Source: Raillietiella orientalis
Lineage: Eukaryota
Direction: 5' to 3'
NCBI GenBank assembly: GCA_036172245.1
Contig: JAYWIR010000035.1
Coordinates: 2,108,001-2,172,000 of the forward strand
DNA length: 64,000 bases
In this document: positions 1-64,000 of the stretch, piece after piece
Position numbering within the stretch: position 1 is the stretch's first letter
Layout of the letters: every line of letters starts with the position of its first letter
Made by a program: the position numbers and the translations under genes
Notes under the pieces: model-generated
What the model saw: only the letters and a program-made list of their open reading frames with translations
What the model was told of the DNA's origin: nothing
Database searches by the model: none

Positions 1-3000
1 TAATTCTGTCAAATCTTGGCTAAGGATTCTGTTCTTAAACAAAACAATCCAGTCTTCTGAATATTCTACGCTCGAAACCAAGCTCTAAACACCTTATATC
101 TTCTTATTTCCTTGAAAAACAACTCTAGCGATCGCAAAGATGCAGCTGATTTTTGCTTTTCAAAGACTGAATTCTGCTTTCGGTTTTCTTATTATTTCCT
201 ACTACTCAGCTCAAAGGGTTAAGCAGCATTAACCCTTTCAATTGAATCCGAACATTTTATAGGATGCTAATTCATATGTGTTTTCCGGTCAATTACTCGG
301 TCGAAAATTTCAAATTGGAGATTCAGGATTATTTAGACAAGTACTGCCACAGATATAACTTCAGTGGTTACATACCACAAACTTTGCATTTCCAATAAGG
401 AAATGAAAATTTTTCAAGGAGCTCCTTTTTCATTGGCAGCAATTTGAAAACACTTCAAATTATTCTAATTTTTTTTGGTAGCGTTGGAATTTATCGTAGG
501 TAAGAATTATTTTATTATTCCAGCCAAAAAAAAATCAACTGTTTTGCATTTATGGAAGATTTGTCTCGTTCAATTTTTGGTTTTCTCAGATTTATGACTA
601 CTGACACTTCTGACTACAGAGGCAGTCCATCTAACACTATTTTGGGAGTCCATCTCGAGTTCCAGGCACAAAGTTTTGCAAAGCTTTAATCCAATATGGC
701 TGCTGCGGAAACAAACAAAGTTGAACTCTTTTGATGAATAGTTTCAGAAAACAAATATGTGTGGATTGTAACCAACATGGACCGAGTAAATCATGAAAAA
801 GACCAACTTTCGTTACTCCATGATTCAAATAAATGTCCGAAACCACAGTTTCGCACGAATTATCTTGGAGTGTGCTCTTACATGTGAGTAATTTGATTTC
901 GGAAGGATGTTCCCGGAGGGAACCAAGACCCAAAGCATTCGTGTCTGCAAGTTTCTTTCCAACACCACTCCATATCGCTTTTTCCTGAAGTTTTTTGCTT
1001 TGCTCTGCCTGGTTGAAGCAGAAGAATTGCTTATTCGTCTGACTGCAAGAAGATAACTCAGAACCTATGATTCAGATACTTCAGAAACTGTTCTCCATGG
1101 AAGGAAAAGCATCTACAAAAATGGTTTTTTTTTTCCCAGATATAATAAATTCATAGATTCCTGCATATATAATTGCAAATCAAATCAAAACCTTACCTGG
1201 TGGAAATCTGTATCCAGCAATTGCTCATGTGGATGAAATCCTGGATAAGGCTCATTCTGCTTCACTGAATTTTCCTTTTTACGCTGAAGCAATGGAAATC
1301 ACATGGTGAGACTGGGATGGAGCATATCGCTCATGGAAGAAAAAGATAGACGAATCATTCAGAATTCCTTTGCTTTGGTTTCTACAGAATTCCTGTAAAA
1401 AACTGACATATTTAAGTATTGCTGACTTTCATAAAAAGAACAGTGATCGATTTTTTTAACTTAATTCTATGTCAGATTTCTCACAATATTTCAAGATGAG
1501 ATCACTTTGAGACAAATGCTTTCTATCCCTGCTTTTGAATGCATGATCGCATTTCACATATGTAAAACAAAACAAGACTCTTACAGCTTGCAAGCCATTT
1601 CATTTTGTTCCAATTCTGTGTTTTTTCATTTTGAACTTTTACTATGGATATGAGTGACACGGATATGATAAATTGTATCAACCATTCAAAAATCATTTTT
1701 GTTTGTTGATACTAGTAATATTCAGAGGCAGATCGAGTTATTGCAAGTCTAAATTGTGGATCGATGTAGATAAGCTGGAGAGTTGCTGAAGAATGACGGA
1801 AAGCGAAATTCATTTGAAATATGAGGAGAAGCATCAATCGTAGCTTTGAATTCGACGATAAAGAGAGAGAAAGCATTGGGTCTAGAATGAAGTTTCAATA
1901 TGAACCAATTCCGAAAAATTTTATTCAGCTGAAGCTCCTCAGTGGGCGACTTTACTTCTATGTATTCTCTGGGTACTTTGCACGCCATATCAAACTTTGC
2001 ACACCATATCCCGTGAAAACTGATACTATTTTCACGTTCTGGTGAGATATCTACCAGTTCTCAGAATTTTTACACATCATGGAGGTCCAATACTGGAGTC
2101 TTTTACTTAATCTTTCAAAAAAGCACATACGCACAGTGTCCTTGCACGAATGGATTTCTTATTAAAGGCCTTCTGGGAACTCTCGCCTTCCCTAGTCTTC
2201 TCATTAGCAATTGCAACATTTCTATCGGGTAGTAAATTCAGCGTTTCATTTGTTTACCATACAGGAAGAAAGAAAACTTCATTCTTCCCAACATCTATTA
2301 TACTTTCGAGTTACTAGGGAGTCCGCATCCTTGTTTTATCAGGATTCAGCACAAAGTGATCTCAGTCAGCAGAATGAGAAAGAGAACTCTCATACCATAA
2401 GCCATTCATATAATTTTCTTATAATGATGGGATACGTGCTACAAGCTCACCACGAAGCTACATTAATTTCTATATCCTTTTTTCATTCTGAAATTACTTG
2501 ATACGTGAATAATCAAAATTCAAAAAATTTAGATTTTTGGATATACGATTTTAAGCTAGGCTCGGTGGGAAAAGTACCTAGACTAACATTAGTAAATACG
2601 TCAATCTTACATTCAACATCTAACATTAGTATGATGAACGATCGAAAAATATGGGAAACACTTCGCGATTAGAAATATGTGATCGACATAACCATTATAC
2701 GCCCTTAGTCTGATAGAATGAAAATATACTCTGATTTAAAATGCACGACTAGTGACAAATTTCACAAGTTACAATTCATGATACACACAATACAATGTGG
2801 AAACCATTCTTTGAGAAAGTAAAAATCATTCGAAAGTTCAGAAAAATCATCGGGGAAAATTAAGTTACGCACATCGTGCACTTTGAGCAAATAAAGAATT
2901 TCGTCCTCAAGATAACTCCGTTTTCATTTGTTAACAGTAATACACGAATCCGAAAAAATGTCCTTTTTTTGTCTTCTTCTAGCAGTTGAAGCAGATAATA

Positions 3001-4227
3001 CATTTGATTGCATTCCCTGCTTTTGCTTCCAAATAGAATAATTTAGAACAAATGTATCCCTTAATTTTCGTTCAAATAAATGAGTAAACTATAGATGCAT
3101 TGGTGGCAAGTAATACTCCATAAACCACTCAAATACGAATATGCCATTGGTGTTTGAGAGTTCTGACCATGAGACAGTCTTCTCACTGCTATGCAAAGAT
3201 TAAAGGGATTTTAAAAACACAACCAATCAGAACTCAAAAGTCAAAAAGAAGAAGTAAAAGATGCTCTCATGCCTTTTTTTTCTTTTCAAAATATAGTTCT
3301 TCACAAATGAAGGACAAACTAAAAAATACTTTCTTCCGATATAAACACAAAAGCAAACACAAGGGCTTCCAAGGAAATTCTTCAAAAGAAGTTAACATTA
3401 GCTTCGGAATTAACCAATCAGCAAAAAAACTAACAACTATGAATGAATACAAATCAAAAATAAGTTCTACAAGCGAAGTAGTAAAAAATATAGATCCAAA
3501 TAGGCAAATCCCAAGGCAATTTTCCTTCTCAATATTAACACTGGAAAAGAATCGAATCATTTTAGCTAATCACATCCACAAGCAACGTTAAAAGCATTAG
3601 CACAGATCACTGCCTAAAAATACAAAGAAAGACAAAACAGCTGAACACAAATACATTAAAGAACAAATACAATGGAAATATCTAAATGGTGTTCGTACAA
3701 ATTTATTCAAAACACAAATAAGCAAATCCGGAATAAGAAAAACACTGTCTACATTCGAAAATTTCGCTAACTGGACAAATGATGGCAAACTTCCTTGCAG
3801 CTCGATGATATCTCCCCGTGCACCACAGCAAGCAAACCGAAATCTTAACCCGGAAACACCTCTTCACCGTCCACAGTCGAACGTCCAGAATGGCAGATTT
3901 CGCGAATGCAGTCGAAAGCTCTGTGCCGTACACGTGGATGTGCGTTGCATTAGCATGCAAAGTGAGGTTGGTTGGGTAGAATTCCGTCGGTATTTCGTAC
4001 CATCGAGCCTGCTGTAAACGGAAGCAAATCTGTACTACGTGTCCTCTGCGGCCCCCTGTTTTCAAGTAGCTTGCAATCCCTAGGAAGCTCCCCGCAGGTG
4101 TCGGTTGGTGCACCGTGTTCAGGTATGGAGCAGCAGCAAAGCACATTTCTCCGAGAATCTCCAAGTAAATGATTTATTTTTCCGGGTTCCGTTTCCTATC
4201 AGAAAGTGAACTTCCAATATTTGGGAA

Positions 4228-5329
4228 ATGCCAGCTGCCTTGCTTGTCCAGTTAGTAGCGAGCTCTGTGAAAATAGCCACGCATGCAGGAAAAATTATTA
4301 AGCAAGTGCTTTCATCCGGGGATCTGAAGATCGTGGATAAGGTGAAGCGACGTTTGCTCGCACAATTTGAGTAATGTCTTTGGAATCCCGAAGAATACTT
4401 CAGAGCAAGGGCGTTGTGATCTGCAGACAGAGGCAGACCGTTTGTCACAGAATTGCATCATCTCGTCCCTGTATCGCCTTTTTCCAAAGTTGATCATCAT
4501 AGGGGAGGAAGAGCTTGGAGAAGGAGAAATTGTGGATGTTGATCTTTCTGATCCCTGCTTGTCGTCGGTTCTTGCAGCCCCTTGTCCTCAGGAGTTCAAA
4601 GATGTGGCTGAAGAGCAAGTAAATGCACACACCACCACTGCATGCTCGAATTTGTAAAATGTTGTCATCCAGATAGTGGTGTGGGTGGACCCTTTAGATG
4701 GCACATTGGATTTCACCAAAGGCAAGTCTTCTGTTTGCTTTGTGCACATCGGATGTGTTCAGGGCACTTGGATAATGCCACGGTGCTCATTGGGATGGCT
4801 GTGGGTGGCAAGCCGGTGGCTGGTGTGATCCATCAGCCATGGAATAAGGAACGAACAATTTGGGGATTGGTGGGCTTTGGCGTGGGCAACCTTGTCCCGA
4901 AGCCAGCTGTTCCTGATCAGCTCATTGTTGCCACATCACGCTCCCATTCCAATCAGAACAACCAACTTTGCATGCAGGCTTTACGTCCTGACCAAGTGCT
5001 TTATGTTGGTGGATCAGGATATAAAGTAAGTGCAATTGTCAGCCACTGTTGGATGACCGTGTGGGTCCTAGGTTCTTCTTTTGCTGGAAGGTGTTGTTCA
5101 TGCATATGTGTTTGCCAGCCCAGGCTGTAAAAAATGGGACACCTGTGCCTCAGAAGCTATTCTAACTGCAGCTGGAGGAGTGTTGACCTCTTTGCATGGG
5201 AAACAGTATTCCTATTCCCAAGATTCTCCACTTGTCAATTCCGGTGGAATCTTGGCAACCATGGACATTGGCTTGCACTCGCAGCTTCTAGCTAGAATCC
5301 CAGACACGGTTCAGGAGGCTCTCCAGTGA
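4228..5329 (+). CDS. BPNT1: 3'(2'),5'-bisphosphate nucleotidase 1 (inositol-monophosphatase superfamily), copy 1, 5 exons, ~300 aa
   Basis: Manual splice model: 4228-4351 (or -4341), 4404 (or 4406)-4618, 4673-4721, 4763-5025, 5072-5329. Protein MPAALLVQLVASSVKIATHAGKIIKQVLSSGDLKIVDK..DLQTEADR..IIIGEE..VVWVDPLDGT..LDNATVLIG..GVIHQP..TSRSH..VGGSGYK..AYVFASPGCKKWDTCASEAIL matches animal BPNT1 end to end. Metal-binding GEE, DPLDGT and WD motifs are intact. Intron 1 boundaries are ambiguous; intron 3 is GC-AG. Confidence 0.95.
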
Positions 5330-5557
5330 GATGTCTGTGCAGCAGCTGACAACTTGGAAATTCCTTTTTATTTGATGCCTGCAGAACCAGTTGACCTATA
5401 ACCCCGCTGCATGATGCAAGAGGTTTCCTCTTTTAATTGGTTCATGGGTGCTGTGGACCACCGGTGTGACTGTTTGCCCTGAATGTGTGCACAATGAGTT
5501 GCAGTCATGCCAAGAAAGCCTGTTTGTTCGCTTGGTTGCCTTCGGGCACTTTGTGTG

Positions 5558-6960
5558 ATTGTGAAAAGCACCAGCCAATTGGGTGGTGCATCACAACGAA
5601 GCAGAACCAATTAAGTGTTGGGAAGGTTCCGTTTCCGTTGTTCTGAAGAACGTTCGTCGTGCCAGAAGTTCGCCCACCCGCGTTTCGGCAGAGATGCCGT
5701 CTTTCCGAATAAAAATTGACCAAAGAGAAACGCGGTGTTCTTTACCCTAAGCAAGCTGCTTGCGCATTCCGATCGCGCCACTTGGACGCACACGACGTTT
5801 GTTTTTCCGCCGTCACCTGCATCCGGACGGAACGTGGACGCAGGTGGAACCAGGAAGCGGGAAAAGCCTAGTCCGCGAGTGTCCGATCGACGGCAAGCAG
5901 GCGAAGGATTCCTACTCTTCGGACGGTGGGCAGCGTCCAGCTTTTCCGCCGCCTGCCGTTAGCAGTGCCGGAGGGGGCAGCAGCGGGATCGACTGCCGCG
6001 AATGCTAGAGGACGAAGGCGTCCTGGTGCGTGGCTGTTCGCAGGATTGCAGCAACATGGCACGGGTTTGGCGAGGCAGCGGGTTGCATCGAATGCGCTGG
6101 AAGTCGCACGGGCCGCGTGCATGCGATCCGTCGGCTCACGCGGAAGAGTGCAGGCGCACGAGGGAACCCCAGGTCGGCCGCACTCGCCCCAAGCAAGCGC
6201 GACCGCTTGCTAGGCACGCGCCATCACGCTCGCTGGTGCGGTGCAGTCGGCTGTTCCGGCGCGTGCTGGCTCGCTTTCGGTCGGACTCGCTCGCATCTCG
6301 CCGGCCTTTCCTCACGGGCACGTCCGTGGCCGCAGACGTGCCGGCAGCACGCACGTCACTCCGCTTCCTCGTTGCGAAGGAGTTAGGCGAGGGTGCCCTT
6401 CTTGCGAGAGCCCGGAACGGGATGCGCGCTTTCGATTGTTGTCGGTGAGGAGGGCGAGGGAGGGGAGCGGCCGCCCGAGGGCTCGTGCGAAGCGCGGAGG
6501 CGGCGCGCTCGCAGCCCGGGCGGTTTCCCTCGGGAAAGGTGGTCGCGGCTCGCCAGCTGACCGGCGCCGCCGGCCGTGCCCGAGGCGCGCGACGACGGAC
6601 GGTCTCTCTGGAACGTGCGAGCGATCGGGTGGATGCGGTGCGCGCGCGCGTTCTTCCCTGCGGAGCGGCGTCCCGGGATCGCAGGGGGGGGGGGGGGAGC
6701 GAGGAGCACGGGAACGGCACGGTAAGGACTTTCCGGTGCTGCTGGCAGGCGAGCGGACTGAGGGAGCACGGCACGAGCCGGGCATGGGCCCGTTTGCGTC
6801 ATCGCGTCTTCCCGCGGAGGGGAATGTCAAATGAGGATGCAAACGAAGGCAGCTGTCCCGAGGAACTGCTGCTTTTTCCAGGAGTCCAAATGGTCTCGGT
6901 TTGCGCAGCGGCCCGCGTGCTCAAGGTGACCTGCCTGGAAATGAAACGGCGGCGGAGCGC
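5558..6960 (+). repeat. GC-rich ~1.4-kb dispersed repeat, copy 1 (possibly a highly decayed non-LTR retrotransposon segment)
   Basis: Also at 11948-13349 (-) and 44242-45645 (+). Contains EGVRRGCPS, resembling the RT motif GVRQGCPLS. Repeat status is certain; the LINE identity is weak. Confidence 0.8.
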
Positions 6961-7833
6961 CTCAGCTGTTAATCCCAGTGGTCGGCAAAGGTTGCTGGAT
7001 TTCTGGCGGTGCCCTAAGAACGCAAGCTGGTTCGTGCTGCTGCTGCGGGATTCCGTAGGTTTCGTGACATCATCGTGGACAGCCAGTAGCTCCCGTCGCA
7101 CCGGTGGGCGCTGGCTCATTCCCAAGGGATTTTCGACATCTCGGAGATGTCCAGGGTAGTTTCTCCACGCACGATTCGAGAGCGTCATGCAACGGGGAGC
7201 AGAGAGCGGAAGAAGGGCAAGCGAAGGAGCAGCTCGAGGCACGCGAAGCGAAATGCTGAGGGCATCTGCATTGGAAAGCGCGAGGCAGAATGCTGAAGGA
7301 TCGCTCTCTGTCGAGCGGACGAGGAACGCAACACCACTCGACGGCTTCGGAGCAGACGAACGATCGCAACAAACGGCAGCGCAGAGGGCCGCGAACACTT
7401 TGTCTCGCTGTGCGGCAACCTCCGAGCCGAGGGCTGGTAGGGCGGGGGCCGCATTGCGAGAAAGACTGTTGCTGCACCTATTCCCACCCTGAGCCTTTCT
7501 GTCTCTTTGTGGGCGCCAAAGACTCGTGCAATCGCCTCGCTCGCGCCGACGGCGACTCGGCAGCTCCGGCGGATCGAATGCTGCAGTTCGTCTTCGGCGT
7601 GGACTGACTGACTGCCTTCGGCCAGCCGAAGAGCGAAAGGACGCGGAAGAAGCGATGGCAGCCTGCCGTCGCCATCATCCGTCGCCAAGAGAACGATCGG
7701 TTGGTGCGGATCGGCGCCTGAGCGTGCGTGCTCTGTGAAAAGAACGAGCGGACGAGATGAATTCTTTATTGGAATGTCGTTGCACGAAACTGCGATGCTG
7801 GATCTCAGGCTGTTGCCTTACTTCCGCGGGAAT

Positions 7834-7983
7834 CTACTGAGTTACGAACAGGTGGTTTTCTTCTGGCGCGAACCATAAGTCCAGGTGTGTCAAAACTGGT
7901 AGGGACACGGTCCATTGCTCATTGAAGTCGGTTTTCATGTCGCTGTCGAATGCCAGACCGCACAGCGTTCTTTCTTCATTGAG
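7834..7983 (-). pseudogene. Orphan inverted copy of exon 9 of pepsin-like gene A (with splice acceptor, 3' part of intron 8 and 3'UTR)
   Basis: Mirror of 10925-11074 inside the left palindrome arm; encodes LNEERTLCGLAF...HLFVTQ*. Confidence 0.85.
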
Positions 7984-8479
7984 CTGAAACGTTGTCCATC
8001 AGAGTGCTGAACGAGAGCAGCTCGGGCGCATGCGCATCTGCGTCCTCAAGGGAACAAACGGTTGTTGGGGGTTGGAGGCTGTGAAACAGCACTGCAGGAC
8101 AGTGAATTCACGAGCATGCTTTGTGATTTTCACCGGAAATCCAATTTTGGAAACTGCATCTAATTTGTGTACGTTTGCGTTTGCGATCGTCGGGCATAGT
8201 TCGAGACGTAAACGGGGCGAGAAGGCTGACACCGCAGTATACCGCTTCACGTGGTTTACCCCAGCAAGAGAAGATGATCGAGGCCATCAAAGTATTGGGA
8301 AACGGAAGCTTTGTCGGCCGTAATTATCAGATGATCTATGCCGATGAGATATTGCAAATGCAACGCCGTTTAAGACTGTTGCTTGCGAAGCTCGGCCGTG
8401 GTATAAGAAAAAACTTTCTTGCGTCAAACTGCGGTTTTCCAATGTTTGATTTTTCTCTGACGGAGAATCTTTAATTAAC

Positions 8480-8681
8480 CACAAAGTCAAAACAGCAAAT
8501 CGACCAAAGATTGAACTTGGAGAACTATGTATCCCATCCCTGAGTGCTCCTTATGGTTTGAATATTCCTGAATAATCAATTCGAATTGGAATGAGATTCC
8601 TGGTTCAGGTGTGCCAAAGTTCCCGATAAATAGCGTTTAAGAAGTCAGCAGCTTCACACAAACCCAGCAAACTCCCCCAGG
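8480..8681 (+). promoter_or_regulatory. Upstream region conserved between the pepsin-like paralogues, with TATA-like GATAAATAG (8625-8633)
   Basis: Alignable to 23815-24015 (minus), e.g. gtgtgcc.aagttcccgataaatagcg shared, about 50-60 nt upstream of each ATG. Confidence 0.55.
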
Positions 8682-11074
8682 ATGGCCGTCCAAGCTCTCT
8701 GCGTGTTGATGTGCCTGTGCACGTAAGTGAACCAGGTTTCCCCAAATTTCTCATCTTGACGAACTTGTTGATTGTCCAATCAGACTTTTGACCTCAGCTG
8801 CCACGCAGGGAAGTGTATCTGATGCTGTCTATGAAATCTCGTTAAAGATGGAAAAGGTAAGAGGTAGAGATCTTTACCAAAGTGCATCAGTATTCAACTG
8901 TGCATCCAGCATCAGCATTATGGAGTCATGGAAGTTGGCAGCTCTCATTCAAATTTTTTTACCACTGTGGATACCACGCACTCAGTTACATTGGTTCCCT
9001 CATTCAATTGTATCAGCAAATTCTGTGGCAAGTTCACTGGAATTGTCCTTTGAGGACATACGTTCTTGAATAATGTGTGAGGATTTCCTTTCCAGTGGGG
9101 AGACGCAGATATGCTCTTTGCGCTTCGAATACTTCTTATGACACCGAATATTATATGAAGCAACACATTTGTGGGGAACCTATCGAAGGATATGCCACTT
9201 ACGATTACGTGAAGGTAGTATCTGTAACATCCCACTCAATGCCGACACAAACGGGAATTTAAAAAAAAATCGATGAACAGATGTGGCAGCTACAATCAGA
9301 AGAGAATCCTGTAGAAGACAAAATCAATCTGCTTCTACTGCCTTTCAAAATAAATCCAGATTCTACCAGTCTCTTGCGCCACTCCAAGGTTGAAGCATCG
9401 CTTGGGTTTGACAGATACGCATTCCAACGGATAGCAACTCATCTAAACATTGAGCATATCTTCTCCGTGTCGTTCAACAGGTAAAATATGATCCATCAGG
9501 ATAAAACAGAAGAGAAAAAAACTTCCTAGCACCGAGAGAACAGCAAAAATACTTCTAGGAAAACAGCGCATTCCATCATCCACAAAGTGGATCGACCTTT
9601 CTCCTAACTACACACTGTACACATTCACCATGCACAGGTACTGCAGTTTTATGAACTCCCTTTAGAGAGAGTAGGCGAGCTCCATTCATCAACTTTGAAG
9701 AACCTCCCTAGAAAACCCCAGTCAGCGGACTGCAGTGTACCTGCATCCTCGTCCGCTGATGGCGGAACCATCCACCCGTCGAGAGGCAACTCTCAGCCCT
9801 CTCGCCACGCACGCAGAAGCGCGTTCGATCCACTTCTACCGCTTTCCCTGCACTCGTGAAAGACCCTTCTGAGCGACAATTCGCTCACTCCATTCCACCC
9901 GCTCAAGAACCCCTTTCAAGGAGGAAACACGCCTTTGTCTCTTTCCAGTGTGCTCATCGGCGGACAGTCAGTGGCAGAGAATGTTCAAGCAGTTGTCGAT
10001 TTGGCCAACCCAATTCTGAAAGTTAGCCGTCATTTCATCGACCAACTCTCCTGCCACACGGAAGCCATGAAAAACGAAATATTCAATGGACTGTTGACAG
10101 TGAGGTGAATGCTGGCCGAATCCCAAATCTCTTTGCGACCAGGGCTCCTGCGAATCGTTCTCCAAGCGACTGCCCGAGATAAAATACCAACTGGCTCATG
10201 ATATTTCTGTCACCTTGGATCCGGACGATTACCTCCTTCACGTAAGTAAACTCGTGCTCTTTTGATTGAAAAACTGTCCGCTGCTTCCACTGCTTCCCAG
10301 ATCTCTCCCTTTCCCTATTCCTTCCTTCCCCACGAGGGGCAAACCATCGCGCAAGCGATTGCCTCCTACGAACACGAGCCTTTGGGGTGATTTTGGGGAC
10401 GCTGATCGCCCTAAAAATCTCCCAAACAAAGCAAAAACTCCGACAACGTGCAAGTAGGAGCCCGTTCGAGCAACTGGATTTCCGTTTTACTGCACCGCTC
10501 AGGAGTTACAATCGCACTTCCATTACCAATCAGCATCTCAGCAAGCCATGTTCCGTTTCCTAGCACTCCGTTTTCCGAAGATAATTACGGCCGACAAAGC
10601 TTCCGTTTCCCAATACTTTGATGGCCTCGATCATCTTCTCTTGCTGGGGTAAACCACGTGAAGCGGTATACTGCGGTGTCAGCCTTCTCGCCCCGTTTAC
10701 GTCTCGAACTATGCCCGACGATCGCAAACGCAAACGTACACAAATTAGATGCAGTTTCCAAAATTGGATTTCCGGTGAAAATCACAAAGCATGCTCGTGA
10801 ATTCACTGTCCTGCAGTGCTGTTTCACAGCCTCCAACCCCCAACAACCGTTTGTTCCCTTGAGGACGCAGATGCGCATGCGCCCGAGCTGCTCTCGTTCA
10901 GCACTCTGATGGACAACGTTTCAGCTCAATGAAGAAAGAACGCTGTGCGGTCTGGCATTCGACAGCGACATGAAAACCGACTTCAATGAGCAATGGACCG
11001 TGTCCCTACCAGTTTTGACACACCTGGACTTATGGTTCGCGCCAGAAGAAAACCACCTGTTCGTAACTCAGTAG
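8682..11074 (+). CDS. Secreted pepsin-family (A1) aspartic protease homologue A, predicted catalytically impaired, 9 exons, 352 aa
   Basis: Exons 8682-8722, 8784-8856, 8910-9027, 9096-9214, 9281-9480, 9530-9637, 9949-10099, 10143-10241, 10925-11074 join in phase with no stops (1059 nt). Hydrophobic N-terminus MAVQALCVLMCLCTLLTSAA. Pepsin landmarks in order: HQHYGVMEVGS..VDTTHS..VPSFNCISKFC, RRRY..SNT..ICGEPIEG..DYV, EASLG, IFSVSFN, KILLG, VLIGG..AVVDLANPIL, GSC..LPEIKYQL..LDPDDYL, LCGLAF..QWTVSLPVL. AATAAA at 11138. Confidence 0.85.
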
Positions 11075-14000
11075 ATTCCCGCGGAAGTAAGGCAACAGCC
11101 TGAGATCCAGCATCGCAGTTTCGTGCAACGACATTCCAATAAAGAATTCATCTCGTCCGCTCGTTCTTTTCACAGAGCACGCACGCTCAGGCGCCGATCC
11201 GCACCAACCGATCGTTCTCTTGGCGACGGATGATGGCGACGGCAGGCTGCCATCGCTTCTTCCGCGTCCTTTCGCTCTTCGGCTGGCCGAAGGCAGTCAG
11301 TCAGTCCACGCCGAAGACGAACTGCAGCATTCGATCCGCCGGAGCTGCCGAGTCGCCGTCGGCGCGAGCGAGGCGATTGCACGAGTCTTTGGCGCCCACA
11401 AAGAGACAGAAAGGCTCAGGGTGGGAATAGGTGCAGCAACAGTCTTTCTCGCAATGCGGCCCCCGCCCTACCAGCCCTCGGCTCGGAGGTTGCCGCACAG
11501 CGAGACAAAGTGTTCGCGGCCCTCTGCGCTGCCGTTTGTTGCGATCGTTCGTCTGCTCCGAAGCCGTCGAGTGGTGTTGCGTTCCTCGTCCGCTCGACAG
11601 AGAGCGATCCTTCAGCATTCTGCCTCGCGCTTTCCAATGCAGATGCCCTCAGCATTTCGCTTCGCGTGCCTCGAGCTGCTCCTTCGCTTGCCCTTCTTCC
11701 GCTCTCTGCTCCCCGTTGCATGACGCTCTCGAATCGTGCGTGGAGAAACTACCCTGGACATCTCCGAGATGTCGAAAATCCCTTGGGAATGAGCCAGCGC
11801 CCACCGGTGCGACGGGAGCTACTGGCTGTCCACGATGATGTCACGAAACCTACGGAATCCCGCAGCAGCAGCACGAACCAGCTTGCGTTCTTAGGGCACC
11901 GCCAGAAATCCAGCAACCTTTGCCGACCACTGGGATTAACAGCTGAGGCGCTCCGCCGCCGTTTCATTTCCAGGCAGGTCACCTTGAGCACGCGGGCCGC
12001 TGCGCAAACCGAGACCATTTGGACTCCTGGAAAAAGCAGCAGTTCCTCGGGACAGCTGCCTTCGTTTGCATCCTCATTTGACATTCCCCTCCGCGGGAAG
12101 ACGCGATGACGCAAACGGGCCCATGCCCGGCTCGTGCCGTGCTCCCTCAGTCCGCTCGCCTGCCAGCAGCACCGGAAAGTCCTTACCGTGCCGTTCCCGT
12201 GCTCCTCGCTCCCCCCCCCCCCCTGCGATCCCGGGACGCCGCTCCGCAGGGAAGAACGCGCGCGCGCACCGCATCCACCCGATCGCTCGCACGTTCCAGA
12301 GAGACCGTCCGTCGTCGCGCGCCTCGGGCACGGCCGGCGGCGCCGGTCAGCTGGCGAGCCGCGACCACCTTTCCCGAGGGAAACCGCCCGGGCTGCGAGC
12401 GCGCCGCCTCCGCGCTTCGCACGAGCCCTCGGGCGGCCGCTCCCCTCCCTCGCCCTCCTCACCGACAACAATCGAAAGCGCGCATCCCGTTCCGGGCTCT
12501 CGCAAGAAGGGCACCCTCGCCTAACTCCTTCGCAACGAGGAAGCGGAGTGACGTGCGTGCTGCCGGCACGTCTGCGGCCACGGACGTGCCCGTGAGGAAA
12601 GGCCGGCGAGATGCGAGCGAGTCCGACCGAAAGCGAGCCAGCACGCGCCGGAACAGCCGACTGCACCGCACCAGCGAGCGTGATGGCGCGTGCCTAGCAA
12701 GCGGTCGCGCTTGCTTGGGGCGAGTGCGGCCGACCTGGGGTTCCCTCGTGCGCCTGCACTCTTCCGCGTGAGCCGACGGATCGCATGCACGCGGCCCGTG
12801 CGACTTCCAGCGCATTCGATGCAACCCGCTGCCTCGCCAAACCCGTGCCATGTTGCTGCAATCCTGCGAACAGCCACGCACCAGGACGCCTTCGTCCTCT
12901 AGCATTCGCGGCAGTCGATCCCGCTGCTGCCCCCTCCGGCACTGCTAACGGCAGGCGGCGGAAAAGCTGGACGCTGCCCACCGTCCGAAGAGTAGGAATC
13001 CTTCGCCTGCTTGCCGTCGATCGGACACTCGCGGACTAGGCTTTTCCCGCTTCCTGGTTCCACCTGCGTCCACGTTCCGTCCGGATGCAGGTGACGGCGG
13101 AAAAACAAACGTCGTGTGCGTCCAAGTGGCGCGATCGGAATGCGCAAGCAGCTTGCTTAGGGTAAAGAACACCGCGTTTCTCTTTGGTCAATTTTTATTC
13201 GGAAAGACGGCATCTCTGCCGAAACGCGGGTGGGCGAACTTCTGGCACGACGAACGTTCTTCAGAACAACGGAAACGGAACCTTCCCAACACTTAATTGG
13301 TTCTGCTTCGTTGTGATGCACCACCCAATTGGCTGGTGCTTTTCACAATCACACAAAGTGCCCGAAGGCAACCAAGCGAACAAACAGGCTTTCTTGGCAT
13401 GACTGCAACTCATTGTGCACACATTCAGGGCAAACAGTCACACCGGTGGTCCACAGCACCCATGAACCAATTAAAAGAGGAAACCTCTTGCATCATGCAG
13501 CGGGGTTATAGGTCAACTGGTTCTGCAGGCATCAAATAAAAAGGAATTTCCAAGTTGTCAGCTGCTGCACAGACATCTCACTGGAGAGCCTCCTGAACCG
13601 TGTCTGGGATTCTAGCTAGAAGCTGCGAGTGCAAGCCAATGTCCATGGTTGCCAAGATTCCACCGGAATTGACAAGTGGAGAATCTTGGGAATAGGAATA
13701 CTGTTTCCCATGCAAAGAGGTCAACACTCCTCCAGCTGCAGTTAGAATAGCTTCTGAGGCACAGGTGTCCCATTTTTTACAGCCTGGGCTGGCAAACACA
13801 TATGCATGAACAACACCTTCCAGCAAAAGAAGAACCTAGGACCCACACGGTCATCCAACAGTGGCTGACAATTGCACTTACTTTATATCCTGATCCACCA
13901 ACATAAAGCACTTGGTCAGGACGTAAAGCCTGCATGCAAAGTTGGTTGTTCTGATTGGAATGGGAGCGTGATGTGGCAACAATGAGCTGATCAGAAACAG

Positions 14001-15035
14001 CTGGCTTCGGGACAAGGTTGCCCACGCCAAAGCCCACCAATCCCCAAATTGTTCGTTCCTTATTCCATGGCTGATGGATCACACCAGCCACCGGCTTGCC
14101 ACCCACAGCCATCCCAATGAGCACCGTGGCATTATCCAAGTGCCCTGAACACATCCGATGTGCACAAAGCAAACAGAAGACTTGCCTTTGGTGAAATCCA
14201 ATGTGCCATCTAAAGGGTCCACCCACACCACTATCTGGATGACAACATTTTACAAATTCGAGCATGCAGTGGTGGTGTGTGCATTTACTTGCTCTTCAGC
14301 CACATCTTTGAACTCCTGAGGACAAGGGGCTGCAAGAACCGACGACAAGCAGGGATCAGAAAGATCAACATCCACAATTTCTCCTTCTCCAAGCTCTTCC
14401 TCCCCTATGATGATCAACTTTGGAAAAAGGCGATACAGGGACGAGATGATGCAATTCTGTGACAAACGGTCTGCCTCTGTCTGCAGATCACAACGCCCTT
14501 GCTCTGAAGTATTCTTCGGGATTCCAAAGACATTACTCAAATTGTGCGAGCAAACGTCGCTTCACCTTATCCACGATCTTCAGATCCCCGGATGAAAGCA
14601 CTTGCTTAATAATTTTTCCTGCATGCGTGGCTATTTTCACAGAGCTCGCTACTAACTGGACAAGCAAGGCAGCTGGCATTTCCCAAATATTGGAAGTTCA
14701 CTTTCTGATAGGAAACGGAACCCGGAAAAATAAATCATTTACTTGGAGATTCTCGGAGAAATGTGCTTTGCTGCTGCTCCATACCTGAACACGGTGCACC
14801 AACCGACACCTGCGGGGAGCTTCCTAGGGATTGCAAGCTACTTGAAAACAGGGGGCCGCAGAGGACACGTAGTACAGATTTGCTTCCGTTTACAGCAGGC
14901 TCGATGGTACGAAATACCGACGGAATTCTACCCAACCAACCTCACTTTGCATGCTAATGCAACGCACATCCACGTGTACGGCACAGAGCTTTCGACTGCA
15001 TTCGCGAAATCTGCCATTCTGGACGTTCGACTGTG
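10580..15035 (-). repeat. Right arm (4456 bp) of large inverted repeat
   Basis: See left arm. The ORF track shows mirrored identical ORFs throughout. Confidence 0.97.
13578..14679 (-). CDS. BPNT1: BPNT1 copy 2 (inverted duplicate)
   Basis: Mirror image of 4228-5329 (coordinate sum 18907). One difference seen: codon cct (4912) vs tct (13995), KPAVPDQ vs KPAVSDQ. Confidence 0.93.
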
Positions 15036-15201
15036 CTACGAGCAGCGCGCGGCGCACTTTCACGCACACCATCCATGCGACTGAAACCGAGGCTGCCAGG
15101 CAATCATTGACGGCTGCAATTCTCGTTCCAACTGCACACGTGCGATCCATCGGAAAAACTGGGGCCCACCCACAAAGTAGCCGGTTTGGTGTCCTTCCAG
15201 C

Positions 15202-16000
15202 TTTTTTTTTTTTTTTTTTTTTTTAAGAGTTTTCTTTTTTTTGGTTCGCTAAGTACCTCAGAGCCGGTCGCGTGCCTCGCGGCGCGTGTGGCTCTTTTTA
15301 AACATTAACACACTGTTTTGTTTCCACGCCTGTCCGCGGCAACCCGCAGGGGGGGGCGTGTAATTCTTCAGTGTAATATTTTTCAGGATAGGGGGCACCC
15401 CGGGATGGGGTCCGCCCTATTGAATCCAGGAAGGGCTCGGAGTCCGTTCCTCTCACGCTTGGGGAGGGATCCCCCCCGGACGGGGGGGATCTCACCTCCC
15501 ACCCTGGTTGTCTCCGAAGGGGAACCCCGAAGGGAATTCTCCTTCCTCATTCTCTCCGGAGGGACACACCCCCCCTTGCGGGGTGGTGGTCCTCTCCATT
15601 TCAACTTCTCCGAAGGGAACCCGGAAAGGATCCGCTTCTAGGAATTTCTTCTCCGGAGGGAACCCGCAAGGGAACCGCTCCTTTATTCACTCCTCTGAAG
15701 ACAACCCCCACAGGGGTGCTTCCGAAACTCAGAAGGGGCGCTGCAGCTTCCCGCAGGGAATCGCTCTCGCTTAGCTTCTTTCCTTTGTACACACTCTGTG
15801 AAGAGGCGACGACTCGGAGGGACCCCCCAACAAAGGGGGGTCAGCTCCTTTGAACAACTGGAGAGGTGCCCGTGAGGGCTCCTGCTCCATCTTGAAACCG
15901 GAGGCGGTCCCCCCGGTGACGGGGGTCCACTCTCCTTTGCACACAGGAGGGGGAACTCCCCACTCCTTTATTCCTGGGAGGACCCGAAGGTCGACTCCCA
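15202..16000 (-). mobile_element. Possible retroposed segment with poly(A) tail and degenerate ~42-bp GC-rich repeats
   Basis: T23 at 15202-15224; repeated ctccg(a/g)agg..aacc units at 15512-15700. No recognisable protein. Confidence 0.3.
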
Positions 16001-17041
16001 TTGTTCCGGCCTTCACCGGGGGGCTCCGGCTTTATCCACCGCCGGGGCCACGCCCGAATGTCTCGGCCAACCAGCGCCGTTGCAGGAGAAACTCGGAACC
16101 CAAACGACGCAATGGCATCAAGTTATCCGGCCAAGTATTCGAACCCGCGACGCATGGTGCCACGCGCGGAAGCCTTAACCACAAAGCCTCCGACGCGGGT
16201 TTGGTGTCCTCCCTCGGATGGCTGGGTACGAGCATTCCCCAAAGCAAGCGCGTCCGTGCAAACACGACGAAAAGTCGACGCACTGTTCGTCGTTTGACGT
16301 AACCCGATTTGCAGTCACACAAGCTTCCCGTGTCCCCTCCACGTGTTCTCTTTTCTTTTTTTTTTGCTGTTTTGTCTTTATCAAAACAAGGTTTTCGCCT
16401 AATACGAAACCGGACCAAGTCATGTGGGAGGAGAGGAAGGGAAAAGAACCAAACGCAAGCGCTGAGGTTCGAAGTGCGCTTCACGGACGCCAAAGGAACC
16501 ATTCACAAAAGAGCTGCAAGACAAAGACGTCCCCTCGCCTCCAGAAAGAACAAAGAGCAACATCAAAGAACAAAGTACGAGAGGCGGCAAAGCCTTGCAG
16601 TCTTCACGATGCACAATTCCTTCGGCTCGCACGCGAAACCTTGATCCAGCTTCCCGATCTTCATCCAGCCCTCGTTGACTCCTGCTTACGAGGATTCGTG
16701 CCGTTGCCAAGGGTGGAAGAAACGCATGGGTCGCCGACAACGAGAGCGACTTAACCAGCTCCAATGCAATGTCGCTCCTGCACCTGGCATTGCATCATTC
16801 AAGGCATGCTGAAGCGGGTATCAGTAGCAAGGAAATAAGGGTGCGGAAAACGACCGAGACTAGAGAGAGAACGAAAAAAAAAAAAGAAACTTCCCGGCCC
16901 GCGTTGTCCACTTTCCACATCCGGCTGTGGCGTTTCGAGATGCTTCGGAAGAAGTTTGCTGGCTACGTGCACGCGGAAAGGTCCTCAGCTTCCTCTGCTG
17001 GGTCGGGGTGGGTGGTGATCACACGGCAAGAAAGTTTGTTC

Positions 17042-17165
17042 GGACGTCTGCCTGTAGACGGTGAAAAGTTGAATCCTTGGTGAAACTTCGGTTTGTTTGC
17101 TGCGGTGCACGGGGAGATATCATCGAGCTGCAAGGAAGTCTGCCATCATTTGTCCAGTTAGCGAA
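17042..17165 (+). repeat. Diverged inverted copy of 3762-3885
   Basis: ggtgcacggggagatatcatcgagctgcaaggaagt.tgccatcatttgtccagttagcgaa is shared with the minus strand of 3762-3830, with looser similarity to 3885. Confidence 0.8.
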
Positions 17166-17699
17166 TTGTTGCATATTCTGAATTCTTGCTTACGGTGAGC
17201 TGTTTTTATCTGAATGGAGGATAGGGAAGGGAAATGGGAATTAGTTGGAACGACGCAAGAACAAGAAATGAGGATTTTGTAATTGCGATGTTATTTGAAG
17301 CTGGAAGGGTCTTGTTACGGCGAGTATGCCTCTTCTTTGTGGAGTGCTTCTTTGTGGGTAGCTATTTCTGGATATTTCATCTGGAAATTGTTTCCGCATC
17401 CGCATCCACTTCGTACATGTGTTTCTTGAAAGACCATTCTTAGATCTTGATCCCTCTCATTTGAGAGTTTTGCAAGGTGACGCCGTGCGTGATCGATGTG
17501 TTTGATTTCCGCAAGTAGTTGGCCTTGATAGTGGACAGGAACTGACTTTTTGAGTAGAAGACATTCAGTAAGGTGTTTCGTTCTCCTTCGCATGCCGATC
17601 TTTCCGTGATATAAGCAGCGTCTTTACGATGTCCCTGACCGCCTCCCGTCTCCCAGTCGTATCCGCTTGCTCTTGGTTCAAGTCTTCGCTGCATTGTGG

Positions 17700-18250
17700 T
17701 TCGCGTGCAGTTTGCTCTTACAGTCTTTTCCTTCCGTGACAGTATGGTCTTCCGGTTTCTCTTCCGGCTCGTTTCTCTCATTCTCGGCTTCTCGGAGTTC
17801 GAGGTTGACGCGTCTGCTCCCTGCCCCGTTTCTTCTTCTGGCCACACGAATGCCCGAGGCCTGTTGTTGGATTTCTGCAGGCTTACCGACCCTCCCTGCG
17901 GTGGAAGCCAGTCCTCGCGTTTCCGTCATTCCCGCTCGGCGTGTCCACACCTCCCTGCACAAGCAGCACGAGCCCCAGAGGCTCGGCAAACCGAATGTCC
18001 TTGTTGCCCGCATCGGTAGCGCGTGCCTCTTGGGGCACGAGGCCGCCCGGTGGCCAAGCGTCATGCGATCCCGACGAAAGTCGGGGTGCTCCCGGTCGGG
18101 CACTTGCACGAGCGGCGACTCTTCGTCAGCGACGGCAAGTCCGGGAATTCCTGAAGCCCAGCTTTCGCCTTGGAGTGCCTCTCCCGGAAAGATGCTGGCG
18201 GGGGGCAGGGGACGTTGCCGCCACTTTGCGCAGTCCGCCCTACTGTGCAA
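17700..18250 (-). mobile_element. Degenerate LINE ORF1 (gag-like zinc knuckle) remnant
   Basis: LGHRAASCP followed, after a frameshift, by YRCGQQGHSVC, i.e. broken CX2CX4HX4C-like knuckles. Confidence 0.35.
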
Positions 18251-18811
18251 AGCACTTCGAGGCGGTCTTCAGGAACGTGCCGAGGAGTGCAGATGTGAGG
18301 CAGTTAAGGCTGCCTATTGATCCGATTCGATAAGATGCCGTCTGCATCGGAAAAGGCACCCATTATGATGGTGCCTGATTTCGACGCGGGCTTCAGCCAG
18401 AACGTTGCAAGCTGCGTGAATGGAGATGTCCGACGGCTTGTCCGTTCACGTACAAAAGAAAAGATGGACTTCGCTTTTGCAAAATCCGTAATCCACTTGA
18501 AAGTGGTAGAACGAATTATAGATGTTTCCCAGCCCACTGTTGCGAATGGAAACCGTGTTGGAAACCGTTGGCTTGAGCGGAAGGTGGAGTTCCAACAACA
18601 TTCACTGGTTTTGCTGAGGTCTCCATGCCTGCCGTGGAATGCTGCTGACGCCGTTACTGTCATTCTCATCCTCTTTACCTGGTAGGGAAATATTTCTGCA
18701 GAAGACAAGGGCTTCATGCGCATGAAAACTGGAGACTTGGAGCACAAAACCAAGAGTCCCTTCTGGGAAAGCACTGAAGACGAAGAAAAGTACACACGGA
18801 AATATGAATGG

Positions 18812-19562
18812 AACGAACAGGAGAAACAGTATTGAAGGAAAGTGGTGGGTGGCTTCGACTCTGCAGGAACCTCCAGGAGCGCCTGCAGCTCCTTGTTCGC
18901 CCACATCGATGCGGCTGGCCAGATGCGGTGCCTCCGAGGGGTGCCGGCTCGGTGCAACAGCTGGAAAGAGGTGAAGCTAAAAACACACAAAAAAAGGATG
19001 TTTCGGTGTTTCCCTGCAAGCAGGAATCTTTCCTGCTCGTTCCCCGATGCCGAAATCTTGTCCTCGGAGTCGTCTGCACCAAGGTGACTCTCCGTTAGCA
19101 CAGAGAACTCTTTCTCGACCGATGTTTGCCTGGCTGGATGCGGAACCACAATCCGGAAACAAGAAATCGCTCGCCCTCCTGCATACTGCGGGAGAAGACG
19201 CTCGACGGACAGAAACGCAAGCAATAGGGATGCGACGGTACGCTGCACTGCGACACGTTTAACAGGTTGGTGCGCCGTGCTTCTTCCTCAAGGGCTCCAA
19301 CAGAGTCGAGAGCTTGCTTGGTGGATGCTTCCCGTTCAGTGGTACAGCCAATACCGTACCAAGTACTGTGTGCGAGGAGCGTAAGTTCCGAACCGGCGTT
19401 GTCGCTGAGCATTCAGGGATCGGCTTTGCACCGCTACTCCCTTCGTCACGCTTTCCGTGCGCCCCGTTCCACGAGCATGCCTGTCGGAAGAGGAGGAATG
19501 GATCTCACGGAGGGCGATGAGGAACTGGTCGCAAAGAACGCCATTGGCAAACAGATGTGACC
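18812..19562 (+). repeat. Left arm (751 bp) of second inverted repeat
   Basis: Reverse complement of 24136-24886 (coordinate sum 43698); two substitutions seen by eye. Confidence 0.95.
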
Positions 19563-21700
19563 TGCTCTTGAAAGACGGAGGAGGAGATCCAAGAAGCTGC
19601 GGTGAATGTGCGCGCAAAACAAAGAGGAAAGGATCAACTGTGCATCCAGACAGCGATCGACACAAGAAAAGACAATGGGCACATTCGGAAGCACTGCGAA
19701 ACAGGAATAAGCCGATAAGTATTGGACGCGGACACTTCAGCAGGTCAGAAGTTCTGTCGAAACAACGATACTGGTCGTAGCGATGGCATTGTCCTCCTTC
19801 ATAAGATTTGTGTTGAGTGTTTGCTCGAACAACATGTGGTTGCCGGAAGCAGCAGGTAGGATATATGGCACTGCTGGTGCGTGTCGCACTGGGTGCATCT
19901 GGAAGGTCGCTGCTCGTACATCAGCTCACTCATGGCATCCCTGGACTATAGGACCTCGAGGACACTTTCGTCAAGGGTGTTCCGCGTCTAGTCCGAGTTG
20001 AGGCGGACACTTCATGCGGCGTTTCATATTCCAACATTCCTCTCTTCCTGAGGGAATACGGGCAGGGTATATAAGGGCAACAGGAGAGGAGGGGGAATGC
20101 ATTTCGGGTGGAAACTTCTCAAGAGTGTTGAGCACGCTCGAGAATGCCGTTTCTTCCTGCATCGCTCACATTCTCCCTCAAAAGTATCTCTTTGCATGCA
20201 AATCGATACCTATCGAAGCCGCTGCAGCCGACAACCGCTGCCGAAAGTCCGCAAGCCGATGCCTGGCGCGCGCATCGGATGCAAACGCATTCTCTCGCGG
20301 GGGCGTTTTGCAGCAACACGGGAAAGCCGTTTCCACTGTCTTTTCCTCTACTTCACCCTCTCGTTCTGTAGACGGGAGAGTGAGGGGAGAAAACAAGGAA
20401 AAGGGGGAAAAAAGGGGGAGGAGGAATAGGAAGGGAAGGCAAGCAGATTGATTCTTCAGCTCCGAATTCGTGGAGAAGGGAATCAAGAAAGGTTGCTCAC
20501 TGCAACCTTTTTTGGAACGGAACCTCCGCTAAGTGCGGCACGCTAGCCAACAGCAGGAACCTTCTTTCCCACCATCTTGCCGATGTAATTGGAATTTTCC
20601 AGCGGTGCATGGAGTTCTCGCATCAAGGGGAAATCCCTGACTAGGGCTGCATCGTCCTGTTCCTTCTTGCATATCGAACATCACCGGTGGTTTTCCGACT
20701 GTAGCTTCATGCATGCTGCTACTCGGCTGCGTCTACTGCCAGCAGCACTGCCCTTGCCAGAGGCACCCACTCTGCATGGATCCGATATGCAGGGACTTGT
20801 TCGAAGAGTCCTCGACGCACATTGTAAATCGCAGCGTGCGGAACTCTGCTTTCATCACCAACAGGCATCGACGAGTGAAGGATGGTACACAGGATAGATT
20901 AGAAGAGCTGGTGGTCTCAAGCCAGTCAGTCTCAGGAGGCGACTTCAGACGGATCGGCCACGAAAGTCGAGTCGTCACACTAGATGAGGCCTGACCAAGT
21001 GCAAGAAGCGCGGAAACTCAAGGAAGTAGGAAGCAGTCCGTCCTTTTCCCACAGATGAGTACCGGTATTTATGAGAGAGCGCTCCTGTCAGGATTCCTGA
21101 AAGTTAGGGAACTCGAAGAGTGACGAGGTGCTCAGAGAACAGGAGATCCCTTTCCCGATGGCAGAAAGCATGGAGTATAGGATGGCCGAGACACTTACCG
21201 GAGACACGTTCTCGGTCAGTGGCCAGTTTGAAGAACCACCAGCGAGTTTCGGATGGGTGACCGATTGATACCAGTCACATCTACGAAACATAAAGAAGTA
21301 GCTTGGCGGAGCGATTGAGGTGTGCTCACGCTCAATTCCGGGGCGATGAGTACTGTTCTGAAGACACGAGAGAAGCACATTGGTGGTCGCCATCTCGTTG
21401 CGAAGCTTCGCTTGCGCCAACGACAACTCAGCGGCCCTGGTGGACCAAATGCTGCAGTTAGTCTTCGGAGTGGACTGGCTGACTATCTAGAGCCAGCCGA
21501 AAAACTAAAGGACACGGAAGAAGCGATGATAGCCTGCGGTCATCATCCGTCTCCAAGAGAACGAGCGGTTGGTGTGGGTTGGCGCCTGAGAGGTGCGCCC
21601 TTTGAAAAGAATGAGTGGATGAGATGAATTCTTTATTAGAATGCCGTTGCACACTAAGATGCTGGTTCCGCAGCTTGTTGCCTCACATCTCTGGGACTAT

Positions 21701-23814
21701 CTATAGACTTATGAACAGCTTGTCTTCCTCCGATTGGACCCATAAGTCCAGGTAGGTCAAAACTGGTAGGGACACGGTCCATTGCTCTTCGAAGTCGCTT
21801 TTCATGCTGCTCTCGAACGCCAGACCGCACAGAGTTCTTTCTTCATTGAGCTGAAACGTTGCCCATCAGATTGTTGAACGAGAGCAGCTCGGGAGCATGC
21901 GCATCTGCGTCGCCGTTCTCGGATGATCGGGATCGGTAATGGGAGTACGATTGGAGTTGGTGCAGGAGAATGCAAATCCAGTTGCTCGAATGGACTCCTG
22001 CTTGGACATTCTCGGAGTTTTCCTGGAGGTTTTCAGGGTGATCCCTAAACCCCCCCCTGGGAGGTTTTTAGGGTGATCAGTGTCCCCAAAATCACCCCAA
22101 AGGCTCGCGTTCGTAGGAGGCAATCGCTTGCGCGATGGTTTGCCCCTCGTGGGGAAGGAAGGAATAGGGAAAAGGAGAGATCTGGGAAGCAGTGGAAGCA
22201 GCGGACAGTTTTTCAATCAAAAGAGCACGAGTTTACTTACGTGAAGGAGGTAATTTTTCGGATCCAAGGTTACAGCAATATCATCCGTCAGTTGGTATTT
22301 TATCTCGGGCAGTCGTTCGGAGAACGATTCGCAGGAGCCCTGGTCGCAAAGAGATTTGGGATTCGGCCAGCATTCGCCTCACCGTCAACAGTCCACCATT
22401 ATCTTTGCTGTATGGTACATCCATGATTTGCGCAAGTTCCTGGAGAAATTCAGGGGCAACTTTCAGAATTGGGTTGCCCAAATCAACCACTACTTCGACA
22501 TTCTCTGCCACTGGAAGTCCGCCGATGAGCACACTGGAAAGAGACAAAGGCGTGTTTCCTCCTTGAAAGGGGTTCTTGAGCGGGTGGAATGGAGTGAGCG
22601 AATTGTCGCTCAGAAGGGTCTTTCACGAGTGCAGGGAAAGCGGTAGAAGTGGATCGAACGCGCTTCTGCGTGCGTGGCGAGAGGGCTGAGAGTTGCCTCT
22701 CGACGGGTGGATGGTTCCGCCATCAGCGGACGAGGATGCAGGTACACTGCAGTCCGCAGGCGGAGGTTCGAGGATGAGGAACCTGGGCATTCGTGGCTTC
22801 ATCTCTCCTTCACGTCTCCTCTGAAACGAGAATCCACTAAGCCTAGGTACCTGCGAATCTGGAATTTGTAGAGGTCGGTTTCTGAAATGGGAGACAGTTG
22901 CACTTCTGCTGATCCCGGGAAAACTTTTTGTTTTCCTAATTGAATCAGTATCGTTTTGGTGTTCCTGACAAGGAGTCATTTTGCTTATCACGAGCCGTCC
23001 TTCTACCTGTCTGCCGTAAAACTGAAGCTCGGGTCGATTCCGAGCTGTTGTGCTATGTTTCTGAGTGCTCTCCTGTCGAACCCGAGGGATGCCTGAACCT
23101 TGCTGCTGTACAAGAGACTGCCTCGTTTCGGTTCCGCGACAAAAGGAACGATCGAAGCTTTCACTGTGGGCTCCGGGATGTCATCGGACCGAACGCTGAA
23201 CATCTGTTTGGGAATGGTTTGGAAATCCGCGTTACGCCGATCCGCAACCGTTGGTTTTTCGAGCTAATACTTGCACGTCCTCTTCGAAAACCTTCCCGTG
23301 CACGGGTTCGCCGCATACGAACAGGGCAATCTCGGAATCGGTTGCTCGGCTGGAATTCGAAGCGCATGAGGAATATCTGCGTCTGTACACTGGAAGGGAG
23401 AAAAGCATCGTCTGCGTCTCACGCGGGGACTGAGCGTGCTTCGGTTCCAGTGGATAGTCAACTTGCCACAGTAATCGCTGACACAATCCGTCGAAGGCAT
23501 CAAGCTGTATGAATGCGTTGTATCCAGAGATGCCAAAAACCAGAAGCGAGGACTTCCGACGTAGAGGTTACCGAAGTATTGATGCTGCGCGCACAACGAG
23601 ATCAGTTTTTTTACTCTCTAGTGAAATGTGACTGCCACTTGCCTTTTCGCCCTTCAACCAAATATCATACTTAGCTTGCGAGACGTCCTGCATGTCAGCC
23701 AGAGTCAGGAAGCTGTTTGGACAATCAGCAAATTTGTTAACATGAGAAGGTTCGGGAAACAGGGCCCACTTACGCGCACAGGCACGCCAACACGCAGAGA
23801 GCTTGAACGGCCAT
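21701..23814 (-). CDS. Secreted pepsin-family (A1) homologue B, paralogue of A, 9 exons, 352 aa
   Basis: Exons 23814-23774, 23712-23643, 23584-23467, 23389-23271, 23203-23007, 22964-22851, 22533-22383, 22339-22241, 21850-21701, all in phase with the same intron positions and phases as A. HQYFGNLYVGSP..LDTTHS..MPSTDCVSDYC and VVVDLGNPIL. AATAAA (minus strand) at 21632-21637. Confidence 0.85.
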
Positions 23815-24135
23815 CCTGCGGGAGTTTGCACTCGGGTTTGTGTGAAGCTGTTGTTGACTTCCCAACCGCTATTTATCGGGAACTTCGGCACACTTGAATA
23901 GGGAAATCCAATTCCAGTTTTCATTGATTATTCAGAAATGTTGAAACCATGGGGAGCTCTCTGAGATGGGACACAGAGTTGAATCCCGGTTCGATCTGCT
24001 CTTTTGACTTCGCGTAGCCACTCGGAGATTCCCCGGTGGTGAGAAGTCAACCGTCGGGATAGCGCAGCATCCCAGGAGACATAGACTTACTGATTCCGCG
24101 ACACCGATTTTCGCAAATAGTAGCAAATTCGCGTG

Positions 24136-24886
24136 GGTCACATCTGTTTGCCTATGGCGTTCTTTGCGACCAGTTCCTCATCGCCCTCCGTGAGATCCAT
24201 TCCTCCTCTTCCGACAGGCATGCTCGTGGAACGGGGCGCACGGAAAGCGTGACGAAGGGAGTAGCGGTGCAAAGCCGATCCCTGAATGCTCAGCGACAAC
24301 GCCGGTTCGGAACTTACGCTCCTCGCACACAGTACTTGGTACGGTATTGGCTGTACCACTGAACGGGAAGCATCCACCAAGCAAGCTCTCGACTCTGTTG
24401 GAGCCCTTGAGGAAGAAGCACGGCGCACCAACCTGTTAAACGTGTCGCAGTGCAGCGTACCGTCGCATCCCTATTGCTTGCGTTTCTGTCCGTCGAGCGT
24501 CTTCTCCCGCAGTATGCAGGAGGGCGAGCGATTTCTTGTTTCCGGATTGTGGTTCCGCATCCAGCCAGGCAAACATCGGTCGAGAAAGAGTTCTCTGTGC
24601 TAACGGAGAGTCACCTTGGTGCAGACGACTCCGAGGACAAGATTTCGGCATCGGGGAACGAGCAGGAAAGATTCCTGCTTGCAGGGAAACACCGAAACAT
24701 CCTTTTTTTGTGTGTTTTTAGCTTCACCTCTTTCCAGTTGTTGCACCGAGCCGGCACCCCTCGGAGGCACCGCATCTGGCCAGCCGCATCGATGTGGGCG
24801 AACAAGGAGCTGCAGGCGCTCCTGGAGGTTCCTGCAGAGTCGAAGCCACCCACCACTTTCCTTCAATACTGTTTCTCCTGTTCGTT
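24136..24886 (-). repeat. Right arm (751 bp) of second inverted repeat
   Basis: Mirror of 18812-19562; inner edge lies 322 bp upstream of the ATG of pepsin-like gene B. Confidence 0.95.
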
Positions 24887-27800
24887 TCGTCCGTTCGTCA
24901 TATCTACTTGTTAATCCGAGGGTGGAGGCAACCGTACATGAATGGTTCGCCATCAGAATGCAAATTCGAGAGAGCATGAGCTTCACTTTGAGAGCTCAAA
25001 CGTTGCTGAGAGCATCCTTGAGTTTCGAGTTTTCCGTATTTCTTTCTTGCGCTAGCAGAGGCCGAGTCTTCCGGATTTCACACAAGAATTCCTGCAGCTG
25101 CTTCGTCTCAACCTCAGGGTGCACGCCTCAGCATGCAGCGCCTATGCAATGCAAGGTGAGTTGCTCAGTGCGACTGCACGTGCAGCATTCACCCCGCTCT
25201 GCCTTCGTTTCTCTGCCGGCAAGATGGTTGAAGTTGCTCTTGCACTGTTCATCCGAAAGCCGGAATCTTTGCGAGAGTGAACAGAAATTGCAACCGGTCT
25301 CTAAAACTACGGCGCCTTTGTTTGCCGACAGTGGCTCTGGATGGACCGTCGTGTTAAGGGCACCCTCCCCTCTCCTCCTCCAAACTACTGTTTCGGTGCA
25401 GTGTCTTTTTTAATTTACTGTTTCTTAGTGAAGGCGCGCTTCAGGGGTGAGTCTCTTCCGAAAGCACCTAAGCAAGACCTCGCTTCTCGACTGCATTCGT
25501 GTTAGTGCTCACCTTTCATAGGAAGGTACTCCCACGAATGCTCAGCTTCGGGAGAGACTTGCACCGCAGATGCTCTTTGCTCCTCAGTGCCTTGCATCAA
25601 CCTCCCTCCCCAAAATGGCATCGTTAAAATAGCGATGCGTTTTGCTTCTCTTTCTGCTTCCTCTGCCCCGCTGCAGAAACCAGTCTTTCATGGGAAGGGA
25701 TTTCACGCTCTTCTGATGGGAATCCAAGAGTGCTCTGCACTTTCGGGTTCCTGTCGACTAAAAGAGTTTGAAACCGAAGTGTTCCTTTGGGTTGCTTTCT
25801 ATGGAAGAGGTCGTTATCAGGGATGCTATGGAAACAGCACACTTGTTTCCATCGCGCCTTTCCGGCAGCCGGAGGAAACATGCTGGGAAGCACGGGCTGA
25901 AGTGACGAGTAAGGGGACTCCATTTTTCCGCGCCGGGAACCGAGAACAATCCTGTCACCGCTCAGTGCTCCATCGTCGCTGTCTTCTTTGCCGCTTCTTT
26001 GTCAGGCGTGCCCATGCCATCGCGCGGAGCACGAGACGAGTCAGCTCGACTGGAGAATGGAAAGCCGAAAATTCGGTGCTCAGGGAAATTCAATCTTCTG
26101 CAGAGGCCATGCACCACCCTTGCCTTTCCAGGGGACTGCGTCAAGAACCTCTCTGGAGTCTGCAGCAATGCAACAAACGCTTATTAGCATGCAGAGCCGG
26201 GACTGAAATGAATGCTCGCGAAAACTCGGCAAAGAAACCGCTCGTTATCTTCCAGGTTCGATTCCATACCATGAGGGAGATTCCAGATACGTTTTCGATT
26301 GGAGCGGATGAAGCAGTATGGTGAGAGAGGACGATCAAATAGATGATCGCCAGCGTTGCCGCATGCGCATCGACGGCCACCTCCCTTCTCCTGCAAATCA
26401 ACGTGACCTCACAACGGGGAGGGGGGGAGGCGATATTCGTTTTCGGCAGCGAGCTGCCCTTTCCGAAGATGGTCCACGCCAACCAGGACTCACTCCCGTG
26501 CGAAGATGTCGCTCGCGTGAGTTTCTGCTCCGTGCTCCGAGCTGCGTCGTGGGGTCCTCTGAGCATCGAAAGGCCGGGGGACTTGACCGGCTGGAGAGAT
26601 GGTGAAGTGCAAGTGAGGGAGCGTCGGACGAGGAAGCGGCTGCTTGGTCGCGGGAATCAGTGCAGCAGTCCGTGCAGATGCAAACGCACACGCGGCGCGC
26701 TCTCTCTTCATCCGAGCAGGACTTGGAAAGGAAGGAGTTGAGACAGAAACTCTCGTCGATGCTCCGAAGACTCCAATCCTGAAGAAGCAACTCTTTCCCG
26801 TCCGCCACAAGAGCTTCCTTTGGGCGGAATGACCATGGTTGCGGGCGCAACCGGGTCAGAACTCTGGTACAGAGGAAGCCAAAAGTGGCGCTCTCGTGGA
26901 ATGAATCCCGTGGTTTCCTTGCGGAAAAAAGACTCCTTGGTTGAAGTTGTCGGTTCCTTATCGATAGGAAAAGGGAGTGCACTACTTTGTGTAAACTGAA
27001 AGGGAGGGCCAGTGAAGGTGTTCAGCACTGCAGTTACTTCTGACAGAATGAGCGTGTTATTTAGGAAAGGATCTAGTGTCTTCTTCCCCCCTAGACACGC
27101 TGAATGGGGCGTTCCCTTCGGTCGGGCCGCAAGGGAAGTTATGCTTCATGAATGCAAAGGAAGCGGGATCGAATCCGGATGGCGAGCTGACCAATTCTTT
27201 CTCTGAGGAAGTTTAGAACACGGAGGAGAGTGGAACTGCAGCCGATCGGCGGAGGTGGCAGACCTGCTGCCTCCCTGTTCATCTAGTGTGTTTCCGATCC
27301 GGGAATCGTTATCTGAGGATCTCCCAAAGAAGCTTGGGAAAAGTGGGAGAGATTCGGTTTGCCACGGAAGGACGTTCCAAAAACAGGATAGCCAGATCTC
27401 GCTGCACCGCTTTTTGAGGACGAGCTGCAAACAGTTAGAATGGATGCCTCACCCAGACCCCAGCTGACAGGAAAGTAAGAGCTTCGTAGGAAGGAATATC
27501 CTATTAGACCATGGTAAGGTCTTTGACCTCGCCAGTTTGCAGATTGCCTGCCGGGTCCGCAGCGAACTGCGATAATCTTCAGGGCGCGTCTGCTTGTGGA
27601 TCGTCGCGGGGACAGTGAACAGAAACACACAAGAAAGCACAAGCGACTGCACCGAATACCTTTTTTCATCTTTGTTGCTATGTTCACTGATCATGGAACG
27701 AGGCCCACACCTGCTAAGGGAGTTGAAAAACTCCACTTGAAATATAAGCGACCAAACGGATCTTGACGGTGATGTTGAAGAAGACTATAAATCTCGTGAT

Positions 27801-29727
27801 CAGCAATTATCCTTCTCCATACAATGGATGATCCGCGTGGATCTAATACTGAAGAACAAATTTTCATGTAGCCCAGGACGTTCCTTATGCTAGGCCACAG
27901 CTGGCTCGGCCTCAAAAAAAAAAAAAAAAATCCCATTGCTGGTGTTTGTAAGTCAGCAGAACCCACTGGAGTCGCGTGTTTCCTTTTCCTCTTTGCTCTT
28001 TTTGCACGACCCGGACTTTCTAGCTCTGCAAAACGGAGGGTCGCCGCCAGCCCTGCAAAGTCCAGAGATGCAACACTTCGGGCTATCTCTGACAGGGGAT
28101 CGATCCCATGTCCAATGCTGCTGCTATCAGATGGTTTTTATCGATGCTGTTCGAACTTTGGGCTTCCACCGTGCCTACTACTTATTCCTATAGAAGTGAC
28201 TGGGGGAGATAAAGCGCATTCTCTTCACCGACATTAACAGTGGTGAGCTGCTGTACATTCACGAACGCGCCGACCATTTGATTTATCGGGAAGTTTTTGA
28301 GGGTCGACGGATCAGCCGACAAGGTTTTCAGAAGCACTTCCTATTTTTTTGAACGCAATGGTGCACATCGCACAGCAGTTCGAGAGCTTCTCAGCACCAA
28401 TTCCTGTTTCGTCTCTGTGGCAACGGCAGGGAAGATTCCACAGATGCCGTGAGGCAGGAAAGAGGTGACCCCAAAACTTAGGGCGAAGAAAAACGCCCAC
28501 CACATCCTTCGGCATGAAATCACTGGTTTCGAAAGGGGTACAGGGGAGTCGGCTGACGCGAAGGGCGTCCCGAAACACCGGCACAACCGGTGTCTTCCTG
28601 CCGACGTATTCCTGCCCGCCCCAAGTTCGCTTTCCCGACTGACCAACACCACTGCCGATGCGCAGTCATTTGGATCTCATCTGGGAACCCCAGGCGATCG
28701 CTTTTGTTTCTTGTCCTGGATGTTTCTGCCTTCGCCAGTATTGCGTCTCCCACGCCGAAGTGCCATTGTGACCGCGATCGGTTTCGACCTCCCAGAATCC
28801 TCCAACTGGAGCCGAATAAAAATGCAACCGGGAAAGGAAAAGAAGGTCACCTCAGAGATGCTTCACCTTCCTCAGAGGAGGAGGAGGAGAGGTGCCTTTT
28901 CTTTCAGCGCACGAGACCAGCAAGAAAGGAGGGGACACCCGCTCCGGAGATCAAGCACAGGCTCACAGGTGCACAGGCGTGAATTGCTTTTCCCGTGTCT
29001 CAACCGAACTCTCCTCTTCATCGCTCCCTCTCTTCCTCTGGCGCTCCCAGTGTTAGCTGCCCTCTCTTGCCTCTGCTCTGGATGAGCGGCTTTGGTTTCG
29101 GGACGGCGGGCACGGGCCAGGCTTCGGCACAGCGTTCCTTTCGCTTGGGCGTTTCCCCGCGGAGTCCCGCTGGTCGTCGTCCACCTTGGAACAAATCGGA
29201 CCCGACCGCGGACGGTCCTCTCCCGACTTGGCATGCCGGAAGGGACGCCAAGTCGGACGAAGCTACCTGGATTTCTCGTGCCCCAGGTCCTGGAGGCGAT
29301 GCCCTTTCGAGATACGTTTGCAGGCAAGGCTTTTTCTCTCCCCTTGCCCTCCTAGATCCCTGGCTGCAGTTCGAAGCCCTCCCGGTGCTCCCTTCGATTG
29401 AGCGAGGAGTTCGGGAAGGAGCAGGAAGAATCCAGCCGAGGACCCAAGGGTCGTGGATTTCGTCCCCAAATGCCACGCACTCCATCAATTTTCCAGCTTC
29501 CCACGGTTTCCAGGAATCGTCTTTTTCCCGCATTTTTTTTATTCTCGACCCTTACCACATTACGGGATACTATATATAAAATATGCTCATGGTATTTATG
29601 ACTAAAAATACATAAAACTTGCAACTATATGAAGTACAGGGAGACATGAGAACATATTTAATTCAACAGTAATTTATTTATTACATTAATTAATAATTTA
29701 TTCATGGCGAACAGAGACTATTGACTA

Positions 29728-31300
29728 TTTTTTTTCTTTTTTCTTTTTTTTACGAACGTGAATCAAAATGCTCGCATCATTTTATTCTGCACGCGAGCTC
29801 GGTACTGTTGCAGGTCACTGCCGCCAGCGCATCCTTTAATCCTCACTTTGATTCGCGGGCATCTTGAGATCGCGAATGAGCTGGTCCTGCAGCCCCCTGA
29901 AGATCGAACGAGACGTGTCGTGAAGGGAGGAAGGGGCGATGCTTGACCTCTTGCTCCGGAGAGAGAAGCAGCGGCCTGAATTAGAGGTTGCGACGCGGAT
30001 TCTCTCTCCACGATTGGCTTCGCAGCTACGTGGAGGCTGAGGACATCGCGTGACAAGGAGGCGCGCACGAGTCGCCGCGCAACGAAGGGAAACCCCCAAA
30101 GATCCGCGAGCATTCCACCTAGGGAGCGATCACTCTCCCTGTGAGCTCGCGGTGTCTGGAAGACAAACTGGCGCCCTTCCCTGGCGCGGAAGCGCACAAT
30201 CGTCGGGGAGGGAGGATCAAGTGGTACACGGCGCGGGGTGGTTGGTGTTATGCCTGGCCACACCAGCCGCCCGTTGCAGGGGACCGCCTTCCCATCGCAA
30301 AGAGCAGCGAGCGGCGACCCACGAGCGATCCCCGAGCGTCGGAACGCCGTCGCGAGCACTGCGGGAAGCGGGAGGAACGCGCGCCTTCGCGGCGACCGCC
30401 GCAGTTGATTCCCAGGCACAGATGCAGCGAGCGTCCCGCGCTACGGACGACGCGGGAAGGGTGCGAGGCCGCAGGGGAAAAGCGACCAACATCCCTGCCC
30501 CACTCTCCCGTTTCTCCTTGAAGACTAGTCCTTGCGCGCCACCTGTCTCCGGTCACAAGGATGATCGAACGATCATCACACCGCATTTCGAGGGATGTTG
30601 CGGAACCTCGATCGAAAGCAGGGCCGACTCGCTGGCAGCAGCTATGGTTGCCGGTGAGTCGCCCCATCCCGAACGGATCGCAGATGCTGGAAACTGTCGT
30701 GAGGACGCCGCAGCAGCGACTACAATTTTCTTTTCCCATCCACGGTCACCTGTCGGAAGAGCGCTGTCCTGGAGGTGGCACCCAAGGAAACCCAATTTCT
30801 CGCCTGAATTCGAAATTTCTCGGGGCTCATCAAGAAGTCCCACGACACCCGACTGCCACCGCCATCATTAGACGGTCCGTGACCTTCCTTGCAAGAGGTC
30901 CGAGTGGAAGGAGTAATGAATGGAGCGCTTCGCCATAAACACGGGGGGGCACCAAGAGCGGCCGACGCCTTAGGGCGCACCCCCGTGCGCCCGAGTCGCC
31001 CCTTTGCCAAAGGGTGCGCCGCCGCGCGTCCACGAGGCGTCTCGGAGCGCACGGGGAAACGATCTATCCGACGAACGGGCGTCAGCCCCACAGCTACCGG
31101 AAAGATGAGCTGCTCGCGCGCTCTGTTTCTTGACCGAGAGATCCGCGCGGGACGTGCAGTCGGGGCGCAGACGGGGAGAGGGGTTTGGCCGTGTGACTGC
31201 CGTGAGAAACGCGTTTGGGAGCTGCGTGCGAGGCTACCGCATCAAGGCAATGAAGTTATCTAGGTGGCAGCTTCTTTTCCCTTCATGCTGCGAGAGGGCC
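29728..31300 (-). mobile_element. Highly decayed LINE ORF2 3' part ending in an A-rich tail
   Basis: T-tract at 29728-29751. Minus-strand remnants TGVR.., KLGFLGCHL..WEKKI (cf. KYLG..W) and LQGETGEWG (cf. P.x.GGLG) appear in the expected order. Confidence 0.4.
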
Positions 31301-32899
31301 TCCCGAAAAGACTCGGCAAGAGGTCTGTGACTTTTCCAGGGAGGGAGAGGCCCGGTGACCGAGACTTCAGGTGGATTGCGCATCTGCGATACCTCCTATA
31401 GCATGTCAGTGACACTCTGGAGTCAACGCTCATTTCAGCACCAGGGGGATCCCTTCCCCCCCCGCTAGCGACGTTCACCCAGAGTACTTCGTGTAAGCCC
31501 AATTTCCTCGCTGGGGATAATTACACAATTATGTAATCACGCAACAACCTCCACGATGTGGTTCGGCGTTTCGTCTTGGAAAGGCAAGATCCACCGTAAA
31601 TAAGGAGTACTACGGATGTACAGAATGCTCTGTGGATCTACAAGGCTCTACGATTTGAAAGGGAATCACAGACACGTCACAGTTGACTGTTTTAGAAGAA
31701 GCAGAAAGTGGAGACGGCCGTCACGGTTTGCAGTCTTGTCTTTGCCTATGACTGATAATGAGCGGGTGAATTTTCCTTTCAAGGACTAGGCTTAGCCATG
31801 TGCCAGATGAAAACGCTGACCTTCGTGTCGGCGCGTCGAAACCCGGGGCAAGGTGGAGTTCGACCCTCTTTGGCAGTCACTGTTGGCCGTGGCATCGAAA
31901 CCGATGGCAGAAAGGATTCAGGTAGCAAAAGGATACCAAGAAATGCCTTCTGCAGAACTTCCTTTGGAAGCTTGTGAGGATCTTTTCCATCTGGAACGGG
32001 ACCATCCTAACCATCCTTGAGCACCCATTTTGGAAGCTACTTTGTGAGAGCATTCTTTGCAGAGAAAGAGCAGATTCTGGCTCTTCTTCCGCTCCTAAGG
32101 TTCGCCGTTCATCCCTGATCCGTTCCTCTGGAAGGCGAAATCATGATGTGTTTTCAAGAAACGTATCGCAAGTACTAAAAGAGCTGTAGCATCTTCGATG
32201 CGCTTGACCACGGCGTCAGGGCCGAAAGATATGAAATCGCGGGTCAGCATTTGTCAAACCGAAGCAGCAGGTGTACTCGTTCAGCTGTGAGCGAGGATCG
32301 CTCCCTGGAAACGCAAATCAGGAACTCACTAGCACACACATACTCACTGCGGGCACTCCTAGTTACGTTATGCGATCACTGCTATTATCCTCTAGCTTGT
32401 GCTTGGATGTCTTCAGCTAGCATGGATGAGAAAAGTCAGAGTCAGTGTGCTTCCGGGAGGTGGTCCTTTCTGCCAGGTCTTGTCTTTCGGACCCAAGCAA
32501 AACGCATTTCCCTGTGGAAAACGCATTGCCAGCAACGCTCAAGCACAGTTTTCAGTCTGCCTCGGAATGGAGCTGCTCACTGTGGACAAGGACGTAGCTC
32601 ACTGTGGACGTTCCTCGGTAGCCCCTCATTCGGTCGTCCGAGATGTTTTCTTAGATGGTTAGGTGCATTCTTTGAGGCTGGGGTCAGCCCATCTGTCCCA
32701 AACCAAGAGTCGCTGTAGTTGAATGATTACTAGGCATGGTCATGTCGGATGAAGAACAGACATTGAGGTCTGACTCTTCAAGAATGTTTTTTAGAATCCA
32801 CGGTCCCTGTGACTCCGGGTGTCCACAAGAATTTGGTGCAAACCTTGTGTTTGGACGTCCTGAGCATGCGTGCATTGATTTTGAATTAGATGAAGGACG

Positions 32900-34800
32900 T
32901 GCCTGAATCTTAAAGATCCCTTCGCGGTTACTGCTGCTGGCACGGCTGACACGCAGCTGCTGACATGTCCCGCAGCCTACCCTCGGATCGAATAGGTTGA
33001 TGCATTGGCCAACTGATGGTTCACTAAGAGCCGGTTCCGTGTTAGAGAACCCTACAAAGAACTTCTTGGAGAGAAAATGGGATTTCCATTTAACGAGGGT
33101 CTTATCGTATGATTTGCACACAGAGGTCAGCGATTTTTATTATTCCTCCTCCTTTCTGTAACCCACCGGATCAAAGTATTTGGCTCGTGTCGAATGCACT
33201 CAGGAGCTGGAAACGGTGTTCCCAGGAGGTGATCAGCTGCAACTCGAGTTGCTCTACAGACCTCGGTCGTTCTATAGACAGGATCCTTGCTCCGATCCCT
33301 GCTTCCTTGTTGGCAGGTGTGCCTGGTTTTTTCCTCTTCGGAAGCAAAACGTGGATTCACACAAAAAGGAATTCGCTTCTTGTGGTGGATTCCAAGGATT
33401 CAGATTCAGTTTGCATGCACGGCATTCGCCAGTGTCCATCTTTCTCTTTAAAAGATCCTTAAGATGCAAAAATTCCGCATCTCAAGGATCCTCCAGCATT
33501 GGTTTCAACACTTCCTTTTGCAGTCGAGAAATGTCTGTAATGAACGTTTCTCATCTCCATACTAATGGCCATAAGATTTGCCTTTTTCTGTCTGAGGAGT
33601 TGCGTCTTTCTCACGACTCGGGATTCGGCATCTCAGTTCTCGTGCCTGAACGAATTCTATCCGAGAACTTCCTTCGGGAGATCGCTCAGATGAGTCGCTT
33701 CGGTAGCTATAGCGTGAAATCATCGTTTCCGAAAAATCCTTCTTCCAAGAAAATTTCTTGGAATGAGTCTCCTGGCAACGAATCGGGAGAAAGAAATCCT
33801 GTCGCCGAGAAGGTGGATGAACAAAAGTGCTACGGTGTGCACAAACATGACCGTCTTCCTGGTCCTCGATGAAAATAAAGGCTGCCCTATGGGACCTTAT
33901 CACTTATCAGCATCTTTCCCTTTGTGACGATTCCATTCTCCGCTGCTAGAGATGGACCTTCCCCACCTTGATTTAGGGCTCTCTACCAGCGAGGTTGTGC
34001 GTAGTGCAAGTGCGACTCATCTATCTGTCTAACAGCCATTCCAAACTCATGGCATCTGTCTCGTGCTTCCGCACGATTGCACGTTGCTTGGAACGCACTC
34101 ACCAGTGTGCGCGCTCAAATAACACGCACCCCGCAACGGTTGATTCCCAAGTTTCTCCTCGCTATCAATTCTTTGGCATTTTGCCATCTTGGCTGTGGTC
34201 TGTGGCCACCTGTCGTGGGCGATACCCAAAGATTCCTCCAAATAAGATCGGCTGGGAACTATAGAGGACTGAGAATATGCAGCTGAAGAACGAGTTATTT
34301 CCCTTCCGGTTACTGAAAAAGGATTCCCAGACTGCTCTGTATGGAGCCATTCTTTCTCTCGGAAAAGCTTTGGTCACCTTTGAAACAGCGCTGACCTCAA
34401 CAGTCACGATGACAAAATGCCGGTGAATCTAAATAAAACATCCCATTCTCCGAAACACGTGCTCTCGGGGAATGTCTCTCTCCTTCCCGGGTGCGCCTCA
34501 TAACGCAACCTCCTCCGAGCAGTAAGGTAAGAAGTAAAAGACTCCCGTTCAGTTTTCTGATGCCGGGAGATGGACAACAGTCAGAGGCTTTGCTGACGAA
34601 CGTGCACCTGCCCTCTTCACACGCTTCGATCAAGTGAATCCTTGTAGTGAGTCTTCCAGTGTGATTCAAGCGTTCTCTGAGCAAGAGACCATTTACCACT
34701 AACGATAGCTGCCATGGAGCTGGAGATGTCGAAAGATAGGAGAGCATCCACGGTCTCACATAAGCAGCAGCACATGGCTTCAGGAAGTCGGAGCAACGGC
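32900..34800 (-). pseudogene. Fossil protein-primed DNA polymerase B of Polinton/Maverick/adintovirus type (frameshifted, internally deleted)
   Basis: Ordered minus-strand remnants: AFCHRD (YCxxDV), GNPFS..ITRSSAA..SYLEESLGI (DPF..TIASA..YL..IGI), SLEWLL..GRE, FVHPPSRRQDFFLPIR (VLPP..PVLP), IEFVQARELRCRI (ELxxAxExGYxI), CRACKLNLNPW (RxxAKLxLNSxW). Confidence 0.55.
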
Positions 34801-35473
34801 TTTTTTCGGCTAGCTTGGCGAAAAGTTCGGGTCAGCAAGCTTTTTAAGGTGGTTGCTGGCATTCCGTGAGGCATAGGTTGCTATTGATGGATGCTTTGGC
34901 TTGTGGCAATTCTCAGAAGTCGGGAGAATTTCCGTGCTGCATGGCTCTCGTCCTCGCGCACATGGATCTCTTGTCCTCTGTAGCCCATTTCGGGGGGAAA
35001 CCTCTTCGCTACTCACTCTACTCTCCAGAATGCTCATGTCCCCGGAACAACTCTTCCTATAATCGAGTTTCTTCTCACAAAGCATCCATTGGGATTAGAT
35101 GAAGTTTTTCCTTGAACGAAAAGGAAGAAGACTTGTGAAACGGTGCTTATTAATTGGCAATGCCCTGCGAGTATCTTTTGAATGAAACGAATTTTCCGCC
35201 ATTGTACGCCTGAAGCATCCGCGTCAGCAACTGGAGCTTAAATCCTAGGCCAGAGACCGTCGTCCAGCCTCCAAGGACTCCCTCGAGACTGGTTGCGGCG
35301 GCGGAAGCATCCACAGAAGATGTCCCTTCTTCCGGAGCACGTTCGGGATTGGAAGATGCAGGAACTTCGGGATGGGAGAGTCGAGAAGGCTACAGTGTTT
35401 TGCGTGTGTCCTCTTAAACAAAGAAAGAGAATTTGGAAAATAAAAAGTAAACAAAATGCCCCGAACGGGTTTA

Positions 35474-38400
35474 TTATCTGCAAAGTCCTATTTCTGGCAT
35501 CGGTACAGTGCCCAGTGGGCATTCCGTGGCGGGCGCTCCAAATCGGAACACAGAGCGCCCCATGTAGTTGCCTCCAGGCCCATAGTTGCAGACGAGGATC
35601 ACTTGCGTGCCCTGAAGCTTTCCCCACCACTCTGCAGGAAACTGAGATATACCACATCCCAGTCTGTAAGTGTTGGCCCACATCATTTGAGTGAAATGGC
35701 CAATGGCGACAGGGTTATACCTAAAATGGGAGAAACACACCCTTAAAAATCTTCGTAGGAGAGTGTTTCTCAGGATAGAGAGAAGAAAATGAAGCTATTC
35801 TTCCCCTTTCTCAGAATAGCAGCTTACACTGAAAGAGCAAAGTCACGCAGGTGTGGAGAAGTGGCCAAATTCTTCTGAGCACTCCTGCTGTCACTTGTCT
35901 CTTATTCAACAGAGTTTGCAGTTGCTTTAGTTCCTCCTTTCAGTTCCTCATTGAGCTCTGAGCTCATCTCTGTTGGACTTTACAGAGCGTCAGAAAAGAG
36001 TCTTTCTGTTGCTCTTCCCTTTCTCGGAAGAAAGAATCCTCACAGTCCACCCCGGAGGGTGGTCAAGTTTAATCTGAGAGCCGGAAAAGCAGTGAATTCG
36101 CTGACGTTCGTCGGCGCCTGCCTTCCGAGTATTCCATGGCAACCTCCTCCTATTCTCAAAGCGCAACAAGAGTTATTCTCTCTGCTTCACACTGCTGCGG
36201 GTGCATCTTCTCGACGTCACCGTCCTGCTTGATTCCAGCCGCGATCAGCTCGAGAGCCACTTTCAGCGCACAGACTGATACGGGGCCCACTCGGAAGGAA
36301 AGACGTCCTGTAGCTTGGCCAGGAATCTTCTTCCTTCAGAAGGGTGGCCATCTTAATTCCGCGTTGAGTCACCGGTCGGACTGTGAGAAAACCCGCTGAA
36401 TTCCCCGACGCTCTTTCGAACAGCATGGGGTTTTTCATCATCTCAGTCTCCTACTCATCGTCACCTTTGTTTTACATTGGAGTTAGCCTGAATTCGCGGC
36501 GAGGCGCGACGGAAAACGCAAGCGGAAGCCGCTTGGGATGCAGTGAAGCCAACTAACTCTTGTTTTCTTCAGTGATGGAAGGAGCAAACAGAGAATTCCT
36601 CCTCGTGCGATTCCTCCGCGGAGAAGTCTCAGAGGAAAGGCGTGAAGTGGATCACGACTGAAAGGAACTGTGATGCAAGTGCTCGTCCCCTGAGATCGTA
36701 CAGCAGTTTTCACCAACAGGTGGCCATGGGGAAAACTCAATGCATCCACCGCAACTCTTCCTCCCCGCGTGATTTTCCCAGGTGCTTCGGATTTTTCATG
36801 ATGCCTCGCACGGCACGTTTGGCACTTCACCGTTTGATTCGGTTCTCTTCGGTTCCGACTGCATGGCTCCGCTGGATCGTCGATCTACTCTCTCTCACTT
36901 TTAGACTTCACATCCACATCATCTTAAAAGCACCATCTTGTAGTCCAATCTCGGCATGATGATTCTGATTCCGAATGATGCAAGAGTGTGCATGGTTAGT
37001 ATCAACGCGCGCAGTGCAAGTTGAGGACTCGGACTTTCACGGAAGCTCGGAGCTCATCTCTGTTGTACCTTACAGAGCATAAAAAAAAATCTCATTCTTT
37101 CTTTTGCTCTTTCCTTTCTTCTGATCACCAGAAGAAAACTTTTCATCGTCCGTGAATGATATAATTCGAACGGCAAAGTACGCTGAGAGCGATACTCGCA
37201 CGAAAATCGAAATTTCGATCCTCACGTCTGGAAGACATAGTCGCAGAGGCATCCAAAACGCCTAAGTGCATTTACACTGCACCGGTGAGTGTAACTTTAG
37301 AGCTGAACGGGAGAGGCCACAAACTATCAGAACAGTGCATGCACGTTCTGCAGGGCAGTGCGGTTCTTCTCCACCTCTGACACCTTCCTGGAGGAGTCAT
37401 GCGCCAGGTGGTGGAAGGGAAAGTGTGAAGTTCATTCTCGTTGCGCCATAATTTTGATGAGGAGCTTGTGTGGCGGAGTAGCAACGGTTGGACCTCACGT
37501 TCTTGACGCTAGAAACCTAGCGTGCTGCCTCGCTAGCAAGGTTTTCCCGTTCTCCAGAACACGGAACTCTCGTGTTAAAGCGGACTCACGAAAGCACGCC
37601 TCCGAGGTCACTCTATTCCATTCATATCTTGGAAGTCCAAGCCAGTTTGTGGAGATTGGAAACGTCAAGCGAAATCGCTGCTGCTTGATGCAGTTGGAAG
37701 ATAAGAATCAGGCAGGCCTGCAGTCCGAGTTTTCTTAAAAGCCAATGGGAACTCTCACTCTTTTGTGACCGCGTGTCACGAGGACTTGGATGAGGGACGA
37801 TTCATGAGCGGTGGCTAGGGTGACTTACTGAAAGCTCTGCAAGTCATCGAGCCTCGTGTCCTGTATTTCATCAAACCAGCTGTGGACGGCAGAAGTCAGA
37901 GTAATATCCCTTTGTTTTCTTCCCCACCACCACACGGCGTACAGGTTTTGGCCCACCCAGGAAAACTCATCTGTGAAAAAAGAGAAAAAAAATAAAAAAC
38001 ACCATGCCCCCATTCCGTCACGAGGATCCTTTACTAATGTGGACAGAATGGAGGCGCAGGACAATCACGAAATCAAATTCAGGAGCAATCGAAATCCGGA
38101 GCAGATATGGTTTCAGAGCCTCTTTTTTTTTGTTTTCAGTGAAAATAAAAAATAAAAAAAACGTAAGCACACAGCCATTATTGTTGATAATTGTGAAAAG
38201 CTGCTGCAGTCAGAAATTAACACCGTAGGATTGGTTCACGTATTTGGATTATCTACTCCAAGCAATGTCTACGAGCTCAGTCTCACCAAGTCATCTGCAT
38301 TGGTCAACAGCTGTTGAAAGCCTCACCAAGAACGCTGAGCTTTCTTTGTTAAAGAAACCTCCACGTATCCTTATGAAACACACACAGCCTTGATATGTGA

Positions 38401-39106
38401 ACTCATCTGTGTACGTTTGTGTGCACATAATTGCATGTGCATAAAGACGTATGTGTGCAGGTTCGTGGTGTGTTTTCGATTTTCACATGGAGAAGCTTGT
38501 AGCAATCTCAACTGCTGCAAAAATCACTTAACACGGCGATGCTATTAAATGCTGGATGCTGGACCGCGAGCCAAGAGTTACGGAGCCGTGATCGAACAAA
38601 TGGAAGCTCACATCTCATCTTTCATTTGACTCAAGCAAGCTTCAGTGACAAGAACAATTTGGTCTCTTACTTGTCTTGCGGCATTCCCCACAATCATGAA
38701 CAAAGATGCACTGATTCGCCCAAGTTTGAGCGATCAAAGCCATTTCTTGATCCCATTGCTAAAATAAAAACACTGTGCAGCAAGAGCAGAAAGAATCCCT
38801 TACCATCATCCTCATATTACTGGCAGTGACCCCAGGAAACTGCATGGTTTGTCCTAACGCAACCCTCGATCTCCGTTCATTGTGTGCGTCGAGCAGCTCT
38901 TGCATCTCATATGAGCTCAGGGGGCGACGAGACTGGTAATAGCCATACGTAGAGCAGTTGGCACCTGGAGCGTTCATAGCGTAATTGCAGAGATCATGCC
39001 GAGGTCCATACATCATGCAATAATTTACTAAGGAGTACGAGTTCACTGCAGTGTTGATGGCACCACACAGAACCAGAAATAGTATGGGAGCAGACGGCCG
39101 AGGCAT
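35474..39106 (-). CDS. CAP/SCP superfamily secreted protein (antigen-5 / venom-allergen-like), 4 exons, 259 aa
   Basis: Exons 39106-38804, 38758-38671, 37970-37829, 35720-35474, GT-AG introns, in phase (780 nt). Signal-like N-terminus, NYC..HDLC, HNERRS, WDQEMALIAQTWANQC.F.HD, VGQNL, WFDE, GHFTQMMWA..LGCG (CAP1), LVCNYGPGGN (CAP2). Confidence 0.93.
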
Positions 39107-41420
39107 CCTTTCATCTAGGCTCGGCTGAAATTGTGAGAAGCCCTGGTTATTGAGCATCGCCTTTCTGCGACGGGCGCTCCCATCTGGCACACTGACCAAG
39201 CAAGCGCAAGTGGGAGCCCTGAAACCCTGGCTGTAAGGGGATCGGAGACAGGTGTCATGGCAGCACATAAATCTCTCGCAGCAAATCTATGTGAGAGGAT
39301 GACGTATCCTCACCGTGCCTTCACGGACCTTCCATGGGCTGGGTTCTACCTTGCTCTTCCGTAATGGAAACCTCACGAAATTTCCCTGTCCATGTGCTGC
39401 TCTTGCCCACCCGCGCATGCGCAGCCAGAGGCGACAGGAAGCCAAAAGCCGTCAAAGCGGCTAAGAGCTCCCGCATGTTTGAAATCCCTTTCTGGAAGCA
39501 GACCCATTGGAAGCTTAAACGGCTGCGGATTGATGGATGATCAACCTTGGAGTGGCTTTCAACACAATGCCATTGAGTCACCGCGATAATGAGGAAGTGA
39601 TTGATTCAAATGGTTGCTAAGAGGTACTGAAATTTGCCTTTGAAAGGCAACTAATACGGAAGCAACATCCGACGGACAGCCCGTGGTATGGAAGCAACAG
39701 ATCTGTGAAATACATGGGAGGGTACAGTGCAAAGCACTGATGCTGACGATTCCCTTTTCCTGCCTCGAGAAGAAAGCAGTGTGGAATTCGGGGTGCCATC
39801 AGGTGCCGAATGGCGAAAAAACAAAGAACGCTCCAGGGCCAACCATCTTGCTGGTCACGAAACACCCAGAAACTATGGAGAAGAATCCTCCGTGAAGAAT
39901 ATATGAAGAAATGTGTTGTGCACGGCGTTGTTCTCAATTCACGTTCGAATGCTTTGCTTCTCTACTTTCGGACCCAAGTACCAAGATGCTGCAGAGAAAT
40001 ATCCTTGTCTTCCCGTATCGACGACCAACACGTAACCCCTTTTCCAGTCTTGGCAACAAAGTAACCGAAAAGCAAAGCCTTTCTGTGGAAGAAGAGTACC
40101 GCGACATTCTTATGTCGCATCTGTTTGCGAAGCAAGGAGACACTTGCCAAAAGCAAGCTCTTCTATGCTCCCACTACTCGAGGATTTCACTATTCCTTCA
40201 AAACCACAAACACACACAGAAAAGAAGCCTGAAAATTTACATCACTCGATACATCTCTCTTTCTGAACATATATAGCATTGACCTGTGATAAGGCGGCTG
40301 AAATGTCTTCAGAGTTTCAGCAACGTTTTGCGTAAACTGACAGCTGTGGTGCGACAAGTCACATCTAACAGAAACGCAAGGCCCGGTTTACAGTATCGGC
40401 TTAAATCTCGCTTAGGAACTCGGACGCGGGTCTTGGGAAGAAAAAGGATATCGAGAGGAAAAAAAAAAGGGATTCACCTGGAGTACTTGAATCTTCGGTG
40501 TTTCCCGTGGTTTTCAGGACCCTCAAATGCACCAGACCATTCTGGGGGAATGCGAATTTTTCTAGGATGGATTTCCTGCAGGTGCAGCGGACTACCTCGT
40601 TCCTGACCGAGTATTCGAATGGACCTGCCCGAGATCGTATTTTACACCAAAAGCTTAGGCCAGTGTCATGCTCACTTCCAGTTATCTATCACATTTCCTG
40701 CCGACCGTTCACCTTTTTATGGGTTTCTCTATTTTGAGCTGAACCTCCTTAACTGGACAACTGTATCTAATTGGCTACGACAGCAGCGAGAGTCTTCTAA
40801 CATTAGGTAACTTTTAGTAAACGTATCGAAATCTCGTTTCAACGAGGTGGAAGAAGAAAAAAAAAAAGATGAGAAATATTTCGCCCTTCACAGCCTCCAA
40901 ATGGTCTCGGAAACACTCGGAACACTTCGAGAAGTTCACATGAGGGAGGATAGAAAAGAATTTTTCCTGGGAAACCTTCCGGAATTGGAGCTTCTCGCAA
41001 GCCTTCCTTTTCTTTTCCCTTTTGTAGGAGGGCACGGGATTGTAAACATGTTTTGCTTCGCTCTAGAGAGCAGTTTTTGAGGAGATTTATTTCCTCGAGC
41101 TAGTTTGCCCAGAATTCCGGCAGCGGGTCGCCAAGCAACACGACCCACCGACAATGCAAGGCTGTGGACATTGCGAGATCGTTTGCACTGTTGTGTCGCA
41201 CTCGCCGTTGCTTGGAAACCGCTTACCGATTAGCGAACATGGGGTGCACCTGCAGATGAGGACTACTAGGGTTCGAAATCAGAAAATGCGTGTGCAATCA
41301 AAGTACATTCGCTCCTGTTTCCCGTAAAGCTTTTTCATTACAAAACTCTGTATCCTTGCCCACTCCTTGATTTAAAGTAGGTTCCTTTGGTTGTCTCATG
41401 AGCCCTTCTCTTCCGGATGG

Positions 41421-41456
41421 AATGGCAGGAGAAGGCGTCTGCCTTCTCCTGCCATT
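41421..41456. repeat. Perfect hairpin, 16-bp stem and 4-nt loop
   Basis: aatggcaggagaaggc-gtct-gccttctcctgccatt. Confidence 0.9.
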
Positions 41457-44241
41457 GCGAACAAAGAAATCCTTGCCTTCCTTTCCATGGGTTGGAGAAC
41501 GTTTGCAAAGGAAAGGAGGAATTCCAGAGAGCTCAGTTTAGCTTATGGAAGCCGTTTCCAAGGTACCGAATTGTACGAATATCACGTGTCCAATACGCGG
41601 GTGCTGTGTGTCGGGTGCAATTCGACGTAACGTCAAAGCGTGCAGTCGAATCCTCCAAGGACCCTTGTATTTCCAGGAAGAACCGGGTATATTCTAGTCG
41701 ACTTGTTGAGGAACCATCAAAAGAGATTCCTCTGTGCCTTGATTCCTGATGCGTCACGGAATTTTCACTTTAGGCTGTTCGTTCGAACGCGTTTCTCTGA
41801 GGGGCCGCGGTTCAAACTGCAAATTGAGGGTAGGAAGAATAAAGTAATGAGAGTTGCCTCACCGAGGGACGGAGGTCAAGATGAAGGCAGAGCCACTCTA
41901 CCGAAAAGCGATGTCGAGATCTGAATTTCGAACAGAATTTCGTGAAGATTTCAGCTCGCAGTGATTTCAGCTCTACATGATGTCTTTAGATGGAACCGGC
42001 AGCATCCAGCTCAGGATTCGGCGACTCAACTTCCAGAGATCGGAAATGCTTCTGCCGAGGAGATGAGGAGTGAACGAGGAAAGGAGCTGTGATGCAAAGG
42101 AAAGTCACGTGACTGAGCATGTGCAAGTGATTCTGGGTATGCTGATAGAGTTGATGGCTATTCTAATCATGCGATCTATGATCTAGAACTTGATTCTAGC
42201 GTTGAGATGCACGAAGCAGGAAGGTTTTCCACTGCAGTGGTCGACGCATTGTTGAGGTCCGTCTTGCAGCTGTGGATGCCTCGTGGCACAGGGCATCGAA
42301 TGCAAACATGGAACTCGGTGTGAACTGAACGGAAAAGGCATCGAGTCCGAGACGGACTTAGGGTAGGCCATGCATTTCTTGCATGTGGGAACAGTGACGT
42401 GCTCAGGGTGTTGATCGATCGCCGTGTTCGAAGAAACAGTGACCTGTACTTGCTTTACACACTTTTAAGTTTCAAACTACAATAACACCGGTTCTCTTAT
42501 CGAGGATCTTATAATGGTGTTGGAAGTATCTGATATCTCACTCTTAAAGGATATTTTTTACGTCGCGTATGTATGCGCTAACTGAGTACGGACGATAATT
42601 ATGTTGGCAGTGATGACACACATAAAAACACCCAGCCACTTCATGGAGTTCATGCCAGCTAGGAGATGACAGCGTGCGCTTATTAGCAAAATAATTTTAA
42701 TCATGTGCTGACAACCGAATCATTCTATCCATCTGAGAGGAAAGGCAACCTTGCATCTGCGATGCGGTGGCGGCTCCAAACGAAATTTTTAACGTCACGT
42801 GTACTCTGATGAGGATGGTATGGAAAGCTTGGCGAGTTTCCTGAAACCCCTAGCGAGTATTCATTTAATGAATTCATATATCACTCCCGTCCATCTCTCA
42901 GTCTTTCCTCGCCCTGCACGAGACCTTAAGTGTGAAATACACCGCACTTTACGGACATGCTTCCACTTCCACGTGCAATGCACAAACAGTACACAGCCTT
43001 GCATTAGCGCGACGGGAAAGCAGTCCTGGTGGGCCAAACGGTGGGATCAAGTCATACCCGAAAATTCTGCGAGACCGCCTGAGAACCCCGGGTGCTGTAA
43101 ACACTTCGGATGGACGCACTCGGGGCTGAGCGAGTTCGAGATGCAGAGGTGCAATCCAGAGATGAACGGAAAGCCCTCAGACACGACCTCTGAAACGAGG
43201 TGAGGATGAGAATGAAAGTGCCTCTTTTCGGTGTGTGATTTCCAGACAAGGGACCGAATTGCTTTGCGTAGGTGATCGAGGTGTACACTTTGCGAGCTGA
43301 GCTTTTCAAAATCAAAGAATTCCCTTATCCTAATTCTTCACCTGCATCCCTCTTCTGAAGTGTTCTAAGAAAGAATCGAAAACGAAGCCCTTAGGTGAAA
43401 AATTGGTCTGAAAGACCGAGCCAGTGACAAAGATATGACCCGTTTTTATCATGGCAAAGACAAGTGGATTGCAGGTCTCTAGAGGAATGTACTCACTCTT
43501 TTTAATGTTCCTTGCGAACGAAAAGAAGTTCACTGAGAAGTAAAACAAACAAAAGAATCTGAAAAATCACCGATGCAGGCAACTTCGTGACCGAAAAGAC
43601 TGTGGTCAGTTGCTGACTCAAGATTTCTTCACAATCTTAGGAAAACGTTTAAAAAAGACAAAAATGACGGGTCGTAGGAATTGAAGAGATGATCTCTATG
43701 CGTCCTCGTCATTTCAAGGAAAGATTTGATTCCATCCTTTTTTTTTAGATGGCAAAAGAACACCTGGCGAGTTTTTCATTTTTATTTTTGACGAAGATCG
43801 GATCTGCAAACCCATGAAGGAGAAAAAAAGGTTAAATCGAAAGGGTCATTGCAGAAGGTGAGCGCCCCTCAGCTTCCTGGGTCAGTGTAATGAGCGGATA
43901 CAGAGCTCCCGTCGATGTGCTCCTTTTCTAATAAGGTGTCAAGGGTCCGCCTGCTGAGTACACCGGACACACCGACGTCAAGAGCAGGCATGCGATGATA
44001 CATGAGAATCGCGACAGAGGCTGACGCACATGTGTCACATAAAAAACACGTGAACAGTGGAGCTGATGCACAGCCATCATGCTCACTCGTCTGGTACAGC
44101 TGCTGTGGGACGTGCTCCTACTGGGACACGAGCGGATCTTGCAGGTGGCAGCCTCTCACCTCTCCGCATGGAACACATGGCCGACCACAGACAGGCCAGG
44201 AGTGAGCGCAGCACACGCGTAGCATTCGGACACCTCGTGCA

Positions 44242-45645
44242 ATTGTGAAAAGCACCAGCCAATTGGGTGGTGCATCACAACGAAGCAGAACCAATTAAGT
44301 GTTGGGAAGGTTCCGTTTCCGTTGTTCTGAAGAACGTTCGTCGTGCCAGAAGTTCGCCCACCCGCGTTTCGGCAGAGATGCCGTCTTTCCGAATAAAAAT
44401 TGACCAAAGAGAAACGCGGTGTTCTTTACCCTAAGCAAGCTGCTTGCGCATTCCGATCGCGCCACTTGGACGCACACGACGTTTGTTTTTCCGCCGTCAC
44501 CTGCATCCGGACGGAACGTGGACGCAGGTGGAACCAGGAAGCGGGAAAAGCCTAGTCCGCGAGTGTCCGATCGACGGCAAGCAGGCGAAGGATTCCTACT
44601 CTTCGGACGGTGGGCAGCGTCCAGCTTTTCCGCCGCCTGCCGTTAGCAGTGCCGGAGGGGGCAGCAGCGGGATCGACTGCCGCGAATGCTAGAGGACGAA
44701 GGCGTCCTGGTGCGTGGCTGTTCGCAGGATTGCAGCAACATGGCACGGATTTGGCGAGGCAGCGGGTTGCATCGAATGCGCTGGAAGTCGCACGGGCCGC
44801 GTGCATGCGATCCGTCGGCTCACGCGGAAGAGTGCAGGCGCACGAGGGAACCCCAGGTCGGCCGCACTCGCCCCAAGCAAGCGCGACCGCTTGCTAGGCA
44901 CGCGCCATCACGCTCGCTGGTGCGGTGCAGTCGGCTGTTCCGGCGCGTGCTGGCTCGCTTTCGGTCGGACTCGCTCGCATCTCGCCGGCCTTTCCTCACG
45001 GGCACGTCCGTGGCCGCAGACGTGCCGGCAGCACGCACGTCACTCCGCTTCCTCGTTGCGAAGGAGTTAGGCGAGGGTGCCCTTCTTGCGAGAGCCCGGA
45101 ACGGGATGCGCGCTTTCGATTGTTGTCGGTGAGGAGGGCGAGGGAGGGGAGCGGCCGCCCGAGGGCTCGTGCGAAGCGCGGAGGCGGCGCGCTCGCAGCC
45201 CGGGCGGTTTCCCTCGGGAAAGGTGGTCGCGGCTCGCCAGCTGACCGGCGCCGCCGGCCGTGCCCGAGGCGCGCGACGACGGACGGTCTCTCTGGAACGT
45301 GCGAGCGATCGGGTGGATGCGGTGCGCGCGCGCGTTCTTCCCTGCGGAGCGGCGTCCCGGGATCGCAGGGGGGGGGGGGGGGAGCGAGGAGCACGGGAAC
45401 GGCACGGTAAGGACTTTCCGGTGCTGCTGGCAGGCGAGCGGACGGAGGGAGCACGGCACGAGCCGGGCATGGGCCCGTTTGCGTCATCGCGTCTTCCCGC
45501 GGAGGGGAATGTCAAATGAAGATGCAAACGAAGGCAGCTGTCCCGAGGAACTGCTGCTTTTTCCAGGAGCCCAAATGGTCTCGGTTTGCGCAACGGCCCG
45601 CGTGCTCAAGGTGACCCGCCTGGAAAGAAACCGCCACGGAGCGTC
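44242..45645 (+). repeat. GC-rich ~1.4-kb dispersed repeat, copy 3
   Basis: Direct near-identical copy of 5558-6960 (offset 38684); the G-run is G15 here. Confidence 0.9.
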
Positions 45646-48600
45646 CTACTGACGCGTGGGAGGGGCATCCTGTTAGGTTGAATGGGAGGGCCCGATTGCG
45701 GTTCACGAGATTCGCACATGGTGCGTGCAAGCGTGGCGGTTATTTGTGACACGAGGACGTGGGTTGACTGCGCGGGTTGCGCACTTCGACGTCCCTGCGG
45801 CAGGATCGCTGGAGAGACAAGCGTTGTTGGGTGCGGCTCGACGGACGCCGTGCTCGAAGATAAGAAGATAGAGGGAAGGGAAGGGGAGGAACGACGCGGC
45901 GCGCGTAAGCACATCGTCAGTGGCCGTTCCCGGAACGCGACTGTGTCGGAGGCTTTGTGGTTGCGGCTTCCGCACGTGGCGCCGTCCATCCAACTCCATG
46001 TGCCACTCGTCCATTGAAAGGAGCTGCTGCTAGTGCCGCCGCTCGGGATGCGTGCGAAGAAGGGACAGGAGCGCAGCGTGCCCCTGATCGTCTTCCTGTG
46101 GGAGGAGGAGGCAGACGCGAGGGATTCTCATGGTGGTGCCTTTGGACACCTCCGAGCAGGAAGAGATCAAGGCGGCGCCTTCCATATAGTCCGAGGTCAC
46201 GTGGCACGGCGGCGCTCCGTCCGCCATACCACGCGACCTCGGACTTCATCTGTCCGCCGGCTGAAAGCGAAAACGGAAATTGCACGCTCGCAGGCACGCG
46301 TTTCCGGTACACGCTCCGCCACAGCAATGTCCCTGCATGCGTACCCAACTGCGCACGCGAGGCGCGCGGGATTCTCACTTCGTGAGGAGCACGGCCTCGT
46401 GGTTGCATGAGTGCGGTGTAAAGATGCGCATCGGATGCATACGCGATGGTGTGTGCTCAGTGTGCATCACATGTGTTTAAAACGCATGTGCACGTACGAC
46501 TGCACACTCAGGTGCTTGGACCCTCCTGCGCCCGCGGCCACGGTCGAGAGCAGAGAGCACCGGTGCTGCCCTGAAGGAAGTGGCTATCGCCGGGGAAGGA
46601 GGCGTGGCTTTTTCTGAAGGATCCCCGGAGCTCCCGGTTCGACTCCGCTGTTCCTCGTCTCTCCTCCGCATCTGTCATGATTGCATCCTTTTGCCTTTTC
46701 TCTCCCCTTCTCCTCGCCTGAACCTTCCTTCCCCCAGGTTCCCTTGGAGCGAGCCCGGGACGGCAGTCGGCTCCCCGCTCCGCCGCTAGCCAGGGACCTC
46801 TTTCCGAGAGAAAGAGGCACCTCCTCATTTCCGCGGCTGACCGGCCCGAGGACTAGAGCTGACACATTCTCCCCCCTCCCTGCAAAGCCTGTTAGTCTCC
46901 CTCTGTCTTGGCTTTCGTGGAGCGTGGTCTTTCTCGAGCACGAAAGTGACCTGCTCCGCGGTCCGAGGAGGAGAGTCCCTGTTCTCTCGCCTTGTCCAGG
47001 AGGGCCAGTTCCCCTGCGGCATCCCCACCCCGTTCCCTTCCTTCTCCCAAAGGCTAAAGCAACGACCGGAACCTTCGCTCCGCAAGCAGTGACCCCGCAG
47101 GCGCTGCGCGCTCCCGGAAGGGTCCGGCTGTCGCCCTCGTGGGCGCCCGAGGAGGGAGGCTAGGGTTGCGCTTCCGACGCCTTGGAAAGACCAGAGGTCC
47201 GGGCTCCTGCATTCGCCTATGAGAGGTAAAAACAGAAGGAAAGAAAGGATCATTCGTTAGGAGAGAGCCGGAAGGCTGGGATCGACTGCTTGAGCGGTCG
47301 ACATGAGCCACCGTCCTCTGGAGGAGTGAATAGTAATTTTTTTTTCCCCATAGCGTCATCGGCGAACTCCCGATCGGGAGGGGCTCGAAGGGATGCGGTG
47401 GGTCACATTACTTGGTCCGGAGGAAGAGGAGCGCGAGAGTGAGTCTGTGGACCAGACCGAGGGAGAGGAACCGAGACCTCCTTAAGGGCTGGTGGTGACG
47501 CCTGGATTACTCCTCCTCCACATCTCACGGACCAACCCGTTCTGTAATGAGACCCTTCCTGAGGTAGCGGCGGCATGGACCTCGAGAGGCCGCCTCAGCG
47601 AAGGTAGTGCCTTACGACGGAGTCAACGCGCGGCTCGGCCAGGAGGATGATCGGCGCGCATACTCGGAGATCCTGCCTGACCTCCGGGAACGCAAGCCGG
47701 CATCGGGTGTGGCTCTTCGGACCTCGTCGAAAGACTGAGAAGCCCTTGCACTCTCTAGCCGACCATCGTCCAGTCTTCAAGGAAGCTGAGTAAATCCAGT
47801 AGCCCCTCATGAGTCCATCAGTTCTCCTAGGGAGACAAGAAACTTCACTTCCGGCATGTCACTTGCAGAATCTCTATCGTCGTCCTTAGTCCTCAGGACT
47901 CGTGTGCTCCCGGAGGGACGTGTAGTTGGTCCCACAGTCCTCTGGAGTTTCGAATCTTTAGAGATCCAAATTTTTGAGCGCACATAAAGTCCTGAGGCCT
48001 GCCATACCTCAGTTCCGGTCCTACGTGGTCGGCTAACAGTCCTTATAGCACTGTTAGCCGACCTCTGGAGAGTCACGACCGTCGAGTAGCTGGTGCGTGA
48101 CCTTCGTCCGGCACTGTAGCGTGATCCAAGGATGATTTGCCGATGGAAACTGCATCGCCGATGATGCACCGGCCCATGAAGCATCCTAACGTCAGGTTTC
48201 CGTGCGACGACTGCAGCTACCGGAACTTCCGCCAAGATACTGCTGTCCGCCTCCGATGGTCATCGAAGACAGATGGCTGTTGAAGATGTGCGAGCGCTGT
48301 AACGTTGTTGCCGATGCTGCGAACTCAGGGGCATAACGAGCCGACTAAGGTGGACAAACGGTGAGCTCTCACGTTCCATCTGCTCCCAAACTACGCACCC
48401 TCAAAACTTTCCGCGCATAGCCAGCGAGCCAAAATTCCCGGGGGTCGAAATTTTTTCCCATTTTTGGCACCCAGGATATTAAAAAGCGTTTTCGATTGCT
48501 GGAGGGTTTCGGTCTCTGGCCTCCGGCACTTGGGTAAGTTACAGGAGGAGCTCAGCTGAGAGGAATAGCCATCCCAACATCCACCGTAAAATCTTGAGTC

Positions 48601-51600
48601 AATGCCATTCCAGATGGAGAAAAAATACCCAGCAACCTTCAACAATTGCAAGCTTTGACAAATTGAACAGCAAAAGGGTTACAGACGCATTCTATGATAG
48701 TCGCCGCGCATTGCTTCAAACTGGGTCCTACTAGACGGTATGATGCATGTTGACTTTCCAAATCCTTTCCAAATCTTGGTTCCCCTTCCCTTGATTTGCG
48801 TGATGTATGTAGTTTTTCGGTGGTACAGCTACAATTTCCTATTCATCTCAAAATACTCTACAGAGAAAGTGTAATCACAGGGTGATCATCCACATATGCA
48901 ACTGCATGCTCGAGAGAAGCAGCACAGAAAAAAAAAACAACAAGATTAGAGACAAAAAACCACTGAAAGGCAGAAGTGAATTACAAATGTTGAATTTAAA
49001 TTTTTCTTTGAGAAAACAGTAAGAAAGGGTAAACCACTAGCAGTTAAGAAAAGGATAGCCGCAGAAAGGATAGTCGCTAGCGAATATTTCGAAGAATTTT
49101 TTGAGACTGATTCTTCGGGTGCTTGCGAAAGATCTCGATGTGAAATACGAACTCTTCAAAAAATGGTTCAGTCTTGACCTTTGCATCTGTGAAGAGATGA
49201 TGGCTGGCTGGAAAGAATGAGGGTCGATTTGTTCCGCCATCTCCTTCAAGTATCCCAACCAACCCTGGAAGCAGGACGACGAAAAGTTCGGAAATTTGGG
49301 GAGGGGTTCCCAGTCCGGATGAGAAAACCATTTAGGTTGACATCAGTATTCGGGCTCCCCTGATGTATTCTGCAAAAGCTGAAGTTTCTTGAAAACTTAA
49401 GAATCTGAGAATCTTCTGAGACTCCTCCGAGCTATGATTTTCGAAACTGGTGACATTCACATCTTTGACATTTTGCGTGGCTACTGATGTGTGAATATTG
49501 CAGCAGCTGTTCAGATTTCAGAGTTAGCCGAAAAAGATCTTTATTCTTAGAGTAATCTTGATTTTACTAGATGATAAAAAGCCATCTGTTTCCGATTAAA
49601 AATTTTCGGCTACAGAGTCACTAATGTGGAATAGTGGGCGTAAAACACATATTGTCGCATGAACTATATAGATAAAGCTAACAAAATGTTATTATCCAAA
49701 AGTACTCATATCAAAAGAAAAATGAAGGAATGTGGCTCGAATGAGCTTGCACAACATTCAAGGATTTTCTATTTGCAGATTGCTTAGAATAACATCTCTT
49801 GGTTATGAATAAACATACAACTCAAGATAGATAATGAGAATGAACATCTCAGAAAAAATACATATAACTCAAAGCATTCTTGCTTGAACATCCATATTAG
49901 CAGCTCTCTCAAAATATTCTACAGTGGCCCAGAAGCCATCAAACTTGGTTCCAAAAATGATATAACATCTAAATTGATTGTATTTGAATGTTTCAGAAAC
50001 ATACATTTTGTTTGAAACCCAAATTGCAAAGTTGTTCTTAAGATAAGTTTCTTTTTTACATCATCATCATTACCAAGCCATAGATAATCGTGGCGCTTAC
50101 TACGATTTAGTCCTACTTAAATACTAAAATCTATTAAGTTCTTATTAATAGATATCAGAAATGAATGAATGTCGTTCAGAAATCATTCAAAATACCAATA
50201 TTTCTATATTGCCTCATACATATATTATTTTCCTTTTTAAATAAAATCACCAAATTTCCCATTTTGGTGCTTTTGATACAAAAGTAAGGAAAATCAATTG
50301 GGTCCCTTCTATTTATACAAGGAAATTTCATTTCTGGCAGATGCCTTTTGAGTCTTTAGTGTCCAACATATACGACACTCAGCCTATTATGGAGAAAATT
50401 CCAGAATGAATGTCTCTGGATTTCAATTGCAGGGTTGTGAAAAAAGATTCAAAAACCAATGCTTGAGGTGCTAAGTAAATCAGCTCCTATTAATACTTTC
50501 GTTATGCATTATAGAATGTTCATATCAAATATATATAGTAGGTAAACCAAAAGCATTATAATAAATTTGATTCCATAGATATTTAGCTTCTTCATACATC
50601 CTTTCTTCGATAAAGGCAGCTTTTCAAGATTATCTGTTTACTACAATGACTTCTCACTGGTTATAGGCTATGTTCCAGTGATTCTTTTTCATCTCCATGA
50701 TGGATCCATCAGCAAAGGCATGAATGTAAACGAACAGTGAGAGAAATTTAAAAAACCTGTGGGTAAGAAAGTTTTTCAAGAGACCACGGACAGATCCAGT
50801 TATCAATAACTACGAGTCCACGATAGATATCCCAAGAACACACATATGATCTTGGCAAACAAGTCCACTTCCAGGTTTCCTGTGCTCCCTGATGAGGTCA
50901 CCTCCGCGTTCATGTGCAAGCCGTCATAAGAAAGCTGTACTGGAACGTTTATGGGAAACTGGTAGAAGTGTGGTTACAGGGAAGAGTTTCAGTAGCCACT
51001 TTATGAGATGCTAAAAGAAAAAGTGATTCCTTAGGATATCCAATAAGGTAGTCGAGAGGAAATTCTAAAAGTCGCTTGTATTATGAGTTGAAGGTGCCGA
51101 TTCACATTTCCTGAGCGTAGACAGCGTGTAGGAAAAGGTCAAAATAAAGGAGAAGCCTGGTGCTTTTTCATCGTCAGCATGAATTTCCTTTGAAGTCATG
51201 CAGTTTCCCTGGAAAATGGAAGGCTACACCAAGGTATACGTTTTTATTGATTGCCAGAAGTTGTGGCTGATAAATCTTTTCTGATAAGCCAACTTTAGGT
51301 CAAGATTTATACTAGTGGGGTGGGTATAGGAGGGTAGTTCGGTTGCTTTGTTTTGGTACACGTTTCGACCTGTATGTATAGTATGGGAAGCGCTTGTAAC
51401 TGGTGATTGATTTCGAACCAGTACATAAGAATAAAGGTGGTGATAATTTAATCTATTAGATATTTTGATAGTCACGTGAAGGAGTTCCCTGTTATGTTTT
51501 CATACCTGTCAACCTCCTCTTTCAAGGAATTGCACGTCCCAATCACCTTTAATATGACTTGTACGATATTGTCTTTTAATCTAGTAGTACATCAGCGTGT

Positions 51601-54600
51601 TGCTACTCGAGAATGCAGCATTAACAGTTACTGGATGCGATAGCGCACATTCAGCGAGAATTCAGTGTCGATGCAAACTAGTTTAAATTGAAGTTTTACA
51701 AAGTATGGTCCATTTGAAGGCAAGTGAAAATCTGACACAGAAGTCATTGTAGAAGTTATTTTCCTGTAAATAATTATTATGCATTACCAGTAAAGAGGAA
51801 AGGGAATTTTTTCCAAGAATGGAAGGCTAAATAAATTCTTAGGGGAATTCCTTCAAGAATGAAGAACTTAATAAATTGAAAGCATGGAAATTTGGAGAAT
51901 AATAAAAAAAATCATGTCACACAACACATAGATCCTACACTTGTGAAGACGATTTTGAGCATACAAGATCATTGATAATTACATAAGATAAATTGATCAA
52001 CATTTTATCAGGGTTTTGAAATGAAGTTTTGGTAGTTTAGTTATTTCATGGCTCTTCTGTGTAGAAAGTAACAGTGAAAAATATGAAGTGTTTAGCAACA
52101 GAAGTAATGGAAAATTCACAAGTAATGCCAAATGATGTTATGATCTAATATTAAGTTTTTAAGATAAGAAACTAGAGGCAAAGAAAAGATGCCTCATAGA
52201 TTGTCATGGAAAGCCAATGGCAAACCAGTTTCCATCAAACTATGCTAATGTGGTGCTATGCTGTATGTTTGGATCCTTGAAGGAATTGTTGACAGATGTG
52301 CATTAGGTTTGCAGCTAGATGAGCTTAGGATTGATTGAATAGTCACAATTTCATCACAGAAAATGGAATAGAAAGAAGCATAAAAATTTAAATAGAAATA
52401 AGCATAAAAAGTGCGATAAATTCATCACTGAATTCCTTAAAATTTCTAGCTCTTTTGCATTTGACATTTGATTAACAACACTTGGGATGCATAAGGTTTG
52501 CTTAGAGTATCTACAATATGGGTGAAATTAGGAGCTGCTAGCAACAAAGGGAAGCAAAGAGAAAAATAAAGGTGTAGGAAAAGAAAATCAAATGAACAAA
52601 TAAACATGCAGATATATAGTTTTTTTTTTTGCCATTTGCCTGAATTTCCATGAAATTAAACAAATCCAAAAGATCTTTTGATTCTATTGTGAGTGTACAA
52701 AATAGAAGATGAAACTGATTGGGATGAAATGAAAACAAAAAAAATTACTATTCAATCAAGAAAATGGTTATAGTCCATGCCATTGGGAAATTTGCATGGC
52801 CAGGTTTTCACAACTGGACCTAAGAAGAAGATGGGTTGCTGTGTGAGGATTTCCCATATGATGTCTCCCTCTGTATTTGTATTGCTTATCAGCATATTGC
52901 AAGATTTCTAATTTGATGGTGAGGAGGTATTTTCGAATGATGAATTATGTGTTTGGAGCATTTTGCAGCAGTTCTACATACTAGATGTTTTAAGGATGGC
53001 ATATATGTAAATCAGGTGATAGATGTTTGGCATCTGGTTTCTTGTTGCTGCATTCAGTATTTGAAGTTAAGGTGATTGAGTGATGGTTGTTATGTAGTGC
53101 AGGTATGCTTGCTGAGGATTCTTCATTGGTCGGTACTAGTAGTGTGGTGAAGGATCTGGTGTATGGTTCACTATTCTGCTTTTCTTATTGTTGCCTGGAT
53201 GTCACCTATAAACAATATCTCTAGTTCAGAACTTCAGGAAAATTAGTTTTATTCAAAATGACAAAGTGTATAGGAATTTTTGCACCTTTGCAATGCAAAG
53301 GGTGGTTGGGCAGAATGATGCTGACATGTGTTTGGCACTATTGTGGAATATGAACAGAATGAAGATGATGGTGTTTGTAAGACTGAAGAGGAAATATTTG
53401 GATTTGGTATCTCATTTGTAATGTGTGCTGTACATTCATGTGAAAATATCTGCTTGATGAGAACACATTTGTCAGGGCATGAGCAGTGGATTGTGAATGG
53501 AGCTGTATTGCCTGTTGGGAGAATTTTCTAGTGGCAAAGGTATTTGGAAATGCTGTATGACTTTGAAGTTTTCCAAATTAACTTGTGCATAATGAATAAA
53601 TGCATCATTGTTTCCTATAGTTTTGTGGATGTGGGAAGGGTAATTTGGGCAGTTATCTCATGGAAGTTTTGAAGTTAAATGTTGTGGATGTGCTACCAGT
53701 GTTGGATGTACTACCAGTGTCTGTAGATTTCAACTGGTAATGCAAAAATCTGCGGAATCGGAGAGATCTGTTAATCCATGGTATTTCAAATCAAATAGGA
53801 TACCATTTTTAAATTGTTCAAGAAATATTTATTGTACATAATTCTTCATTTCCTTGGTAGAAGTCTATAGTTATAATTTTTCATAGTTACATAGATGTGT
53901 GGCGACTTTTTTTTTTTTTTTTTTTTACACTTTTGAAACAACTATCCCTTTTGTTGAGAAGCATATGCATTGCAAATGTATTTTCGTTTCTGTTGCCCAG
54001 TAATTATGTAAGGTATATACGGTACAGTAAATGGAGTAAAGTAAAATGGAGATGTACTTGGCTGAAGTGCTTCCTTATATTCCATTCTGAAGGCCATTTT
54101 TAGGTTTAATCATGGAATAAATGAAACCTCATACTGCTAAAAGGAGAAGTAGCATCTCTATCACCTTAATGTTGGGCATGTTGATGAATGAATCCGGATT
54201 CAGGTTTCAAATATTCTGAATTTTGATACAAACATTTGGTAGCTGGTGTTTTGTGTATTTTGAACGGAGCTTGTTACACTATAAGAATTAGATTGCTTAC
54301 TTCAATTATTCATCAGATCTTGTGAAGAAAATTGTTTTTGAAATAACTGGAATGAATTAGGATTTCGTCAACAGTGGCTTTCTTAAAAGTGAGCAGTAAT
54401 TTGAATTGTTTTTCTTCCTATTTCCCCTCAATAAGCTGTATCATTTTTTATCTCATTAAGCTGTATTGCCAGTTGATTTGATCAAAACGAAGTTCCATAT
54501 GAGTGTAGAACTCTGGAATGTTTTCATTGTTTCAGTCTATGTTAGGTGGCTGTAAAGAGCTGCTTATAAGCAAACCTTAACTCGGTAGAAGGTAGAGTAA

Positions 54601-54793
54601 GCTCTCTGGTATAGTATGAAGTCAATGGGAAAGCTGAAGGAGTCAGAATAGTCAAAATGTTTATGGTGTGCAATATTTGTCTGCAGATCACCATCTACTG
54701 ATTATGGCATATTTGATAACGCAATTGTAACAACTGAAATGATGTAACTAGAAATCATGAATATTTCAATAAGTAAGGATGCTTTGGTGCCAT

Positions 54794-54835
54794 CATGGTG
54801 AGGAAAGAAGGTTTTTACCTTCTTTCCTCACCATG
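54794..54835. repeat. Perfect hairpin, 19-bp stem and TTTT loop
   Basis: catggtgaggaaagaaggt-tttt-accttctttcctcaccatg. Confidence 0.9.
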
Positions 54836-55049
54836 TATTCATTCCTCACCGGTATTTGGCTGAATATGTGGGGTTGTTAGTGAGATTTCCTTGAAGGATG
54901 GTGTAATTTGAATCGCAATTTTCAGGCATAGTACTCGTGTTTTTTTCATTTACCATTACCAGAAAGTTACCATGAAAAGAAGCATTGGGTGATAATTCAT
55001 TGCTTTTCATTAATTTGCATCTTTTTGTTTTCTCTTCCTCTTCGTCGTC

Positions 55050-55927
55050 TCACGTGTACACGTGCGTGATCAGGTGGCGAAAACGAGGATATGTTGAGTG
55101 TTGAAGTACATGATGGGTTCCTGATATTTGCGATCGAGGGTGATTCCATTTTTGAGAGACTCGATGAACCCGTATTCTACGAGGTCGCGGTTGTCCCGGG
55201 TTAGGTCAATGAGTATTATTTTCTCGCCTTTGTAAAGATGTGCAGCGTCGGCCTTTTTGCATGATTCTAGATAAATGACGGAACGTTTCAAGAACAACTA
55301 TTTGGTAAAGGTGGTTTTGCCACCGTTGTCCCTTTGGTCCTTTATCCATATTATGTTTCTGAGATGGGGTGGTTGCTTTAATATTTCAAGTATGGTGAAT
55401 TGCCACTCTCTGAGGCGTAGTCCTGGCATCGGATTTGGATGGGTAGTATCTCATGGGGACGGGAACATTTCTTAATAAAGTTTATGTTTTTGTATGAGAG
55501 AGTGTGATGTTCCAGTAAGTATTTTTCGTCGTGACTAGTTTTAATTAGCTGTAGGATTACTGGTATAAGCAATAAGTTTTTAAGGAAGGCTACTTTTCGT
55601 AGCAGTTATCGGTTTCATCGTTGTCTAAGCAACCGAATGTCCGTGGATGTTTGTTCTGTTTGGAACAGTAGTGTTGCTTGCTTTGCGGACTTCCTGGTCT
55701 GGACTTGCTGGCTTCAGGTCTGATCGTTGCAGTGGAGGTCGGCGTACCTGTGTAAGAGTCCTGGACTCGTGCAGTTGTATGTAGCCTTGGATGTGCGGTG
55801 TGTTCTGGCTGCCGGTTTCCTTGCCCAGGATGGCGTAGCGCAGTCGGCATCATTTCTTAAGACTGAGAGATTCGTCGTTGTAGTTATTGACGGTGAGGCA
55901 CCAAAAACTTTACGGCGAGCAAGGCGT
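55050..55927 (-). pseudogene. rep: Endogenous CRESS-DNA virus Rep (HUH endonuclease + SF3 helicase), near full length, disrupted
   Basis: Across frameshifts and stops: WCLTVNN (motif I), TPHIQGYIQL (II), HYCSK (III), LREWQ, IIWIKDQRDNGGKTT (Walker A), ILIDLTR (Walker B), ESLKNG, ILVFAT (motif C region). TATATAAA (minus strand) at 55982-55989. Confidence 0.9.
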
Positions 55928-57354
55928 GGTTGCACTGTGAGCTCGTTAGTTGTAAGACTGATTTGTTATGTACTTTGAGAGTTTATATAGTCAAGGGACA
56001 GGGGCATAAATGAATAGTATTGTGTATCTTTCGTGTATAGAAATTTTTTTTTAAAATTTTTATTTCGGCATTTACACTAAATTTTTCCCTTATTTTGGGA
56101 AATGGACAGATTTTGTACAATAGTAAGGTATTATAACTAACAAATTCGATTAATAAAGTTTAATAGTTCACTTTCAGTTATTGTTGAGAGGGATTATTGA
56201 GGTTACACATGGGATCACACAAGTCAAGATGAGGGTCATATGCTATCATTCTACAGAGATTTAGGATAGCAAAAGCTATGTGCTAAGCTTGTGCTACCGT
56301 TTGGAGATCTTCGGCTTCAGGGGCACAGGTACTAGTGACAGCGTCCATGGACGTCACAGGTGAAGAAGTATTGGTGTTAGTTTCTGAGGGTGGACACTGG
56401 AGCAGCAACGCTGATGTGTCTTGGAAAGAAATGCTCTGATGGGAGATTGTGTTCTTGGATAGGTCCATTTTGGCCGTTCGGCACATATATGTGTGTGATT
56501 TAGATGTCCTGGGAGAACTTCATCATTTCCCGACACTTATGTCCTGCAATTGTTTTTACGATGTGAGAGGAAAGCCCAGAGAGCCTCAGTATTTTGTCAT
56601 TCTACGAGTCCCACGAACCAAGGGCACCATCCACAATTGCTTGGTTAATTGTGGGGAGTCCTTGCTCACGTAGACGGGTTTGAAGGTCGACGTATTTATT
56701 TATATTCGACTCGCGTGCACGAATGAAGGAGGGGTGTCTATTTTTGAAGGAAATCTCTAAATCCAGGATTACTGCGATCGTCTGGACCCTCTAGTTGTCG
56801 GGTCGCAAGGTTGAGTTGTCGGTCGTAACTCTTCTGTCCATCAGTGCAATGGACAATCTTTGGCTTAGAAGGGTGAACAGCATGTGCACTACGCAGTTAT
56901 GCCACATTGTAATGGTTGAGCTTAGGTGGGCGGAGAAGTAGCACAAGTAGCACATTAGCAAGCGTTTCTTTCGGTACGCTCGTCGTCTTCATTATTCAAG
57001 TCTGTCTGTATAGGAAGGCCATCTCATGTTGGTAGGGACGCCATGGATACCGGGTACAGTCCCACGCATTCCATTGTTCTGCTTTGATGAGGTCTCCTTT
57101 ATAGGGAAATGTGTTTGTCATTTCGGAACAGAAACCCGATAGTACGGGCAACTTGTCGCCGTTGTCCTTGGTTGTGTATTTTGCTGAATCGTTTATGTTA
57201 AAGTTGGGAAAGATTTCACATACATCCTGTAGCTCCCATGTAATGTGGAGTGTTTAGTGGCTTCCCGTACTAGGGACCACATCCTTCGAGGGTCACCGGA
57301 TTGGCGGTCTACTGGAGGGTTACAGCAGCCATTGAAGCGGATATGTCGGGGAAT

Positions 57355-57940
57355 GTATTATTAAAATTTTATAATGAAGTGTATGACTGCTTTCCAGGCG
57401 GAACACGAGGTTCTGCCTGTCTTGCAACACTTGTCTTTACCGGTTTACAGGCCGGTGAGCTCACCGCTGGCGAAGGGGATGGGAAAACCACAAAAAAACA
57501 AAAAAAAAATAAAGACAAGGGGAGGCAATGTTCTCTAGGAAGGAGAGGGAAGGGAAGAGATAACTGCTAGCCGCGGTTGGTTCTCTGCATCCGGTTTTGG
57601 ATGCAGACAAGTGCAGGTCTTAAGGTTCGAAGCGGCGCCATCGGAAAGTCTTCTCCATGCAGATGGTGGCCCAGTGAATGTCATTCCGGCTGCTGCCTCT
57701 TGACGCAGTCCACTTGTCCCGGATTCCGCATATGCAGCAGATAACTGCAACACACGAGGCTGCTGGCAGGGCGTCCCGCATCAAGAGGGGACGAAAAATG
57801 TTTCTCGGGTCGCACACCGACATGTTCAGGATCGACGATAGTCGATTCCACATTGGGCAGAGGACGACACTATTATCAGGTGCAGGAAGATTTCCCTTCC
57901 CTCGCAGCCTGCACAATTGGCATCCACACTCTCCTGCCCT
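57355..57940 (-). mobile_element. L1/Tx1-like LINE 3' fragment (zf-RVT region + 3'UTR)
   Basis: VDANCAGCEGREIFLHL / CPMWNRLSSIL..DAL..VAVICCICGI is homologous to the ORF2 C-terminus at 61699-62181. The 3' boundary is approximate. Confidence 0.75.
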
Positions 57941-58530
57941 TGTGAGTGGACGTGTTTGCGCATCGCTCCGAGGACTGCTGGTTGGGGAGCTTTTTCTTTT
58001 GAGTGCATGTGGTGTGTGGGGTCGCCGGTGTCCCATGGCAGCGATGCCTGAGGACACTGCGATGGAGACTGGGGAGGGAGAGGCGAGTTCCTCTTCCCCA
58101 CCCACGGCGGTGGGGTATCTGCACCCAAGGAACCCGGGCACGCGCCCCATCGGAATCTGGAGTAACCCCGTTTTTGCCCCTTCGCGACCCTCTTTGCCGC
58201 CGGCGAGGAGCTGGATTGCCGTGGCTGGAGCCCCATCTGCTGGAGCCGTGGCGGAGCAGACTGCCTACATGGCCAGTGGCTAAAAGCCATCCCTGGTCTA
58301 CAGGGTAGGTAATCTGTTTGAGGAAGACTGCACGTTCTTTCGAAAGGGAACTGCGGCGTTTGAATGTGAGAGGAAGACCTTGAGTGCCTCTCCGTCCTTA
58401 GTGAGGGTCAGCGAGTTTAGCTGATTTGCAAAGATGCAAGTTTGGCGCAGCGCTTGCTGAACACCCCCAATACGGTGGAAGGACGCAAGATCTTCCCTGT
58501 GACGGAGAACCGTTCCGTTGTTTCACACCA
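57941..58530 (+). mobile_element. LINE 5'UTR + ORF1 N-terminus (disrupted), inverted relative to the adjacent ORF2 fragment
   Basis: Shares ggacgtgttt and ggcagcgatgcctga, plus RSWIAVAGAPS..AEQTAYMASG*KPSLVYRVGNL, with 63560-64000; in-frame stop at 58281. Confidence 0.65.
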
Positions 58531-58533
58531 GGG

Positions 58534-59257
58534 TGCATTTATTATCAGAATAAACATGTAAGTGTAGGGCCGTAGGCCCTACAACGTCTCAAAACAAATT
58601 GGGAACTTTCCGAGTGACCGGCATGCAGACTGGCGAAGATCGACTCGGCAGCGGAGGGGGAAGGGACAAAAAAAACAAAAAAGAAAACACTATTTACAAA
58701 ACCAGGGGGGAGCATGGAAGGGGATCACTTTCCGCTGGAGGTCGCCCTCTACATCCTTTGCAGGATGTGGACAAGTTCCGTCTGGATACGTCCCAGATGG
58801 GGCCATGCAGCTGCTGTCCTCAGGATGCGCAGAGTGGAGCAGATGACTCCTATCGTGCTGTGCACCAGTGGCGTTGCTCCAGGCCGCCACAATTCCACGT
58901 AGGCAGCAAAGGGCTGCTAGGACTGCGGCAGGCTAAAGGGCGTCGCGCACAAAGAAGCGCTTAAACACGTCTCTAGGAGCGTTCGAAGGAGCACCAACGG
59001 CCATCCCGAAACAACCACAAGGGCCGGAGGGCAACACAGTCAAGAAGCAGGTGCGGGAGGGATTCTCGTTCCCCGCACCTCATACAGTTCGGGTCCACTG
59101 CCCCCCCGGTCCAGTGAGATCAGCGGGCGTCGCTAGGAAGTCCTCAGTGCAACAAGAAATGCCGACTGCGCTACGAGGCCTCCATCGCGACGCGGAGCGC
59201 ACAAGTCCTTCAGGCGGACTCGGAACCTCCTTTTGCACCAAAGGGCAATTCTCAGGA
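58534..59257 (-). mobile_element. Internally deleted L1/Tx1-like ORF2 3' fragment + 3'UTR
   Basis: RVRLKDLCAPRRDGGL is joined closely to GAVDPNCMRCGERESLPHLLLDC..LCCLRGIVAAW; ends in AATAAATGC. Confidence 0.8.
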
Positions 59258-59579
59258 GTGTTTTCTGTGTTTTCTATCATGGTTCTTGTTGTCCAGGCTT
59301 CTTTGTCTTCTTTTTGGCAATATTCTGAAGCTTGTTGTGGTGTTCCCTTTGCCTTTTCTAAGTGGCATCTTTTGAAGTGAGGCATAGCTTTGAGCTTGTT
59401 AATCGTTGTAGGTGTTTGAAGTTGAAAAAAGCCTTGTATGTCTTGGATTCCTTGTTCTCCAGTTTCTTTTGCGAGAATGCTGTATTAGGTATGTTGTTCT
59501 GTCCATGCTTTAAGGTTTTGCAGTTCTTTGTGTAATTATCTAAGGTTAAGCACCAGTTATAGGATACTGCGTACGCCAT
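59258..59579 (-). pseudogene. rep: Second endogenous CRESS Rep fragment (HUH domain only)
   Basis: MAYAVSYNWCLTLDNY (motif I), frameshift, KETGEQGIQDIQGFFQL (II, His lost), HLEKAKGTPQQASEYCQKE (III); abuts LINE sequence at 59257. Confidence 0.85.
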
Positions 59580-59631
59580 GATGTCTCCTTGTTTTGCGGT
59601 TGTGTCTTTCCACCCGGGTGCGCCGGGACGT

Positions 59632-61476
59632 TTATTAAAAAACCATCTGAGAACAAAGATTCTCAGACAACGATACAAGAAGAAAAACAAGAGGGAACTC
59701 CGACACGCAGGTCGGTAAACCGAAGAATCCGGAACAGGAGGGAGGGGGGACACGGAAAACAAAAGTATTTGAAAAATATATATATATATAAATCTTTGGA
59801 GAGATTTGGGGACAGGGGACTTTCGCGTTAAACGTTCCTTGATCTCAGAGCCGGCGTTGTATGCTAGAGATTTCCTTCCTGACGTCTTCTAAAAGATGAC
59901 GCCACCTGGCTGCCGACGTCATGTTGTCGACGGCGATTCCAGTGACGTCTAGGAAAATGGAATGAGACTAAAATTGGCGGCGGGCCTTCACGATGGCGCG
60001 GACGCAGCAGATTGTTGCAACGATCGCACATAACCATAGGCCGCCTCGAGGGAAGAAGCGGCGCATTAAGGTCCGTGCGGTGTCCTCTCGGTGTCGCAGA
60101 GCTGATGTGGACATGGAGCTGCGTTCCTCGCCCCATCTGTGGAGGCATCAGCCGGGAGCACGGCGGATAGGAGAGCAGAAGCGCACCTGTCTCCGCCGCA
60201 CCGCTCGCGGCTGGCTCGGTGGAGTCGAGGACCATTGCCTCGGACTCCAAGGAGCATCGGGAACCGTTCCCGGCATCAGGCTCTTGCCTGGCAAGTTTCG
60301 GCTTGCGCGCAACCCTGGCCTTGACCGGGGCTTGACGATCCTTTGCGCTGCCTTCGGACTCCACCTCGGAGTTCGAATTCCGCGCGCGCGGCGGGCGTTT
60401 CGCCTACCTCTTCTGCTGGCAGCTCGGAGCTGGTCCAGCATTCTTGGAGGGTGCCTTCGTCGCCGATCCCCCTTTCGGGGTCACGGCATCGGCAGCTCCC
60501 GTCGCCGCGGGTGTTTGCGACGGCGCGCGCGGCGGCAGCAGAGGCTTTTTCTTGCGCCTTCCTTGGCGCGCGGGGCTGCCTCTTCACCCCGCCTAGCTTT
60601 TTAATGGGGAAGTGGGAAGGATCGCGCAGTTTGCGCTCCTTCTTCCTCCCCCCAACGTGGGTCCAGCCAACCTCGTCGCCCTCGGGTTTGCCTCGGTTGA
60701 GCGCGAGGGCTTCCAGGGTCATCCGCATACTTTCCAAGGCCTCCGATGCAACGATGGCGGCCAGTGTGTCCTTCGCCACGTCTGCCTTATGCTCCTCCTT
60801 ACCGGAAGGTGCGGGCAGAGTGGCGGGATCCTTTGAGATCGCGCGAGGATTTTCAGCCTTTGCCGCTGATTGGCTCGCCGTGGCTGGCTTGCCTTTCGCG
60901 GGCAAAGGGGCGCGGGACCCCTTTTTCGTTAGACTTCCCGGGCGTGCCACTGCTATTTCGCTGCGGAGCGGGAGCGGACGGAAGCGACTGTTTTGCACCC
61001 TGTCCGATGTTGTCGGCGGGCTGGGTCGCTCGGGGCTTTACTGCAACAGCTTGCTGAAGCTTTTTGCCCTTTCTCGCGGGCTTTTGTGGAGCATTGCTCC
61101 CAGAAACGCTCGCGAAAGCGGACTTTTTACTTCTCCGCTGCGGATCCTCGTTCGTGCCGGATTTCTTCCCCGACGACGGGGCGCATGGAGTCGGCGCGGA
61201 CGGCGATGTTGCGGGGAGGTTTCTCGTCCTGCTCTTACGTTTCAGCTCGGCGCACTCGTTAATCGAGTGGCTGAGCAGTTTGCAGTATCGGCAACTGCGT
61301 GTTGGGCACTTACGCGTGCGGTGGCCCTCCTTTCCGCAGTTGCCGCATTTCGGGGTTTGCCCGGCAAACAGGAGATAGACGACGACGTCACCGAGGAGGA
61401 TCTGCGAAGGCATCAGCCTCCGGTCGTCCATGGTGACGCGCACCGTGGCGATTCTCACCCAGATATGCCGGGGCAT
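59632..61476 (-). mobile_element. L1/Tx1-like ORF1 C-terminal part with two zinc knuckles, followed by a 3'UTR-like tail and no ORF2
   Basis: FAGQTPKCGNCGKEGHRTRKC and CRYCKLLSHSINEC (CX2CX4HX4C twice) in ORF 60853-61476, then frameshifted basic low-complexity ORFs to 59864; AATAAA (minus strand) near 59632. Confidence 0.75.
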
Positions 61477-63556
61477 TTATTTGTGAAAATAAAAATACAA
61501 AGAATTGTCGAGTGGCGAACTCGAAGGTCCACACCAAAACAGCTTGCTTCTTGCCGGCTTTATGCCGGCGAGGTACTTCCGATGCGCGGGGGTTGGGAAA
61601 GAAGAAACAAAAACTAAAAGTCAGAATATAAGGGGAAGAACAAATGTTTTAGGGGTGGGAGGGCAGGGAAGGGATCACTGAGCGCACGGATAGGTCCTCT
61701 AGATGATATTCAGGATCCGCACAAGCTGAGTCCTCTCAGCGCCTGAGTGGTGCCACTTGCAAACACTGCGCGCGAAAAGGCGAGTCCAGTGTAAGGCGTT
61801 GTCGGTTGGCTGACGCCTTCTTCTGGTGGCATTCCAAGCCGCCACTATTCCTCTGATGCAGCAGAGGACTGCTACACTAGCAAGCGGGGACAAGGCGTCA
61901 CTACAGAAGAGGCGCCTTAAAACGTCCTTTGGGCCGCATCCGCGCAAGTCCAGGATCCTCGCGAGACGATCCCACAAAGGGCGGACGGCGCTACACTCAA
62001 GGAGAAGGTGGGGGAATGTTTCCTTTTCCCCACACCGGTCACAATTGGGATCCACAGCCCCCCGGGTGGTGTGGTGCAGGCGTGCTTTGAATGGTAATCC
62101 CCAGAGTACCACAAGCAACGCCACATCCTGCCATTTCAGGGGGAGGGATGCACTGTTCCAGGACGCTGGGGGCCACTTCATCTCCTCCGGAGACAGTCCG
62201 AGTAGCTCGCCCCAGCGTCGAATTCCGTTGGGCGGGACATTCGGCGTCGCAGCGTCAGCTAGCTAACGAGATGTCCACGCCTTTATCGATTGTGTCCTTC
62301 CGTTTACGGTGCAGGACACGGTCCATTTCCCCAGCTCCCTACTGTCCCTGGCACTGATGAGAAAGGGCAGCACTGTGGCAAGGGGGGTTATCAAAGCCCA
62401 CATAAGCTTGTCGTGGGACTGCACGATCTCCTGCAGCGCACAGCGGGCATGCCTTTTCAGGCAAGTATTCTTTGTGCCAGCCGGTACGTAGATCTTTTCC
62501 CAGGTGGAGACCGACTCGTGCAACCAGGCAGAGTAGTTCCATGGGAGGCAGGAGATCCAGGCGTTCTCCCGAACCGCAACGAAGATGCGTCGCAGCATAG
62601 AGCCACAGTGTGCTCTTCTGCAGACGCGCGCAGACAGAAACGACAAAAGTCTGCCGGATCCGCAGGTTCGTTGGGCCAGGAGGCGTGCTGGAACGCACCA
62701 AGGCGTGTCCCACAATTCGGCCGCGAGGGCGAGAGTCCTGAATTGGAGTTGCAGTTCCATGCGCTGCAACGTAAGTACGCCAAGTTCTCCGTCCTTACGT
62801 GGAGCGCACAAGTCTTTGAGCCTCACACGGGACCTCCCTTTGCCCCAAAGGACTGTCCTCAGGACGCCCGCTGCTCTTTTCCGAACAAAATGAGGGGCGG
62901 GGCACAAAAAGTAGGGGGAGAAGAAGGGGGGCCGCAAACGCGTTCCACACCTCGGCACGTTCCTGCAAGTGGAACTTGCTTTCCTGGAACGGACCGATCG
63001 CCAACGCTGCCTCTTGGAGACGGTCGGACCAGGCTTCTGCTGCGCAGAAGTCCCCCAACGGAACGCCAAGGTACTTGAAGCACCTGCCCGTGGGGATCCC
63101 CAAGCGGATCCAGTCCGACCGTCCAGCCCACGCCGAGCCAACACAAGCCATCGACGACTTCGCCCTGTTCACCTCCAGGCCCGTCCCGCGGCGCAGCAAC
63201 TGGAAGAATTCCTCGAGCGCACTCGCCGGGGTGGACCCGGGAAGCAGCAGCAGAAGATCGTCTGCATAGGCCGACACGGCAGGCGTGCCGGCACACGAGC
63301 TCGGCAGAGTTGCCAGTCACCCTGTATGCCCTCAGCACCAACTCGAAGTAGATGCTGAAGAGCAAGGGGCTCAGGCTGTCACCCTGCCGGATGCCGCAGC
63401 GCACTGGCACGCCGTACACGTGCCGGCCGCTGAAACCAATATTTATGTACGCGTTGCGCCAGCACGAGCGCAGGTAATACCGGAGCACGGACGGCAAACC
63501 CATGCGTTCCAGGAGCTCCAGAAGGAGATCCTGGTCGACGCAGTCGAAGGCCTTGT
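61474..63556 (-). mobile_element. L1/Tx1-clade LINE ORF2 (RT C-half + zf-RVT) + 3'UTR, 5'-truncated and frameshifted
   Basis: KAFDCV, GIRQGDSLSPLLF, AYADD, GLEVNRAKS, FKYLGVPL, LCAPRKDGELG, CDRCGEKETFPHLLLEC across several frameshifts; ends in AATAAATGC. Confidence 0.92.
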
Positions 63557-63651
63557 GCGCTCTAGGGCGGACGTGTTTTCTCGGTGCTCCTCGTGCCAGG
63601 AAGTCTCCCCCAGTGCAAGCGTCGTGTGGTTCGGTGGTCGATCAGGCAGCG

Positions 63652-64000
63652 ATGCCTGACGCGACCACCAGGGATGGCCAGGGGGCAGCGACAACGCCGC
63701 CCCCAGAGGCGATGGAGAGCCAGGGGGCGGCGGCAACGTCGCCCCCAGAGGCGATGGAGGTGGGGGCATCCGCCCCCACAGAATCGGTCCCCGCTGCAGC
63801 GCGGGCGTGGAGCGCCGTTATGTCGGCGCCATCGCCTGCAGCCGCGGCGGAATTGTCGGCCTATGTAGAGGAGGGGTACAACCCCTCATTGTTCTACAAG
63901 GTAGGCAATTTATATTCTTTAGAGAGCGCGCGCGCTTTCTCGAAGGGCATGCGCGCTCTCGATGTGAAAGAGAAGGAGCTCAGCGCTATGACCATCCGCA
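63652..64000 (+). mobile_element. LINE ORF1 N-terminus, open to the window edge, with a 42-bp tandem duplication (63678-63759)
   Basis: MPDATTRDGQGAATTPPPEAMESQGAAATSPPEAMEV..RAWSAVMSAPS..AELSAYVEEGYNPSLFYKVGNL; homologous to 58035-58400. Confidence 0.65.

Follow-up and report, generated by a model that had tools for sequence, protein, structure and literature searches.

Pepsin-fold pseudo-enzymes have arisen several times (e.g., cockroach allergens, ruminant PAGs, and plant inhibitors), most of them with a ligand yet to be identified. In A1 enzymes, the Thr-Gly of both D-T/S-G motifs forms the "fireman's grip", a side chain at position 34 would crowd the catalytic water, and the canonical zymogen carries an N-terminal prosegment of ~45 residues. 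In proteins of the Bla g 2 type, the Asp residues are kept and their triad neighbours are changed (DST/DTS). The plant TAXI-type xylanase inhibitors, EDGP, and basic 7S globulin are secreted, non-proteolytic A1-fold binders without a prosegment. Bla g 2, Per a 2, and Lma-p54 are described as secreted, bilobal pepsin-fold proteins of insects that are inactive via catalytic-site substitutions, possess extra disulfides, and either lack a known function or are presumed to act by binding (PMC3137622; PMC9541408). The PAGs are described as secreted pepsin homologues that evolve fast and form multigene families; some members are deemed inactive (PMC5561160; PMC13389413). In the four mammalian PAG genes tabulated in one of these reports, exons 1-5 measure 53-59, 151-166, 118, 119, and 194-200 nt and exons 6-9 measure 117-123, 136-148, 99, and 147-156 nt, with the catalytic Asp codons located in exons 3 and 7 (PMC5561160).

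Two paralogous nine-exon genes, A and B, were spliced from the DNA of the window (the whole stretch of 64,000 nt that was analysed), where they are convergently oriented (Table 1). Each yields an uninterrupted frame of 1059 nt, made up of 352 codons and the terminal stop. A pair of nine-exon genes of 352 aa each had been proposed by a sequence-only reading, and rebuilding them from the DNA reproduced both at the same coordinates with open frames; the motifs quoted in that reading (DTTH, DLA in A, DLG in B, ALCAS..HICGE, SSCAS..FVCGE, and WTVS) are each present in the spliced products. Its statement that the genes splice cleanly holds for the 13 of 16 introns that are GT-AG, but must be qualified for the remaining three (A intron 3, and B introns 2 and 3; donor gcaagt), which need GC-AG. 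All 32 splice sites of A and B together are GT/GC-AG, and those of one gene lie at positions homologous to those of the other. Introns are mostly 42-77 nt in both genes; unusual traits of the gene models are the introns of 42-49 nt and the three GC donors. The start codon has a good context in both genes; in gene A exon 1, it is preceded by an in-frame stop at a distance of 51 nt. The 5' flanks of A and B are identical at 156 of 191 positions. ORF-based tracks miss spliced genes such as these entirely.

Table 1. Positions in the window of genes A and B, their flanking signals, and the surrounding palindromes.
Feature	Position	Strand	Length (nt)	Remarks
Gene A	8682-11074	+	1059 (spliced)	
Gene A TATA-like element	8626-8631	+		Within GATAAATAG; 56 nt upstream of start codon; conserved in B
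Gene A exon 1	8682-8722	+	41	Start codon in AGGATGG context; most of hydrophobic signal-like segment
Gene A exon 2	8784-8856	+	73	Signal end and N-terminal strand of mature-type domain, without prosegment
Gene A exon 3	8910-9027	+	118	Lobe-1 psi loop, DTTH for DTGS; first canonical Cys pair; GC donor
Gene A exon 4	9096-9214	+	119	Flap region
Gene A exon 5	9281-9480	+	200	
Gene A exon 6	9530-9637	+	108	
Gene A exon 7	9949-10099	+	151	Lobe-2 psi loop, DLAN for DTGT
Gene A exon 8	10143-10241	+	99	First Cys of second canonical pair
Gene A exon 9	10925-11074	+	150 (incl. stop)	Second Cys of second canonical pair; WTVS, probably at WILG place; in right arm of P1
Gene A AATAAA polyadenylation signal	11138-11143	+		66 nt past stop codon
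Gene B	23814-21701	-	1059 (spliced)	
Gene B TATA-like element	23871-23876	-		62 nt upstream of start codon
Gene B exon 1	23774-23814	-	41	
Gene B exon 2	23643-23712	-	70	GC donor
Gene B exon 3	23467-23584	-	118	DTTH; GC donor
Gene B exon 4	23271-23389	-	119	Flap region; two new Cys as in A
Gene B exon 5	23007-23203	-	197	
Gene B exon 6	22851-22964	-	114	
Gene B exon 7	22383-22533	-	151	DLGN
Gene B exon 8	22241-22339	-	99	
Gene B exon 9	21701-21850	-	150 (incl. stop)	
Gene B AATAAA	21632-21637	-		66 nt past stop codon
Palindrome P1 left arm	3872-8328			Inverted repeat
Orphan mirror copy of gene A exon 9 and downstream AATAAA	7834-7983	-		In P1 left arm
Palindrome P1 right arm	10580-15035			Starts within gene A intron 8
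Palindrome P2 left arm	18812-19562			
Palindrome P2 right arm	24136-24886			

Genes A and B are A1 homologues over both lobes, beyond chance. A reference profile HMM of 373 positions, built from 113 cathepsin-D-like, PF00026-bearing proteins, matches both lobes of the spliced products with 51.8 (A) and 47.9 (B) bits (residues 36-313 against profile positions 57-333), whereas the top score among 2002 shuffled or reversed controls is 10.5 bits. Together with hhalign (99.0% probability, E 3e-17, 319 columns), these scores bear out the pepsin-family identity claimed in the earlier reading. Exons 4-9 by themselves score 28.7 (A) and 22.0 (B) bits; controls in which exons 1-3 were left intact and the rest was shuffled (500 each) have means of 12.9/12.2 and maxima of 20.2/18.8 bits. 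The C-terminal 39 residues fall outside the HMMER alignment. Taken exon by exon, an A1 origin is recognisable in exon 3 only. In PDB searches, A1 peptidases account for 9/9 matches to A exon 3 and for 20/22 matches to B exon 3 (chymosin, E 0.005), and the top exon-level matches are chymosin, cathepsin E, gastricsin, and plasmepsins. The same search gave no match for A exons 5, 7, 8, and 9 taken singly, and three non-A1 chance matches only for B exon 4. Among single exons, the Pfam Asp model (PF00026) detects B exon 3 at 11.9 bits (E 0.15), below the cut-off of 19.9, and matches none of the remainder. Exon-level searches found no relative, and on this ground the pair may tentatively be considered restricted to one lineage.

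The Asp32 and Asp215 equivalents are retained in both proteins. Among the reference proteins, Gly34, Ser35, Tyr75, Gly78, Gly217, Thr218, and Ser219 are shared by 113/113 and Gly76 by 111/113, and all of these near-invariant residues are replaced in A and B, except for Gly217, which is kept in B. In lobe 1, DTGS has become DTTH (Gly34 to Thr, Ser35 to His) and Trp39 has become Leu; in lobe 2, DTGTS reads DLANP (A) or DLGNP (B), with Leu at position 216 for Thr. The sequence-only reading was correct that the triads are altered, in that the neighbours are replaced (DTTH, DLA/DLG), but it overlooked the survival of both catalytic Asp. Despite these, the D-T/S-G-T/S motif of A1 is absent from either lobe, as is the A1 flap motif (Tyr75-Gly76-x-Gly78) from A and B, the profile alignment giving Ile (A) or Val (B) followed by Cys-Gly-Glu. 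The flap had previously been read as a change of YG to CG; Tyr75 and Gly76 are indeed lost, but the assignment was one residue off, as Ile/Val stands at 75 and Cys at 76. A second new Cys lies 17 residues further upstream in A, and B has the same two new Cys. For the second psi-loop partner, ILGD has probably become TVSL. Here, the earlier placement of WTVS at WILG agrees with MAFFT --add and with the distances to the Cys before it and to the C-terminus; on the other hand, HMMER stops at residue 313 and hhalign puts a different Trp at this place. Altogether, the aligned range contains 55 columns with a conservation of at least 95%, of which 17 are retained in A and 21 in B.

Two canonical Cys pairs were noted in the sequence-only reading, and both are in place. 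In the HMM alignment, A and B share canonical Cys at columns 93, 96, and 295 of the profile, and B has a further one at column 329; in the MAFFT alignment A and B each match all four canonical columns, which we take to be the 45-50 loop and the 250-283 pair (pepsin numbering). Each of the six Cys in the mature part of B has its counterpart in A, where there is one extra.

A and B have the nine-exon animal pepsin-type layout, with Asp in exons 3 and 7, and the lengths of their exons 3, 4, 5, 8, and 9 match those given for pepsin-type (PAG) genes (Table 3 of PMC5561160). This layout does not fix the taxon, because the silkworm cathepsin D gene is also reported to have nine exons (PMC1629011). 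Exons 1 and 2 together amount to 111-114 nt in A and B vs. 204-219 nt in the four PAG genes (PMC5561160), a shortfall of ~90-108 nt that does away with the prosegment. Only ~18 residues separate the hydrophobic N-terminus from the first conserved block in both proteins, so that, in agreement with the exon arithmetic and as had been argued before, there is no room for a normal prosegment. Both products are predicted to be secreted, the hydrophobic N-terminus being signal-like as judged by eye.

As proteins, A and B are identical at 189 of 354 columns (46% different). Across exons 2-6 (204 codons), dS is 1.41, dN 0.57, and dN/dS 0.40. At this saturated synonymous divergence, neither frame is broken and none of the 32 splice sites is lost, which argues for selection, as the earlier reading had maintained; the N-terminal lobe is anciently diverged and under moderate purifying selection. 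In exons 7-9, dN/dS is 0.8 (1.0 in exon 7), values also expected under relaxed constraint. Within the 3' zone (9714-10440), 57 of 250 positions mismatch in exons 7 and 8 vs. 18 of 477 in introns (Fisher p 1e-14), such that exon divergence is about six times intron divergence in the 3' half. A 23-residue patch following the lobe-2 loop (exon 7) retains only 4/23 identities, and the loops at the catalytic Asp (DTTHS, VVDL-NPILKV) belong to the better conserved parts. Identity is not significantly concentrated in the cleft-forming loops of the old, unconverted region (27/53 vs. 58/147, p 0.19). The 3' half may have been homogenised by gene conversion, with additional selection for difference. That the 3' exons are far more different than their flanking introns suggests that the two copies are maintained as functionally distinct.

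Each gene is enclosed by a near-perfect palindrome of kilobase scale. The 4.46-kb arms of P1 differ by one mismatch and one indel in 4457 nt (99.96% identical) and enclose a loop of 2251 nt containing gene A exons 1-8; the arms of P2 differ by two mismatches in 751 nt (99.7% identical) and enclose a loop of 4573 nt containing the entire gene B. Arm identities this high are typical of artefactual fold-backs, and chimeric long reads or haplotype mis-joins could have produced the palindromes, leaving fewer or rearranged genes at the locus. We regard this as most improbable, as loops of 2.25 and 4.57 kb are unlike zero-spacer fold-back chimeras and the arms are not wholly identical. A and B lie in unique loops and are 46% different, so they count as two separate sequences irrespective of the nature of the arms; only the joining of gene A exons 1-8 to a particular copy of exon 9 hinges on the assembly. 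The repeat-rich, palindromic surroundings could also harbour unexpressed or decaying relics, whose frames persist by chance and repeated gene conversion, a possibility in keeping with the lack of relatives in exon-level searches and with dN/dS of ~1 in exon 7 and 0.8 across exons 7-9. Such decay is nevertheless distinctly unlikely: at dS ~1.4 in exons 2-6, both copies keep 352 open codons, splice sites, a TATA-like box, and a poly(A) signal, dN/dS is 0.40 where conversion has not reached, and every mature-part Cys of B recurs in A.

A and B might also be working aspartic proteases with an unorthodox site, in which the Asp pair activates water and the altered neighbours and flap confer an unusual specificity or pH profile. 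Both Asp have been kept although synonymous sites are saturated, their loops are comparatively well conserved between A and B, and gene B keeps Gly217. However, the replacement of Gly34, Ser35, Tyr75, Gly78, Thr218, and Ser219, invariant in 113/113 references, the Leu at 216, and the absence of a prosegment to hold a secreted protease latent make this very unlikely. A further, unlikely proposal is that A and B belong to a rapidly diversifying secreted recognition family, in which the former active-site cleft, held by a new flap disulfide, serves as a fixed scaffold and a hypervariable surface patch behind the lobe-2 loop confers specificity, the palindromes being real and acting as substrates of gene conversion or inversion. 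Were this true, the partners might be, e.g., host, prey, mate, or microbe, and the palindromes would homogenise introns and the signal-peptide exon, against selection that maintains differences in the coding patches.

Given what is known of A1 enzymes, the active site is so altered that a non-catalytic, ligand-binding model is the most likely, and we consider it reasonably probable that A and B are selected, non-catalytic, ligand-binding, secreted pepsin-fold paralogues derived from a nine-exon A1 gene. Their ancestor would have been a common pepsin-type gene of animals, belonging to family A1 and divided into nine exons. As exons 1 and 2 became shorter, the prosegment was lost, leaving a signal-like N-terminus directly in front of a mature-type bilobal domain, and the residues that position the catalytic Asp and the substrate have been replaced, with both Asp left. 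A site altered in this way is not expected to sustain hydrolysis of the pepsin type, but with both Asp retained, residual or altered catalysis may persist. The putative product is a non-catalytic protein of pepsin fold, secreted, stabilised by disulfides, and able to bind a ligand; besides the two canonical Cys pairs, it would have a new conserved one that involves the flap and may form a new disulfide. A binding or effector role may be envisaged, and the pair probably represents fast-evolving binding proteins. A1 homology combined with lost catalytic residues, in intact genes that appear to be under selection, would place A and B with the non-peptidase homologues of family A1, such as Bla g 2 and PAG-1.

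A and B add a new example to a well-known theme and not a new category of system. They represent an extreme case: the ancestral nine-exon architecture is preserved to the nucleotide, the catalytic-site invariants are nearly all replaced apart from the two Asp, the prosegment is gone through shorter exons 1 and 2, and exons outpace their flanking introns. If expressed, they would offer a compact model for the conversion of a protease scaffold into a binding protein.

Compared by description with the Bla g 2 type, the triads here read DTT and DLA/DLG, and the flap Tyr has given way to Ile/Val with an adjoining Cys. The plant inhibitors belong to the TAXI_N/TAXI_C branch and have many more disulfides, whereas A and B have an animal nine-exon layout. 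The likeness to genes of the PAG-1 type, as described in PMC5561160, comprises nine exons, lengths of 118, 119, ~200, 99, and ~150 nt, and Asp in exons 3 and 7. Differences from the PAG genes in that report are an exon 2 of 151-166 nt (here 70-73 nt), a precursor of 391 aa in beaver PAG-L (here 352 aa), and introns of 85-1937 nt (here mostly 42-77 nt) (PMC5561160); in addition, nothing links the window to a placental mammal. Unlike canonical A1 peptidases, A and B are devoid of D-T/S-G motifs, the flap Tyr75-Gly76, and a prosegment; like pepsin, chymosin, cathepsins D/E, and plasmepsins, they display two-lobe homology and two canonical Cys pairs.

Pepsin-like pieces occur in stop-to-stop ORFs of the plus strand from position 8682 (gene A) and of the minus strand from position 23814 (gene B), and the eukaryotic DNA of the window contains no N. 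Both genes were rebuilt by script, with the A/B DNA alignment as a guide. The spliced length is 1059 nt in each case, that is, 352 open codons and a stop, which agrees with the two nine-exon genes of 352 amino acids proposed in the sequence-only reading, and every motif quoted there is present in the rebuilt products. These genes had also been described as splicing cleanly; both frames are indeed open, but 13 of the 16 introns are GT-AG and three (A intron 3, B introns 2 and 3) are GC-AG with the donor gcaagt. The splice sites of A and B lie at homologous positions, and the introns measure 42-77 nt, except for intron 6 (311 nt in A, 317 nt in B) and intron 8 (683 and 390 nt, respectively). A TATA-like GATAAATAG is conserved 56 nt (A) and 62 nt (B) before the ATG, an in-frame stop is located 51 nt upstream of the gene A ATG, and AATAAA is found exactly 66 nt past the stop codon of either gene. 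Reading a short exon 9 from 10242, directly behind exon 8, was considered and rejected: the resulting tail has no more than 29 residues and lacks the pepsin landmarks of the C-terminus. By tblastn, the spliced products detect these two genes and one orphan copy of exon 9, and no others.

Coordinates of the pepsin-like genes, the palindromes around them and other features of the window
Feature	Position	Strand	Remark
Gene A exons 1-3	8682-8722, 8784-8856, 8910-9027	+	
Gene A exons 4-6	9096-9214, 9281-9480, 9530-9637	+	
Gene A exons 7-9	9949-10099, 10143-10241, 10925-11074	+	
Gene B exons 1-3	23814-23774, 23712-23643, 23584-23467	-	
Gene B exons 4-6	23389-23271, 23203-23007, 22964-22851	-	
Gene B exons 7-9	22533-22383, 22339-22241, 21850-21701	-	
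Palindrome P1 arms	3872-8328 and 10580-15035		4457 nt; 1 mismatch and 1 indel
Palindrome P2 arms	18812-19562 and 24136-24886		751 nt; 2 mismatches
Gene A exon 9 and poly(A) signal, orphan mirror copy	7834-7983	-	upstream of gene A
Inositol_P-family gene	13578-14561	-	
Inositol_P-family gene, mirror copy	4346-5329	+	
CAP / cysteine-rich secretory protein exon	35477-35794	-	
Non-LTR (LINE) retrotransposon remnant	61699-63641	-	
GC-rich segment, three copies	5535-6959, 11949-13372, 44219-45643		

The exon lengths of A and B (41, 73/70, 118, 119, 200/197, 108/114, 151, 99, and 150 nt for exons 1-9) can be compared with those of four mammalian PAG genes, whose exons 1-5 are listed as 53-59, 151-166, 118, 119, and 194-200 nt, and exons 6-9 as 117-123, 136-148, 99, and 147-156 nt (Table 3 of PMC5561160). 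The catalytic aspartates of the PAG genes are encoded in exons 3 and 7 (PMC5561160), as they are in A and B. The lengths shared with these four genes provide independent support for the exon boundaries of A and B, and also for the GC donor at which intron 3 starts, since no other donor gives both 118 nt and the canonical Cys; a GT lying 3 nt further upstream was rejected as the donor for its worse consensus fit, the loss of the canonical second Cys, and a broken 118-nt exon length. The shared architecture also shows that A and B descend from a nine-exon A1 gene of the canonical type. In contrast to the four tabulated PAG genes, exons 1 and 2 of A and B are together shorter by 90-108 nt, which bears out the absence of a prosegment and explains how it was lost. 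The silkworm cathepsin D gene is described as having nine exons too (PMC1629011), and the architecture therefore marks an animal-type gene and no particular taxon.

Pfam returned one weak Asp match among 26 single ORFs and one among 14 exact exons, from exon 3 of gene B only (E 0.15, 11.9 bits, under the cut-off of 19.9); the other weak matches of these ORFs and exons were to unrelated families, all below cut-off. In the PDB, B exon 3 matched chymosin (E 0.005), with A1 peptidases accounting for 20 of its 22 matches, and all nine matches of A exon 3 were A1 peptidases. As single-exon queries of the PDB, A exons 5, 7, 8, and 9 gave zero matches and B exon 4 gave three, all chance and none A1, while the top score of A exon 5 in the ESM Atlas (0.80, recognition 2099) was to unrelated bacterial families and is noise. 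For the spliced products, a reference HMM was built from a seed, an intronless cathepsin-D-like gene fetched via a degenerate active-site pattern, and its 120 homologues, all of which contain PF00026; of the 121 proteins in all, the 113 with a length of 300-450 residues were used. This HMM scores A at 51.8 bits and B at 47.9 bits, against a maximum of 10.5 bits for 2002 shuffled or reversed controls, in a collinear alignment (profile positions 57-333 of 373 versus residues 36-313). Exons 4-9 alone score 28.7 (A) and 22.0 (B) bits, and sequences with exons 1-3 kept and the rest shuffled (500 each) reach means of 12.9 and 12.2 and maxima of 20.2 and 18.8 bits; homology therefore spans both lobes, beyond the exon-3 motif. 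According to hhalign, the A+B pair matches the reference alignment with 99.0% probability (E 3e-17, 319 columns). Thus, the HMMER comparison with Pfam Asp suggested in the sequence-only reading, run on single exons, left B exon 3 below the cut-off, but the PF00026-based HMM does match the spliced products. A and B are very probably real A1-derived genes, and homology together with gene architecture places the pair in family A1.

In A1 enzymes, the "fireman's grip" consists of the Thr-Gly of both catalytic motifs, and Tyr75 (pepsin numbering) shuts the flap over the substrate. Profile alignment of A and B indicates that Gly34 is replaced by Thr and Ser35 by His, each invariant in the 113 references, and that the conserved N-L-W after Ser35 reads V/Y-T/S-L. 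In the flap, Tyr75 (113/113 references) is Ile/Val, Gly76 (111/113) is Cys, and Gly78 (113/113) is Glu. In place of the lobe 2 motif D-T-G-T-S, A has D-L-A-N-P and B has D-L-G-N-P; Gly217, Thr218, and Ser219 of this motif are found in all 113 references. Among the 55 aligned columns with at least 95% conservation, A keeps 17 and B 21. The altered triads and flap that had been proposed are seen as DTTH, DLA/DLG, and a missing flap Tyr, but the catalytic Asp of both lobes is still there. Given the roles of these residues, a site with Thr34 and Leu216, and without Tyr75, is expected to be inactive. A and B depart from working A1 peptidases in catalytic motif, flap, and prosegment, and are probably non-catalytic. 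The four canonical Cys residues are present in both, along with two additional ones common to the pair, located ahead of the flap and at the flap tip; the gene A product has one extra unpaired Cys beyond the set of B. The final 39 residues lie beyond the HMMER alignment. Here, MAFFT --add places EQWTVSLPV opposite the reference PLWILGDVF. The preceding Cys then falls opposite an invariant Cys, and no gap is needed between it and this stretch or from there to the C-terminus; hhalign, however, puts a different Trp at the WILG position. The proposed change of WILG to WTVS is therefore likely, though not certain.

The A and B proteins share the same residue in 189 of the 354 columns of their alignment. 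Across exons 2-6 (204 codons, Nei-Gojobori script), dS is 1.41 (saturated), dN is 0.57, and dN/dS is 0.40, and introns 2-5 are scarcely alignable; these values mark this part as anciently duplicated, with purifying selection of moderate strength. That two 352-codon frames stay open at such divergence argues against pseudogenes. Identity amounts to 156/191 in the promoter and 5' UTR, 37/41 in exon 1, and 48/61 in intron 1. Positions 9714-10440 of gene A are near-identical to gene B, introns included, which suggests gene conversion. Within this homogenized zone, exons 7 and 8 have 57 mismatches in 250 nt versus 18 in 477 nt of intron (Fisher p 1e-14), and exon 8 alone has 10 in 99 (p 0.017 versus introns). 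For instance, 224 nt of intron 6 (A 9725-9948, B 22757-22534) are identical, and the next exon differs at 47 of 151 positions. A patch of 23 residues behind the lobe-2 loop is identical at only four, the loop itself at 20 of 25, and exon 7 has a dN/dS of 1.0. Conserved introns with variable exons are a pattern of some fast-evolving secreted-protein families. From the two sequences, the flanks are read as converted, with difference in the coding patches retained or selected for. In the old region, A-B identity shows no significant enrichment in the cleft loops (27/53 versus 58/147, p 0.19), and therefore no claim of a conserved binding cleft is made.

Palindromes surround both genes: the loop of P1, that is, the sequence between its arms, spans 2251 nt and contains exons 1-8 of gene A, and the P2 loop of 4573 nt contains gene B. 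The right arm of P1 starts within intron 8, and exon 9 and the poly(A) signal behind it are therefore present twice, one copy on each side and both facing the loop. Through the mirror exon 9, inversion of the P1 loop could leave a complete gene. The palindromes may be genuine inverted duplications whose arms conversion keeps identical, or they may be assembly artefacts; in either case, A and B are distinct sequences. A compact, multi-exon gene of the Inositol_P family (best exon Pfam E 3.8e-13) occurs twice because it lies within the P1 arms. Judged by its motifs, it resembles an animal 3'(2'),5'-bisphosphate nucleotidase (BPNT1 type), and in the ESM Atlas its last exon yielded nothing beyond the family. 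Of the three copies of a GC-rich segment of ~1.4 kb (98.7% identity), two are in the palindrome arms and the third is 31 kb off; they have long ORFs in several frames, and the ORFs tested in the arm copy matched zero Pfam families. The CAP exon (Pfam CAP E 7.9e-05) has its best PDB matches in hookworm ASP-1 (1.3e-10), GLIPR1, and insect venom allergens, and marks a further gene for a secreted protein hidden in this DNA. Along with the nine-exon architecture, the CAP exon and the Inositol_P-family gene suggest that the DNA comes from an animal. The retrotransposon remnant has RVT_1 and zf-RVT on adjacent ORFs, and Rfam and tRNA scans across the window found nothing.

Searches for relatives used exon-level queries of 39-82 residues, in collections where the genome seems unannotated. 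Zero relatives were found among 5.8 billion clusters with the exon-7 ORF (longer proteins only) or with an exon-3 alignment (five candidates scored), and an exon-5 profile had no match at E up to 0.001 among 1.84 billion representatives. In metagenome contigs, an exon-9 alignment matched 162 pattern stretches, none confirmed, and an exact 35-mer common to A and B matched nothing. With queries so short and the genome seemingly unannotated there, these results are weak evidence of absence. The gene that seeded the reference set encodes a canonical A1 peptidase of the cathepsin-D-like type (P0001, 391 aa; contig L001, 2237-3412, plus strand); a viral collection lists L001 as a giant-virus genome bin, and the gene may be viral or from a mis-binned protist contig.

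Pepsin-fold proteins that do not act as enzymes are a familiar class. Bla g 2 is described as having the bilobal aspartic-protease fold, catalytic-site substitutions that render it inactive, and five disulfides (PMC3137622). Per a 2 and Lma-p54 are given as further non-catalytic cases in insects, with functions that are unknown or involve binding (PMC9541408), and some PAGs are considered inactive (reference list of PMC13389413; PMC5561160). For A and B, the chances of acting as secreted binding proteins are put at about even. Their most interesting additional features are exons that diverge faster than introns and the palindromic setting. The pair belongs among the known non-catalytic pepsin-fold proteins, as a very divergent newcomer and not as a new category.
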